Shown here one piece after another: positions 1-42,796 of a stretch of 42,796 bases of DNA. The stretch is from Patescibacteria group bacterium (GTDB lineage Bacteria > Patescibacteriota > SICC01). The number at the start of each line of letters is the position of its first letter. The stretch's first letter is position 1. The DNA is taken from positions 1 to 42,796 of the forward strand of contig SICC01000002.1 in the NCBI GenBank assembly GCA_009694835.1, read 5' to 3'. Position numbers and translations under genes: made by a program. Below the pieces are notes generated by a model. It worked only from the letters and a program-made list of their open reading frames with translations. It had not been told where the DNA came from and ran no database searches.

Positions 1-855
1 TCGTTTCAGGCTGGCTTTGCACTTTGGCTTGACGGTGACTCGAACCTTTGGCATCTTGGCGGTCTTCTGGCTGTCTACTTGCTGAAGAACGGTGACTTGG
101 ATGCTGCCGGGGACGGCTTTCTTAGCCGAACTGTTTCCGCTACCTCCACTACTTGATCCAGCACTCTCACCGCCGGAGCTTGATCCACTACCACCCGCGC
201 TGCCACCTGAGCTGGATACCCCCGAACCACCCGACCCGCCGGCATTAGCCCTGGCGGGCAAGTCGTTCTTAGGATTCTTGCCGTTGGCATTCTTGTAAGT
301 CTTCTTATAGTTTTGAGCGGCGGCTTGCAAACGCTTATTAGCCTTATCGTAGTCGTTTTTGGCTGTAGCCTGTTTTGTCAGAGCAACGGCACGTTGACCA
401 AGCAATTCCTTCTCGCGACTGCAAGCCGACTGATCTCCCGAATTGCATTGTGCGTGAGCTTGGTCTTTCTGTTTTCGAATCTTATTTAGCTTTTCTGTAG
501 CCTGATCGTAATGTTTTTTTTGCTTGTTGTAGTTGGCGGCGGCTGTCACGGCTTCTTTCTCGGCCTTTTTCAAGTTCTTGTCGGCTTTAGCCTGTTTGGC
601 TGCCGCTTGCTGTCTCGCTTGGGCAGCTTGTTCCGCCCGATCTTGCTGTACGATATTTTCTCGGCGGTCTTGGACTCGACTTTTTTGTGCTTCTAGTGAA
701 TTGTCGCCTCCAGCTCTATAGCCTGGTCCGGCCGCGAAAATGGTTAGTGAGGCAATCAACCCAATCGCGACAACAAGGGAGACGGCGATGGGTATTCGAT
801 GTTGGCTGACCCAATGAGCAACTCGCCCTAGTATATTTTTTCGTGAACGAGCCAT
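1..855 (-). CDS. membrane-anchored coiled-coil / Gly-Ser-rich protein, partial (3' end lies beyond window start)
   Basis: Absent from the ORF track because it runs off the edge. Read on the reverse strand from ATG 855..853, the frame is open for all 285 codons to position 1. It begins MARSRKNILGRVAHWVSQHRIPIAVSLVVAIGLIASLTIFAAGP, continues with a Q/A/K-rich helical segment, then a GGSGGSGVSSSGGSAGGSGSSSGG linker. It starts 2 nt after the stop of the 858..1163 gene. Confidence 0.6.
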   Translation of the reverse strand, partial: MARSRKNILGRVAHWVSQHRIPIAVSLVVAIGLIASLTIFAAGPGYRAGGDNSLEAQKSRVQDRRENIVQQDRAEQAAQARQQAAAKQAKADKNLKKAEKEAVTAAANYNKQKKHYDQATEKLNKIRKQKDQAHAQCNSGDQSACSREKELLGQRAVALTKQATAKNDYDKANKRLQAAAQNYKKTYKNANGKNPKNDLPARANAGGSGGSGVSSSGGSAGGSGSSSGGESAGSSSGGSGNSSAKKAVPGSIQVTVLQQVDSQKTAKMPKVRVTVKPKCKASLKR

Positions 856-857
856 GG

Positions 858-1163
858 TTACCCCTGGCCCCCGGAATCTTGCAATGTTCCGTTAGATTCG
901 GTACCAATTTCTGGGATCGATTCCGCATCACTTTCGGAAACATCTACTTCACCTTCGAGGGAGGCCTCTTCTTGCGGAGTAATTTCCAGGGCATTCACTT
1001 GGGACGCTGACTGATCGGGAACGGCGTACGGCTGGTTCTCAACGGTCGGCTCGGCGGCAAACGTGCTCACGGCCGCCACTATGCTCAAAGCCACAATCAG
1101 GGCCACCAGCGCCACCCGGCCGGTGTGGCCGTGGAAATGGCTAGATTGTTTTTGCTGAGTCAT
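858..1163 (-). CDS. small signal-anchored acidic protein (unknown family)
   Basis: 101-aa ORF. N-terminal hydrophobic helix RVALVALIVALSIVAAVSTFAAEP is followed by a D/E/S-rich tail. A consensus promoter lies just upstream. Tightly coupled to the next gene. Confidence 0.6.
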   Translation of the reverse strand: MTQQKQSSHFHGHTGRVALVALIVALSIVAAVSTFAAEPTVENQPYAVPDQSASQVNALEITPQEEASLEGEVDVSESDAESIPEIGTESNGTLQDSGGQG

Positions 1164-1202
1164 CAGGATTCTCTTGGTATTGGTTTCTCTTGAAATTAGA
1201 GC

Positions 1203-1231
1203 ATAGTACCATTAAAGCGCGTGGTTGTCAA
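1203..1231 (-). promoter_or_regulatory. sigma70-type promoter (TTGACA-17-TACTAT) for the 858..1163 gene
   Basis: The reverse complement reads TTGACA ACCACGCGCTTTAATGG TACTAT GCTCTAATTTC. It is near-identical to the promoter at 1550..1578. Confidence 0.65.
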
Positions 1232-1258
1232 CATATGTAGTGATTGAGCCATGGTTCG

Positions 1259-1522
1259 TTACTTATTTCGCTTGGCCAGGTAGCGGCGCCCACCGTAGTA
1301 GACGGCGCTAGCGATTAAGAACGTAATGAATACAATCAGACCAGCTTGACCGGCCTTTGGCAGATCTCCCGGAGCTACGGAACCAACGGTAGCCCCGCCA
1401 GCGAATAAGCTAACCGCGGAAATAACCGTGACAATAGCTAGGCCGCTTAATAGCAAGCGCAGGTGGCTACCTTTGAACCAATTCAGGATTGATCGGAGCG
1501 GGCTGGGGATTGGGTTTGGCAT
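1259..1522 (-). CDS. small two-helix membrane protein (unknown family)
   Basis: 87-aa ORF with two hydrophobic segments (LLLSGLAIVTVISAVSLFAGG; GLIVFITFLIASAVYYGG) and a basic C-terminus. It has its own consensus promoter. Confidence 0.6.
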   Translation of the reverse strand: MPNPIPSPLRSILNWFKGSHLRLLLSGLAIVTVISAVSLFAGGATVGSVAPGDLPKAGQAGLIVFITFLIASAVYYGGRRYLAKRNK

Positions 1523-1549
1523 GCGGGGTTTGTTTTAGGAAATTAGAGA

Positions 1550-1578
1550 ATAGTACCACTAAAGTCCTTGGTTGTCAA
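1550..1578 (-). promoter_or_regulatory. sigma70-type promoter (TTGACA-17-TACTAT) for the 1259..1522 gene
   Basis: The reverse complement reads TTGACA ACCAAGGACTTTAGTGG TACTAT TCTCTAATTTCC. The -35 overlaps the stop codon of the upstream gene. Confidence 0.65.
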
Positions 1579-1802
1579 GGATTAGCCCATTTATTACACG
1601 ACACGTGAGTTTCTTTATTCACGGTTTGATACTTCCAGCTCAGGCAGTGTTGCCCACGGGCGGACTCTATTTGGACTTTCTGGGTCTGAACGTATGAGCT
1701 CGAGGCGAACGTGCTGACGGCGAGGATAATCGCACCGGAAAGCACGGCTGCCGCTAAGACACGCTTCCACGTAGCATCGAGTTTTTCCGAAATCCACTGC
1801 AT
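1575..1802 (-). CDS. small signal-anchored protein with two Cys (unknown family)
   Basis: 75-aa ORF with N-terminal helix VLAAAVLSGAIILAVSTFASSS. Its ATG overlaps the upstream gene's stop by 1 nt (TAATG). Confidence 0.5.
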   Translation of the reverse strand: MQWISEKLDATWKRVLAAAVLSGAIILAVSTFASSSYVQTQKVQIESARGQHCLSWKYQTVNKETHVSCNKWANP

Positions 1803-2110
1803 TATTCGAAGTGACTCCGGTTACCGAAGTACGTTCGTAGCTCGCTTTGCATCCAGAGGAACATGCAGACCAGAATGTAGGCGGCCATAAACAGAAGCAG
1901 ATCAGCGCCAATCGAGAGACCAGTCAGCGTACTCACGGTCTCAATTTGTTCTCGAACTGAACCGACTAATGCACCGACTCCGAGTCCGGCTTGGGATGAT
2001 TCGGTCGGGAAGAGCACGGCGGCTAGGAAAATCAGGCCGGCCGCAATACCAACGATGGCCACAATGACGACCGTTGCCATACCAAACCGTTCTTTAAGTG
2101 GGCGACTCAT
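1802..2110 (-). CDS. small two-helix membrane protein (unknown family)
   Basis: 102-aa ORF with hydrophobic segments ATVVIVAIVGIAAGLIFLAAVLF and LLLFMAAYILVCMFLWM. It shows 4-nt and 1-nt overlaps with its neighbours. Confidence 0.55.
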   Translation of the reverse strand: MSRPLKERFGMATVVIVAIVGIAAGLIFLAAVLFPTESSQAGLGVGALVGSVREQIETVSTLTGLSIGADLLLFMAAYILVCMFLWMQSELRTYFGNRSHFE

Positions 2111-2430
2111 GAGTGCTTCCGTAGTTTCTTAGTGGCTAGTTGCTGGACGTTGTCGAAGGCGGTGAAAAACTTGCTGAAGCCCCAGACAATCAGGTAGCTC
2201 AGGGTGAAGAAGGTGATGAATTTAAGAGCGGTATTGTCGGTTTCCAGGTACGGTAGAGCGTTGATCAGGTTCGTCACCCAGAATTCACGAACGAGGTCTA
2301 GGTCTTCCCCGGTAGAGCGTAAGTCGGCGACGACGAGGAAGAGGTGCCCAAAGCCAGCGACCACCAGGGCCAGGATGACCTTCTGGACGGTCGGCATAAA
2401 GATTTCTTTTAGGTTTTGGTTTTTGCTCAT
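2107..2430 (-). CDS. small two-helix membrane protein (unknown family)
   Basis: The ORF track gives 2107..2481. I trimmed it to the ATG at 2430 (MSKNQNLKEIF...) because a TTGACA-17-TATGAT promoter occupies 2453..2481. 107 aa. Confidence 0.55.
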   Translation of the reverse strand: MSKNQNLKEIFMPTVQKVILALVVAGFGHLFLVVADLRSTGEDLDLVREFWVTNLINALPYLETDNTALKFITFFTLSYLIVWGFSKFFTAFDNVQQLATKKLRKHS

Positions 2431-2452
2431 AGGAACTCGGAAAAATTGCTTA

Positions 2453-2481
2453 ATCATACGGTATCTGGGCACATTTGTCAA
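2453..2481 (-). promoter_or_regulatory. sigma70-type promoter for the 2430->1575 three-gene operon
   Basis: The reverse complement reads TTGACA AATGTGCCCAGATACCG TATGAT, 22 nt upstream of the ATG at 2430. Confidence 0.55.
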
Positions 2482-2501
2482 TCCCTCTGGCCTGCTGCCG
2501 G

Positions 2502-2530
2502 TTGCAAAAAACCCCTCAACTAGGTACTAT
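2502..2530 (+). promoter_or_regulatory. sigma70-type promoter for the BNR-repeat lipoprotein gene
   Basis: TTGCAA-17 nt-TACTAT, preceded by GG. It is divergent from the 2453..2481 promoter. Confidence 0.55.
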
Positions 2531-2560
2531 TCTTCGCTTGATACGATTACGATAGACACC

Positions 2561-3664
2561 ATGAACATACGAACTATAGTGCTTCGAACCGCCGCCACCG
2601 TGGCGACCATAGGATTAGTCCTTTCGGCCTCTGGTTGCTTGAACGATCCCCCGAAACAGTCGGGCGTATTTGCTACTAAGGACGCTGGTTCGTCGTGGAA
2701 CTCGGTTCCGGATTTGACCGCCACGGGCATCAAGAAGCCGAAAACCTATCCGCCGCTGGAAGTGAACGCGGTCGGAGTGAGTCATACTGACGCGAATACG
2801 GTTGTTGCCGGCACGAATAATGATATTTACTTCACCACTAATGCTGGCGGGGAGTGGAAAAAGCTGACTGAAGAATTGCCGACTTCGACCAAGGCCATGA
2901 CCGTTCAGGCCGCCCTGTTTCACCCGACCGAAGGGAATACGTTCTATTTGGGCGGGGTAAGTGGTGGTTACGGAAAGGTCATCAAATCAGATGATGGCGG
3001 CAAATCGCTTCATGATGTCTTTACGGTCTCCAAGCCAGGACAATCCGTTACCAGTCTCACTATCTCACCTGATGGGTCAACGCTCTATGCTGGCGATCAG
3101 CTGGGTAGCGTCTACCGTTCTCGCGACGGCGGAACTACCTGGGAGCGCATCTTTGCTCTTGAAAAGACTCCGATTACAGCCTTAGTACTATCCGGTTCGA
3201 ATGTGTTTGCGGCCACGGCCGGCCAAGGTGTGTGGCGGAGTGCTGACGGAGGCGCATTTGCTCCAGCCAACGGAAACTTACAGCAGAACAATCAAACGGC
3301 TTGGTCGCTGGCAGCTGGATTTGGCGGACTCTATCTGGGAACTGACAAAGGCCTTTTCCTGACTCGCGACTTTGGAGCCAACTGGCAGTCAGTAGGGAAC
3401 GCCCTACCGGCGAGCGGATCTCCAGTCCAAGCCATCGCGGTCGCGGGATCGAACCTTTACTTTGCTACCAACGCAGTGATTTACCGCGCTAACCCTGATG
3501 GCGGAAACTTCGTACCGACCCAGCTTAAGTTAGCCAAAACGGTGTACTCATTGGGAGTCTCGTCTTCGAATGAAACGCTCTATGCCGGTGCCAACGCTAG
3601 CGGCACCAATTATTCCTCCCGCTACGAGCAAGGTTTATCCGGCTTCAACATCGGCCCGAAATAA
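2561..3664 (+). CDS. BNR/Asp-box repeat beta-propeller lipoprotein (Ycf48/sialidase-like fold)
   Basis: Start moved to ATG 2561 (MNIRTIVLRTAATVATIGLVLSASGC), which gives a signal peptide plus a lipobox Cys. There are repeated S/T-x-D-x-G-x-x-W boxes: TKDAGSSWNSV, TNAGGEWKKL, SDDGGKSL, SRDGGTTWERI, SADGGAF, TRDFGANWQSV. 367 aa. Confidence 0.8.
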   Translation: MNIRTIVLRTAATVATIGLVLSASGCLNDPPKQSGVFATKDAGSSWNSVPDLTATGIKKPKTYPPLEVNAVGVSHTDANTVVAGTNNDIYFTTNAGGEWKKLTEELPTSTKAMTVQAALFHPTEGNTFYLGGVSGGYGKVIKSDDGGKSLHDVFTVSKPGQSVTSLTISPDGSTLYAGDQLGSVYRSRDGGTTWERIFALEKTPITALVLSGSNVFAATAGQGVWRSADGGAFAPANGNLQQNNQTAWSLAAGFGGLYLGTDKGLFLTRDFGANWQSVGNALPASGSPVQAIAVAGSNLYFATNAVIYRANPDGGNFVPTQLKLAKTVYSLGVSSSNETLYAGANASGTNYSSRYEQGLSGFNIGPK

Positions 3665-3670
3665 TATATA

Positions 3671-3759
3671 CATTTTCGAAGCCAAGGCTCCGAAAATGCA
3701 AACGCTCTTGAGCTAAGCGCTTCGCGAATGAATCGCGAAGCTCAAACCGTATGAAAACC
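3671..3759. repeat. 89-nt double-hairpin intergenic element, copy 1
   Basis: Hairpin 1: CATTTTCGAAGCC-aa-GGCTCCGAAAATG (3671-3698). Conserved linker CAAACGCT. Hairpin 2: GCTTCGCGA-atgaa-TCGCGAAGC (3719-3741). Conserved tail CGTATGAAAAC. Same length and layout as 6950..7038. Confidence 0.7.
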
Positions 3760-3766
3760 TCACACC

Positions 3767-3795
3767 TTGACGTAGGGGCTATTTTATTGTATGCT
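3767..3795 (+). promoter_or_regulatory. sigma70-type promoter for the cation/proton antiporter gene
   Basis: TTGACG-17 nt-TATGCT, 41 nt upstream of ATG 3837. Confidence 0.55.
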
Positions 3796-3836
3796 AAGGC
3801 AATTTTCAGGTATCTGACTAAACGTAAAGTACGCCG

Positions 3837-5534
3837 ATGGATAGCATTTTCCTACAACTTGGAGTCGTCATTATTGCCTCAGCGGCCCTTGGGCTGGTGG
3901 CTCGATTGTTACATCAGCCAATTGTGCTGGCCTATATCTTGGCTGGCGTGCTGATTGGTGCGGGCGGATTTAATCTGATTCCCGACACCGTCCAGACGCA
4001 GGACATTGCCACCATCGGCATTATCTTCTTACTATTCCTGATTGGTCTTGAACTCGATGTGCGGCAGGTAAAGAAAGTCGGACTCGTTTCGTTGATGGCG
4101 GGTGTTATTCAGATGCTGGTTGTAGCTGGAGGGGCCGTTGCCGTAACGCTCTTACTTGGTTATTCAATCGAAACCGCCATTATTCTCGGACTGGCCGCCT
4201 CCTTCAGTTCCACCGCCGTAGTGATGAAACGTTTGATTGATCGGCACGAGCTGGCTTCACTGCACGGAAAGGTTTCCGTCGGTATTCTCTTGCTTCAAGA
4301 CGTCGTGGCTATTTTAGCCTTGATTATCTTAAGCGGTGTCGGGCAAGGTTCCCTGGAATTATCAGTGGTCGGACTATTCCTGATCAAAGGGTTGTTGTTC
4401 TTAGCGGGAACCTGGCTGGTTACCAAGTACCTCCTTGGTCGAGTCTTCTTCCATATCGCCAAGTCGACTGAACTCCTCTTTTTAGCCAGTGTGGCTTGGG
4501 CGTTCTTATTCGCAATCATCTCTGAATACCTCGGGTTCTCAAAAGAAATTGGCGCATTTGTGGCCGGCCTATCTCTCGCCACGTTACCGTATAGCCTGGA
4601 AATTATCGGGCGGGTAAAACCGTTGAAAGATTTCTTCCTAGTAATTTTCTTTGTGGTTATTGGATTGGAAGTTTCCTGGTCAGTGATTGGTCATAATCTT
4701 TGGCTGATTCTGGCCCTGGCCGTACTAGTGCTATTCGTTAAGACGTTCGTTACCAGCGCAATTATGGTGCGGTTCGGATATCCCAAGCGGCCGTCGTATC
4801 TCACCGGGGCTGGATTGGGACAAATGTCTGAGTTCTCATTACTCGTCGTGTTGCTGGCAGCTTCACTCCACCAGGTTGACGAAGTAGTCGTCCCAATTGC
4901 GGCGGCCTTGCTCGCCCTAACCATTATTTTGAATACGTATTGGCTCGAGCTTAATCGGTTTGTGTATCCAGTGCTGTCAAAACCACTGAAGTGGATTGCC
5001 GGGTCGGTAAACCGCAAAGAGTTTCACCAAAAAGTACCTGACATGTCCGACCACATCCTGGTGTTTGGAGCTAACCGTATGGGAGCCAGCATTCTGGCGA
5101 GCTTGGAAAAACAGGGTCGAGATATTGTCGTGGTCGACCATAACCCGGAAGTAATTCGTCGGCTGCAGCGCCACGGCGTGAATAGCGTCTACGGTGATCT
5201 CGACGACTATGAATTACTTGAAGAAGTTGGTTTGGACTCGGCTCGAACCGTTATTTCAACCGTGCCAAATAAAACCGCCAGTCTCTATCTCATTAAATAT
5301 CTTGAAAAGAATAATCCTAAAGCCTTAGTGGTTACTACGGCCGAGCAGGTCGATGCCGCCTTAGCACTCTATGAGGCCGGATCGGACTACGTGATTGTCC
5401 CGCACTTGCTGGGCGGGGAACACGCCGCCCAGATTCTCGAAGGTGTTGACGTGCACTTGGACCGTTCATTGCGAAAAAAGCGTCAGACCCATATTCGGAA
5501 CCTCAAAGCCCGCAAAGCCGAGCTGGCTAACTAA
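3837..5534 (+). CDS. CPA2-family cation:proton antiporter with C-terminal RCK/TrkA-N domain (KefB/YbaL-like)
   Basis: 565 aa. Multi-pass membrane N-terminal portion (LLHQPIVLAYILAGVLIG...) followed by a Rossmann-like segment, HILVFGANRMGASILASL..DIVVVD. Confidence 0.85.
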   Translation: MDSIFLQLGVVIIASAALGLVARLLHQPIVLAYILAGVLIGAGGFNLIPDTVQTQDIATIGIIFLLFLIGLELDVRQVKKVGLVSLMAGVIQMLVVAGGAVAVTLLLGYSIETAIILGLAASFSSTAVVMKRLIDRHELASLHGKVSVGILLLQDVVAILALIILSGVGQGSLELSVVGLFLIKGLLFLAGTWLVTKYLLGRVFFHIAKSTELLFLASVAWAFLFAIISEYLGFSKEIGAFVAGLSLATLPYSLEIIGRVKPLKDFFLVIFFVVIGLEVSWSVIGHNLWLILALAVLVLFVKTFVTSAIMVRFGYPKRPSYLTGAGLGQMSEFSLLVVLLAASLHQVDEVVVPIAAALLALTIILNTYWLELNRFVYPVLSKPLKWIAGSVNRKEFHQKVPDMSDHILVFGANRMGASILASLEKQGRDIVVVDHNPEVIRRLQRHGVNSVYGDLDDYELLEEVGLDSARTVISTVPNKTASLYLIKYLEKNNPKALVVTTAEQVDAALALYEAGSDYVIVPHLLGGEHAAQILEGVDVHLDRSLRKKRQTHIRNLKARKAELAN

Positions 5535-5537
5535 GAG

Positions 5538-5567
5538 TTGCACTGCCCAAGGCTCGGTCGGTACACT
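5538..5567 (+). promoter_or_regulatory. candidate promoter for rpsA
   Basis: TTGCAC-18 nt-TACACT, preceded by GG. Confidence 0.45.
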
Positions 5568-5632
5568 AGGACACGGTCGTAATCATTGTTAATAAGACCA
5601 GGCCTCGATACTCGAGCCGCCTCATTCTCGCT

Positions 5633-6949
5633 ATGACAACGAAGAAATCATCAGACGATACTCCCGCCAAGCCGGTCTCCGGTTTCGCTAAACTGCTCGA
5701 CGCGGCTGAGCCGCCGGTGCTGCAGGTTGGTGAAGTGTTGGATGCGACTATCATCGCCAAATCCAAGAATGAAATTTGGGTTGATTTAGGTGGCGTGGCT
5801 ACGGGTTACGTTCCCGCTCGTGAAATTGGTGACGGTCGTTCATTCGATAGTCTCAAAGAAGGTGATGCGATTCATGCTTCCGTGGTCAATCGAGAAAATG
5901 ATGATGGCTACGTCGTCCTATCAATCAAGCGTGCCGCTCGTGACCGTACCTGGGTCGACCTGGCCGCTCTCTTTGAAACCAAGGATTCATTCCCGGCCAA
6001 AGTCCTTGAGGCCAATACTGGCGGGTTGCTGATGGACGTAAGCGGCGTTCGCGGATTTTTACCGGTCTCGCAATTAGCCCCGGAACACTATCCACGAGTA
6101 TCCGGCGGCGATCGCGACTTGATCCTCGAAAAGCTCGGTAAGTTTGTAAATAATGACTTAACCGTGCAAATACTCGACTTTAATCAAACGGACAACAAAC
6201 TGATTCTGTCTGAGAAGCTGGCCCGTACCAAGGAGACAGAAGCTAACTTATCGAAGTATGAAGTAGGCGATGTCGTCAAAGGTAAAGTTACTGGCGTCGT
6301 CGACTTCGGTGCGTTTGTTAGTTTTGCTGAAGGTCTAGAAGGTCTGGTTCATATTTCAGAAATTGACTGGAACCGAGTCGATGATCCTCGTCAGCACGTT
6401 AAAGTCGGCGACGAGATCGAAGCCAAGATTATTAGTATTGAAGGACCGAAGGTCTCACTCTCGCTAAAGCGGATGAAGGACGATCCGTGGGTCAAAGCCG
6501 CCGAGAAGTATAAGCCTGGTCAAAAGGTTAAAGGAAAGATTGCTCGCGCCACACCGTTTGGAGCGTTTGTTGAACTGGATGAAGATGTCTCTGGACTCGT
6601 TCACGTTTCGGAACTGTCTGAAGAGCATGTCGAGAATCCGCTCGATGTGGTGAAAATCGGCGACGAAATGGAATTCTTAGTACTTGAGATTGACGCCAAT
6701 GCGCATCGCATCGCCTTGAGCGTGAAAGGTTTGACCGACCCTGAAAAGGCCGTCAAAGAACGACAGCAGGCCGCGTCCAAACCAGCCGTCGATGACGTTA
6801 GTAAATTGTCTGCTGGTGTACTCAAAAAACTGTCCGATGCTGGCTACGGTGACATGGCCAAACTGAAGGCGGCGACGATCGAAGACCTCGAAGCCGTCCC
6901 GGGGATCGGTAAAGTCAGCGCCGAGAAGATCAAAAAGACTTTGGGATAA
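5633..6949 (+). CDS. rpsA: 30S ribosomal protein S1 (four S1 domains) with a C-terminal helix-hairpin-helix tail
   Basis: 438 aa. Repeated S1 motifs (GEVLDATII.., GDVVKGKVTGVVDFGAFV.., GQKVKGKIARATPFGAFVEL..GLVHVSEL). The C-terminus reads LEAVPGIGKVSAEKIKK. Confidence 0.9.
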   Translation: MTTKKSSDDTPAKPVSGFAKLLDAAEPPVLQVGEVLDATIIAKSKNEIWVDLGGVATGYVPAREIGDGRSFDSLKEGDAIHASVVNRENDDGYVVLSIKRAARDRTWVDLAALFETKDSFPAKVLEANTGGLLMDVSGVRGFLPVSQLAPEHYPRVSGGDRDLILEKLGKFVNNDLTVQILDFNQTDNKLILSEKLARTKETEANLSKYEVGDVVKGKVTGVVDFGAFVSFAEGLEGLVHISEIDWNRVDDPRQHVKVGDEIEAKIISIEGPKVSLSLKRMKDDPWVKAAEKYKPGQKVKGKIARATPFGAFVELDEDVSGLVHVSELSEEHVENPLDVVKIGDEMEFLVLEIDANAHRIALSVKGLTDPEKAVKERQQAASKPAVDDVSKLSAGVLKKLSDAGYGDMAKLKAATIEDLEAVPGIGKVSAEKIKKTLG

Positions 6950-7038
6950 CATTTTCGAACCCAAGGGTCCGAAAATGCAAACGCTATAGAACTGGGTCGT
7001 TTCGCACGTGACGTGCGAAACTTATTCGTATGAAAACT
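6950..7038. repeat. 89-nt double-hairpin intergenic element, copy 2
   Basis: Hairpin 1: CATTTTCGAACCC-aa-GGGTCCGAAAATG (6950-6977). Linker CAAACGCT. Hairpin 2: GTTTCGCAC-gtgac-GTGCGAAAC (6999-7021). Tail CGTATGAAAAC. It begins at the base after the rpsA stop. Confidence 0.7.
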
Positions 7039-7126
7039 GCCTTAATTAGACTTAGTTCTGCTCAAAAGGTGCATATGTAACGAGTAGTGCTAGAGCCACG
7101 CGCTTAGGCGCGGTATCCTATAGGGT

Positions 7127-8911
7127 ATGGCTGAGTCCGCCCAAGAGGCACCAGTAGTTCTACCGTCGGTTCTTTCCGTGAAAGAGTTGGCGGAGACGCT
7201 CGAACGTCCCGTTCCGGACGTGATGTCGGCGTTGATTAAGAATGGCGTGATGGCGACGATTAATCAGGATATTGATTTTGAGACCGCTTCAATTATTGCC
7301 AGTGATTTAGGGATTGCGGTCGAAGCCGCACCGGACGAAGAAAAGCAGGAAACGGCTACAACCGTTAAGCCAACCGAAGGAAAGCCGCGTCCACCGATTG
7401 TGACCGTCCTGGGTCACGTTGATCACGGTAAGACGTCACTGCTTGATGCTATTCGGCAGACGGACGTCGTCGCCAAGGAGTCTGGCGGTATCACCCAGCA
7501 CATTGGTGCCTATCAAGTTGAGGCCAAACCGGCCAAAGGCAAGCCGCAGTTGGTCACCTTCCTCGATACTCCAGGGCATGAAGCCTTTACGGCCATGCGG
7601 GCTCATGGCACCAAGATGACTGACGTGGCAATTCTCGTAGTGGCGGCCGATGATGGCGTCAAGCCACAGACAGTCGAGGCCATTGATCACATCAAGGAAG
7701 CGGGCGTTCCGTTCCTGGTGGCCGTAACTAAAATGGACTCAGAAGGTGCCGACGTTAATAAAGTTAAACAAGAGTTAGCTGAGCGCAAAGTCATCGCCGA
7801 AGACTGGGGCGGCGACGTCGTCTTTGCCCAAACTTCCGCGAAAAAAGGCGAGGGTATTCCAGAACTGCTCGAACTAGTCCTGCTTATCTCTGACCTGGCT
7901 GAACCGAAAGGTGATCCTGACGGAGACCTTTCTGGCGTTGTTATCGAATCTCGCTTGTCTCGAGCCAAAGGCGCGGTTGCAACCATTTTAGTCCAACAGG
8001 GCACGCTGAAGGTCGGCGATTATCTGGTTCTGGAGGATGTTACCGGCCGAGTTCGGCTGATGGAAGATTGGCATGGCAAACGCGTCACCGAAGCGACACC
8101 AGGAACGCCGGTGCAAGTTGCCGGACTATCAGGAGTGCCGAGTTACGGTTCGGCGGTGATTGGCGCCAAAGACGAGAAGGATGCCAAGGCCAAGTCAGAG
8201 TTGAATCGTCGACAACAACACGCCAAGCGGTTAAATAAACCCAAGTTGTCAGTTGAAGCCATTAAGCGAGCGGTCGATGCCGGTAAGGTTAAACGGCTGC
8301 CGATTGTTTTGATGGCTGACGTTAAAGGCTCGCTCGATGCGATTGAGAATAGCCTGTCTAAACTTTCTCAGGACGAAGTGGCAATTTCGCTGGTTCATAC
8401 CGGCGTCGGAACAGTTAGTGAGAATGATGTTCGAACCGCTGAGTCAGCCGGGGCAATGATCGTCAGTTTCCGGGCTCGGGTTGAGCCGACCGCCGCGGCG
8501 TTAGCTAAACAGCTCGGCGTTCAAGTCTCGAACTATGACGTCATTTACGAATTGCTTGATGACGTCACCGTTGCCCTCGAAACGTTACTGTCGCCAGAGA
8601 TTATCGTTAACGAAGTCGGTAAGGGCGAAGTCTTAGCAATTTTCCGGACTACCAAAAAGAATCAAATTATTGGCTGCAAGGTTACCAGCGGAAAGTTCGT
8701 GGCTGGATCGGAGTATCGAATCGGTGACAGTAAAGAGTCAGGGACGGTCAAGAAGCTTCAGAAAGTTGATGAGACAGTTGAAGAAGTAGCCTCCGGTACG
8801 GAATGTGGGCTAACGATTGACGGACCGCAAGCTGAAGTTGGTCAAAAAGTCACCCTTTTCCGAACCATTACGAAGCCGAGAAAGCTCAAGCCGGTCACCG
8901 GAGGGAAGTAA
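7127..8911 (+). CDS. infB: translation initiation factor IF-2
   Basis: 594 aa. Contains the GTPase G-domain GHVDHGKTSLLD..DTPGHEAF..TKMD. Confidence 0.95.
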   Translation: MAESAQEAPVVLPSVLSVKELAETLERPVPDVMSALIKNGVMATINQDIDFETASIIASDLGIAVEAAPDEEKQETATTVKPTEGKPRPPIVTVLGHVDHGKTSLLDAIRQTDVVAKESGGITQHIGAYQVEAKPAKGKPQLVTFLDTPGHEAFTAMRAHGTKMTDVAILVVAADDGVKPQTVEAIDHIKEAGVPFLVAVTKMDSEGADVNKVKQELAERKVIAEDWGGDVVFAQTSAKKGEGIPELLELVLLISDLAEPKGDPDGDLSGVVIESRLSRAKGAVATILVQQGTLKVGDYLVLEDVTGRVRLMEDWHGKRVTEATPGTPVQVAGLSGVPSYGSAVIGAKDEKDAKAKSELNRRQQHAKRLNKPKLSVEAIKRAVDAGKVKRLPIVLMADVKGSLDAIENSLSKLSQDEVAISLVHTGVGTVSENDVRTAESAGAMIVSFRARVEPTAAALAKQLGVQVSNYDVIYELLDDVTVALETLLSPEIIVNEVGKGEVLAIFRTTKKNQIIGCKVTSGKFVAGSEYRIGDSKESGTVKKLQKVDETVEEVASGTECGLTIDGPQAEVGQKVTLFRTITKPRKLKPVTGGK

Positions 8912-9231
8912 TGAGTCGCCGGATCGACCAGGTCAATGCACTGCTGGGGGCAGAGCTCGGTAGGGTTATGGTTCGACTGACGCCGACCACTACGGTGGTC
9001 ACTATTACCGAAGTGCAGACGAGTAGCGACTTAGCTCACGCCACCGTGTGGGTGAGCGTATTGCCTGATAGCGATGCGGTTTGGAATGAGCTTAATAAGC
9101 AATTACCGGAGCTGCAGGCTGGATTGGCCGGGCGAATAGAACTGAAGCGAACGCCAAAACTTCAGCTCAAGCGTGATCAATCAGGTGAATCAGTCGATCG
9201 GATTAATACGCTCTTGGGTAAATCATCATGA
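8911..9231 (+). CDS. rbfA: ribosome-binding factor A
   Basis: 106 aa. RbfA-like core VTITEVQTSSDLAHATVWVSV. TAATG overlap with infB, in the classic infB-rbfA order. Confidence 0.85.
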   Translation: MSRRIDQVNALLGAELGRVMVRLTPTTTVVTITEVQTSSDLAHATVWVSVLPDSDAVWNELNKQLPELQAGLAGRIELKRTPKLQLKRDQSGESVDRINTLLGKSS

Positions 9232-10232
9232 TCCCGGGCCCGCAGTTAACAGGAGTTAAAAGTAGCTTAGAGCGAGCAGTACGGCCGGCGATGGTCTGCC
9301 ACCGTAAGCCGGATGGCGACGCAGTTGGTTCCACCTTGGGCTTAGCCGCTTTACTAAGGACGTTGGGTAGTAATCCGACTCCGATGTGTATTGACCCAGT
9401 GCCGCTTCAGACTCAATTCCTGCCCGGATCAGATACCTTTCGAACCACCGTACCGGATGATACTGACTTGATTGTAATGCTGGACTGCGGCAGTGACGCC
9501 ATGCCAGGTCTTGATGCAACTGAGTTACGAAAAGCTCCATTGGTCGACATTGATCACCACCCACATACCGGTCGGCCGCCCACTCCGCGTTTGGCCGTGT
9601 ACGACATCGAAGCATCCTCAACCGCCGAAATGGTCTATGCCATTGCTCGCCATTCCGGGTGGAAGATTAATCGCCAGGCCGCAACCTGCTTACTGACGGG
9701 AATTGTCACCGATACATCGGCTTTCCAAAATACCAACGTCACCCCAGCTACCTTGGAGGCTTCGGGCGACCTGCTTCGCCGCGGTGCTCGCTTTAAGGAG
9801 ATTATTCGACACTGCTTTTATTCAAGTTCCGTCGCTAAGTTGCGGTTGTGGGGGATTGCCATGGCGCGGATGGAGCAAAGTCCAAAAGTGGCGGGAGTAC
9901 TTTCAACTGTTTTAACCGCTGAGGATATTGCAGAAACTGGGGCGACCTCAGAAGACACGGAAGGATTAGCAGATTTCCTCAAGAGCGTTCCGGGACTCGA
10001 AGCCATGCTACTGCTGACTGATCTGCGAGAAGGGGAAGTTAAAGGCAGTCTGCGAGCGGGACGTCCCGATGTCGATATTTCCGGACTAGCGGAGCTGCTG
10101 GGTGGCGGTGGGCATACTCAAGCCGCCGGATTTAGAGTTCCGGGACGGTTGGTTCAGACCACAGACGAATCCTGGGTTATCAACCCGCCATCACGCACTG
10201 ACGAACCGACCGCCGCGACGAAGACCGCGTAA
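9228..10232 (+). CDS. nrnA: DHH/DHHA1 phosphoesterase (NrnA-like nanoRNase/pAp phosphatase)
   Basis: 334 aa. Motifs HRKPDGDAVGS, DCGS, DHH and GGGGH. Confidence 0.8.
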   Translation: MIPGPQLTGVKSSLERAVRPAMVCHRKPDGDAVGSTLGLAALLRTLGSNPTPMCIDPVPLQTQFLPGSDTFRTTVPDDTDLIVMLDCGSDAMPGLDATELRKAPLVDIDHHPHTGRPPTPRLAVYDIEASSTAEMVYAIARHSGWKINRQAATCLLTGIVTDTSAFQNTNVTPATLEASGDLLRRGARFKEIIRHCFYSSSVAKLRLWGIAMARMEQSPKVAGVLSTVLTAEDIAETGATSEDTEGLADFLKSVPGLEAMLLLTDLREGEVKGSLRAGRPDVDISGLAELLGGGGHTQAAGFRVPGRLVQTTDESWVINPPSRTDEPTAATKTA

Positions 10233-11114
10233 CCACGCCTCGCCACTCATGGCCGATTTTCCAGCTGGTTTGAGTTCCTTGATTTCAAGATCGCCATCAC
10301 CAGTGGAAATCACCAGAGGGGCTTGTTCTTGAAAGGTACCCGGGGTAGCACTATCGCTTTTATCGGCAATAGCGACTTTAAGAATGACGACCGATTGCCC
10401 CTCGAAGATTGTATGAGCACCTGGCCACGGCTGCATCGCTCGCACGAATCGTTCGAGGTATTCGGCATCGCGCATCCAATCAACCTGCCCGTCCTTTTTC
10501 GAAAGCGTGCGGGTCATCGTAGCGGCAGCTTCATCTTGTGGTTCAGGCTGAATCGAACCGTCTACGTACTGTGGAAGCGTTTTAATAAGTAACTCACCGC
10601 CTGCGCTCGCCACTTTTTGCATTAACGTGCCAGCAGTGTCGTTTGAAGCAATCGGCACGGTCTGCTGACTGACAATCGGTCCGGCATCCAGCTCAGATAC
10701 CACTTCCATAATTGTCACACCAGTCTCGTCCAAACCATCCAGGATAGCTTGCTGAACAGGGGAGGCACCGCGGTAGCGGGGTAGTTGTGATCCGTGGACA
10801 TTCAGCCAGCGACCGCTTGCCGTTTCTAAAACAACATCCGGAACGAGCTGTCCGTAGGCTGCTACGACGACTACGTCAGGGTTGGCGGTCACAATATCGT
10901 CCGTAACCTCGATAACCTTTTTCGGTTTCAGCACTGTCAGCTTCTTCTTGGTGGCCCATACCCCAACTGGTGACGATTCTGTATCGCCCCGGCCTCGTTT
11001 TTGCGTTACTCGATCTGGCTGAGTGATGACCAATGGAATCTCAATTCCAGCAGAAACCAAATTTTCCAGTACCGTCCGGCCAAGTTCGGGGGTTCCTAAG
11101 AAAACAACCTTCAT
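10191..11114 (-). CDS. fmt: methionyl-tRNA formyltransferase
   Basis: 307 aa. Contains MKVVFLGTPE, LNVHGSQLPRYRGASP and a C-terminal Fmt domain. Confidence 0.93.
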   Translation of the reverse strand: MKVVFLGTPELGRTVLENLVSAGIEIPLVITQPDRVTQKRGRGDTESSPVGVWATKKKLTVLKPKKVIEVTDDIVTANPDVVVVAAYGQLVPDVVLETASGRWLNVHGSQLPRYRGASPVQQAILDGLDETGVTIMEVVSELDAGPIVSQQTVPIASNDTAGTLMQKVASAGGELLIKTLPQYVDGSIQPEPQDEAAATMTRTLSKKDGQVDWMRDAEYLERFVRAMQPWPGAHTIFEGQSVVILKVAIADKSDSATPGTFQEQAPLVISTGDGDLEIKELKPAGKSAMSGEAWLRGLRRGGRFVSA

Positions 11115-11641
11115 TACATCTCCGCGTTATGCACGTCCCCGTCAGCTACGAACCGAGTTTGCCACTCTTCTTCGGAAATAGTCCGAACGTTTCGGAGGTC
11201 ATCCATCCGATCCGGAAAGAGAATACCGTCCAAATGATCAATTTCATGTTGAATAACTCGAGCCAGCAACTCATCAGCCTTGACGGTGACCACGTTTCCG
11301 TCCGGAGTCTGAGCCTGCATTGTGACTTTTTTCGGACGCCGTACTTCACCAAGCAGTCTCGGGAGACTTAAGCAGCCTTCTTCCCAGGGAATTTGCTTGG
11401 GTGATGTCTCGGAAATCTTCGGATTGATGTAGGCTTCTGGGGTGCCGCCGGCTGAAGTCACAAATAAGCGAATACTTTTACCAACTTGTGGTGCGGCCAA
11501 CCCCACCCCACCCTCGGTTTTCATTGTCGCCAACAGATTTTCCGCCAAGTCAGTAACCTCGCTCGGTTTTTTGACCGGTGCAGCTACCGCCCGGAGAACG
11601 GGGTCGTCGGATTTGACTAACGTGAGGCGTTTTCCTGCCAT
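11114..11641 (-). CDS. def: peptide deformylase
   Basis: 175 aa. Motifs GVGLAAPQ, EGCLSLP and HEIDHLDG. Confidence 0.95.
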   Translation of the reverse strand: MAGKRLTLVKSDDPVLRAVAAPVKKPSEVTDLAENLLATMKTEGGVGLAAPQVGKSIRLFVTSAGGTPEAYINPKISETSPKQIPWEEGCLSLPRLLGEVRRPKKVTMQAQTPDGNVVTVKADELLARVIQHEIDHLDGILFPDRMDDLRNVRTISEEEWQTRFVADGDVHNAEM

Positions 11642-11703
11642 GCCTTTATGGTACCCGATGAATGCCGCCGCGGGGGCTCTCAGGTATACTGGCTGAGTTG
11701 CCT

Positions 11704-12777
11704 ATGAGTGCCAAAAAACCCAACGTCTACGCCATTATCCTCTGCGGCGGTTCCGGCAGCCGCCTGTGGCCGCGTTCGCGGAGTGGGCACCCTAAGCACC
11801 TGTTAACCCTGAATGGCGGACGGACGCTGGTCCAGGAGACGATTGCCCGCGCGAAACTGTCACCGAAACGGGTATTTTGTATCACCGAAGCCTCGCATGC
11901 CAAGATCCTCGCCAAACAAGTTCCGGAAATTCCAAAGTCGAATATCATTATCGAGCCAGACCGGCGGGGAACCGCTTCGGCTATTGCTCTGGCCATCGCG
12001 GAACTAAGTAAGGTAGCCAAGCCGGATGACGTCGTGGTTTCCTTGCACGCCGATCACCTCATCAAAGACCGCGTTGAGTTTGAACGAACCATGGATGCCT
12101 GGGTGGCCGCGGCCGCCTCGTTACCCCGGATTATTACGCTTGGTATTCAACCGACCTATCCGTCGACCGGACTCGGCTACATCAACCTTGGTGACCGACT
12201 AAAGCAAACTAAGGGATTTGACGTATTCGCCATCGAGCAATTCGTCGAAAAGCCGAATGAAACCATCGCCAAAGCCTACCTAAAAAGCGGAAAGTACTTA
12301 TGGAACGCCGGACTATTCGCGGCCAAGCTGAAGACATTCGAGCATGAGCTGACCACCCATATGCCAAAACTGATGGAGACGGTCCGAAAAATGGTTGAGT
12401 CAAAGCCGACTGTCGCTAAGAAGCTCTATCTTTCCCTCAAGCCAGAGACGATTGACTATGGTGTTTTAGAGAAATCGAAGAACTTGGCGGTTATCCCGGC
12501 GAGCTTCGACTGGGCTGACATGGGATCCTGGGCCGACTTGCACGATGTCCTAGAACATGACAATCACGATAACGTCATCGAAGGGGAATATGTCGACATT
12601 GATACTAAGAATTGCTTTGTCTATTCACCAGATCGACTAGTGGCCACCATCGGGGTTGAGGACCTTGTTATCATTAACACCAAAGACGCCATCCTAATCT
12701 GTCCAAAGGACCGCTCACAGGATGTGAAGAAGATCGTCGAACAACTTAAGGCGCGCGGCCAGACCAAATTCCTTTAG
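11704..12777 (+). CDS. manC: mannose-1-phosphate guanylyltransferase (nucleotidyltransferase domain only)
   Basis: Contains AIILCGGSGSRLWPRSR. Start moved from 11662 to ATG 11704 because a GGTATACT -10 lies at 11683..11690. 357 aa, with no cupin/isomerase domain. Confidence 0.8.
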   Translation: MSAKKPNVYAIILCGGSGSRLWPRSRSGHPKHLLTLNGGRTLVQETIARAKLSPKRVFCITEASHAKILAKQVPEIPKSNIIIEPDRRGTASAIALAIAELSKVAKPDDVVVSLHADHLIKDRVEFERTMDAWVAAAASLPRIITLGIQPTYPSTGLGYINLGDRLKQTKGFDVFAIEQFVEKPNETIAKAYLKSGKYLWNAGLFAAKLKTFEHELTTHMPKLMETVRKMVESKPTVAKKLYLSLKPETIDYGVLEKSKNLAVIPASFDWADMGSWADLHDVLEHDNHDNVIEGEYVDIDTKNCFVYSPDRLVATIGVEDLVIINTKDAILICPKDRSQDVKKIVEQLKARGQTKFL

Positions 12778-12780
12778 TAT

Positions 12781-14127
12781 ATGAACCTCAAACGAACCAA
12801 ACTGATGCTGCTGGGGATTATCCTCCTAACGATTGTGTGCGCCATTATTGTCTGGCCAAAAGGTCCGAACCTGAATCTCAAACCCGTCGGTATTGATTAC
12901 CACGAGCAGCTGAAAATCCATGAAGGCTTGGACTTGGAAGGCGGGTCACACTTGGTGTACGAAGCTGACGTCTCGAAAGTCCCCTCGAAAGAACGAACCA
13001 ACGCCCTCGATTCAGCCAAAGAGGTGATTGATCGACGCGTGAATGGACTCGGTGTCAGTGAGCCGCTGGTGCAATCGAACCAGACGGGCGGTACCTACCG
13101 GATCATTGTTGAGCTCCCCGGCATTACCGATGTCAGCCAAGCCAATGACGTGATTGGCCAGACCGCTAAGTTGGAATTCTGGGAGCCGAATCCCACGCCG
13201 ACTCCGCCAGCCGAAGGGGCGACCCCAAATCCGCTGTCTGAATTTAAGCCGACCAACTTGAGTGGGGCCGATCTTAAGACCGCGGCGGTTGGGTTTAACC
13301 AGCAAACCGGAGAGCCGGAAGTTAATCTGACGTTCAATGCGGAAGGCACCAAGAAGTTTGGCGAGATTACTACGCGCAGCGTCGGCAAGCAGGTTCCGAT
13401 TGTGCTCGACGGCGTTCCGGTTAGTTCACCGACTATCCAAGAAGCGATTACCGGCGGTAACGCGCAGATTACTGGGGGATTTTCGGCTGATGAAGCGAAG
13501 CAGCTGGTGGTTCAATTAAAGGCTGGTGCGTTGCCCGTACCACTTAAGCTCGCCGAACAACGAACGATTGGGCCAACGCTTGGTAAGGATTCGGTGCAGA
13601 AGAGTTTGGCAGCTGGGTTAATCGGATTGATTCTGGTGGCTGGATTTATGATCTTCTACTACCGACTGCCAGGCGTGCTGGCGGTGGGAGCCCTGCTCGT
13701 CTACACCCTGATTATGGTGGCCCTCTTTAAGCTCATTCCAGTCACGCTCACACTGGCTGGAATTGCCGGATTCATCTTATCGATCGGTATTGCGGTCGAT
13801 GCCAATATTTTGATTTTCGAACGGATGAAGGAAGAGCTGCGTTCCGGGCGGCCGATTAACTCGGCGGTCGAGGTTGGGTTCTCCCGAGCCTTCACGTCAA
13901 TCAGGGATTCGAACGTGGCCTCGTTGCTGATGTCGCTGGTGCTCTACACGTTTGGATCGGGAACCATTCGTGGATTTGCGGTCGTGCTAGCGCTCGGGGT
14001 GGCGGTTTCATTCTTCTCGGCCATTACCGTAACCCGCACTTTCGTTCGTCTGACCGCCCGGACCCGACTGGGAAAGCATCTGACCTGGTGGGGACTAAGG
14101 AAAGACGAGGTGTCTGATGCTGCTTGA
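12781..14127 (+). CDS. secD: protein translocase subunit SecD
   Basis: 448 aa. N-terminal TM helix, periplasmic domain, then a C-terminal 5-TM block (IAGFILSIGIAVDANILIFER). Confidence 0.92.
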   Translation: MNLKRTKLMLLGIILLTIVCAIIVWPKGPNLNLKPVGIDYHEQLKIHEGLDLEGGSHLVYEADVSKVPSKERTNALDSAKEVIDRRVNGLGVSEPLVQSNQTGGTYRIIVELPGITDVSQANDVIGQTAKLEFWEPNPTPTPPAEGATPNPLSEFKPTNLSGADLKTAAVGFNQQTGEPEVNLTFNAEGTKKFGEITTRSVGKQVPIVLDGVPVSSPTIQEAITGGNAQITGGFSADEAKQLVVQLKAGALPVPLKLAEQRTIGPTLGKDSVQKSLAAGLIGLILVAGFMIFYYRLPGVLAVGALLVYTLIMVALFKLIPVTLTLAGIAGFILSIGIAVDANILIFERMKEELRSGRPINSAVEVGFSRAFTSIRDSNVASLLMSLVLYTFGSGTIRGFAVVLALGVAVSFFSAITVTRTFVRLTARTRLGKHLTWWGLRKDEVSDAA

Positions 14128-15028
14128 ACTCGTCCGCTACCGACGTTGGTGGTATGCCTTTTCGGCGCTGATTATTGTGCCTGGGTTGATTAGCCTCAGT
14201 CTCTATGGCCTCAACCTCGGCATCGACTTCACCGGCGGCTCGTTGATGGAACTGAACGTCCCATCTGGAACCCAGGGTCAGCAAGTAAAAGACGCCATTG
14301 GGCATCAGTACGATCCTATCGTCCAATCAACCTCGAACAACTCCTACCAGGTTCGACTGAAAGAACTGACTCCAGCTCAGCACACCCAGGTTCTTGACCA
14401 GGTTAAACAACAAATTGGGCCGAGTGTAACGGAAGAACGTTTTGAGACTGTTGGGCCAACTATTTCTGAAGACCTCACCCGCAAGGCAATTCTTTCGGTG
14501 ATTCTTGGATCGCTGCTGATTGTGGCCTACATCGCCTACGCCTTCCGAAACGTCCCCAAGCCGGCCAGCAGTTGGCGGTTCGGAGTCACCACCATCTTGA
14601 CCTTGGTGCACGACCTCATCTTTACGCTTGGTGTCTTCTCACTACTCGGCCATTTCTTCGGCGTTGAAGTTGATGCGAACTTTGTAGCCGCTCTGCTAAC
14701 CGTCATTGGCTTCTCGGTTCACGACACGATCGTGGTCTTTGACCGAATCCGTGAGAATCTCATCCGCGGGCAAGGGAAGACCTTTGAGGACACGGTTAAC
14801 TTCTCGATCGTTCAAACTATCGTTCGATCTATTAATACTTCTCTGACCGTATTGCTCGTCTTGGCGGCGATGTATCTCTTTGGCGGATCGTCCATTCAGA
14901 CGTTTGTCCTCGCCCTGCTCGTCGGTATAGCGGCTGGAACATACTCATCAATCTTCAACGCTGCCCCAATCCTCGTGACCTGGCAGAACTGGGCCGACAA
15001 GCGGGCAGCGAAGAAAGCGAAGGCTTAA
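14117..15028 (+). CDS. secF: protein translocase subunit SecF
   Basis: 303 aa. Contains LGIDFTGG and VHDTIVVFDRIRE. 11-nt overlap with secD. Confidence 0.92.
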   Translation: MLLELVRYRRWWYAFSALIIVPGLISLSLYGLNLGIDFTGGSLMELNVPSGTQGQQVKDAIGHQYDPIVQSTSNNSYQVRLKELTPAQHTQVLDQVKQQIGPSVTEERFETVGPTISEDLTRKAILSVILGSLLIVAYIAYAFRNVPKPASSWRFGVTTILTLVHDLIFTLGVFSLLGHFFGVEVDANFVAALLTVIGFSVHDTIVVFDRIRENLIRGQGKTFEDTVNFSIVQTIVRSINTSLTVLLVLAAMYLFGGSSIQTFVLALLVGIAAGTYSSIFNAAPILVTWQNWADKRAAKKAKA

Positions 15029-15501
15029 GCGGCTTCTGGCGTGGCGTCCACATCGAGTCCGACCGCTTCGAATAAGTGTTTCTGGTTCTCGCCCCGCTGC
15101 GCCCAAAGCCAGGTAGCGAGTTCTCCGATACCCTTGTTATCCCCGATAGACTGACCCTTTTCTTGCGCGTGATCGTAGTCTTTTTGTCGCTCACGCCTCT
15201 TGGCGGGTCCATTACGATGTTTCCGAATTTTATCCGTTCGTTCATCGCTCCCGACCTTTTCACTTCGTGCTTGATCGTACTGATCCACGAATACCGCTAG
15301 TTCCGTGCCGCCTTTCTCAATAAACTCCTGGTATTCATGGTCGACTCGCAATACTTTTCTGGCTGCTAAGTATAGTTGGCCAAGGTTACCTTCGGGATCT
15401 GCGAGTAGTTCCTCAATTTCCTCGCCCTTGTCTTCGGCGATGCGCTCACCCCGTTGCAGGGGCGCTTCGTCTACGGTTGGGTTTTCGCTTCGCGTTGCCA
15501 T
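15025..15501 (-). CDS. hypothetical highly charged soluble protein
   Basis: The ORF track gives 15025..15540. I trimmed it to ATG 15501 (MATRSENPTVDE...), 158 aa. It is K/R/E/D-rich, has no hydrophobic segment, and I recognise no family. Confidence 0.5.
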   Translation of the reverse strand: MATRSENPTVDEAPLQRGERIAEDKGEEIEELLADPEGNLGQLYLAARKVLRVDHEYQEFIEKGGTELAVFVDQYDQARSEKVGSDERTDKIRKHRNGPAKRRERQKDYDHAQEKGQSIGDNKGIGELATWLWAQRGENQKHLFEAVGLDVDATPEAA

Positions 15502-15543
15502 GCTTGTGCGTATAATTACTATTACGACACCATACTGCAAGGT

Positions 15544-17286
15544 ATGTTAAAAAGCAAGTCAACCATGGGTACAATTACTACACCAGCACCGAGATGGACT
15601 ATCGCCAAGCCGGCTCCAACAGAGCTGTTCGAGGCGTTTCCGGAGTATCCACGGCCAATTGTGCAGATGCTGTTTAATCGGGGCGTTACGGCCGATGAAG
15701 CTATTACGAATTTTCTTGATCCTGTGTACCCACGAGATTTACACGATCCGTTAGCCCTTGGTGGGGTCAAAGAAGCGGTGGAGATCATCAAGCAAAGCAT
15801 TGCGGACAGTGAACGAATCGTCATTCACGGAGATTATGATGCGGACGGGTTAACCGCCACCGCACTACTACTGGACGTTCTCACCCAACTTGGGGCTAAT
15901 GTTTCATCGTTCATTCCAAATCGCTACGAAGAAGGGTATGGAGTGGCGGCGGCCACACTCAAAAAACTGCGGGCAGAAAAGGCTGACTTGGTAATCACGG
16001 TCGACTGCGGCATCTCTAGTGCGGTAGAAATCGCTGCAGCCCGGAAAGCTGGGTTAAAGGTTATCGTGACCGATCACCACACCGCCCCAAAAAATATCCC
16101 CAAAGCCGAAGCCGTCATCAACCCGAATCAACCAGGGGATACCTATCCAAACAAAGCTCTTACTGGAGCTGGGGTAGCTTTTAAGTTAGCCCAAGCGCTA
16201 CTGCTTAAATATGTCTCTGACGAGAAAAAGCGAGACGCGGCCGAAAAGTGGCTGCTCGACTTAGTGGCAATTGGAACCGTAGCCGACATGGCCGATCTTC
16301 GCGGCGAAAATAGAACGCTGGTGAAGTACGGATTGGTCGTACTGAAACAGAGTCGTCGACCAGGATTACGCCATTTACTTCGCACCGCAGATATTGCGCC
16401 CGAGAAGCTTACAGCTCGCAGCATCGGCTACAGTATCGGGCCGCGACTAAATGCTCCAGGAAGACTTGGTCATGCTAACGAAGCCTTGGCTTTGCTTACT
16501 ACTCATGATGACGGAGAAGCGCGCGGGCTGGCTTTCAAGCTAGACACCTACAATCGCGAACGACGACAGGTGACTTCGGGTGCGGTTGAAGAGGTTGAAC
16601 AGCAACTACCAACATTGACCGATAACGATCGGATTATTGTCATTGATGGGGCTTGGCAGTCGGGCGTGGTTGGATTGATTGCCGGTCAATTATCGCGTGA
16701 GTATTCTCGTCCAGCCGTTGTGATTGAGCGAGGGGAAACCATATCGCGAGGCTCCGTTAGAAGTATTCCTGGGTTTAACGTGGCCAAGGCTCTCCAGGCC
16801 CATCAATCGTTACTGCAAACGTATGGGGGTCACGCCGGGGCCGGAGGATTTTCAATTAGCACCAACAAACTTGAACGGTTCCGTATAAAATTGGAGGAGT
16901 TTGCGCGACAAACGCTCTCCGCCCGCCAACTTCGACCTACGTTAGAGATCGAGGCCGAGCTCTTATCGAAAGATTTGAATTGGGAGCTCCTCGATCGGCT
17001 AAGTGCATTTGAACCGTTTGGTATTGGTAATACTGAACCGAACCTGCTACTTACTGTCGTAATTGTTCAAGATATTTCAGTAGTCGGGCAAGATGCCAGC
17101 CATCTGAAGCTGGTCGTTCAGCCTCAGGGCGGTGAGCGGCTAACCGTTCTAGCATTTGGGATGGCCAAACGAAGGGACGAGCTAGCTGTTGGTAAACCAA
17201 TTGATCTCGTCGGCCGCCCAGTTACTAATGAATTCAACAACCAAAAATCATTGGAGTGGCATGCCTCGGACTTCCGTACCACGTGA
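15544..17286 (+). CDS. recJ: single-stranded-DNA-specific exonuclease RecJ
   Basis: DHH motifs (IHGDYDADG, VDCG, TDHH) and DHHA1 (GGHAGAGG). The start is uncertain: ATG 15544 or 15565. The track's 15454 start would overlap the divergent gene. Confidence 0.88.
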   Translation: MLKSKSTMGTITTPAPRWTIAKPAPTELFEAFPEYPRPIVQMLFNRGVTADEAITNFLDPVYPRDLHDPLALGGVKEAVEIIKQSIADSERIVIHGDYDADGLTATALLLDVLTQLGANVSSFIPNRYEEGYGVAAATLKKLRAEKADLVITVDCGISSAVEIAAARKAGLKVIVTDHHTAPKNIPKAEAVINPNQPGDTYPNKALTGAGVAFKLAQALLLKYVSDEKKRDAAEKWLLDLVAIGTVADMADLRGENRTLVKYGLVVLKQSRRPGLRHLLRTADIAPEKLTARSIGYSIGPRLNAPGRLGHANEALALLTTHDDGEARGLAFKLDTYNRERRQVTSGAVEEVEQQLPTLTDNDRIIVIDGAWQSGVVGLIAGQLSREYSRPAVVIERGETISRGSVRSIPGFNVAKALQAHQSLLQTYGGHAGAGGFSISTNKLERFRIKLEEFARQTLSARQLRPTLEIEAELLSKDLNWELLDRLSAFEPFGIGNTEPNLLLTVVIVQDISVVGQDASHLKLVVQPQGGERLTVLAFGMAKRRDELAVGKPIDLVGRPVTNEFNNQKSLEWHASDFRTT

Positions 17287-19168
17287 GATAAAGACGGCCC
17301 GCCTAGGTTTATTTAAGGTGCTACCAGATCGTTTATCGGCAGCGGATAAAAGGCTTCTAGAGGGGGCAATCGCACTTGCTGAAAAGGGACATGAAGGTCA
17401 GCGCCGCGGAACAGGTGAACCGTATCTCTGTCATCCGTTAGCAGTGGCTACTATTCTGGCCGAATGGAAACTGGATACCCCAACAATTGTGGCGGCCCTC
17501 CTTCATGACCTACCGGAAGATACTGCCATAACCCTGGAAGAAATTAAGAGCACGTTTAATCCGGAAATTGCTGGATTGGTTGAGTCAGTTACCAAATTGA
17601 GTGCAGTCAGAATTCCCCAAGAAGACATCACCTATGAAGTTGAAAACTTACGTCGGCTTTTTCTGGCTATGGCTCAAGATATCCGCGTGGTGCTATTAAA
17701 GCTGGCTGATCGGCTCCATAACGCCCGAACGATTAATGGCATGGCCGCGGCCAAGCGAGCTCGCTACGGGCGTGAAATTTTAGAAATTTACGCGCCGTTG
17801 GCTGACCGGCTCGGGATGGGAGAAGTTCGCTTTGAGCTATCTGAGATTGGATTTCAGCACGCCGACCCTAAAGCCCACGATTGGACACGAACGCAGGCAC
17901 AGGCCGGTCTGAAGAGGAGTGAACAGTACTTAAACCGCGTAAAGCACGATTTTGTTAAAGCTATTGCCGAGGAAAACATTACGGCCACTATTGATGCTCG
18001 AGCCAAGAACACCTACAGCCTCTACCGAAAGCTAGTTGAAAAACAGCGGGACATTAATCAAATTTACGACCTCCTAGCGATTCGGATTATTGTTGATACG
18101 GTCGAAGATTGTTACCAATGTATGGGAATTATCCACCGTCAGTGGCAACCGTTGCCGCATCGGATCAAGGATTACATTGCGGTCCCTAAGCTGAACGGCT
18201 ACCGCAGCCTACATACGACCGTATTTGGTCCGGACAATAAGTTGCTTGAGGTTCAGTTTCGGACCTGGCAAATGCACGAGGAGGCCGAGCTTGGGGTAGC
18301 TGCTCACTCAATGTATGAGCAGTCTAAGAAATCAGCCATTGCTAGCCCGGAGCATATGGCCGTAATGAAACAGCTCAAGAGTTGGCAGGATGAAATGCAG
18401 GAGTCGGCTGACATTATGCAACGCTTCAAACTTGATCTATTTTCTGACCGCATTTTTGTCTTTACGCCAAAAGGCGCGTTGTATAGCTTGCCGGCTGGAT
18501 CAACCTCAATTGACTTTGCCTACGCTGTTCATACGGAAGTAGGAAATCGGTGCCGTGGTGCCAAGGTTAATGGCGTCATCGTGCCGCTGGATGAAGCTTT
18601 GCATAACGGCGCGGTAGTGGAAATTATGACTCGCACCGACGCCACCCCAAAGCAGGACTGGTTGAATTCCGCCCGAACCGGGCATGCCCGCTCTTCAATC
18701 AAGCGCTACCTCCGGGACCAGACCAGCGGCCACGCCGTTTCAACTGGACGAACCGCCCTCAACAAAGCCTTACAAGCGCACAAGACAACCCTTTCCAAAG
18801 TGCCGGCCGCCAAAATCAATGAGTTAATCGGCGAAACTCATGGTGCCCGAGATCTCGACTCGGTTCTGCGACGGATTGGAGAAGGGACCTTAACGATTCA
18901 GACGGCCGTAAAGCGATTAGGGTTCGCTTCTAAGCCAATGGTCCGCGGTAAACGCACCGCCCGAAGACGTCCGGAAGCTAAGCGAGCCTATGTTGATGGT
19001 GAACCGGCCCTCGCGACCAAACTAGCGGCTTGCTGCAAACCGAAGCCAGGAGACCGGATTGTCGGGTACGTTACCGTCGGCCGGGTGATTACCGTTCACG
19101 CCGAGGGATGTACGCACTTAAAACGTTCCGCCGACCCGAGTCGCTTAGTGTCGGTGGCCTGGGCCTGA
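17261..19168 (+). CDS. rel: bifunctional (p)ppGpp synthetase/hydrolase, RelA/SpoT family
   Basis: HD domain (HPLAVATIL..LHDLPEDT), synthetase domain (YRSLHTTV), TGS domain (VFTPKGALYSLPAGSTSIDFAYAVH) and a C-terminal ACT-like domain. Start chosen at ATG 17261, preceded by GGAG, so there is a 26-nt overlap with recJ. Confidence 0.88.
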   Translation: MPRTSVPREIKTARLGLFKVLPDRLSAADKRLLEGAIALAEKGHEGQRRGTGEPYLCHPLAVATILAEWKLDTPTIVAALLHDLPEDTAITLEEIKSTFNPEIAGLVESVTKLSAVRIPQEDITYEVENLRRLFLAMAQDIRVVLLKLADRLHNARTINGMAAAKRARYGREILEIYAPLADRLGMGEVRFELSEIGFQHADPKAHDWTRTQAQAGLKRSEQYLNRVKHDFVKAIAEENITATIDARAKNTYSLYRKLVEKQRDINQIYDLLAIRIIVDTVEDCYQCMGIIHRQWQPLPHRIKDYIAVPKLNGYRSLHTTVFGPDNKLLEVQFRTWQMHEEAELGVAAHSMYEQSKKSAIASPEHMAVMKQLKSWQDEMQESADIMQRFKLDLFSDRIFVFTPKGALYSLPAGSTSIDFAYAVHTEVGNRCRGAKVNGVIVPLDEALHNGAVVEIMTRTDATPKQDWLNSARTGHARSSIKRYLRDQTSGHAVSTGRTALNKALQAHKTTLSKVPAAKINELIGETHGARDLDSVLRRIGEGTLTIQTAVKRLGFASKPMVRGKRTARRRPEAKRAYVDGEPALATKLAACCKPKPGDRIVGYVTVGRVITVHAEGCTHLKRSADPSRLVSVAWA

Positions 19169-19201
19169 TGTGGACTGCGGCGATACGGTAAGCTAGAACA
19201 C

Positions 19202-20527
19202 ATGAGCGACTTAGATACCCCCAGCCAATCAGGTAAACAGTTCCGGGCCCTTCGCGGGATGCGGGATATTCTCCCGGAAGACGCGGCTTTGTACCGGCGT
19301 GTCGAAAATACCCTCTGGGATATTGCTGGCACCCACGGTTTTCAGGAAATTCGTACCCCGGTTTTGGAAGCCACGGAGCTCTTTACTCGGACGGTTGGGG
19401 AGGAAACTGACATCGTCCACAAAGAGATGTACACGTTCGAGGATCGTTCCAATAATCAGGTAACCCTTCGTCCGGAAGGCACAGCGCCAGCCGCTCGAGT
19501 GTATCTGCAACATGGGTTCACCAGCCGTCCACAACCGGTCAAGCTGGCCTATACCGGAAATATGTATCGGTACGAGCGTCCACAAGCTGGTCGTTTTCGA
19601 GAGCACGAGCAATTTGGTCTCGAGGTCTTTGGTTCGGCTGACCCAGCCATGGACGCCCATATCATTACGGTTGTTTGGCAAGCGCTCGAGATGCTCGGAA
19701 TCAAGAACCTAAACGTTCAGGTGAACTCCATCGGTGAAGCTGAGTCAAAGGCGGCGATTCGTGCCGCAGTCGTTAAAGCACTGACTCCAGTGAGTGATCA
19801 ATTAAGTGAAGATGCCAAACGACAGCTCGTAGAAAATCCAATGCGGGTACTCGATTCTAAAGACCCGGACGTACAAAAACTACTCGAAAAAGTTCCGCCG
19901 TTAATCGATGAACTGACTGACGACGATCGCCAGCACTTTACGTCGGTGCTCGAATTTCTTGACCAGGGTAACGTGTCGTACGAATTGAACCCAAGGTTAG
20001 TTCGAGGGCTCGACTACTACACCCGGACGGTGTTTGAAGTATGGGGTGAAGCTGGCGGTCAATCATCCTTAGTGGCTGGCGGGCGATATGACGGACTAGT
20101 CAAAACCATTGGCGGCCCAGACACCCCAGCGGTCGGATGTGGCATGGGCGTCGACCGAATCGTCGAGGCTTTGAAGGCGGGCGGACAGGAGTCTGCAGCC
20201 AAAACACCTCAAGTCCTCATCGTTCAGCTAGGAGATGAAGCTAAACAAATTGCCTTCGATCTGGTCGACCAGCTTACGCGCAAGAACATTTCAGCCATGG
20301 CCGCGCTTGGTAAAGATGGTTTGCGCGACCAGCTGAAGCAGGCAGACAAGCTCGGTGTACCGTTGGCGCTCATTTTAGGTCAAAAGGAGGTACTGGAAAA
20401 AAGCATCATTATTCGCGACATGACCTCCGGAATGCAGGAAACTGTCCCCCTCAAGGAAGCGGCCGCCGAGGTAAAACGACGACTGCCGAGCGATGTGAAA
20501 TCCGGCAAGGATTCTAGTACGCGCTAG
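19202..20527 (+). CDS. hisS: histidine--tRNA ligase
   Basis: 441 aa. Contains GMRDILPED, class II motifs (MYRYERPQAGRFREHEQ; GGGRYDGL) and an anticodon-binding C-terminus. Confidence 0.95.
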   Translation: MSDLDTPSQSGKQFRALRGMRDILPEDAALYRRVENTLWDIAGTHGFQEIRTPVLEATELFTRTVGEETDIVHKEMYTFEDRSNNQVTLRPEGTAPAARVYLQHGFTSRPQPVKLAYTGNMYRYERPQAGRFREHEQFGLEVFGSADPAMDAHIITVVWQALEMLGIKNLNVQVNSIGEAESKAAIRAAVVKALTPVSDQLSEDAKRQLVENPMRVLDSKDPDVQKLLEKVPPLIDELTDDDRQHFTSVLEFLDQGNVSYELNPRLVRGLDYYTRTVFEVWGEAGGQSSLVAGGRYDGLVKTIGGPDTPAVGCGMGVDRIVEALKAGGQESAAKTPQVLIVQLGDEAKQIAFDLVDQLTRKNISAMAALGKDGLRDQLKQADKLGVPLALILGQKEVLEKSIIIRDMTSGMQETVPLKEAAAEVKRRLPSDVKSGKDSSTR

Positions 20528-20560
20528 AGTCGGGACCGAAGCTACGGTACACTATTTCCG

Positions 20561-20908
20561 ATGGCTGACTGTATTTTTTGTGGAATAGCTGGGAAATCAA
20601 TTCCCGCCAAACTCATTCATGAGGGCAATCAGGTGGTGGCATTTAAGGACACTGAACCGCAGGTGCCAATCCACCTATTAGTTATTCCCAAGCGGCACAT
20701 AGCCGACCTTAAGGAGTTGACTGAGCAAGACGCAGCCTTAGCTGGTCACCTTCTCCTCGTCGCGCAGCACCTCGGTGCCGAGTATGATACGAAAGGACAC
20801 GGTTTCCGTGTCGTCGCCAATAGTGGTCCGCAGGCGGAGATTCCACATCTTCACCTTCATGTGCTGGGAGGCCAGCCGACACTCGGACCGCTTACGGGAG
20901 GTGAGTGA
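20561..20908 (+). CDS. HIT-family nucleotide hydrolase/transferase
   Basis: 115 aa. Contains CIFCGI and the histidine triad HLHLHVLGG. Confidence 0.9.
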   Translation: MADCIFCGIAGKSIPAKLIHEGNQVVAFKDTEPQVPIHLLVIPKRHIADLKELTEQDAALAGHLLLVAQHLGAEYDTKGHGFRVVANSGPQAEIPHLHLHVLGGQPTLGPLTGGE

Positions 20909-21119
20909 ACTGACACAAGTACAACGAAAAGATAACGAGTCAACAGAGAACTTAATTCGCCGGTTTAATCGGAAGGTTATTCAGAGTGGGGTGCTTTCAG
21001 CTGCCCGCAAGAATCGCTTTCACCAAAAGGATCCAAACCGACGCGCTCGCCGCACCGAAGCCCTTCGCCAAGAGAAGCGCCGCCAAGTGCGCGCTAAAAA
21101 GATGGGATGGTTCTCGTGA
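20901..21119 (+). CDS. rpsU: 30S ribosomal protein S21
   Basis: The C-terminal 72 codons of track ORF 20775..21119 read VQRKDNESTENLIRRFNRKV...RK.., which is S21-like. The start is uncertain: GTG 20901 directly abuts a GGGAGG, and CTG 20910 would have better spacing. Confidence 0.75.
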   Translation: MSELTQVQRKDNESTENLIRRFNRKVIQSGVLSAARKNRFHQKDPNRRARRTEALRQEKRRQVRAKKMGWFS

Positions 21120-21553
21120 CCCTAATCGATCAGATTGACGCTGACTTGAAGGCAGCCATGAAAGCCAAGACCGAGCCGAATCGGACGGTGTTGCGTTCCT
21201 TGGTGGCCGCCCTGAAGAATGAACAGATTGCGACTGGCGGCGATTTGGATGAAGCCAAGCAAGTGGCGGTTGTTCAGAAGCAGCTGAAACAGCGCGAAGA
21301 AGCCGCCGCCGCCCTCGAAAGCCGCCCAGAAATGGCGCAGAACGAGCAGGCCGAGGCTACCATTATTAAAAAGTACCTGCCAGAAATGATGTCGGAAGCA
21401 GATGTTAAAGCGGCCGTGACTGACGCCATCAAAGAAACCGGGGCTTCTGGCCCAGCTCAAATTGGCCAAATCATGGGAGCCTTAAAAGGGAAACTAGCCG
21501 GTAAGGCAGATATGGGCGCGGTATCAGCTGAGGTCAAACGCCAGCTCGAATGA
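21107..21553 (+). CDS. yqeY: GatB/YqeY domain protein
   Basis: 148 aa. Contains IDADLKAAMKAK....LRSLVAALKNE. The rpsU-yqeY order matches Bacillus. Alternative start at GTG 21116. Confidence 0.85.
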   Translation: MVLVTLIDQIDADLKAAMKAKTEPNRTVLRSLVAALKNEQIATGGDLDEAKQVAVVQKQLKQREEAAAALESRPEMAQNEQAEATIIKKYLPEMMSEADVKAAVTDAIKETGASGPAQIGQIMGALKGKLAGKADMGAVSAEVKRQLE

Positions 21554-23589
21554 GAAAGCGTTTACTCCGCTTTCAGAATATTTTCCTGGTCGCCGTCTTG
21601 GCGATTCTTTTAACCTTGTTTATTACTCAGCCGACCGGTGCGGGCGTTCGGGCTAATCCGGGGGAAGTGGCTCCACAAACGTATAAAGCGCCCCGAACGG
21701 TAACCTACAAGAGCGATTTGAAGACCACCGAGGCTGAACAGAAGGCCGGTGATCAAGCACCGGTAACCTACCGAAAAGACGTTACGGCGGCGTCACAGCA
21801 AGACGGAAAGCTTTCGGCTACGGTTACCGCTATCAATGGATTGCGAGCTGATCCAGCTCCGCTACCAGATCGGGCTAATCGACTCCAGCAGGTGGTGCCA
21901 AACTTGTCGACCACTCAGGCTGAAAACCTCCTAAAGCTCAGCGATACCGAGTGGACGCAAGTTCAAGCGGTAACTGGAGACGCTTTAAAGCGGCTGCAGG
22001 CCACTCAGGTCAAGCAGGACGACCTTACCAAAGCCGAGCAGCTGATTTCCGCACAGGTTACTCCTAACCTGGCTCGCCCGGTGCGCGACCAGGTGGTTCT
22101 GCTCGGTCAGCGCCTGCTCATTCCGAACTATGTCGTCGATAACGACGCCACGGAGGCAGCTAAAAACACCGCCAAGGGCGCGGTCGAACCAGTGCGCTAC
22201 ACCGTTGAGCGCGACCAGGTGATCGCCTACCGCGGCCAAGTACTCTCTGACTTCGATGTCGAACGGCTGGCGGCCGTTGGTCTGACTCGACCAGACTTTG
22301 ATTGGCAGAAAACGCTGGGAATCTTCCTATTGGTGATCGTCTTTACGTCATTCCTAATATTGATTACTCCAACACTGGCTAACCGCATGCCGCGACCACG
22401 GCGAATGTTGGCCTTCCTGTCTGGTTTAGCGGTACTGGTCGTCTTAGTTGGTGTGTTAGTAGTACCAAGCCAGCCAATTCTGGCCTACGTTACGCCGATC
22501 GCAGCTACCGCCATGCTGGTATCCATTTTCTATGGACTGCGCGCCGCCCTAGTAGCTGGTGTCTGTATTACCGCCCTGTTCGCGTTAGCGGCTGGCGGCT
22601 CGTTCGAACTCTTCTTTATCCATCTCGCGGCTTCGGTTGGGATAGTCGTATTTATGGCTCGTGTCACTGACACGAGGGGATTCCTTATGGCGGGAGCAGT
22701 CGGAGCGGGAATCGTCTTTATAACCATGACCGCGTTTTCACTACTGGCCGCCAACTTCGACCTGGCGAACGTTCCGAAGTTTGCCTTGGCAGCGGCCTTG
22801 AACGGTGCACTGCTGGCGACGTTCGTGTTTGCTGGTGCAGCCTTTTTGGGCGGTCCGCTCGGGACACTGACCTTCCTCCAACTACTCGAACTTGAAAGTC
22901 CGCGGCGGTTATTATTACGGCGCCTAGCCGCGGAAGCCCCCGGAACCTACTCACACAGCGTGCGTATGGCCACCCTGGTTGAAAGTGTCGCCAAGCAAGT
23001 CGGGGCCGACCCACTGCTGGCACGGGTGATGGCCCTCTATCACGACATCGGAAAGCTTTCGCTGCCAGAATACTTTATAGAGAACCAGGGTGAGGCAGCT
23101 AATCCCCACAAGGATTTATCTCCAAAAGAGAGTGCGGAGTTACTTCGAGCTCACATCTCGGAGGGACTAGTGCTGGCTCGTGAGGCTGGAGTCCCCGAGG
23201 CGGTCGCGGCCGCTATTCCAGAGCACCACGGCACGACGCTAATGGCGTTCTTTTGGCAGGAGGCCAGAAAGCGTAGTAAACGTGCCAAGGAAGAAGATTT
23301 CCGCTACATCGGACCGAAGCCGCAGAGCAAAGAAACCGCCTTGGTGATGATGGCTGACGCTGTCGAGGCGGCCTCGCGCACCGTTCCAGGACACGATGAG
23401 GCTAAGCTGCGGACGTTGGTACGAGGGGTCTTCAACGACCGAATTACTGATGGCCAACTGAATAACGCCCCACTGACCGCCAGAGAATTAGCCCGCATGC
23501 AAGACGCTTTTGTGGCTACTATCATGACTGACCGACATAAGCGTATTAAGTACCCGGCTAAGGAGACTACAGCCGATGCTCGAAATTGA
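21550..23589 (+). CDS. pgpH: 7TM-receptor/HD-domain phosphohydrolase (PgpH/YqfF-like)
   Basis: 679 aa. Extracellular N-terminal domain, a 7-TM block, then an HD domain (HSVRMA..YHDIGK..PEHHG). Confidence 0.85.
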   Translation: MRKRLLRFQNIFLVAVLAILLTLFITQPTGAGVRANPGEVAPQTYKAPRTVTYKSDLKTTEAEQKAGDQAPVTYRKDVTAASQQDGKLSATVTAINGLRADPAPLPDRANRLQQVVPNLSTTQAENLLKLSDTEWTQVQAVTGDALKRLQATQVKQDDLTKAEQLISAQVTPNLARPVRDQVVLLGQRLLIPNYVVDNDATEAAKNTAKGAVEPVRYTVERDQVIAYRGQVLSDFDVERLAAVGLTRPDFDWQKTLGIFLLVIVFTSFLILITPTLANRMPRPRRMLAFLSGLAVLVVLVGVLVVPSQPILAYVTPIAATAMLVSIFYGLRAALVAGVCITALFALAAGGSFELFFIHLAASVGIVVFMARVTDTRGFLMAGAVGAGIVFITMTAFSLLAANFDLANVPKFALAAALNGALLATFVFAGAAFLGGPLGTLTFLQLLELESPRRLLLRRLAAEAPGTYSHSVRMATLVESVAKQVGADPLLARVMALYHDIGKLSLPEYFIENQGEAANPHKDLSPKESAELLRAHISEGLVLAREAGVPEAVAAAIPEHHGTTLMAFFWQEARKRSKRAKEEDFRYIGPKPQSKETALVMMADAVEAASRTVPGHDEAKLRTLVRGVFNDRITDGQLNNAPLTARELARMQDAFVATIMTDRHKRIKYPAKETTADARN

Positions 23590-23989
23590 GGTCGATCAAA
23601 CCGCCCCAAACCCGGCTCGACTGACGGGATTAATTCAGGCTACCGCTAAAGCTGAAGGAAAGCACCCTTCTAGAGTATCGGTCGAATTTGTTTCACCGGA
23701 AGCCATCGCTGACCTTAATCGAAAATACCGTGAGAAGTCACAACCGACGGACGTACTCAGTTTTCCGTTCGATGGATCGTTTCCGCAAGGAAGTGGCGGG
23801 CAGATCATTATTTGCCGTGAAGAAGCTACTAAAGGGGCCGCCACTCATGGACGTTTGTTAGATGAAGAACTGGAACGCTTGGTGATTCACGGCATGCTGC
23901 ATTTACTCGGCTACACTGATGACACACCGGAGGAATTAGCCGCCATGGAACAGAAAACAGATAGAATCATCGAGGAATATCGTGGTTAA
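23576..23989 (+). CDS. ybeY: rRNA maturation endoribonuclease YbeY
   Basis: 137 aa. Contains HGMLHLLGYTD. Confidence 0.92.
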   Translation: MLEIEVDQTAPNPARLTGLIQATAKAEGKHPSRVSVEFVSPEAIADLNRKYREKSQPTDVLSFPFDGSFPQGSGGQIIICREEATKGAATHGRLLDEELERLVIHGMLHLLGYTDDTPEELAAMEQKTDRIIEEYRG

Positions 23990-24359
23990 AGACTTTGACC
24001 CACGCCGCGTACCAAGTAGCTTTCGCTACGCCGCCCGTGGATTCTGGCACGTCATCAGGACCGAACAGAACCTGCGAATTCACGTTGCGGCGGCGGTTAT
24101 CGTCATTATCCTAGCCCTCTACTTTAACGTTTCCGGACTCGAGCTAGCCGTATTACTACTCGCTATTGGACTCGTCTTAGTGACTGAAGTATTCAATACC
24201 GTGGCCGAAGATTTTCTCGATATCATCCATCCAGCCAGTCATCCCACCGTTCGACGCATCAAGGACGCCCTAGCCGGTGCGGTTCTGGTAATGGCGCTGG
24301 TGGCACTTGGTGTCGGTGTGCTGATATTCCTGCCGCACCTGCTTGCGAGGCTCGACTGA
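23982..24359 (+). CDS. dgkA: diacylglycerol/undecaprenol kinase family protein
   Basis: 125 aa, GTG start, three TM helices. N-terminus is DgkA-like (FRYAARGFWHVIRTEQNLRIH). The pgpH-ybeY-dgkA order matches Bacillus. Confidence 0.85.
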   Translation: MVKDFDPRRVPSSFRYAARGFWHVIRTEQNLRIHVAAAVIVIILALYFNVSGLELAVLLLAIGLVLVTEVFNTVAEDFLDIIHPASHPTVRRIKDALAGAVLVMALVALGVGVLIFLPHLLARLD

Positions 24360-24414
24360 GTCGGTAAAGTGGACAGCAGGAACCACCTTCCGTTTATCAC
24401 ACTAATACACATTT

Positions 24415-25656
24415 ATGGCTAGCGAACACATCGTCGTCGGACTCGACGTCGGGACACAATTTGTCCGGACGGTTGTTGGGCAACGGGTTGAGGATGAGCC
24501 TGAACCGTTGATTCTCGGTGTCGGACTGACTCCCTCGGCCGGCCTGCGGCGCGGAATCGTGGTTGATGTCGAAGAGACGGTCAAAGCCATTACGGCCGCT
24601 ATCGAAGAAGCCGAGCGTATTTCCGGTGTCTCGGTCGGCAATGCCTTTGTAAATATTTCCGGTAACCATATCGAATCGCAGAATTCGCGTGGGGTGGTAG
24701 CGGTCTCACGAGCTGATTCTGAAATCGGGGCAGAAGATGTCGCCAGAGCAATTGAAGCCGCCAAGGCGGTAGCCGTGCCCGCTAACAAGGAAATTATCCA
24801 TGTCTTGCCGCGAGAATATATTGTGGACGGCCAGGAGGGCATTAAGGATCCAATCGGGATGAACGGTATTCGCTTAGAGGTTGAGGCGCACGTTATCTCC
24901 GCGGCCTCACCGCAGATAAAGAACGTTACCAAGTGCGTGTACCAATCCGGCGTCGAAGTCGACGACCTGGTCTTTTCTGGACTAACTTCGTCACGCGGGG
25001 TGCTCTCGCGGCGACAGAAAGAACTGGGGGTCATTCAGCTCGACATTGGGGCTGGGGTGACTGACCTAACTATTTACGAGGAAGGGGATGTTCTTCACTC
25101 GGCGGTTATTCCGGTTGGTGGTTCACATCTCACTAACGATCTGGCTATTGGTCTTCGGACTGATACAGACATTGCCGAGCGAGTGAAGCTCGAATACGGT
25201 AGTGCCGTCCCGAAAGACATCAAGAGTAAAGAGTCAGTTGACCTCGCCAGCCTGGCTCGCGGCGACGAACACCAAGTTAGTAAGAAACTCATTGCTGAAA
25301 TCATCGAGGCTCGCATCGCGGAGATCCTGGCCTTAGTGCAAAAGGAATTGAAGAAGATTGATCGTGACGGAAAGCTTCCAGCCGGGGTTGTCCTCACTGG
25401 CGGCACTGCCAAGTTACCTGGTTTAGTTGATGCAACTAAGAACATTCTCGGATTACCGGCTCAGGTCGGGTTTCCGTCAGAGCTTAAGGGGATGGCCGAA
25501 AAGATTGATGATCCTTCCTTTGCAACCTCAATTGGCCTGATGCTATGGGGCTTTGATCAAGGTGAATCAAATCGAACAAGCAAACGGTTCGGTAACTTGC
25601 CAGGCTCCCAGTACCTTGATAAGGTACGAGGTGTTGTCAAGCAATTCTTGCCGTAG
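24415..25656 (+). CDS. ftsA: cell division protein FtsA
   Basis: 413 aa. Actin-fold motifs VGLDVGT and DIGAGVTD. Confidence 0.93.
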   Translation: MASEHIVVGLDVGTQFVRTVVGQRVEDEPEPLILGVGLTPSAGLRRGIVVDVEETVKAITAAIEEAERISGVSVGNAFVNISGNHIESQNSRGVVAVSRADSEIGAEDVARAIEAAKAVAVPANKEIIHVLPREYIVDGQEGIKDPIGMNGIRLEVEAHVISAASPQIKNVTKCVYQSGVEVDDLVFSGLTSSRGVLSRRQKELGVIQLDIGAGVTDLTIYEEGDVLHSAVIPVGGSHLTNDLAIGLRTDTDIAERVKLEYGSAVPKDIKSKESVDLASLARGDEHQVSKKLIAEIIEARIAEILALVQKELKKIDRDGKLPAGVVLTGGTAKLPGLVDATKNILGLPAQVGFPSELKGMAEKIDDPSFATSIGLMLWGFDQGESNRTSKRFGNLPGSQYLDKVRGVVKQFLP

Positions 25657-25704
25657 TAAACTTATTCGCTACCCCGCAAGATAACCAATGAGGAGCTAGG
25701 ATAT

Positions 25705-26811
25705 ATGGAAGTAAAGCCGGAAATTGAAACTTTCGCGCGTATTAAAGTCGTCGGCGTCGGCGGCTCTGGTTGCTCGTCTATCGAGCGCATGCTGAAGTCC
25801 CACATGCGGGGCATTGAATTTATAGCGATCAACTCAGATGCTCAGGCGCTGCATAATTCGAATGCTCCTTTGAAGATTCATATTGGTAAAGAAACCACAC
25901 GTGGCCTTGGAGCTGGTGCTGATCCAGAACTCGGCCGTAAGGCGGCCGAAGAGGATCGCGGCGAGGTTGCTGAAGCCCTCCGTGGAGCGGACATGATTTT
26001 CATCACCTACGGTGCCGGTGGTGGTACCGGAACCGGGGCCGCCCCGCTGATTGCCGATATTGCCCGAGAGGTCGGTGCCCTCACGGTTGGTGTGGTCACG
26101 CGTCCGTTCGCCTTCGAAGGTCAACGCCGACGCCGCGTGGCTGACACGGGGATTGAAGAGATTAAGGACAGGGTCGACACCCTGATTACCATTCCGAACG
26201 ACCGCCTCTTACAGGTAGTCGACAAAAAAACCTCAATGGTGGACGCTTTCTCCGTAGTTGATGATGTCTGTCGCCAAGGTGTCCAGGGAATCTCTGATCT
26301 GATTACCCAACACGGAATGATCAACGTCGACTTCGCAGACGTTAAAGCCATTATGACCAACGCCGGTAGTGCCCTGATGGGTATCGGCCATGGTACTGGT
26401 GAAAACCGAGCGATTGAAGCGGCTACCAGCGCGATTGATTCGCCACTCTTGGAGCTCTCAATCGACGGAGCCCGAGGCTTACTATTCAATATTACGGGTG
26501 GTAACGACCTCACCATGCACGAGATTGATGAGGCTGCTAAGGTCATCACTGACGCTGCTGATCCGGATGCGAATGTTATCTTCGGGGCGGTTATTGATGA
26601 GGAACTAGCTGGGGAGATCAAGATCACGGTCATCGCCACCGGATTCGCCGGTGAGGCTAAGAAGCCAGCCCCCACCCAAGCTACTGACGAATCAACCGAC
26701 GCTCCACTCGCTGGAGACCCAGAACCAGTAGTTAGCGAAGACACGGTCAGCGAAGAAGCCTCTTCGGAAGAGCTTGATGTCCCGGCGTTCATTCGCCGAA
26801 AAATGGGCTGA
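25705..26811 (+). CDS. ftsZ: cell division GTPase FtsZ
   Basis: 368 aa. Contains the tubulin signature [13 protein letters not shown] and the C-terminal peptide [14 protein letters not shown] lies upstream. Confidence 0.97.
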
Positions 26812-26833
26812 TTTTCTACTAACGACTTTGAAA

Positions 26834-26863
26834 AAGACGGTGGCCACACGGTCGCCGTCTTTT
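26834..26863 (+). terminator. intrinsic terminator after ftsZ
   Basis: AAGACGGTGGCC-acac-GGTCGCCGTCTT, a 12-bp stem including 2 G-U pairs, running into TTTT. Confidence 0.7.
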
Positions 26864-27029
26864 AGTTGTGATCTTTATTTCGAAAGATCCGCAGTAATAG
26901 GCTCCAAAGATATTGATCAGAAAGCCGATTATTATTGTCCACTTGTTCAACTAGGCACGAAAACTAGTGGTGTGATTCAGGTGCAAAACGCACAACCAAC
27001 CTGCACGAACAAACTCCGCCTCTAAGGGG

Positions 27030-27059
27030 TTGACACATACAAAATCTAGTAGATAGAGT
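27030..27059 (+). promoter_or_regulatory. candidate promoter of the nrdR-nrdJ operon
   Basis: TTGACA (27030-27035), 18 nt, TAGAGT (27054-27059). Confidence 0.45.
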
Positions 27060-27086
27060 AGGGAGGTGACCCAAGATGTTGTAGGT
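27042..27086 (+). promoter_or_regulatory. candidate tandem operator (NrdR-box-like) over the nrdR promoter/leader
   Basis: AAATCTAGTAGAT (27042-27054) and AGATGTTGTAGGT (27074-27086) share 9 of 13 positions. They are spaced 32 bp apart, the spacing reported for paired NrdR boxes. The match to the published box consensus is weak by eye. Confidence 0.3.
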
Positions 27087-27164
27087 TAGTTGCTTTCCAG
27101 CCGAGCTGGCTGCAGCAAAACCATTAAAAAACCCATAACAACGGACACAAAATCATATAAACCT

Positions 27165-27668
27165 ATGCAATGCCCCACCTGCCAAGCCGACTCGTTACGC
27201 GTGATTGATTCACGTGACGTTGAAGCCGAACCCGCCATTCGCCGTCGTCGCGAGTGTGAAAAATGCGGGTTCCGTTTTACTACGTATGAGCGTGTCGAAG
27301 CGCCGCACCTGTTAGTCATCAAGAAGGATGGTCGACGGGAACAGTTCTCGCGAGAGAAGCTTTCCCGCGGAGTCTGGCGAGCCTGCGAGAAGCGACCGAT
27401 CTCGGAAGCGGCCATCGAGGCTGCAGTTTCGGCGGTTGAGCAGGACTTACGGGCCTGCGGTGAAACCGAAATCAATGTGGCAGCGGTTGGAGAGTCGGCT
27501 ATGGTTCATCTGAAGAAACTTGATCAGGTGGCCTATATTCGATTCGCCAGCGTCTATCGCGAGTTTACTGACTTGGACGAGTTCCAGGCGGAAGTAAAGA
27601 AGACCCTCAAAAATACACTTAGTCCGAAACGTCCTAACGTTAAGACTGAGAAACTAGTAACCAAATAA
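27165..27668 (+). CDS. nrdR: transcriptional repressor NrdR
   Basis: Start moved to ATG 27165 (MQCPTCQADSLRVIDSR), which gives the zinc ribbon CPTC...CEKC followed by an ATP-cone. 167 aa. Confidence 0.92.
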   Translation: MQCPTCQADSLRVIDSRDVEAEPAIRRRRECEKCGFRFTTYERVEAPHLLVIKKDGRREQFSREKLSRGVWRACEKRPISEAAIEAAVSAVEQDLRACGETEINVAAVGESAMVHLKKLDQVAYIRFASVYREFTDLDEFQAEVKKTLKNTLSPKRPNVKTEKLVTK

Positions 27669-27684
27669 ACATAAGGAGTTCCCG

Positions 27685-30078
27685 GTGCCCAAAACTGACA
27701 CAGCGGCTACGCCATCATCCACCCGCAAAACTGATTCGAAGAAAATCTTAAAGCAGACAGCGCTTGATAAGCCGATTGAGGTTGAGAACGGCACCGTCTT
27801 AGAGGGTATTCGCAAAAAAGTCTTCATGGATCGCTATTCCTGGAAAGACGGCAAAGGTAACCCAATGGAGCAGCACCCGGAACAGATGTGGGGCCGCGTC
27901 GCTAAAGCCCTGGCCCAAATCGAGACCCCTAATCAGCAAAAACATTGGGAGAAGAAGTTTTACGAAGCCATGGAAGGATTCAAGTTTGTCCCAGCCGGAC
28001 GAATTTTGTCTGGGGCTGGCACGGGCCACCAAGTGACGTACTACAACTGCTTTGTGCTTCCGTCACCAGAAGACAGCCGCGGCGGCATTATCGACAATCT
28101 CAAGGATATGATCGAGATTATGTCGCGAGCCGGCGGCGTTGGTATCAACCTAAGCTCACTGCGACCGCGCGGGGCGCACATCAAGACCGTTAACGGCACC
28201 AGCTCAGGTCCCATCCCATGGGCGGAACTCTATTCTGTCGCGACCGGCCAGGTTATTCAGCAAGGCGGTTCTCGCCGCGGTGCCCTGATGTTGATGATTA
28301 ACGACGACCACCCAGACGTAGAGGAGTTTATTACGGTTAAGCAAGACCAGGGTAAATTGACTGGCGCCAACCTGTCCGTCTGCGTGTCTGACAACTTTAT
28401 GAAAGCGGTCAAGGAAGACGCCGACTGGGATCTGAAGTGGGAAGGTAAAACTATGAAGACGGTCAAAGCTAAAGATCTCTGGGGTAAGATTTGCGACTCC
28501 GCCTGGGCCTCAGCTGAACCGGGACTTCACTTTATGGAGCGTTCTAACAAGCGTTCAAACACCTGGTACTACGAGAAATTGATTTCAACCAACCCGTGTG
28601 GTGAGCAGCCGCTCGGGGCCTGGGCGGTCTGTAACCTCGGTGCGCTTAACCTTTCGAACTTTGTGGTCGGGGGCACAATGGATTACGAAATGCTGGCCGA
28701 CCATTCCCGAACCGCCATTCGCGCCCTCGATAACGTCGTCGACGCCAACTACTACTTCTTCGAAGAGAACGAGAAGCAGCAGATGGGCACCCGCCGCACC
28801 GGCCTCGGTACGATGGGACTCGGTGACGCACTGATTAAGATGGAAGTTCGTTACGGTTCGGAAGAATCATTGCCGGTCATTGAAAAGATTTACAAGACCA
28901 TCCGCGATGCGGCCTACGATGAATCCGCCGAAATCGCTAAAGAGAAGTCACCGTTCCCGATGTTTGATCGCTCCAAGTACTTGAAAGGTCATTTCATCAA
29001 GCAACTACCAAAGGCGGTCCGCGAGAAGATCAGCAAGTATGGCATCCGAAACGCTGTCCTCTTAACCCAGGCTCCAACCGGCACGACCTCCTTGGTCTCC
29101 GGTGCCAGCTCGGGCATTGAGCCGGTCTACGACTTCGCCATGAAGCGCAAGGATCGCACCGGTGAGCACATTCTGTACCATGAGCTCTACAAGACCTGGA
29201 TTGATGAGCACCCAGACGAGGAAGTTCCGGACTTCTTCGTCAGCGCTAATGATTTGACCCCGCTCGAACACGTCAAAGTTCAGGCCAAGATCCAGGATTA
29301 CACTGACAGCTCGATTTCTAAAACCGTCAACGCTCCAAATGACCACACCGTCGAAGACGTCCGTGAGCTCTACGAAGCGGCCTACGACATGGGACTCAAG
29401 GGCGTAACCTACATGCGAGACGGCTCACGAGAGGGTGTCCTGGAGCATATTCCGAAGGAAGGCGAGAAGAAGGCAGAGGAACCAGTCGCTGTGGTTACCC
29501 CGCAAGCTTCACCAACCCCGGCTCCACGACCACAAGTCCTGGAAGGGAAGACGGTCCGGATGGTGACGGCCTACGGCAAGATGTACGTCACTATGAACGT
29601 CGATACGCAAGGTAACCTGATTGAAGTCTTTGCCACCCTTGGTAAGGCTGGCGGACTCGGGGCCTCGATGACCGAAGCGATTACTCGATTAATTTCGACC
29701 AGTCTGCGCGCCGGTGTTTCGCCGCGAGCGATCATTAAGGAGCTCCGGGGCATTACCGATCAACCGTTCGGATTCGGTGACAACCGAGTCAGCAGTGTGG
29801 CTGACGCCGTCGGTAAGGCCATGGAAGACTACCTGTACCCGAAACTCGACTTATCAGTGTCCGAGCCAGTCAAGGCCGAGTTGCCAGTCGATGCGGCTTC
29901 CCAAGCCGCCGAAGCTGATGCCAAGGCCGCTGAAGCTGCCGCCACCCAACAGCCGCACGCTATCTCGATGGACTCCACTAGTAAGTTGGCCGGGATCTGC
30001 CCGGATTGCGGTGGGCCGCTCGAGTTTGCCTCGGGTTGTAAGGTCTGCCACTCCTGTGGATATTCAGCCTGTGGCTGA
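27685..30078 (+). CDS. nrdJ: adenosylcobalamin-dependent (class II) ribonucleotide reductase
   Basis: 797 aa, GTG start after AAGGAG. Active-site motif TNPCGEQPL, and a C-terminal Cys-rich tail CPDCGGPLEFASGCKVCHSCGYSACG. Confidence 0.92.
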   Translation: MPKTDTAATPSSTRKTDSKKILKQTALDKPIEVENGTVLEGIRKKVFMDRYSWKDGKGNPMEQHPEQMWGRVAKALAQIETPNQQKHWEKKFYEAMEGFKFVPAGRILSGAGTGHQVTYYNCFVLPSPEDSRGGIIDNLKDMIEIMSRAGGVGINLSSLRPRGAHIKTVNGTSSGPIPWAELYSVATGQVIQQGGSRRGALMLMINDDHPDVEEFITVKQDQGKLTGANLSVCVSDNFMKAVKEDADWDLKWEGKTMKTVKAKDLWGKICDSAWASAEPGLHFMERSNKRSNTWYYEKLISTNPCGEQPLGAWAVCNLGALNLSNFVVGGTMDYEMLADHSRTAIRALDNVVDANYYFFEENEKQQMGTRRTGLGTMGLGDALIKMEVRYGSEESLPVIEKIYKTIRDAAYDESAEIAKEKSPFPMFDRSKYLKGHFIKQLPKAVREKISKYGIRNAVLLTQAPTGTTSLVSGASSGIEPVYDFAMKRKDRTGEHILYHELYKTWIDEHPDEEVPDFFVSANDLTPLEHVKVQAKIQDYTDSSISKTVNAPNDHTVEDVRELYEAAYDMGLKGVTYMRDGSREGVLEHIPKEGEKKAEEPVAVVTPQASPTPAPRPQVLEGKTVRMVTAYGKMYVTMNVDTQGNLIEVFATLGKAGGLGASMTEAITRLISTSLRAGVSPRAIIKELRGITDQPFGFGDNRVSSVADAVGKAMEDYLYPKLDLSVSEPVKAELPVDAASQAAEADAKAAEAAATQQPHAISMDSTSKLAGICPDCGGPLEFASGCKVCHSCGYSACG

Positions 30079-30129
30079 TATTAAATAGTCGCCTGTGGCT
30101 GATACCAGCACTTAACAAACCTCTTTATG

Positions 30130-30250
30130 TACGAACGCCGGGAAAGCGCTGTGAGAATCAGCCGCGGTCCCGCCACTGTGATTCCGTCACCTTTTGTAGA
30201 CGTCAGAAACGGCAAAAGATAACGGATAAGTCAGAGCACCGACGTTCCGC
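30130..30250 (+). promoter_or_regulatory. cobalamin (B12) riboswitch aptamer
   Basis: P1: GAACG (30133-30137) with CGTTC (30243-30247). Core: GGGAAAGCGCTGTGAGAATCAGCCGCGGTCCCGCCACTGTGA (30140-30181). Nested helices TCCGT/ACGGA and CTTTTG/CAAAAG. B12-box-like AAGTCAGAGCACCG (30228-30241). Confidence 0.8.
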
Positions 30251-30324
30251 ATTACTTCACCCGACCTACGGTCGATAGGTCCAGGGATTACTCCTGGATA
30301 GGGGTATTTTTTTAATCAAAAACC

Positions 30325-32106
30325 ATGACACCACCAGAAACACTCACCAGAATAGAAACCGGGCTATCACTCGATGAATTCAAGGAATCAGTTCGAGCCG
30401 TCATCGAGACGCACCCTGGTATCTCTCCTGAGCTTCGCTCGTACATGCTGCCGTCCGTCGATCGTTTAACTCAGATCGAGCCGAACCCGGAGGCATTTAC
30501 CCTCAGTGATCTCGAACACTTCGACCGACGACGGTCAGAAATTGAGTCGGAATATTCGAATCGGATGAGCGAACCAGGTATCTACTACGACGGGAACTTT
30601 GCAGCCGACGTCGAAGCTTGGCTTTCTGGGGATGTGTCGACGACTCGCGCCACGATTGAATCGCGCTTCCGAAGGGCCACCGAAGATGAAGAACCTGAAC
30701 GACTAAGTGGTGGACAAGCAAGACTCACTCAACCGGAACGAGCTCGAACGCCTGTTACGATGGCAGCAACACGCGGAGTAACTTCTGGCCGTGAAGACAA
30801 GACTGATGAACGAAAAACTGTTCATAATGTGGATGAATTTTCTTTAGAGCGTGAGGAAATACCAGTTGGTCAGGGGGAACAGCCGTTGCTTGACTGGGGA
30901 CCGATAACATCGCGTTTACTCAGGCTTCGGGCTGATCGCGCTTCAATCCAAGAGCGCATTCTTTTAGAACGGGGATTGGCCAGCAAGCAGTTTCCACCTC
31001 CAGAACTTTTGGACCGGGCGGATCGAATTGCCGACGTCGAGCAGTCGCCCATTGTCACCAAGCCAGAACCACGCGAAGATACTAGCGATACCAAATCACC
31101 TCAACCGGAAGAAACTGATTATGAACAACCACCTCCTATTGAACTTCATCGATCTGCTGGCGATAACCCTCCAGCTACTAATCATCGTCCGGGTGATCAT
31201 GAGTTGGCTGCGACCGAACCCGACCAGTCCGATTGGGAGGTTCTTGTTGGAGGTGACGGATCCGATTCTGAAACCGTTTCAGATGATTCTTCCCTCGGTG
31301 GCGGGGCTCGACTTCAGCCCGATTCTGGCCTTGATTACGATCCAAGTACTCCAGAGCTTGGCACAGAATTATCTGTAATTAAAGAAAACTCATCGCGAGA
31401 CATTGTCCTCTGGGAATTCCCCGAAGCCGAGGAACCCGCTAGGATAGAAGCCAGTATGGAGCAGACCGAAACGTATGAACAACTTACCGGACAAACTGGA
31501 TCAGATTTGGAACCACGCCGCCGACCGGGGGCCGGACGTCTTAGTGACCTTAGTGGTCGGATTCATCGTGGTCGAGGTGACCATAGCAATCCTGCGCTAC
31601 CTGTTCCGGGTCTCGAATCTGCCAATCGGCTTGAAGCGGATCCTGTTCTCGCTGATCCGAGTCTTCCTCTGGTTGATTCTCTTCCTGGTGATAGTCCAGA
31701 CGCTGGGTCTGAACAGCCTGCTGGTGGCCGTGACCGGCTCGTCAGTGATCGTGGCGATCTTCCTAGCCCCAGGGCTCGGACCGATGGTCCAGGACGTCAT
31801 CGCCGGCTTGTCGCTGGCCAGCGATCGGTTTTATCAACCCGGAGCCAAGGTCGTGGCCGGGGACAAACAGACGGAGGGCACCATCGAGACGCTCGACTTA
31901 CGCAAGACCAAGATTCGGGATTCGAAGGGGAAACTGCACGTCATTTCCAACTCCCAGATCGATCGCGGGGAGTGGGTAGCCTTAGAACCGAACGAGCCCG
32001 CATTGAAGCGGCGCCGCAGGTTAGCTACGCTACTAAAGAAGAAGCGTTAGACCTGTCATCACCAGGGATGCTGTCGGCAGAAATCCTGATTCCCTCAGGA
32101 GAGTAG
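30325..32106 (+). CDS. ORF of unknown family (acidic, low complexity); true 3' extent uncertain
   Basis: 593-codon open frame. The first ~265 codons have no competing ORF and show a G-rich first codon position (many GAA/GAT/GAG/GCC). The remainder overlaps yggT and the MscS-like gene in another frame and ends inside the ileS T-box leader. Confidence 0.4.
   Translation: MTPPETLTRIETGLSLDEFKESVRAVIETHPGISPELRSYMLPSVDRLTQIEPNPEAFTLSDLEHFDRRRSEIESEYSNRMSEPGIYYDGNFAADVEAWLSGDVSTTRATIESRFRRATEDEEPERLSGGQARLTQPERARTPVTMAATRGVTSGREDKTDERKTVHNVDEFSLEREEIPVGQGEQPLLDWGPITSRLLRLRADRASIQERILLERGLASKQFPPPELLDRADRIADVEQSPIVTKPEPREDTSDTKSPQPEETDYEQPPPIELHRSAGDNPPATNHRPGDHELAATEPDQSDWEVLVGGDGSDSETVSDDSSLGGGARLQPDSGLDYDPSTPELGTELSVIKENSSRDIVLWEFPEAEEPARIEASMEQTETYEQLTGQTGSDLEPRRRPGAGRLSDLSGRIHRGRGDHSNPALPVPGLESANRLEADPVLADPSLPLVDSLPGDSPDAGSEQPAGGRDRLVSDRGDLPSPRARTDGPGRHRRLVAGQRSVLSTRSQGRGRGQTDGGHHRDARLTQDQDSGFEGETARHFQLPDRSRGVGSLRTERARIEAAPQVSYATKEEALDLSSPGMLSAEILIPSGE
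31121..31378 (+). CDS. yggT: YggT/YlmG-family membrane protein
   Basis: 85 aa from ATG 31121. The sequence LLIIVRVIMSWLRPNPTSPIGRFLLEVTDPILKPFQMILPSVAGLDFSPILALITIQVL matches the YggT signature (..SW.....NP......T.P.L.P.R...P..G.D.SP...). A position upstream of ileS is typical for ylmG. Confidence 0.85.
   Translation: MNNHLLLNFIDLLAITLQLLIIVRVIMSWLRPNPTSPIGRFLLEVTDPILKPFQMILPSVAGLDFSPILALITIQVLQSLAQNYL
31475..32050 (+). CDS. short MscS-family mechanosensitive channel-like protein
   Basis: 191 aa. Three TM segments, then the MscS pore-helix/beta-domain pattern LAPGLGPMVQDVIAGLSLASDRFYQPGAKVV..GTIETLDLRKTKIRDSKGKLHVISNSQI. It lacks the usual C-terminal alpha/beta domain. Confidence 0.7.
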   Translation: MNNLPDKLDQIWNHAADRGPDVLVTLVVGFIVVEVTIAILRYLFRVSNLPIGLKRILFSLIRVFLWLILFLVIVQTLGLNSLLVAVTGSSVIVAIFLAPGLGPMVQDVIAGLSLASDRFYQPGAKVVAGDKQTEGTIETLDLRKTKIRDSKGKLHVISNSQIDRGEWVALEPNEPALKRRRRLATLLKKKR

Positions 32107-32205
32107 AGCCGACCGGGACGGCCCGTTACAGCCTGAGTAAGCGCCCCGTCACCGGGGAATCGAGGTGGTACCGCCCTGATAGAACGGGGCCCTCGAACCA
32201 CTCGA
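32052..32205 (+). promoter_or_regulatory. T-box leader of ileS
   Basis: T-box sequence AATCGAGGTGGTACCGCC (32158-32175), preceded by hairpin CCCCG-tcac-CGGGG (32144-32157). Upstream stem GTCGGC (32073-78) pairs with GCCGAC (32108-13) and has an AGAGTAGA internal loop. ATC (Ile) triplets at 32058-60 and 32083-85. A competing helix forms between 32160-32169 and 32197-32205, just before the ATG. Confidence 0.7.
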
Positions 32206-32211
32206 TTTGCT

Positions 32212-35200
32212 ATGCCTAAGAAAATCACGATTATTGCTCCGAAAACTAACGTCTCGTTCCCGAAGCTGGAACAAGATGTCTTGAAACTTTGGAAAAAGGA
32301 AGGGACGTTTGAACAAAGTCTCAAGCAGACTAAGAAAGGGAAACGCTTTACGTTCTACGATGGGCCACCGTTTGCGACCGGTTTACCCCACTACGGAAAC
32401 TTGATGCAAGGCATCATCAAGGATACGATCCCTCGGTTCCGGACTATGCAGGGTCGGTATGTTGAACGTCGCTTTGGGTGGGACTGTCATGGCTTGCCAG
32501 TTGAATATGGCTTAGAAAAAGAGCTGGGAATTAAGAATCGTCAAGAGATCCTCGAAATGGGTGTCGGCAAATTCAACGACGCCTGTCGTGCTATTGTCCT
32601 GCGTTACGCCGGCGAATGGCGAGCAATTACCGAACGAATTGGCCGGTGGGTCGATATGGATAACGACTACAAAACGATGGATCCGGATTATATGGAATCG
32701 GTTTGGTGGGTGATCAAGCAACTCTGGGAAAAGGGACTTCTCTATGAAGGTCGCCAGAGCATGCACATCTGCCCGCGCTGCGCTACACCACTTTCCAATT
32801 TTGAGGTGCTCCAAGGCTATGCCGATCGAGATGACCCCGCCGTCTACGTCAAACTACCGCTGCGTCACGATCAAGACGTTTCACTGCTTATTTGGACGAC
32901 GACCCCGTGGACGCTTCCGGGAAACGTCTTGGCGGCCGTTAATAAGCACCTGACGTACGTGGAAGTTGAACACGACGGCCAGCGATTAGTGCTCGCAGAG
33001 TCACGGCTCGCGGCCGTCTTCCCAAATAATGACTATACGTTGCGACGAACCTTACGAGCCGAAGAGCTCATTGGTCAGCAGTACGAACCCCCATTCCCCA
33101 AGCGAAACCTCACCGGGACTAGTTATGAAGTCGTAGCCGCCGATGCCGTCAATGCTGATGAGGGCACCGGCATCCTGCACGTGGCTCCAGCCTTCGGGGA
33201 AGAGGATATGGAGATCGGAAAACGCGAGCAGGCTGCCTTCATTCAGCACATCGACATCACTGGAACGATAACCAACGAGGTGCCGCGCTATCGCGGCCTC
33301 CAGGCTCTGGACGCTAATCAGCAGATTATCGCCGACCTGAAGAAGTCGAAACGGCTGCTCCGATCCGAGACCATCCGCCACAGCTATCCGCATTGCTGGC
33401 GGTGTGAAACTCCGCTGCTTAACTTTGCCACTAAATCCTGGTTCGTAGCCGTAGCGAACATCAAACCAGAATTGTTGCGGACTAACGAGCAGATCACGTG
33501 GCTACCCGAAAGCGTAAAAGACGGTCGGTTTGGTAAATGGTTAGAGGCTGCCCGTGACTGGTCAATTTCTCGTAATCGATTTTGGGGCAACCCGCTGCCA
33601 ATTTGGCGCTGCCCAGACGGTCATCTAACCGTTATTGGTTCACTCGATGAACTCGAAAAACTGTCCGGCAAACGGCCAAAGGACCTTCATAAGCAGTACG
33701 TCGACAAGATTACCTTCGACTGCCCGGAGTGTAATGGGAAGGCGACCCGCATTGAGGATGTCCTCGATTGCTGGTTTGAGTCAGGTAGCATGCCGTACGC
33801 CAAAGAACATTACCCGTTCCAGCATAAAAAAGAATTTGAAGAGTCCTTTCCGGCCGACTTCATTGCCGAAGCCTTAGATCAAACCCGTGGTTGGTTCTAC
33901 ACCCTCCACGTGCTCGGCGTGGCACTCTTTGACTCGCCAACGTTTAAGAACGTCGTCTCAACCGGTATCATCGTCGCCGAAGATGGGCAGAAGATGTCAA
34001 AGAGTAAACAAAACTACCCCGATCCGGACAAGGTCTTGGATAAATACGGGGCGGATGCTCTGCGGCTCTACATCCTTTCATCTCCAGTGGTACGCGGTGA
34101 CGATCTTCGGTTCCGCGAGAAGGGGCTTGAGGAAATTCAACGCAACTTTGTTTCGACGCTCTACAACGTCTACTCGTTCTTCACGACCTACGCCGCGGTC
34201 GACGAATGGAGCCCGCCAACTAAACCATCGCGACAAACGAATGTGCTCGACCAATGGGTTACCTCACGGCTCAACTCGCTGACCAAGGAAACTACCGAGG
34301 CTCTCGAGCAGAATGACTTGATGACCGCCAGCCGCGGCCTGATGAGCTTCCTCGATGAACTTTCAAACTGGTACGTCCGCCGTAGTCGCCGGCGCTTCTG
34401 GAAATCGGACAGCGACACTGACAAGGAACAGGCCTACGCCACGCTCTACACCGTCCTGACGACGTTTACCCGGCTAGCAGCGCCCATTACGCCGTTTATC
34501 ACCGATCACCTCTACCGTGAGCTGACAGGGAAGAGTGTTCACTTGGCGGAATGGCCGACGGCTACTGGATCTAAAGTCGATTCAGACTTAGAGCGACAGA
34601 TGTCAGTGGCGCGCCAAGTGGTCCGGCTCGGATTGGCCGCTCGGACCCAAGCCGGCATCAAAGTTCGCCAACCAGTGGCAGAAGCTACCGTGGTAGATCG
34701 AATCAAGTCAGGTATCGTTAAGAATAAATCTATTGTTCAATTAGTCTCTGATGAATTGAACGTAAAGAAGCTCGCGTTCATTACCAAAGAGTCTGGTTTC
34801 GTCAAAGAAGTTATTCAGCCCGTCCCGTCAGAAGTGGGACCGCTGTTTGGCCGCGAAGCCCAGCAGGTGATCGAGGAGATTAAGGCCGGAAAGGTTCAGC
34901 GAAAAGGCCAGAAGGTCTTTGTTCGAGGTCGCGAACTTCCCGAGGATGCGGTTCGAGTGACCTGGGCTCCGGTTGGTGACTTGGTTGTCGAAAGTTCCGC
35001 TGACGTGGTGGTCGCTATCAATCCCGACTTAAACGAAGACTTAGTCGATGAAGGCCGCGCCCGCGAATTGATTCGAGCCTTCCAAGAATTGCGAAAGTCA
35101 TCTGGCCTGGATGTGTCTGATCGGATTACCGCTACCGCCGAAACAGACAATCCCGATTTGGAGCGAATGCTCGATGCCCATCACGACTTGATTGCGACGG

Positions 35201-35307
35201 AGATTCTCGCTCAGTCGCTTGAGCAAGCCTCGAGTGCGGGTGACAATACAAAGTCAGTGCAGATTGATGACAAGACTGTGTCGATTTCCTTGAGCAAAAT
35301 CTCCTAG
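32212..35307 (+). CDS. ileS: isoleucine--tRNA ligase
   Basis: 1031 aa. HIGH-type motif (PHYGN), KMSKS, and a CP1 editing domain. Confidence 0.96.
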   Translation: MPKKITIIAPKTNVSFPKLEQDVLKLWKKEGTFEQSLKQTKKGKRFTFYDGPPFATGLPHYGNLMQGIIKDTIPRFRTMQGRYVERRFGWDCHGLPVEYGLEKELGIKNRQEILEMGVGKFNDACRAIVLRYAGEWRAITERIGRWVDMDNDYKTMDPDYMESVWWVIKQLWEKGLLYEGRQSMHICPRCATPLSNFEVLQGYADRDDPAVYVKLPLRHDQDVSLLIWTTTPWTLPGNVLAAVNKHLTYVEVEHDGQRLVLAESRLAAVFPNNDYTLRRTLRAEELIGQQYEPPFPKRNLTGTSYEVVAADAVNADEGTGILHVAPAFGEEDMEIGKREQAAFIQHIDITGTITNEVPRYRGLQALDANQQIIADLKKSKRLLRSETIRHSYPHCWRCETPLLNFATKSWFVAVANIKPELLRTNEQITWLPESVKDGRFGKWLEAARDWSISRNRFWGNPLPIWRCPDGHLTVIGSLDELEKLSGKRPKDLHKQYVDKITFDCPECNGKATRIEDVLDCWFESGSMPYAKEHYPFQHKKEFEESFPADFIAEALDQTRGWFYTLHVLGVALFDSPTFKNVVSTGIIVAEDGQKMSKSKQNYPDPDKVLDKYGADALRLYILSSPVVRGDDLRFREKGLEEIQRNFVSTLYNVYSFFTTYAAVDEWSPPTKPSRQTNVLDQWVTSRLNSLTKETTEALEQNDLMTASRGLMSFLDELSNWYVRRSRRRFWKSDSDTDKEQAYATLYTVLTTFTRLAAPITPFITDHLYRELTGKSVHLAEWPTATGSKVDSDLERQMSVARQVVRLGLAARTQAGIKVRQPVAEATVVDRIKSGIVKNKSIVQLVSDELNVKKLAFITKESGFVKEVIQPVPSEVGPLFGREAQQVIEEIKAGKVQRKGQKVFVRGRELPEDAVRVTWAPVGDLVVESSADVVVAINPDLNEDLVDEGRARELIRAFQELRKSSGLDVSDRITATAETDNPDLERMLDAHHDLIATEILAQSLEQASSAGDNTKSVQIDDKTVSISLSKIS

Positions 35308-35311
35308 TTAC

Positions 35312-36427
35312 ATGAACGAACGAATCCGACATTTCGATTGGATACTAATGATTGCCGTGGCAATTCTGCTGACCTTCAGCGTAGCGGTAATTTACGCTAC
35401 GACTTTCTCTGATTCCGGCGGAGCCTCGGATGCTATCCAACAGACCTTGTTTGCCTTAGTCGGCTTCGGACTCGTCGTGGTATTTGGCGTGACCGACTAC
35501 CGCGTCTTTCGCCGCATGGCCGGAACGCTCTATGCGCTATCGCTCATATCACTTTTGTTGGTGAAGGTGATTGGGTCATCAGCACTTGGCGCCACCCGTT
35601 GGATTGATCTGGGGTTTTTCCAGTTCCAGCCCTCGGAGTTTGTAAAGATTGTGATGGTCATTGTGCTGGCCAAGATTTTTGCTGATCATCAGAAGACGCT
35701 TGATACTCCACGAACGTTTTTTAAGTCTCTGGCGTATACCTTAGTTCCGGTCGTTTTGGTGGCCTCACAGCCCGACCTCGGAACCGCCATGGTGATTTTG
35801 GCCACCTGGGCCGGCATGGCCATTGCGGCCGGTGTCCCGAAACGCTTCTTTGCCTGGGGAGTTGCCGCCGCCACCGCAGCCCTGCCAATTTTCTGGTTTT
35901 TCATTTTCCACGACTACCAGAAAAATCGATTACTGACCTTTATTAACCCAGCCAATGACCCGCTCGGTGCGGGCTACAACGTCAAGCAAGCGCAGATTGC
36001 GGTTGGTTCTGGCGGGATGTGGGGGCGCACCTTAGGGCAGGGAACCCAGTCACAACTGAACTTCTTGCCCGTCCAACACACCGACTTTATTTTTGCGGTG
36101 GTAGCCGAAGAACTGGGATTTGTGGGTGCTGTGCTACTGATCCTCTTACTCTTAACGGTGGCCTGGCGAGCCCTCTTGATTGCTCGTGGCGCCAAAGATT
36201 TCTACGGGTTTGAACTGGCTATGGGCATCATGGTCGTCATCCTCTTCCAAACTTTGATTAACGCCGGTATGAACATGGGCATTATGCCCGTCACTGGTAT
36301 CCCGCTGCCGTTTGTCAGTTACGGCGGCAGTTCGGTGCTGATGTTACTGTTCGCCGTGGGTATTCTGCAGAGTATCGCCTCACGCCGAGACAAGGGGCGA
36401 TTGGCCTCTAATCCTGTTCTTGGCTGA
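35312..36427 (+). CDS. rodA: SEDS-family peptidoglycan glycosyltransferase (RodA/FtsW)
   Basis: 371 aa, about 10 TM segments. Contains FDWILM, QPSEFVKI and PLPFVSYGGSS. Confidence 0.85.
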   Translation: MNERIRHFDWILMIAVAILLTFSVAVIYATTFSDSGGASDAIQQTLFALVGFGLVVVFGVTDYRVFRRMAGTLYALSLISLLLVKVIGSSALGATRWIDLGFFQFQPSEFVKIVMVIVLAKIFADHQKTLDTPRTFFKSLAYTLVPVVLVASQPDLGTAMVILATWAGMAIAAGVPKRFFAWGVAAATAALPIFWFFIFHDYQKNRLLTFINPANDPLGAGYNVKQAQIAVGSGGMWGRTLGQGTQSQLNFLPVQHTDFIFAVVAEELGFVGAVLLILLLLTVAWRALLIARGAKDFYGFELAMGIMVVILFQTLINAGMNMGIMPVTGIPLPFVSYGGSSVLMLLFAVGILQSIASRRDKGRLASNPVLG

Positions 36428-36460
36428 CTAATAGCGTTTTTTTCGGTACCCTAGTCAGGT

Positions 36461-36745
36461 ATGGCAACTTCTACCAAAGACGCGACCAACGCCGTCATCA
36501 AGACGGGCGGCAAACAGTACCTCGTTCACGAAGGCGATGAGGTGTTGGTTGAAAAGCTGACGGAAGAGAAGACGGTCTCGTTTAAGTCCCTGACTGACGG
36601 CAAAACCGTTAAGGCTAGTGTAGTCGGTCCGGAAAAAGGCCCGAAGTTAATCGTCTTCAAGTTCCGACCGAAGAAGAAGTACCGCAAGAAGACTGGTCAT
36701 CGCCAAGGGCTGACCCGAATCAAAATCGACAAGATTTCCGCTTAA
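36461..36745 (+). CDS. rplU: 50S ribosomal protein L21
   Basis: 94 aa. Contains AVIKTGGKQYLVHEGDEVLVEKL. Confidence 0.92.
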   Translation: MATSTKDATNAVIKTGGKQYLVHEGDEVLVEKLTEEKTVSFKSLTDGKTVKASVVGPEKGPKLIVFKFRPKKKYRKKTGHRQGLTRIKIDKISA

Positions 36746-36803
36746 GCGCGGCTCAGGTAGAATAAATCCATACTCGGCCACTAACTCCGAGGAAACAAAT
36801 ACT

Positions 36804-37574
36804 ATGTCCGTCATCGCGTTTACCAACCAAAAAGGGGGAGTCGGCAAGACGACTTCGGCGATTAATGTTGCCGCCGAACTAGCCTTGGCTGGTCATCCGA
36901 CCTTGTTAATTGACGCTGATCCGCAAGGTAACGCCTCAAGTGGTGTGGGGGCCAAAGATCGTACCCGAGGAACGTATGAACTGTTGATGAGTGATACGCC
37001 GCTCCGCGAGCTGACCCAATCAACCAGTGTTAATAATCTTGACGTCTTGGCTGCTAATGAACATTTAGCCGGTGCTGAGGTGGAGCTGTCTCAAGCCGAG
37101 GGGCGCTACGTGCGGTTAGCTCGAAAACTGAACAATACTCACTACCGCTATATCATCATCGACTGTCCGCCGAGTCTCGGCTTTTTGTCGATTAACGGTA
37201 TGGTGGCAGCTCGCCACGTGATTATCCCGGTCCAATGCGAATACTACGCTCTCGAGGGTTTATCACGATTGTCAGACACCCTGAAGAAAGTGAAACGCAG
37301 CTTGAACCCAGATTTAGAGCTGCTTGGGGTATTGTTAACCATGTATGACCGGCGTTTGAAGTTGGCTCAGCAGGTCGAAGCCGATGTCCGTCGGCATTTC
37401 CCTGACCGGACGTTCCAAGCCGTCATCCCGCGAAGTGTGCGGTTAGCCGAAGCTCCCAGCTTTGGTAAGCCAGTCTCAGTATTCGCCCGGTTAAGCCGAG
37501 GGGGCAACGCGTATAAAACAGTAGCCGAGGAGGTACATGTTAGAGCAGAACAGCGGGCTTGGCAGAGGGCTTGA
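36804..37574 (+). CDS. parA: chromosome partitioning ATPase ParA/Soj
   Basis: 256 aa. Deviant Walker A motif NQKGGVGKTT. Confidence 0.93.
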   Translation: MSVIAFTNQKGGVGKTTSAINVAAELALAGHPTLLIDADPQGNASSGVGAKDRTRGTYELLMSDTPLRELTQSTSVNNLDVLAANEHLAGAEVELSQAEGRYVRLARKLNNTHYRYIIIDCPPSLGFLSINGMVAARHVIIPVQCEYYALEGLSRLSDTLKKVKRSLNPDLELLGVLLTMYDRRLKLAQQVEADVRRHFPDRTFQAVIPRSVRLAEAPSFGKPVSVFARLSRGGNAYKTVAEEVHVRAEQRAWQRA

Positions 37575-38361
37575 CGCCCTATTGCCGGACACCGAAGACG
37601 ACGCCGTTACGGAAGTAGCGATTGCCGCCATCGAGCCGATGCCCGACCAGCCCCGGGGTCGGTTTCCGGAACGAGAATTACTAGAGTTAGCCCACTCAAT
37701 TCGCCAACACGGATTACTCCAACCGTTGGTTGTCACTGAAAGTCAGCAGGGAAAACATCAGCTGATCGCCGGCGAACGTCGCTGGCGAGCCGCCAAGTTA
37801 GCCGGACTTTCAAATGTTCCGGTGGTTATCCGCAGTGCGGACGAGCAACGTTATTTTGAATTAGCCTTAATTGAAAACCTCCAGCGTTCCGACCTTTCAC
37901 CAATTGAAGAGGCTAAAGCCTATACCCGGCTGATGGAAACTGGTCACGAAACCCAAGAAGCTTTGGCTAAGCGATTAGGAAAAAGCCGTTCTCGAATCGC
38001 TCAAATGGTTCGCTTACTCAACTTATCCGCCGAAATGCAGGCCGCATTAGAACAGCAAGAAATTACGACGGGTCATGCTCAAGCCCTGCTTTCACAAGAG
38101 GGTCAGATGCGTGAGCAGCTCTTCCGAGCGATTAAAGAAAAGAACTTGACGGTTCGACAGGCCGAATCGTGGGGGACCACCATTCGTGCCCCTAAAATAG
38201 TTACAGAAAAACCGAGCTGGTTGCACCAACTCGAACTCGACCTTGGACTGAAGATTGATCGGCAGGGAAGCAACGAGAAGGGCGCTCTAACCATTCGCTA
38301 TCACTCCGGCGAACAGCTAGAGCAGCTCGTCAAACGACTAGCCGGCAAAGACGGCGGCTGA
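37537..38361 (+). CDS. parB: chromosome partitioning protein ParB/Spo0J
   Basis: 274 aa. Contains GLGRGLDALL, GERRWRAAKLAG and an HTH. GGAGG lies upstream. 38-nt overlap with parA. Confidence 0.93.
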   Translation: MLEQNSGLGRGLDALLPDTEDDAVTEVAIAAIEPMPDQPRGRFPERELLELAHSIRQHGLLQPLVVTESQQGKHQLIAGERRWRAAKLAGLSNVPVVIRSADEQRYFELALIENLQRSDLSPIEEAKAYTRLMETGHETQEALAKRLGKSRSRIAQMVRLLNLSAEMQAALEQQEITTGHAQALLSQEGQMREQLFRAIKEKNLTVRQAESWGTTIRAPKIVTEKPSWLHQLELDLGLKIDRQGSNEKGALTIRYHSGEQLEQLVKRLAGKDGG

Positions 38362-38363
38362 GT

Positions 38364-39086
38364 TTACGGCTGCGCTAGTAGGGTCGCGCCGCTGAACGAT
38401 AAGTCGGGATACCGTTCATGTTTTACCACACCTACCTCGGCTAACGGGTAGACGCGGATCCAAGCCTTGCCGATCAGATTATCTTTTGGCAAAATACCCC
38501 AGGCTCGTGAGTCTGAACTTTTTTCTGGTTCACGGTTATCCCCTAAAACAAAGTACTGATCCGGCCCCAGCTCCCATTTAGTCTGACTGATTTCCGGAAG
38601 TGTCTTCACGCCAGCCGGCTCATACGATTCATCCAGCGTCACCCCGTCACGATGCTCAGCGTTAAAGATAATGACCTGGTTATTGCGTAACTCAACGGTT
38701 TCTCCCGGTAGGCCAATAATCCGCTTAATGAAGTTGGTGTCCGGTTCCGGCGGGGCTTTGAATACTACGACGTCACCGCGCTCCGGCTTGCCCAACTTGT
38801 AGGAAAGTTGATTAACCAAAAGATAATTACCATCATGAAAGTTCGATTCCATGCTTTCACCCTGGACGAAGAACGGCTGCAGTAAAAAGGCCCGGATAAT
38901 CACCGCGGCGATAATAATGAATGCCACAGTCTTGGCGATTTCCCACAAGGCGTGCAGAGCCCGTTCCGAACTTGAAGGCTGCTCAGCCTCAGCTGGGACT
39001 GTCGCAAAATCGGGATTCAGGGTCGGGTCAAAATCGCTTGATTTACGGCGAATTGGCGGTGGTGTTTGCTTTTGATCTTTAGCCAT
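38364..39086 (-). CDS. lepB: signal peptidase I
   Basis: 240 aa. TM anchor, GESMESNF (Ser box), GDVVVFK and GDNREPEKSSDSR. Confidence 0.9.
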   Translation of the reverse strand: MAKDQKQTPPPIRRKSSDFDPTLNPDFATVPAEAEQPSSSERALHALWEIAKTVAFIIIAAVIIRAFLLQPFFVQGESMESNFHDGNYLLVNQLSYKLGKPERGDVVVFKAPPEPDTNFIKRIIGLPGETVELRNNQVIIFNAEHRDGVTLDESYEPAGVKTLPEISQTKWELGPDQYFVLGDNREPEKSSDSRAWGILPKDNLIGKAWIRVYPLAEVGVVKHERYPDLSFSGATLLAQP

Positions 39087-39102
39087 ACGGAACTAGTGTA
39101 CT

Positions 39103-39276
39103 TAGACCAGAACTCATTTGACACCTCCGCACCGCTACGACCTTGCCAATCGGGCTGCGCCGCACTCACAACTCCTTGAAGTAGCGCTGCTACTCCTGCG
39201 TCGTTGTTCGCACGTCTCGCACCGCTTGACAATTCCTCGCCAGGCACGGAGGTGTTTGCATGAGTTCTAGAGTCTA
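39103..39276. repeat. inverted-repeat-bounded ~175-bp intergenic element (structured RNA or MITE-like)
   Basis: The left arm TAGAC-c-AGAACTCAT-ttg-ACACCTCCG (39103-39129) pairs with the right arm CGGAGGTGT-ttgc-ATGAGTTCT-aga-GTCTA (39247-39276). That gives 23 bp in three blocks enclosing 117 nt. The interior contains a direct CGCACCGCT repeat and a GTAGC-gct-GCTAC hairpin. Confidence 0.5.
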
Positions 39277-39315
39277 GGGGCTAGAGCCGGTATAGTTAGA
39301 ATCTGGAGGAAACCC

Positions 39316-40707
39316 GTGGTCCGACTCGCCAAATCTGAACAACCCGAACAGGACAAACCAGCCCCCACCAATCGGTCCCGCCCACAGAAGTCGGGGGGCA
39401 AAAAGCCGTCTACGGGACGGCGTCATTGGTGGAAACTACCCCTATTACTGATTTTTACCTTGGCCTTTGTGAGCTCTGGGTGGTTCACCTACAAAATCGC
39501 CTCAGCCAGCGACAAGATTTTCACCGCTAACGTCACCGGCGGTTCACTGCTCCTGAAGGGTAAAAAACTGAAAGACGCCGACGGACGGATTAATATTCTG
39601 CTGATTGGTATCGGGGGAGCTGGCCACGATGGACCAAACCTGGCCGACACCATCCAGCTCGTCAGTATTTCACCGAAAGATAAGTCGGTAGCGATGGTCT
39701 CGATTCCGCGTGACTTATATGTTCAAGTTCCTGATTCATACCAGAAGGTGAAAATTAATGAAGTCCATTCGATTGGTGAAGATAACGGCACCGAGGGCGG
39801 CGGGCCGGCTCTGTTGGAGCAGAAAGTCTCGGACATTACCGGCCAAAAGGTACAGTACTTTATTCGGGCGGACTTCGACGGGTTTAAGCAGGTGATTGAT
39901 TCGATGAATGGCGTCGACATCAATGTGCCCGAGCCAGGACTGTACGATCCGTACTATCCGCTTGGCTACAGCTACCAAATCGTCAACGTTAAACCAGGCC
40001 AACAGCACATGGCTGGCGAACTCGCCCTTGAGTACGCCCGCTCTCGTGAGACCACCAGCGACTTTGACCGCAGTAAACGCCAACAGCAAGTCCTGGTGGC
40101 CGCTCGCGACAAAGCCTTGTCAGTTCAGTACCTCACCAACCCAGCCAAAATTAGTCATTTAATTGATATCCTTGGCGACCACGTCAAAACCGACCTTTCG
40201 CTGGGCGAGGCCCAGCGGTTGGCCGAAATCGTCCGGGATATTCCAAGCGATAAGGTAACCTCGAAGGTCGTCGACGGTATGGATAGTGGACTGCTCTACG
40301 ACAGCGTCGGTCCGGGCGGAGCCTACATCCTCCTGCCGCGAAGCGGGGACTACTCCGAAATTCAACAGTTCGTCGCGCAACTGCTGTCTGATTCCGGTGT
40401 CCGTCAAGAACAGCCAAAGGTCGAAATCCAGAATGCCAGCGGCCAGAGTGGCCTCGCTAAGTCAGAGTCCGACTTATTGACCGGCGATGGCTTTAGCGTT
40501 ACTAGTGTCACCAACGCTCCCAGCACGGCGCAGCAGACAGTGGTCTACGATTACTCTAATGGACAAAAGTCAAAGTCAGTCGAGTTCTTAGCCAAGCGAT
40601 ACAACGCCCAGGTCATCAAACAACCTGGCCAGCGCACTGACGTCGATATGGCCATCGTTATCGGGAGTGACTACATCAAGAACTCCGGAAACCAAACTGC
40701 CCAATGA
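39316..40707 (+). CDS. LytR-CpsA-Psr (LCP) family cell-envelope phosphotransferase
   Basis: 463 aa, GTG start after GGAGGA. TM anchor, then INILLIGIGG...DTIQLVSISP..VAMVSIPRDLYV, and a C-terminal LytR_C-like domain. Confidence 0.88.
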   Translation: MVRLAKSEQPEQDKPAPTNRSRPQKSGGKKPSTGRRHWWKLPLLLIFTLAFVSSGWFTYKIASASDKIFTANVTGGSLLLKGKKLKDADGRINILLIGIGGAGHDGPNLADTIQLVSISPKDKSVAMVSIPRDLYVQVPDSYQKVKINEVHSIGEDNGTEGGGPALLEQKVSDITGQKVQYFIRADFDGFKQVIDSMNGVDINVPEPGLYDPYYPLGYSYQIVNVKPGQQHMAGELALEYARSRETTSDFDRSKRQQQVLVAARDKALSVQYLTNPAKISHLIDILGDHVKTDLSLGEAQRLAEIVRDIPSDKVTSKVVDGMDSGLLYDSVGPGGAYILLPRSGDYSEIQQFVAQLLSDSGVRQEQPKVEIQNASGQSGLAKSESDLLTGDGFSVTSVTNAPSTAQQTVVYDYSNGQKSKSVEFLAKRYNAQVIKQPGQRTDVDMAIVIGSDYIKNSGNQTAQ

Positions 40708-41810
40708 CTGAGGCTTCACCGTTATCTCACCGACCGGGTGTCCAACCGCCTTCGTTCGGCTGTCGCTGGTTGACCATCGCCGGCATTATTAGTTTAATCG
40801 TCGGATTGTCGTCCGGAGTCATTGGCGGCAAGCTAGCGGGTCACGAAAACCAGTCCACCGGGCAGACAAATAATCAAACGGTTACCCCGCAAGACAACAG
40901 CAGCGTCATCGATACGGTCAAGAAGGTTTCGCCGGCGGTTGTCTCCATCAACACTACCAGCACCGCCACCTCCTACTTCGGACCAGTCGATCAAAAAGGT
41001 GGCGGTACTGGATTCATCATCACCAACGACGGGCTGATTGGCACCAACAAGCACGTCGTTCAGGACGCCCGCGAGCTGACGGTGGTAGCCAGTGACGGCA
41101 AGCCCTATCCGGCTAAAGTAGTCGCCGTCGATCCTGTCTTCGACTTCGCCCTGATTCGAATCGATGCCAAGAACTTGCCCGTCGTCGACTTAGGTAATTC
41201 GGATAGTATCCAGGTCGGCCAAGAGGTGGTGGCCATTGGTAACGCCTTGGGTGAGTTTGAGAACACCGTCACCACTGGCGTCATCAGTGCTAAGCAACGC
41301 ACCATCCAGGTCGATCAAAACACCGTCTACGAAAACCTCATTCAAACCGATGCGGCCATTAATCCAGGAAACTCCGGTGGTCCACTAACCGCCCTGAACG
41401 CCCAGGTCGTTGGCATGAATACGGCTGTGGCTGGCGGATCACAGGGTATTGGCTTTGCGATTCCAGTTAACTTGCTCAAGCAGGCCGTCGACAGCTATCA
41501 GAAAAGTGGCAAAATCGTCCGCGCCTCATTAGGCGTCCAAACCCAAACGGTTACGGAAGGTTCGGCTAAACTCCAAAACCTACCAGCTACCAATGGGGCC
41601 TTAGTGATTCAGGTCATCCCGAGTTCGCCGGCCTCGAGCGCTGGGTTGAAAACGGCTGATATCATCACGGCCGTGAATGGTACCTCGGTGGACGCTTCAC
41701 ACTCACTGACTGGCCTGATTGGTAGTCACGCTCCAGGTGACGAGGTTGAAGTTACCGTGCAACGCGGCCGGGACGAGAAGAAGATCAAGGTCAAACTGAA
41801 CGAGCGGTAG
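40704..41810 (+). CDS. htrA: HtrA/DegP-family serine protease with one PDZ domain
   Basis: 368 aa. Catalytic triad context TNKHVV, D..LIRI and GNSGGPL. PDZ segment GALVIQVIPSSPASSAGLKTADIITAVNG. Confidence 0.92.
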   Translation: MTEASPLSHRPGVQPPSFGCRWLTIAGIISLIVGLSSGVIGGKLAGHENQSTGQTNNQTVTPQDNSSVIDTVKKVSPAVVSINTTSTATSYFGPVDQKGGGTGFIITNDGLIGTNKHVVQDARELTVVASDGKPYPAKVVAVDPVFDFALIRIDAKNLPVVDLGNSDSIQVGQEVVAIGNALGEFENTVTTGVISAKQRTIQVDQNTVYENLIQTDAAINPGNSGGPLTALNAQVVGMNTAVAGGSQGIGFAIPVNLLKQAVDSYQKSGKIVRASLGVQTQTVTEGSAKLQNLPATNGALVIQVIPSSPASSAGLKTADIITAVNGTSVDASHSLTGLIGSHAPGDEVEVTVQRGRDEKKIKVKLNER

Positions 41811-41996
41811 GGAACCGGCTGCCCGACACGAATCGAGCCGTTCGGTTTGACGGAAGGTTTGGTCGCTTTCCCATTCTTCGTAGTCTTCTTAGGCGCTTGC
41901 TTCGGGTCGGGTTTACCACACTTGATTCGGAAAGCTGAATAGCCTTCCGAGTTAGGCTCTCCGAAAGCTATTACATGATGGATTGACTGCTTCTGT

Positions 41997-42596
41997 TTAT
42001 TTGATTGGAGTGGTGTAAATCGGTCCGTTCGAGAGGTCGCCTTGCGGAACCTGATCAACTTTTTCCCTGTCCCTTTTTCGTTTTCCTAGCTCTTTTCCGC
42101 AACTCGAATCCTTAGCCTCGCTTTTATAGTCCCCGGCATTTTTCGGTCGTTCTTGCCCCGAATTTAGTTTATGGAGAGTAAAGGTAGCCGAAGGGTTTCC
42201 GTTTTCCTTGACGCAGACGTACTGGGTGCGGGGTGTACTAGGATCGAGGTAATAATTTTTGAAATTGACATTAAATCCCTGCCCGTTAACGCTCGGTAAA
42301 TAAACCTTACAGATTGCACCGTTAACACCGTTACGAGTAATTTGACCGTTCGGCGCAGTAACGTCATACCTATAGCCGTCAATGATTTTGTTGTTTTTTG
42401 CACAGACGTAGTTAAAGACCGTTTTTGGCATTGCCTGATCGTTTTGCTTCCCGTTAGCCTGAATATTTTGATATGCAGCGACTCTGAAATGAGGTTTGTG
42501 AGAACTACCGTCACTCGCAAACGTACTAATAGCCACGGTAACGCCTAAAGCCATCACTCCGGCGACGAGAACTTTAGATGCGTTTTTGAACTTCAT
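41997..42596 (-). CDS. secreted Cys-containing protein (unknown family)
   Basis: 199 aa. Signal peptide MKFKNASKVLVAGVMALGVTVAISTFAS. Mature part is N/K/G-rich with 4 Cys and a basic C-terminal tail. By eye the gene is more A+T-rich than the surrounding genes. Confidence 0.65.
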   Translation of the reverse strand: MKFKNASKVLVAGVMALGVTVAISTFASDGSSHKPHFRVAAYQNIQANGKQNDQAMPKTVFNYVCAKNNKIIDGYRYDVTAPNGQITRNGVNGAICKVYLPSVNGQGFNVNFKNYYLDPSTPRTQYVCVKENGNPSATFTLHKLNSGQERPKNAGDYKSEAKDSSCGKELGKRKRDREKVDQVPQGDLSNGPIYTTPIK

Positions 42597-42630
42597 GTTT
42601 ATTTGATGTGTTGGTTTTAGGAATTAGAGC

Positions 42631-42658
42631 AGCTTACCATGGGGGGGGTAAAAGTCAA
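42631..42658 (-). promoter_or_regulatory. sigma70-type promoter with a C8 spacer tract for the 41997..42596 gene
   Basis: The reverse complement reads TTGACT TTTACCCCCCCCATGG TAAGCT GCTCTAATTCCTAAAACC. The spacer is 16 nt. The region downstream of the -10 is homologous to the promoters at 1203 and 1550. Confidence 0.55.
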
Positions 42659-42724
42659 TCCCTGCCCGTGGTTGTGGCGTTATTTTCATCACGAGTGAAA
42701 TCGAGTAATGACTACCCCAACGTC

Positions 42725-42786
42725 ATCCTCGGGCTTGACCCGAGGATCAGTCTCGGGGTGCAACTGATTCCCGCCTTCGCGGGAAT
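42725..42786. repeat. pair of short extragenic palindromes
   Basis: ATCCTCGGG-cttga-CCCGAGGAT (42725-42747) and ATTCCCGC-cttc-GCGGGAAT (42767-42786). These are the sequence types that produce spurious ..DPRVKPEDD.. and ..IPAKAGI.. peptides in many genomes. Confidence 0.55.
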
Positions 42787-42796
42787 GACAGACTTA

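What the first reader, a model, noticed from the sequence alone, without database searches (positions are those of the whole stretch)
30130..30324. Cobalamin riboswitch downstream of the B12-dependent RNR gene, controlling genes with no known B12 link
The conserved cobalamin-riboswitch core is readable on the + strand: GGGAA...GAGAATC...GCGGTCCCGCCACTGTGA, a closing P1 helix (30133-37 with 30243-47), nested P6-like helices, and a B12-box-like AAGTCAGAGCACCG. It is followed by small hairpins (CGACC-tac-GGTCG; TCCAGG-gattact-CCTGGA) and a T7 run (30307-30313) that ends 11 nt before the ATG at 30325. The context is atypical. The element sits about 55 nt after the stop of nrdJ, which consumes AdoCbl. 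Known B12 riboswitches usually precede B12-independent isozymes, cobalamin transporters or cobalamin synthesis genes. Here it precedes an ORF I cannot assign to any family, then yggT and a truncated MscS-like channel gene. No btu or ECF-type cobalamin transporter is visible in the window. My inference is a B12-repressed module of unknown function. It could be an undescribed cobalamin acquisition or homeostasis system in an organism whose only RNR in this window depends on B12. Alternatively, the riboswitch may attenuate read-through from nrdJ into the yggT-ileS-rodA block.
Basis: partly seen in the sequence, partly recalled or inferred. Interest (0 to 1): 0.8.

Follow-up and report, generated by a model that had tools for sequence, protein, structure and literature searches.

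The report
B12 riboswitch gating an orphan gene
A genuine vitamin-B12-sensing RNA switch sits directly after the B12-dependent ribonucleotide reductase gene of an uncultured Saccharibacteria-like bacterium, and most likely stops transcription into a lineage-specific gene of unknown function when B12 is plentiful, which makes that gene a lead for B12 biology in these minimal bacteria.

Summary
Window 30133-30247 is a cobalamin riboswitch aptamer. It scores below Rfam's cut-off here (RF01482, 43.2 vs 50 bits, E 1e-6). The orthologous element after nrdJ in four Saccharibacteria/Patescibacteria MAGs passes the RF00174 cut-off, and 13 of 44 pairs covary. The expression platform is a standard OFF switch: a P13 hairpin, a CCAGGG/CCUGG antiterminator (30281-30297), and an intrinsic terminator (30289-30306 plus U7). 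This architecture is kept in seven loci even though the terminator stem sequences differ. The gene linked to the switch is not yggT. It is an orphan ORF (ORF-X, 30325-) with a conserved ~115-aa helical N-domain (dN/dS 0.16-0.43). No family, structure or fold match was found. In two metagenome contigs ORF-X follows the same riboswitch with different downstream genes. I found no recognisable promoter or terminator between nrdJ and the aptamer, so the switch probably also acts as a B12-dependent end of the nrdR-nrdJ transcript. A role in B12 acquisition is untested. An unexpected extra: the ORF-X frame stays open through the complete yggT/ylmG and MscS-like genes in all five genomes, and synonymous divergence of those two genes is depressed. 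The riboswitch is a new member of a known kind. Its regulon is new.

The parts
27685..30078 (+). nrdJ, the B12-dependent class II ribonucleotide reductase. It lies immediately upstream and probably supplies the transcript that runs into the riboswitch.
   Evidence: TIGR02504 NrdJ_Z 7.6e-173; PF02867, PF00317, PF12637. It is 74-75% identical to NrdJ of Saccharibacteria/Patescibacteria MAGs.
30112..30118 (+). Conserved A/T-rich motif TTAACAA (TTAATAA in relatives), 13-20 nt upstream of P1. Its role is unknown.
   Evidence: Invariant T34 T35 A36 A37 A39 A40 in alignment A4, although four of the genomes are 62-64% GC. It does not fit a sigma-70 -10/-35 pair.
30133..30247 (+). Cobalamin riboswitch aptamer. 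It comprises P1/P2 (GAACG 30133-37 with CGUUC 30243-47), the conserved core GCGGUCCCGCCACUGUGA 30164-81, a variable P6 hairpin 30183-30227, and the B12 box 30228-41.
   Evidence: RF01482 43.2 bits, E 1.1e-6. Orthologues pass the RF00174 gathering score. Covariation in helices 1, 2 and 4.
30260..30286 (+). P13-like hairpin. Inner stem GACCUA 30263-68 with UAGGUC 30276-81, loop CGGUCGA 30269-75, outer CCC 30260-62 with GGG 30284-86. It is the presumed partner of L5 (30169-73) in a kissing-loop contact.
   Evidence: Matches the 3' hairpin of the RF01482 model. 100% paired in 7 loci, with one A-U to G-C compensatory change. It forms in the MFE of 6 of 7 platforms. The kissing contact is inferred; all bases involved are invariant.
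30281..30297 (+). Antiterminator hairpin CCAGG(G)-N6-CCUGG. It shares G84-86 with the P13 outer stem and 30293-95 with the terminator 5' arm.
   Evidence: Conserved as CAGGG-N7-9-CCCUG in all 7 loci, -6.6 to -10.7 kcal/mol. Two compensatory pairs (helix 6).
30289..30313 (+). Intrinsic terminator: stem UACUCCU/AGGGGUA, loop GGAU, then U7 (30307-13).
   Evidence: Found by the terminator scan. The equivalent hairpin plus U6-7 is present in all 7 loci with different stem sequences: ACACGCC/GGCGUGU, CGCGCC/GGCGCG, AUACCCU/AGGGUAU.
30325..32106 (+). ORF-X, an orphan ORF of 593 codons. The conserved N-domain is aa 1-115 and a second conserved block is aa ~190-235. From about aa 266 the frame overlaps yggT and the MscS-like gene.
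   Evidence: No Pfam, NCBIfam, PHROGs, PDB or Foldseek match. Homologues P0002 and P0003 are 44% and 39% identical over ~250 aa. Orthologues occur in L003-L006. dN/dS 0.16-0.43. The sequence is identical in an independent run.
31121..31378 (+). yggT/ylmG-family small membrane protein (85 aa), in the +1 frame relative to ORF-X.
   Evidence: PF02325 8e-19. 59-64% identical in L003-L006.
31475..32050 (+). Short MscS-like membrane protein (191 aa; TM helices plus beta-domain only), in the +1 frame relative to ORF-X.
   Evidence: PF00924 8e-7. Orthologues of the same length (184 aa) occur in L003-L006, so it is not a truncation artefact.
32038..32197 (+). T-box-like leader of ileS. It marks the likely downstream limit of the B12-gated unit.
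   Evidence: RF00230 39.5 bits (gathering score 93), E 1.6e-7, with the GGUGGUACCGC motif.

Best explanation
A cobalamin riboswitch lies in the 246-nt gap between nrdJ and an orphan gene, ORF-X, in a Saccharibacteria-like (CPR) genome. I propose that it works as a transcriptional OFF switch.

With a corrinoid bound, the aptamer docks the P13 hairpin. This holds GGG 30284-86 in the P13 outer stem, and perhaps CGG of L13 against CCG of L5. The antiterminator CCAGG/CCUGG therefore cannot form. The terminator UACUCCU/AGGGGUA plus U7 then forms, and RNA polymerase stops 11 nt before the ORF-X start codon.

Without ligand, the antiterminator forms and transcription continues into ORF-X and, on the same RNA, the yggT/ylmG and MscS-like genes.

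No recognisable promoter or terminator separates nrdJ from the aptamer. Most of the RNA entering the switch therefore probably comes from the NrdR-controlled nrdR-nrdJ promoter. If so, the switch is also the B12-dependent 3' end of the nrdRJ message. ORF-X would then be made mainly when dNTPs are low (NrdR derepressed) and B12 is low.

Shown: aptamer identity, conservation, covariation, the three alternative helices, the riboswitch-ORF-X linkage, and that ORF-X is a constrained coding sequence.

Inferred: the direction of switching, co-transcription with nrdJ, which corrinoid is sensed, and what ORF-X does. My best guess for ORF-X is a cytoplasmic, partly disordered protein that serves the NrdJ/B12 economy during B12 shortage.
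For: Aptamer:
- RF01482 43.2 bits, E 1.1e-6, full-length match.
- RF00174 above gathering score at the same position after nrdJ in L003, L004, L005 and L006.
- 13 of 44 pairs compensatory, 0/500 shuffles, slid controls at most 2.

Expression platform:
- Terminator hit 30289-30306 plus T7.
- P13 plus terminator is the MFE in 6 of 7 loci, with an antiterminator of comparable energy in all 7. The terminator stems differ in sequence but not in shape.
- The P13 register is supported by a compensatory change.

Linkage to ORF-X:
- The riboswitch 3' half lies directly upstream of the ORF-X homologues in L001 and L002, whose downstream genes are unrelated.
- ORF-X orthologues follow the riboswitch in L003-L006.

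ORF-X is coding:
- dN/dS is 0.16 for the N-domain (L001 vs L002) and 0.30-0.43 among L003-L006.

Co-transcription with nrdJ:
- The only promoter-like site upstream of the riboswitch, on either strand, is at 27030, before nrdR. No terminator-like site lies between 30078 and 30289.

Outgroup:
- The gammaproteobacterial nrdJ locus L007 has no riboswitch.
Against: - The window copy itself does not reach any Rfam gathering score.
- Only three independent lineages plus one L001/L002 lineage are available. The kissing-loop bases are invariant, so that contact is untested.
- CPR promoters are poorly known, and the conserved TTAATAA motif upstream of P1 could be part of a dedicated promoter. Co-transcription with nrdJ is therefore not established.
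- In the window's own platform the MFE is the antiterminator form, not the terminator form. This is compatible with a switch but shows that the energetics are finely balanced.
- The upstream context in L001 and L002 is unknown because both contigs end inside the riboswitch.
- There is no experimental data on ligand binding or termination.
- ORF-X function is entirely unknown.
Confidence: 0.75

Rival explanations
1. ORF-X, YggT/YlmG and the MscS-like protein would form an undescribed corrinoid uptake or homeostasis system. It would be repressed by B12 and feed the only RNR, as riboswitch-linked BtuG/H, CbrT or BtuM were once orphans.
For: - The genes lie under a B12 OFF switch and next to the B12-consuming enzyme in five genomes.
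- Two of the three products are membrane proteins.
- No known B12 transporter is present in 42.8 kb.
- Established knowledge: B12-repressed orphan genes have repeatedly turned out to be transport or binding proteins.
Against: - In L001 and L002 the riboswitch and ORF-X occur without yggT or MscS downstream, so the membrane proteins are not the conserved partners.
- ORF-X has no signal peptide or TM segment. It is acidic and largely disordered, with pLDDT 54.
- From my own knowledge of Firmicutes and Actinobacteria, where the order is ftsZ-sepF-ylmG-...-divIVA-ileS, yggT/ylmG next to ftsZ and ileS is the ordinary division-cluster arrangement. Its presence here therefore needs no B12 explanation.
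- Only one window of the genome was seen, so a transporter may lie elsewhere.
Confidence: 0.2
2. The switch exists mainly for nrdJ. It would be a B12-dependent 3' end or insulator of the nrdR-nrdJ mRNA. It could stabilise the message with a ligand-bound structured 3' end, or uncouple the strongly regulated nrd promoter from the downstream division and envelope genes. Under this reading ORF-X expression is a by-product.
For: - No promoter-like or terminator-like site lies between the nrdJ stop and the aptamer, and the gap is only 54 nt.
- The position directly after nrdJ is conserved in five genomes.
- The riboswitch terminator is the only terminator-like signal downstream of nrdJ.
Against: - The riboswitch stays attached to ORF-X in L001 and L002, where the downstream genes differ. 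The U-tract is always 6-24 nt from the ORF-X start. This argues that ORF-X is a genuine target.
- ORF-X is under purifying selection.
- No case of a cobalamin riboswitch acting as a 3'-UTR stabiliser turned up in the literature searches.
- Whether nrdJ precedes the riboswitch in L001 and L002 is unknown.
Confidence: 0.25
3. The switch couples cell division or nucleoid handling to dNTP supply. ORF-X would occupy the SepF/DivIVA-like slot of the division cluster (ftsA-ftsZ-...-ylmG-...-ileS-rodA). It would act as a division or growth modulator induced when B12, and hence NrdJ activity, is limiting.
For: - The gene order is ftsA, ftsZ, nrdR, nrdJ, riboswitch, ORF-X, ylmG-type yggT, MscS-like, ileS with a T-box-like leader, rodA.
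- ORF-X is helical plus disordered, like many division adaptors.
- The N-terminus MxxSPE(T/L) loosely recalls the DivIVA MPLTPED start (from memory; a lead, not a test).
Against: - There is no Pfam hit to SepF, DivIVA or GpsB even at E up to 1, and no fold match.
- In L001 and L002 ORF-X is not next to division genes.
- The argument rests purely on synteny.
Confidence: 0.12
4. The element is a decaying or non-regulatory remnant, or it controls translation rather than transcription.
For: - The window copy is below Rfam gathering scores.
- ORF-X has no Shine-Dalgarno sequence.
Against: - The core is invariant and the stems covary across lineages in which ORF-X has diverged to 22-24% identity.
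- A hairpin plus U6-7 is conserved with changing stem sequence.
- Most genes in this window lack a Shine-Dalgarno sequence, so its absence here is uninformative.
- The start codon lies outside all conserved helices.
Confidence: 0.05

Closest known systems
Cobalamin riboswitch, Rfam clan CL00101 (RF00174 Cobalamin; RF01482 AdoCbl; RF01689 AdoCbl-variant)
   Same: - It has the conserved core (GGUCCCGCCACUGUGA), the B12 box, and P1-P6 helices with covariation.
- It has a 3' P13 hairpin as in the RF01482 model.
- It uses terminator/antiterminator OFF logic.
- Orthologues pass the RF00174 gathering score.
   Different: - The window copy scores below every gathering score.
- P6 is a plain hairpin of variable length (about 22 nt in relatives, about 45 nt here) rather than a conserved peripheral extension. 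The architecture therefore looks class-II-like and ligand selectivity (AdoCbl vs MeCbl/HOCbl) cannot be read off.
- It follows a B12-dependent enzyme gene and precedes an orphan gene, instead of transport, biosynthesis or B12-independent isozyme genes.
Cobalamin riboswitches upstream of B12-independent ribonucleotide reductase genes (nrdAB/nrdDG)
   Same: They link B12 sensing to the RNR system. A likely example was recovered here: L106 has RF00174 at 121.8 bits upstream of an RNR-like gene.
   Different: In that arrangement the switch represses a B12-independent substitute. Here the only RNR seen is B12-dependent, the switch lies downstream of it, and the gated gene is not an RNR.
Riboswitch-linked orphan B12 proteins later shown to bind or transport corrinoids (BtuG, BtuH, CbrT, BtuM)
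   Same: An unannotated gene sits directly under a B12 OFF switch in an organism that presumably cannot make B12. This rests on established knowledge and on PMC8941943 and PMC13616437, listed.
   Different: Those proteins are surface-exposed or membrane proteins. ORF-X has no signal peptide or TM segment, is acidic and largely disordered, and has no detectable homologue outside a handful of MAGs.
ylm/division-cluster tail of Gram-positive bacteria (ftsZ-sepF-ylmG-ylmH-divIVA-ileS with a T-box)
   Same: ftsA-ftsZ lie upstream, a ylmG-type YGGT gene is present, and ileS follows with a T-box-like leader and then rodA.
   Different: nrdR-nrdJ, the riboswitch and ORF-X lie between ftsZ and ylmG. 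An MscS-like gene occupies the ylmH/divIVA position. No SepF or DivIVA signature is found in ORF-X.

Membership tests
Cobalamin riboswitch (Rfam CL00101) | The covariance-model score of the window copy reaches a family's gathering score. | tested here: not met
   RF01482 43.2 bits against a gathering score of 50, E 1.1e-6. No hit at gathering score in the whole window or in 30060-30340. This is an operational cut-off rather than a structural feature, so the rows below carry more weight.
Cobalamin riboswitch (Rfam CL00101) | Orthologous copies at the same locus reach the gathering score. | tested here: met
   RF00174: L003 50.0, L006 42.9, L005 42.7, L004 33.1 bits against a gathering score of 31.5. 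All lie directly after nrdJ. They align with the window copy with the core invariant.
Cobalamin riboswitch (Rfam CL00101) | Conserved core and B12 box. | tested here: met
   GCGGTCCCGCCACTGTGA 30164-81 is invariant in 7 loci. The B12 box AAGTCAGAGCACCG is at 30228-41.
Cobalamin riboswitch (Rfam CL00101) | P1-P6 helices supported by covariation. | tested here: met
   94.5% of cells paired. 13 pairs have changes on both sides. 0/500 shuffles reach this, and slid controls give 0-2.
Cobalamin riboswitch (Rfam CL00101) | L5-L13 kissing-loop contact that couples the aptamer to the expression platform. | tested here: inconclusive
   The P13 hairpin is present and 100% paired with one compensatory change. 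L13 CGG and L5 CCG are complementary but invariant, so there is no covariation evidence for the contact.
Cobalamin riboswitch (Rfam CL00101) | Binds a corrinoid and changes gene expression. | not testable with these tools
   This needs in-line probing or ITC, and termination assays.
Cobalamin riboswitch (Rfam CL00101) | Usual regulon: B12 transport, B12 or cobalt metabolism, or B12-independent isozymes. | tested here: not met
   The downstream genes are orphan ORF-X, YGGT and an MscS-like gene. This concerns context, not membership of the RNA family.
Class I (AdoCbl-selective) cobalamin riboswitch | Conserved P6 peripheral extension. | tested here: not met
   P6 is a simple hairpin of about 22 nt in L003-L006. 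In the window it has a 24-nt (vs L003) or 20-nt (vs L004-L006) unconserved insertion. The architecture resembles class II, so ligand selectivity stays open.
Intrinsic-terminator expression platform | GC-containing hairpin followed directly by a U-tract, with a mutually exclusive alternative helix. | tested here: met
   Terminator scan hit at 30289-30306 plus T7. Terminator and competing CAGGG/CCCUG helix are present in all 7 loci.
Any known protein family (for ORF-X) | Significant sequence or fold match. | tested here: not met
   - Pfam, NCBIfam and PHROGs: nothing.
- PDB profile search: 0 hits at E up to 10.
- Foldseek best hit E 2.7 on a low-confidence model.
- HMM search against 1.84 billion representatives: only the window protein, P0002, and a repeat artefact.
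YGGT/YlmG (PF02325) | Pfam domain above the gathering score. | tested here: met
   68.3 bits against a cut-off of 27, E 8e-19, for 31028-31378.
MscS mechanosensitive channel (PF00924) | Beta-domain plus C-terminal alpha/beta domain. | tested here: inconclusive
   Only the beta-domain matches (29.5 bits against 20.2). The protein ends about 30 aa later. The same short form occurs in L003-L006, so it is a short MscS-like protein and not a demonstrated channel.
T-box leader (RF00230) | Covariance-model score reaches the gathering score. | tested here: not met
   39.5 bits against 93, E 1.6e-7, with a conserved T-box sequence. Probably a short variant; not pursued.

The most novel reading that the evidence does not exclude
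The B12-gated RNA would encode three proteins in two reading frames. ORF-X would be a real protein of about 600-680 aa whose C-terminal half is overprinted on the complete ylmG and MscS-like genes. The set would be a Saccharibacteria-specific B12-starvation module that serves the cell's B12-dependent ribonucleotide reductase, for example through corrinoid capture or delivery, or through a replication/division checkpoint.

Evidence that does not exclude this:
- The ORF-X frame is open through both genes in all five genomes.
- The frame offset and the yggT-MscS spacer lengths (96, 63 and 138 nt) are conserved modulo 3.
- yggT and MscS in the window are depleted in third-position T.
- Their synonymous divergence is the lowest of 5-13 genes in every pairwise comparison.
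- The sequence is identical in two independent assemblies.
Probability: 0.15. Interest if true: 0.85.

Novelty: new member of a known kind. Interest (0 to 1): 0.55.

Why it matters
Saccharibacteria and other CPR bacteria have minimal genomes and live on hosts. This one appears to depend on a B12-requiring enzyme for DNA precursors, but how such cells obtain or manage B12 is unknown. The full-text searches here found no paper on cobalamin riboswitches in this group.

Genes under B12 riboswitches have repeatedly led to new B12 transport and binding proteins. A conserved switch that gates a lineage-specific orphan gene next to nrdJ is therefore a concrete, testable entry point.

The arrangement is unusual as a regulatory design. 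The switch lies after the B12-consuming enzyme gene, and an NrdR-controlled promoter is the only recognisable one upstream. This would make ORF-X respond to dNTP shortage and B12 shortage together.

The apparently maintained kilobase-long overlap of ORF-X with two membrane-protein genes would be a rare case of extensive same-strand dual coding in bacteria, if translation is confirmed. It also has a practical effect: gene callers annotate ORF-X and drop yggT and the MscS-like gene in these genomes.

Tried and rejected
1. A whole-window Rfam scan at gathering scores found nothing. Only the E-value scan recovered the aptamer.
2. Back-translated pattern scans with the ORF-X N-domain found no relatives in GTDB species genomes or JGI metagenomes.
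3. A word-indexed search with the 7-sequence alignment, and another with the L004-type N-domain, both returned nothing.
4. An HMM search of 1.84 billion representatives returned only P0001, P0002 and P0004. P0004 is a tandem-repeat artefact.
5. The 19-nt core GCGGTCCCGCCACTGTGAT is common in JGI metagenomes (at least 120 loci). None of those loci carries the P13 motif, ORF-X, yggT or MscS next to it, so they are unrelated cobalamin riboswitches.
6. The AlphaFold model of ORF-X residues 1-266 is poor (pLDDT 54). Foldseek against the PDB gave only chance-level hits.
7. I considered that ORF-X is a frameshift or assembly artefact that fuses a short gene to a shadow frame. I rejected this because the identical sequence is in an independent run and the open frame recurs in four other genomes.
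8. I considered a sigma-70 promoter built on the conserved TTAATAA motif. Spacing to any -35-like hexamer is inconsistent between genomes and the scan finds none.
9. I considered that conservation of the ORF-X frame beyond MscS in L003-L006 reflects coding. It is better explained by the ileS T-box-like leader.
10. The MFE pairing of 30119-24 with the terminator 3' arm is not conserved in relatives and was dropped.
11. Literature searches for Saccharibacteria or CPR together with cobalamin riboswitch found nothing relevant.
Full report

- GGGAAAG 30140-46
- GAGAATC 30153-59
- GCGGTCCCGCCACTGTGA 30164-81
- GAACG 30133-37 opposite CGTTC 30243-47
- AAGTCAGAGCACCG 30228-41
- T7 30307-13
- ATG 30325, 246 nt after the nrdJ stop (30076-78)

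A whole-window Rfam scan at gathering scores finds nothing. The same is true for 30060-30340 alone. With E-value reporting on 29950-30500, the AdoCbl model RF01482 matches end to end (model 1-149, window 30114-30290, + strand). The score is 43.2 bits against a gathering score of 50, E 1.1e-6. Two lower-scoring clan members overlap it. Taken alone, the window copy is a sub-threshold but clearly non-random hit.

**2. Relatives settle the identity.**

NrdJ (27685-30078; TIGR02504 7.6e-173) finds four MAGs labelled Candidatus Saccharibacteria / Patescibacteria with 74-75% identical NrdJ (L003-L006). It also finds a gammaproteobacterial outgroup at 55% (L007).

All four CPR loci carry an RF00174 Cobalamin hit above the gathering score directly after nrdJ. 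The scores are 50.0, 33.1, 42.7 and 42.9 bits against a cut-off of 31.5. The outgroup has none.

The five sequences align with an invariant core. RNAalifold gives 44 pairs, 13 of them with compensatory changes. The counting tool gives 94.5% paired cells. None of 500 shuffles reaches the observed covariation, and structures slid by 1-3 columns give 0-2 compensatory pairs.

This is a genuine, conserved cobalamin riboswitch. P6 is a plain hairpin of about 22 nt in the relatives and carries a 20-24-nt unconserved insertion in the window. No conserved class-I peripheral extension is present, so I cannot say which corrinoid form is sensed.

**3. Expression platform.**

Three helices compete.

(a) P13. 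The inner stem is GACCUA 30263-68 with UAGGUC 30276-81. The loop is CGGUCGA. The outer stem is CCC 30260-62 with GGG 30284-86. This is the register of the RF01482 model. It is 100% paired in seven loci, with an A-U to G-C compensatory change in L001 and L002.

(b) Antiterminator. CCAGG(G) 30281-86 pairs with CCUGG 30293-97.

(c) Terminator. UACUCCU 30289-95 pairs with AGGGGUA 30300-06, followed by U7. The terminator scan finds it.

In L003, L004/L005, L006 and L001/L002 the terminator stem sequences are different: ACACGCC/GGCGUGU, CGCGCC/GGCGCG, GCGCC/GGCGC and AUACCCU/AGGGUAU. Each is still followed by U6-7, and each overlaps a CAGGG...CCCUG helix of similar energy. P13 plus terminator is the MFE in six of seven platforms.

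The simplest reading is an OFF switch. Ligand-dependent docking of P13 sequesters the GGG that the antiterminator needs, and the terminator then forms. The L5-L13 contact (CCG with CGG) is inferred, because those bases never vary.

**4. What is gated?**

The first ORF after the U-tract is ORF-X (30325-32106, 593 codons). It has no Pfam or NCBIfam match.

A search of 5.8 billion proteins found two homologues besides the window's own protein, P0002 and P0003, at 44% and 39% identity over about 250 aa. Their contigs, L002 and L001, begin inside the same riboswitch, and the ORF follows the U-tract. The genes downstream of ORF-X in L001 are unrelated: a 448-aa membrane-anchored protein, a small membrane protein, a tRNA and asd.

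L003-L006 also have diverged ORF-X orthologues (22-24% identity to the window) directly after the riboswitch. They share the motifs MxxSPE(T/L), EPGxYYDG and LLxRLRA.

The conserved pairing is therefore riboswitch plus ORF-X. It is not riboswitch plus yggT.

ORF-X is a real coding sequence. dN/dS is 0.16 for the N-domain between L001 and L002, and 0.30-0.43 among L003-L006. The comparable values for nrdJ are 0.04-0.10.

ORF-X is an orphan:
- An HMM search of 1.84 billion representatives returns only P0001, P0002 and a repeat artefact.
- There are no PDB, PHROGs or NCBIfam hits.
- AlphaFold gives a helical N-domain and a disordered linker at pLDDT 54. Foldseek gives only chance-level matches.

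Lack of a Shine-Dalgarno sequence means little, because most genes in the window lack one.

**5. Where does the RNA come from?**

Between the nrdJ stop and P1 there are 54 nt. The scan finds no sigma-70-like promoter and no terminator there. The only promoter-like site upstream of the riboswitch, on either strand, precedes nrdR, at 27030.

A conserved A/T-rich motif (TTAACAA 30112-18; TTAATAA in relatives) stands out in the GC-rich relatives. It has no consistent -35 partner.

I therefore favour co-transcription with nrdR-nrdJ. Under this view the riboswitch terminator is also the B12-dependent end of the nrd message. ORF-X is then made when NrdR is derepressed and B12 is scarce. This is inference. 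CPR promoters are poorly characterised.

ileS has its own T-box-like leader (RF00230, 39.5 bits, E 1.6e-7, 32038-32197). The B12-gated unit probably ends before it.

**6. Function.**

Pfam scans of the window's ORFs show housekeeping genes and no recognisable B12 transporter or adenosyltransferase.

From my own knowledge of Firmicutes and Actinobacteria, the order ftsA-ftsZ-...-ylmG(yggT)-...-ileS(T-box)-rodA is the tail of the Gram-positive division cluster. The presence of yggT here therefore needs no B12 explanation.

The B12-acquisition idea remains possible but has no direct support. ORF-X is cytoplasmic-looking, acidic and partly disordered. The division-coupling idea rests on synteny only, and ORF-X shows no SepF or DivIVA signal.

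No paper on cobalamin riboswitches in Saccharibacteria or CPR was found.

**7. An unexpected extra.**

yggT (31121-31378) and the short MscS-like gene (31475-32050) are real genes. They lie entirely inside the ORF-X frame, offset by +1. The same is true in L003-L006, where the ORF runs 639-683 codons from the conserved start.

Evidence that this is maintained:
- With genome-wide codon usage, the chance of no stop in that frame across both genes in the window is about 4e-6.
- With within-gene synonymous shuffles it is about 0.01.
- The two genes have unusually low third-position T (0.15 and 0.07, against 0.19-0.27 in the window's other genes).
- The yggT-MscS spacers (96, 63 and 138 nt) are all multiples of three.
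- In all six pairwise comparisons among L003-L006, yggT plus MscS have the lowest synonymous divergence of 5-13 genes. For example, pS is 0.11 vs 0.21 (p 1.5e-4) and 0.35 vs 0.55 (p 2.5e-8).
- The identical sequence occurs in an independent sequencing run.

Evidence against a functional tail:
- The ORF ends at different places in different genomes.
- The tail is low-complexity.
- It shows no similarity to the non-overlapping acidic tails of P0002 and P0003, which are themselves only weakly constrained (dN/dS 0.6).
- The slightly higher GC3 of the two genes in L003-L006 could contribute to the lower pS.

I record this as unexplained and as the basis of the novel case.

**8. Verdict.**

The RNA is a new member of a known family with a standard OFF-switch mechanism. 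The new elements are its host group, its position after the B12-consuming enzyme gene, and its regulon: an orphan protein, with two membrane-protein genes on the same transcript and possibly overprinted.

My confidence that it is a functional cobalamin riboswitch is about 0.95. My confidence that it acts by termination upstream of ORF-X is about 0.8. I assign no specific ORF-X function more than 0.25.

Noticed in passing
window 30325-32106 vs 31121-31378 and 31475-32050; L003 10630-12549; L004 10576-12627; L005 10581-12632; L006 3387-5405: The ORF-X reading frame stays open through the complete yggT/ylmG and MscS-like genes (offset +1) in all five genomes. Supporting signs are conserved frame relations, depleted third-position T in the window, and the lowest synonymous divergence of all neighbouring genes. 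This may be extensive same-strand dual coding.
   Followed up: partly
window 32038-32197: A T-box-like leader lies upstream of ileS (RF00230, 39.5 bits, far below the gathering score of 93, E 1.6e-7, GGUGGUACCGC present). It is probably a short variant. The region is also conserved in L003-L006, where the ORF-X frame runs through it.
   Followed up: partly
window 30067-30080 and 30091-30104: An exact 14-nt direct repeat, GCCTGTGGCTGATA. The first copy contains the last nrdJ codons and the stop codon. The second lies 10 nt further on, in the spacer before the riboswitch. Relatives have only one copy, so this looks like a small duplication footprint.
   Followed up: no
window 30112-30118; L003 ~10445; L004 ~10375; L005 ~10383; L006 ~3181: A conserved A/T-rich motif, TTAA(T/C)AA, lies 13-20 nt upstream of P1 in all five genomes, including the 62-64% GC ones. 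It is not a convincing sigma-70 promoter, and its role is unknown.
   Followed up: partly
window 24415-36427: The gene order is ftsA, ftsZ, nrdR, nrdJ, riboswitch, ORF-X, ylmG-type yggT, MscS-like, ileS, rodA. This resembles the Gram-positive division-cluster tail (ftsZ-sepF-ylmG-...-divIVA-ileS), with nrdRJ, the riboswitch and ORF-X placed where sepF would be (the comparison is from memory).
   Followed up: no
window 30325-32106 (records ERZ1305449 and SRR31412735, L128): The gene calls on record in two public assemblies (ERZ1305449, SRR31412735) give the 593-aa ORF-X and omit yggT and the MscS-like gene altogether. These two membrane proteins are therefore likely missing from annotations of this clade.
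   Followed up: partly
L128 1-344 (window ~27326-27668): The independent assembly is identical to the window over 7.8 kb except for one 1-nt indel, which splits nrdR into two ORFs. This is either a sequencing error or strain variation in nrdR.
   Followed up: no
L001 1-140 and L002 1-140: Two contigs from one sample (ERZ27297438) both start at the same base inside the riboswitch and are identical through it, then diverge inside ORF-X (about 70% identity). They are either two strains or two paralogous riboswitch-ORF-X copies, and the shared riboswitch sequence may have caused the assembly break. The upstream gene is unknown.
   Followed up: no
L106 3760-3957 (- strand): This metagenome locus shares the 19-nt core. 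It has a canonical, high-scoring cobalamin riboswitch (121.8 bits) upstream of an RNR-like gene, which is the textbook arrangement that the window's arrangement contrasts with.
   Followed up: no
window 27090-27164: The nrdR ORF as listed starts at a TTG 25 codons upstream of the NrdR family match. A good Shine-Dalgarno sequence plus ATG just upstream opens only a 2-codon mini-ORF (ATG TTG TAG). The true nrdR start is probably near 27165.
   Followed up: no

What the first reader, a model, noticed from the sequence alone, without database searches (positions are those of the whole stretch)
30325..32106. 593-codon ORF that contains yggT and an MscS-like gene in a different frame of the same strand
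The frame starting at 30325 stays open for 1782 nt. Codons 1 to about 265 have no competing ORF and look coding, with many GAA/GAT/GAG/GCC codons. From 31121 on, the same DNA encodes a recognisable YggT protein (31121..31378) and an MscS-like protein (31475..32050), both shifted by +1 nt. The long frame also stays open across the 96-nt yggT-mscS spacer and stops only at 32104-32106, inside stem I of the ileS T-box leader. In the supplied track it is the only same-strand off-frame ORF longer than 200 codons; the two others that long are antisense shadows of ftsZ and ftsA. Explanation (a): a compositional artefact. Hydrophobic xTx codons with G/C-rich third positions read one base earlier give GAT/GCT/CCT-type codons and few stops. 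This fits the D/S/G/P/R-rich, low-complexity translation of the overlap. Explanation (b): a genuine overprinted or extended protein. Explanation (c): an assembly indel, or a programmed +1 shift near 31028-31120, where both frames are open, that hides the real stop of a ~260-aa upstream gene. The upstream ~260-aa acidic protein is itself unassignable. It occupies the position held by sepF/ylm genes ahead of ylmG in Firmicutes.
Basis: partly seen in the sequence, partly recalled or inferred. Interest (0 to 1): 0.65.

Follow-up and report, generated by a model that had tools for sequence, protein, structure and literature searches.

The report
Conserved gene overprinted on yggT and mscS
The 593-codon frame is most likely a real gene: relatives that carry it keep its acidic tail readable across two membrane-protein genes written in another frame, an unusually long same-strand overlap for a bacterium, though translation has not been shown.

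Summary
Frame 1 is open from 30325 to 32106. yggT (31121..31378) and a 191-aa MscS-like gene (31475..32050) lie inside it, shifted by +1.

The ORF is not an assembly error. Contigs from seven independent freshwater metagenome runs match 30000..32300 with no substitutions or indels.

Chance is unlikely. Its first ~255 residues define a tiny orphan family ("X") that usually follows a cobalamin riboswitch. Members elsewhere are 518-547 aa, with their own long acidic tails.

In all six syntenic Patescibacteria loci of the type nrdR-nrdJ-X-yggT-mscS-ileS, the X frame runs through yggT. In five it also runs through all of mscS, giving 593-640 aa. These lineages share only 56-59% IleS identity.

Recoding with each locus's own codon usage predicts 2-8 stops per mscS; none is seen (P=4e-4 and 1.6e-3 in the two lower-GC loci). 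Where X ends early (L094), or is absent (the nrdAB sister clade), the same frame of mscS holds 1-9 stops.

The yggT-mscS spacer is always a multiple of 3 in X loci (63-222 nt), against 18-20 nt elsewhere. Synonymous codon choice there makes the X-frame product acidic.

Translation is not shown and X's function is unknown.

The parts
27685..30078 (+). nrdJ, the class II (B12-dependent) ribonucleotide reductase with a C-terminal TSCPD domain. Context gene: the sister clade has nrdA-nrdB here instead, and no X.
   Evidence: Pfam Ribonuc_red_lgC 395 bits and TSCPD 67 bits. Synteny.
30114..30290 (+). Cobalamin (AdoCbl) riboswitch-like aptamer between nrdJ and X, with the B12 box GCCACTG at 30172..30178.
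   Evidence: RF01482 43.2 bits, below the cut-off of 50, E 5e-6. The same position passes RF00174's cut-off in L089, L096 and L097. L094 scores 47.1 bits. The 3' half of the aptamer sits upstream of the X homologues in L001 and L002.
30289..30313 (+). Terminator-like hairpin plus a T7 run just before the X start codon. Probable expression platform of the riboswitch (inferred).
   Evidence: Consensus scan and the sequence itself.
30325..32106 (+). X, the full 593-codon ORF: a conserved N-terminal part plus an overprinted acidic tail.
   Evidence: One public assembly called it as a 593-aa protein (P0001).
30325..31090 (+). The part of X with detectable homologues (residues 1 to ~255). It comprises a helical domain at about residues 10-120, a basic low-complexity linker, and a conserved helical segment at about 190-240.
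   Evidence: Profile match 1-255, alignments, AlphaFold2 pLDDT 70-88 for residues 10-120.
31121..31378 (+). yggT (85 aa) in frame +1 relative to X, lying entirely inside X.
   Evidence: Pfam YGGT E 8e-19. Orthologues are 46-75% identical.
31379..31474 (+). The 96-nt yggT-mscS spacer. It is open only in the X frame, both other frames carry stops, and its X-frame translation is 28% D+E.
   Evidence: Spacer lengths are 96, 87, 63, 78, 87 and 222 nt in X loci, against 18-20 nt in loci without X.
31475..32050 (+). MscS-like gene (191 aa: transmembrane helices plus the beta domain only) in frame +1 relative to X, lying entirely inside X.
   Evidence: Pfam MS_channel_2nd. It has 20 homologues of 184-194 aa at 47-65% identity.
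32038..32197 (+). T-box-like leader of ileS with a much shortened stem I. The X stop codon (32104..32106) lies inside it.
   Evidence: RF00230 39.5 bits, cut-off 93, E 1.2e-6, with the T-box motif GGTGGTACCGC aligned.
32212..35307 (+). ileS. Context gene, used as a control for codon usage and divergence.

Best explanation
The 593-codon frame is a real protein-coding gene, called X here. Its first ~255 codons encode the conserved part of a small orphan family. Its last ~330 codons encode a long, acidic, low-complexity tail read from the same DNA as yggT, a spacer, and the MscS-like gene, one base out of phase.

Shown:
- The frame is kept free of stops in every sampled lineage that has X upstream of yggT.
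- The frame decays where X is absent or ends earlier.
- Indels in the spacer come in multiples of 3.
- Synonymous codon choice in yggT and mscS is skewed (little T at third positions, an acidic X-frame product) only where X covers them.

Inferred:
- An ancestral X with its own tail, as in the non-overlapping homologues of 518-547 aa and the intermediate L094, lost its stop. It was then extended stepwise into the downstream genes while its own tail DNA was lost.
- The tail works through its length and charge, not its exact sequence.
- X is switched off by AdoCbl through the upstream riboswitch and terminator.
- yggT and mscS start translation internally.

What X does is unknown.
For: 1. Conservation of the open frame. 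The long ORF crosses yggT in the same relative frame in the window (593 aa), L096 (640), L089 (639), L095 (630), L097/L098 (603) and L094 (649). It crosses all of mscS in the first five. These lineages are deep, with IleS 56-59% identical between four of them.

2. Stop depletion. Expected stops in mscS are 7.6, 6.0, 3.4, 2.05 and 1.9; none is observed. P(open) is 4e-4, 1.6e-3, 0.025, 0.11 and 0.14.

3. Natural controls. In L094, X ends 60 nt into mscS, and mscS then has 6 stops in that frame. The four nrdAB-type loci without X have 1, 9, 4 and 4 stops.

4. Spacer lengths. They are 96, 87, 63, 78, 87 and 222 nt, all multiples of 3, open only in the X frame. Without X the spacer is 18-20 nt.

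5. Composition. GC3 of the window's yggT and mscS is 0.74 and 0.79 and T3 of mscS is 0.073, against GC3 0.62 and T3 0.21 in flanking genes.

6. Charge. The X-frame product is more acidic than recoding predicts in all 11 covered genes, by -5 to -16 charges per 100 codons (z -1.5 to -4.7). Control genes sit near 0, and the uncovered L094 mscS is at +2.5.

7. Tail length in the family. Non-overlapping family members also carry tails of 270-300 aa with net charge about -50.

8. The sequence is real. Contigs from seven runs in four studies match it with no substitutions or indels.
Against: - There is no direct evidence of translation. No RNA runs were found, and no proteomics or ribosome profiling is available for this uncultured organism.
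- The tail shows no residue-level conservation beyond what the yggT/mscS proteins and composition impose (window vs L089, z 0.4-1.6).
- The lower synonymous divergence of mscS in X-bearing pairs (ratio 0.60-0.65, against 0.84-0.95 in ileS and ftsW) is also seen in one pair without X (L083-L088: yggT 0.66, mscS 0.67). So it is not decisive.
- In the three GC-rich loci the open frame alone is not significant.
- There are only about four independent lineages.
- The null model uses codon usage from one to four flanking genes per locus and ignores codon-pair bias, although control genes calibrate it.
- The X stop falls inside the T-box leader, and in L089 inside ileS, so the end of the protein looks arbitrary.
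- It is unexplained how yggT and mscS would be expressed downstream of a riboswitch terminator and under ribosomes translating X.
Confidence: 0.7

Rival explanations
1. The act of translating the X frame across yggT and mscS is what is selected, not the tail as a protein. Examples would be coupling or occluding internal initiation of yggT/mscS, or preventing premature termination, so that B12 status controls the membrane genes. The tail peptide would be a by-product.
For: The tail has no residue-level conservation. The position of the X stop varies (56-293 nt past mscS, or inside mscS in L094). A riboswitch and terminator sit upstream of the whole block.
Against: It does not explain why synonymous choice makes the product acidic. 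It also does not explain why non-overlapping family members carry acidic tails of similar length, or why total protein length stays at 593-649 aa when the layout changes in L094.
Confidence: 0.12
2. Compositional chance. X is really a protein of about 260 aa, and its frame happens to stay open because yggT and mscS are hydrophobic and G/C-rich at third positions. Any tail is unselected.
For: When mscS and yggT codons are permuted among synonymous sites within each gene, P(open) is 0.043 and 0.27 in the window, and 0.16 and 0.83 in L089. In GC-rich relatives without X the frame has only 1-4 stops per gene.
Against: The third-position composition is itself anomalous against neighbours, and only where X covers the gene. 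All six X loci are open while all five uncovered mscS genes carry stops. Spacer lengths are multiples of 3. The X-frame product is shifted towards acidic. After divergence that has saturated synonymous sites, stops should have appeared in the lower-GC lineages.
Confidence: 0.08
3. The frame is kept open by a constraint that has nothing to do with translating X. Candidates are an RNA-level or mutational bias specific to this segment, or recent transfer of yggT-mscS from a GC-richer donor.
For: GC3 of yggT and mscS exceeds that of the flanking genes.
Against: YggT, MscS and IleS identities give the same relationships, so no transfer is apparent. The anomaly recurs in independent lineages and stops exactly where X stops in L094.
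Confidence: 0.05
4. A sequencing or assembly indel, or a programmed +1 frameshift near 31028..31120, hides the true end of a ~260-aa gene or makes an X-YggT fusion.
For: Frames 1 and 2 are both open between 31028 and 31120.
Against: Contigs from seven runs in four studies are identical here, with no indels. The same layout occurs in five other assemblies. Homology of X continues in frame 1 to about residue 255, which is nt 31090. YggT orthologues are free-standing proteins of 85-86 aa.
Confidence: 0.02

Closest known systems
Thermus rnpA-rpmH nested genes (Feltens et al. 2003, as described in PMC9841429)
   Same: A bacterial case with both genes on the same strand and out of frame. A complete conserved gene lies inside a longer one, and both are thought to be translated from one mRNA.
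   Different: In Thermus one small ribosomal-protein gene is nested at the 5' end and shares the initiation site, and expression was shown experimentally. Here two complete membrane-protein genes plus a spacer lie inside the 3' part of an orphan gene. About 834 nt are doubly coding in the window, and only comparative evidence exists.
Long antisense overlapping genes olg1/olg2 of Pseudomonas aeruginosa (PMC8850804)
   Same: Overlaps of about 1 kb or more in a bacterium, argued from purifying selection. The overlapping product evolves much faster than the host gene.
   Different: Those are antisense, each embedded in a single gene, young (genus-level), and backed by ribosome profiling and mass spectrometry. 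This one is on the same strand, spans two genes and a spacer, extends an older protein, and is conserved across lineages with only 56-59% IleS identity.
Viral overprinting that yields disordered proteins (PMC8227390; bioRxiv 10.1101/229690)
   Same: The newer frame encodes a low-complexity product that is probably disordered, under weak sequence constraint, while the older frame keeps its protein family signature.
   Different: This is a cellular, reduced genome rather than a virus. The overprinted part is a C-terminal tail replacing or extending an existing acidic tail, not a wholly new protein.
Unidirectional overlaps created by stop-codon loss (PMC3887535)
   Same: The proposed origin is the same: the upstream gene loses its stop and reads into the downstream gene.
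   Different: To my knowledge such overlaps are usually a few to tens of nucleotides. Here the read-through covers about 980 nt in the window and up to about 1170 nt in L089.
Cobalamin-riboswitch regulons
   Same: An aptamer with a B12 box, followed by a terminator-like hairpin, lies directly upstream of X in most family members.
   Different: By established knowledge the known regulated genes are B12 transporters, biosynthesis genes or B12-independent isozymes. X resembles none of them. Here the switch lies immediately downstream of the B12-dependent reductase gene.

Membership tests
Overlapping (overprinted) protein-coding gene | The alternative frame is open far beyond what the host genes' protein sequence and the genome's codon usage predict. 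| tested here: met
   Window mscS: 7.6 stops expected, 0 observed, P 4e-4. L096: 6.0 expected, 0 observed, P 1.6e-3.
Overlapping (overprinted) protein-coding gene | The open frame is conserved in relatives that have the gene, and lost where the gene is absent. | tested here: met
   Six of six X loci are open through yggT, and five of six through mscS. The five mscS genes not covered by X have 1-9 stops.
Overlapping (overprinted) protein-coding gene | The host genes are genuine and under purifying selection. | tested here: met
   Pfam YGGT and MS_channel_2nd score above their cut-offs. MscS has 20 homologues of equal length, and synteny is conserved.
Overlapping (overprinted) protein-coding gene | Synonymous change in the host genes is reduced over the overlap. 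| tested here: inconclusive
   The mscS ratio is 0.60-0.65 against 0.84-0.95 for ileS and ftsW in X-bearing pairs. But one pair without X also reaches 0.66-0.67 for both genes.
Overlapping (overprinted) protein-coding gene | Direct evidence of translation in the alternative frame (ribosome profiling, peptides). | not testable with these tools
   No RNA runs were listed, and no proteomics tool is available.
YggT family (Pfam PF02325) | A profile match above the curated cut-off, with orthologous length and synteny. | tested here: met
   68.3 bits against a cut-off of 27. Orthologues of 85-86 aa lie upstream of mscS-ileS.
MscS small-conductance mechanosensitive channel | Full MscS architecture: transmembrane helices, the beta domain and the C-terminal alpha/beta domain. 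| tested here: not met
   Only the beta domain matches (29.5 bits, cut-off 20.2). NCBIfam MscS models reach 15.5-32.7 bits against cut-offs of 321-596, and the protein is 191 aa where the models are 260-741 positions long. It is therefore a short MscS-like protein.
Cobalamin riboswitch (RF00174 / RF01482) | A covariance-model score above the curated cut-off. | tested here: inconclusive
   The window scores 43.2 against 50, and L094 scores 47.1 against 50. The same position passes in L089 (50 vs 31.5), L096 (41) and L097 (39.4). The B12 box is present.
T-box leader (RF00230) | A covariance-model score above the curated cut-off, with a full stem I. | tested here: not met
   39.5 bits against 93. 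About 80 model positions of stem I are replaced by 11 nt, while the T-box motif and 3' helices align. It is a T-box-like leader with a shortened stem I.
   Pfam and NCBIfam give no significant match for X. Only YggT (YlmG-like) is of that group.

The most novel reading that the evidence does not exclude
A deeply conserved same-strand overlap in a cellular organism. A B12-riboswitch-controlled orphan protein of Patescibacteria has moved its ~330-400-residue acidic, disordered tail onto the alternative frame of two neighbouring, universally recognisable membrane-protein genes (yggT and an MscS-like gene) and their spacer. This would show that a reduced genome can compact low-constraint protein segments onto other genes. 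To my knowledge it would be the longest same-strand overlap reported in bacteria.
Probability: 0.6. Interest if true: 0.85.

Novelty: new variant of a known kind. Interest (0 to 1): 0.8.

Why it matters
- Annotation pipelines forbid long overlaps. In the public records seen here, either X was called or yggT/mscS were, never all three, and once a spurious ORF was called instead.
- If the tail is translated, this is a clean, comparatively testable case of about 0.8-0.9 kb of double coding on one strand in a bacterium. It has built-in natural controls: a sister clade that lost the gene, and a lineage where the gene stops earlier.
- It bears on how new coding sequence arises by overprinting outside viruses, and on how disordered tails evolve.
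- It also bears on how far genome reduction in Patescibacteria can compact coding sequence.
- It flags an uncharacterised protein family tied to cobalamin riboswitches and class II ribonucleotide reductase.

Tried and rejected
- **Tail homology.** BLASTP of the window tail against the tail of P0003 gave E 0.24, so no homology is demonstrable.
- **Residue-level conservation of the tail.** For window vs L089, conservation in the X frame was not above the composition null.
- **Synonymous-rate comparison.** It leaned the expected way, but one pair of loci without X shows a similar reduction, so I do not rely on it.
- **Population variation from reads.** All public contigs are identical, so no polymorphism analysis was possible.
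- **RNA evidence.** No runs were listed.
- **Function of X.** Pfam, NCBIfam, PDB sequence search and Foldseek against PDB on an AlphaFold2 model all gave nothing significant.
- **Wider search for X.** X relatives were absent from the GTDB species representatives. An exhaustive profile search of 1.84 billion proteins gave only three hits at E<=1e-3: the window's own protein P0001, P0002 and P0025.
- **IleS scan of genome contigs.** It found only relatives at 51% identity or less, so it did not help synteny.
- **Metagenome scan with MscS.** It returned four loci, of which only L094 was new and long enough to use.
- **Spacer codon-position identities.** They favour positions 1 and 2 over 3, but the alignment was made on protein, so I give this no weight.
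Full report
**1. The observation**

The window holds an ATG-initiated ORF at 30325..32106 on the + strand, 593 codons long. Frame 1 has no stop between 30313 and 32104, while the other two + frames have 19 and 52 stops over 30200..32300.

In frame 2, 31121..31378 encodes an 85-aa YggT (Pfam YGGT 68.3 bits, cut-off 27, E 8e-19). Also in frame 2, 31475..32050 encodes a 191-aa MscS-like protein (MS_channel_2nd 29.5 bits, cut-off 20.2).

The long frame ends 56 nt after the mscS stop. That point lies inside a T-box-like leader of ileS at 32038..32197, which scores 39.5 bits, well below Rfam's cut-off of 93. Its stem I is largely missing, but the T-box motif aligns.

**2. Is the sequence real?**

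Contigs from seven public freshwater-metagenome runs in four studies (2019-2024) were laid on 30000..32300. They show no substitutions and no indels. Five of the runs cover most of the stretch; the other two (X6, X7) contribute only short fragments. Several contigs span 31000..31130. An assembly indel is therefore excluded. The clonality also means no polymorphism analysis was possible. No RNA runs were listed.

**3. Is the open frame more than chance in this genome?**

- Among 26 other ORFs of 150 aa or more in the window, the longest run open in the same relative frame is 105 codons. Here it is about 328.
- I held the YggT and MscS proteins fixed and redrew codons from the window's usage. 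This predicts 1.8-2.1 stops in yggT (P(open) 0.08-0.10). For mscS it predicts 7.6-8.8 stops (P(open) 4e-4, or 0 of 20,000 draws).
- The frame is open because T is rare at the third positions of these two genes. T3 is 0.073 in mscS, and GC3 is 0.74 and 0.79. In the flanking genes T3 is 0.21 and GC3 is 0.62; ftsW, a membrane protein, has T3 0.23.
- Even with that composition kept, permuting synonymous codons within each gene leaves the frame open in only 4% (mscS) and 27% (yggT) of trials.

The composition itself is what needs explaining.

**4. What is the upstream protein?**

A search with the whole ORF found only two relatives, of 529 and 547 aa. An exhaustive profile search of 1.84 billion representative proteins added one more, of 518 aa. 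Homology covers residues 1 to about 255 of the window protein.

All three relatives continue with their own acidic tails of 270-300 residues (net charge about -50). No yggT or mscS lies in another frame of their DNA. The tails are not demonstrably homologous to the window's tail (E 0.24).

I call the family X. It has no Pfam, NCBIfam or PDB relative. AlphaFold2 on a four-sequence alignment gives a helical domain for residues 10-120 (pLDDT 70-88) and disorder elsewhere. Foldseek against PDB finds nothing below E=1. X is not SepF.

A cobalamin riboswitch-like aptamer lies directly upstream of X, at 30114..30290. It scores 43.2 bits on RF01482 (cut-off 50, E 5e-6) and carries the B12 box at 30172..30178. 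A terminator-like hairpin and a T7 run follow at 30289..30313.

The 3' half of a cobalamin aptamer also precedes both 529/547-aa homologues, at their contig ends. The 518-aa homologue instead follows a free-standing TSCPD-domain gene. TSCPD is the domain that ends NrdJ.

**5. Syntenic relatives decide the question**

The 191-aa MscS-like protein belongs to a conserved family. It has 20 homologues of 184-194 aa at 47-65% identity, and where sources name them, the names point to Patescibacteria. Their contigs fall into two types.

*Type A* (L083, L084, L088, L090, and a JGI contig without DNA) has this order: ftsZ-nrdR-nrdA-nrdB-yggT-mscS-ileS-ftsW-rplU-parA-parB. It has no X, and the yggT-mscS spacer is 9-20 nt.

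*Type B* matches the window: ftsZ-nrdR-nrdJ-(riboswitch)-X-yggT-mscS-ileS. I found five further type B loci. Each carries a long ORF that starts after nrdJ, is homologous to X, and runs into yggT in the same relative frame (E 3e-5 to the window, 2e-11 to P0025).

| Locus | X ORF | Length (aa) | Where X ends |
|---|---|---|---|
| L089 | 3929..5848 | 639 | inside ileS |
| L095 | 3827..5719 | 630 | past mscS |
| L096 | 3755..5677 | 640 | past mscS |
| L097 (= L098) | 3905..5716 | 603 | past mscS |
| L094 | 2595..4544 | 649 | 60 nt into mscS |

The riboswitch passes RF00174's cut-off in L089, L096 and L097. It scores 47.1 bits on RF01482 in L094 and is absent in L095.

In the gene tables returned for these loci, X was never called. 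One table lists a spurious 225-aa off-frame ORF instead.

**6. Statistics across loci**

Expected stops come from recoding each gene with its own locus's flanking-gene codon usage. "Covered" means the X frame runs across that gene.

| Locus | mscS covered by X? | Expected stops in mscS | Observed | P(open) |
|---|---|---|---|---|
| window | yes | 7.6 | 0 | 4e-4 |
| L096 | yes | 6.0 | 0 | 1.6e-3 |
| L089 | yes | 3.4 | 0 | 0.025 |
| L095 | yes | 2.05 | 0 | 0.11 |
| L097 | yes | 1.9 | 0 | 0.14 |
| L094 | no (X ends early) | 4.3 | 6 | - |
| L083 | no (no X) | 1.8 | 1 | - |
| L084 | no (no X) | 5.0 | 9 | - |
| L088 | no (no X) | 2.3 | 4 | - |
| L090 | no (no X) | 1.0 | 4 | - |

- yggT has 0 stops in all six covered cases, against 0.34-1.8 expected.
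- Spacer lengths in type B are 96, 87, 63, 78, 87 and 222 nt. All are multiples of 3, so length changes have kept the X frame. The spacer is open only in the X frame.

**7. Phylogenetic reading**

By IleS identity, the window is closest to type A (71-73%). It is only 57-59% identical to the other type B loci. Those loci are in turn 56-59% identical to one another, apart from the L089/L095/L097 group. YggT and MscS give the same picture.

Type B with the overlap is therefore the older state, and type A lost nrdJ-riboswitch-X. After that loss, stops accumulated in the former X frame and the spacer shrank.

Synonymous sites between the window and L089 are at the composition null. So an open frame cannot simply have been inherited without selection.

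**8. Selection on the product**

For every gene I compared two values of net charge for the translation in the X frame. One is the observed value. The other is the mean over recodings that keep the YggT or MscS protein unchanged.

- In all 11 covered genes the observed product is more acidic, by 5.4-16.3 charges per 100 codons (z -1.5 to -4.7).
- Control genes (nrdJ, nrdA, nrdB, ileS, ftsW) lie between -4.8 and +2.8, mostly within ±2.5.
- The uncovered L094 mscS lies at +2.5.
- Type A genes show a weak shift, from +1.9 to -5.9. This may be a relic of the former overlap.

Summed over yggT and mscS, the X-frame product has net charge -10 to -22 in type B and +3 to +10 in type A. This fits selection for an acidic tail, as in the non-overlapping homologues. 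Total X length is also similar: 593-649 aa, against 518-547 aa for the non-overlapping members.

Two tests were not decisive. Residue-level conservation of the tail is not above expectation. The lower synonymous divergence of mscS in type B pairs (0.60-0.65 of the null, against 0.84-0.95 for ileS and ftsW) is matched by one type A pair.

**9. Most likely explanation** (confidence about 0.7)

X is a genuine protein. Its C-terminal ~330 residues in the window are overprinted on yggT, the spacer and mscS.

*Shown:* conservation of the open frame, its decay in natural controls, frame-preserving spacer indels, and composition and charge skews confined to covered genes.

*Inferred:*
- Origin by stop loss and stepwise extension, with L094 as an intermediate. 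L094 has 473 non-overlapping codons and an overlap with yggT only.
- A tail whose function depends on length and charge.
- Repression by AdoCbl through the riboswitch and terminator.
- Internal initiation of yggT and mscS.

*Unknown:* what X does, and how yggT and mscS are expressed when the terminator forms.

**10. Rivals**

- Selection for ribosome transit rather than for the peptide (0.12).
- Compositional chance (0.08).
- Some other constraint, or horizontal transfer (0.05).
- An indel or programmed frameshift (0.02).

**11. Comparison with what is known**

Same-strand nested genes are known in bacteria from Thermus rnpA-rpmH. Long bacterial overlaps supported by selection and expression data are antisense; olg1/olg2, at 957 and 1728 nt, are described as the longest with extensive experimental evidence. 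Overprinting that yields disordered products is well described in viruses.

This case is a new, extreme variant:
- It is on the same strand.
- About 834 nt are doubly coding in the window (258 + 576), and about 914 nt in L089.
- It spans two conserved genes and a spacer.
- It is conserved across deep lineages of a reduced-genome phylum.

A literature search for overlapping genes in Patescibacteria found nothing.

**12. Limits**

- All the evidence is comparative.
- There are about four independent lineages.
- The codon model ignores codon-pair effects, although control genes calibrate it.
- Start codons of X, yggT and mscS in the relatives were set by alignment.
- The taxonomic label rests on names that sources give to homologues.

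Noticed in passing
window 30114..30313: A cobalamin (AdoCbl) riboswitch-like aptamer plus a terminator-like hairpin lies immediately downstream of the B12-dependent reductase gene nrdJ and upstream of the orphan gene X. This is an unusual place and an unusual target for a B12 switch. The same arrangement recurs in L089, L096, L097 and L094, and in L001 and L002.
   Followed up: partly
window 27685..30078 compared with L083, L084, L088 and L090: The closest relatives by IleS (71-73% identity) have class I nrdA-nrdB at exactly the place where this genome has class II nrdJ plus the riboswitch plus X. A ribonucleotide reductase class swap therefore coincides with the gain or loss of X.
   Followed up: partly
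L085 9492..11919 (also L086 and L087): The most distant X homologue (P0025, 518 aa) sits between a free-standing TSCPD-domain gene and a VKOR-like gene. No riboswitch was detected there. This links X to TSCPD/NrdJ in a second context.
   Followed up: partly
window 32038..32197: The ileS leader matches the T-box model only weakly (39.5 bits against a cut-off of 93). Stem I is reduced to a few nucleotides, while the T-box motif and 3' helices are kept. The X stop codon and the mscS stop codon both lie inside this leader.
   Followed up: partly
window 1..42796: No Rfam family reaches its curated score anywhere in the 42.8-kb window, so there are no tRNA, rRNA or other known RNA genes at that threshold.
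   Followed up: no
L095 3861..4538; L089 3720..4617; L096 3495..4614; L097 3722..4653: The gene tables returned for these loci leave a gap of about 900 nt where X lies, or call a spurious 225-aa ORF in another frame. The window's own X was called as 593 aa in one assembly, while yggT/mscS were called in another. Annotation pipelines cannot represent this locus.
   Followed up: yes
window 15454..17286 and 17189..19168: Two long same-strand ORFs (610 and 659 aa, both with TTG as the listed start) overlap by 98 nt. This is probably a start-codon assignment issue rather than a true overlap.
   Followed up: no
window 31475..32050: The MscS-like protein is only 191 aa. It has transmembrane helices and the beta domain but no C-terminal alpha/beta domain, and it ends in a basic tail (KRRRRLATLLKKKR). 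This short form is conserved at 184-194 aa in its 20 homologues.
   Followed up: partly
L089 5751..5848: In L089 the X frame stays open for 293 nt past mscS, across the ileS leader and 98 nt into ileS itself. It would therefore overlap a third gene.
   Followed up: no
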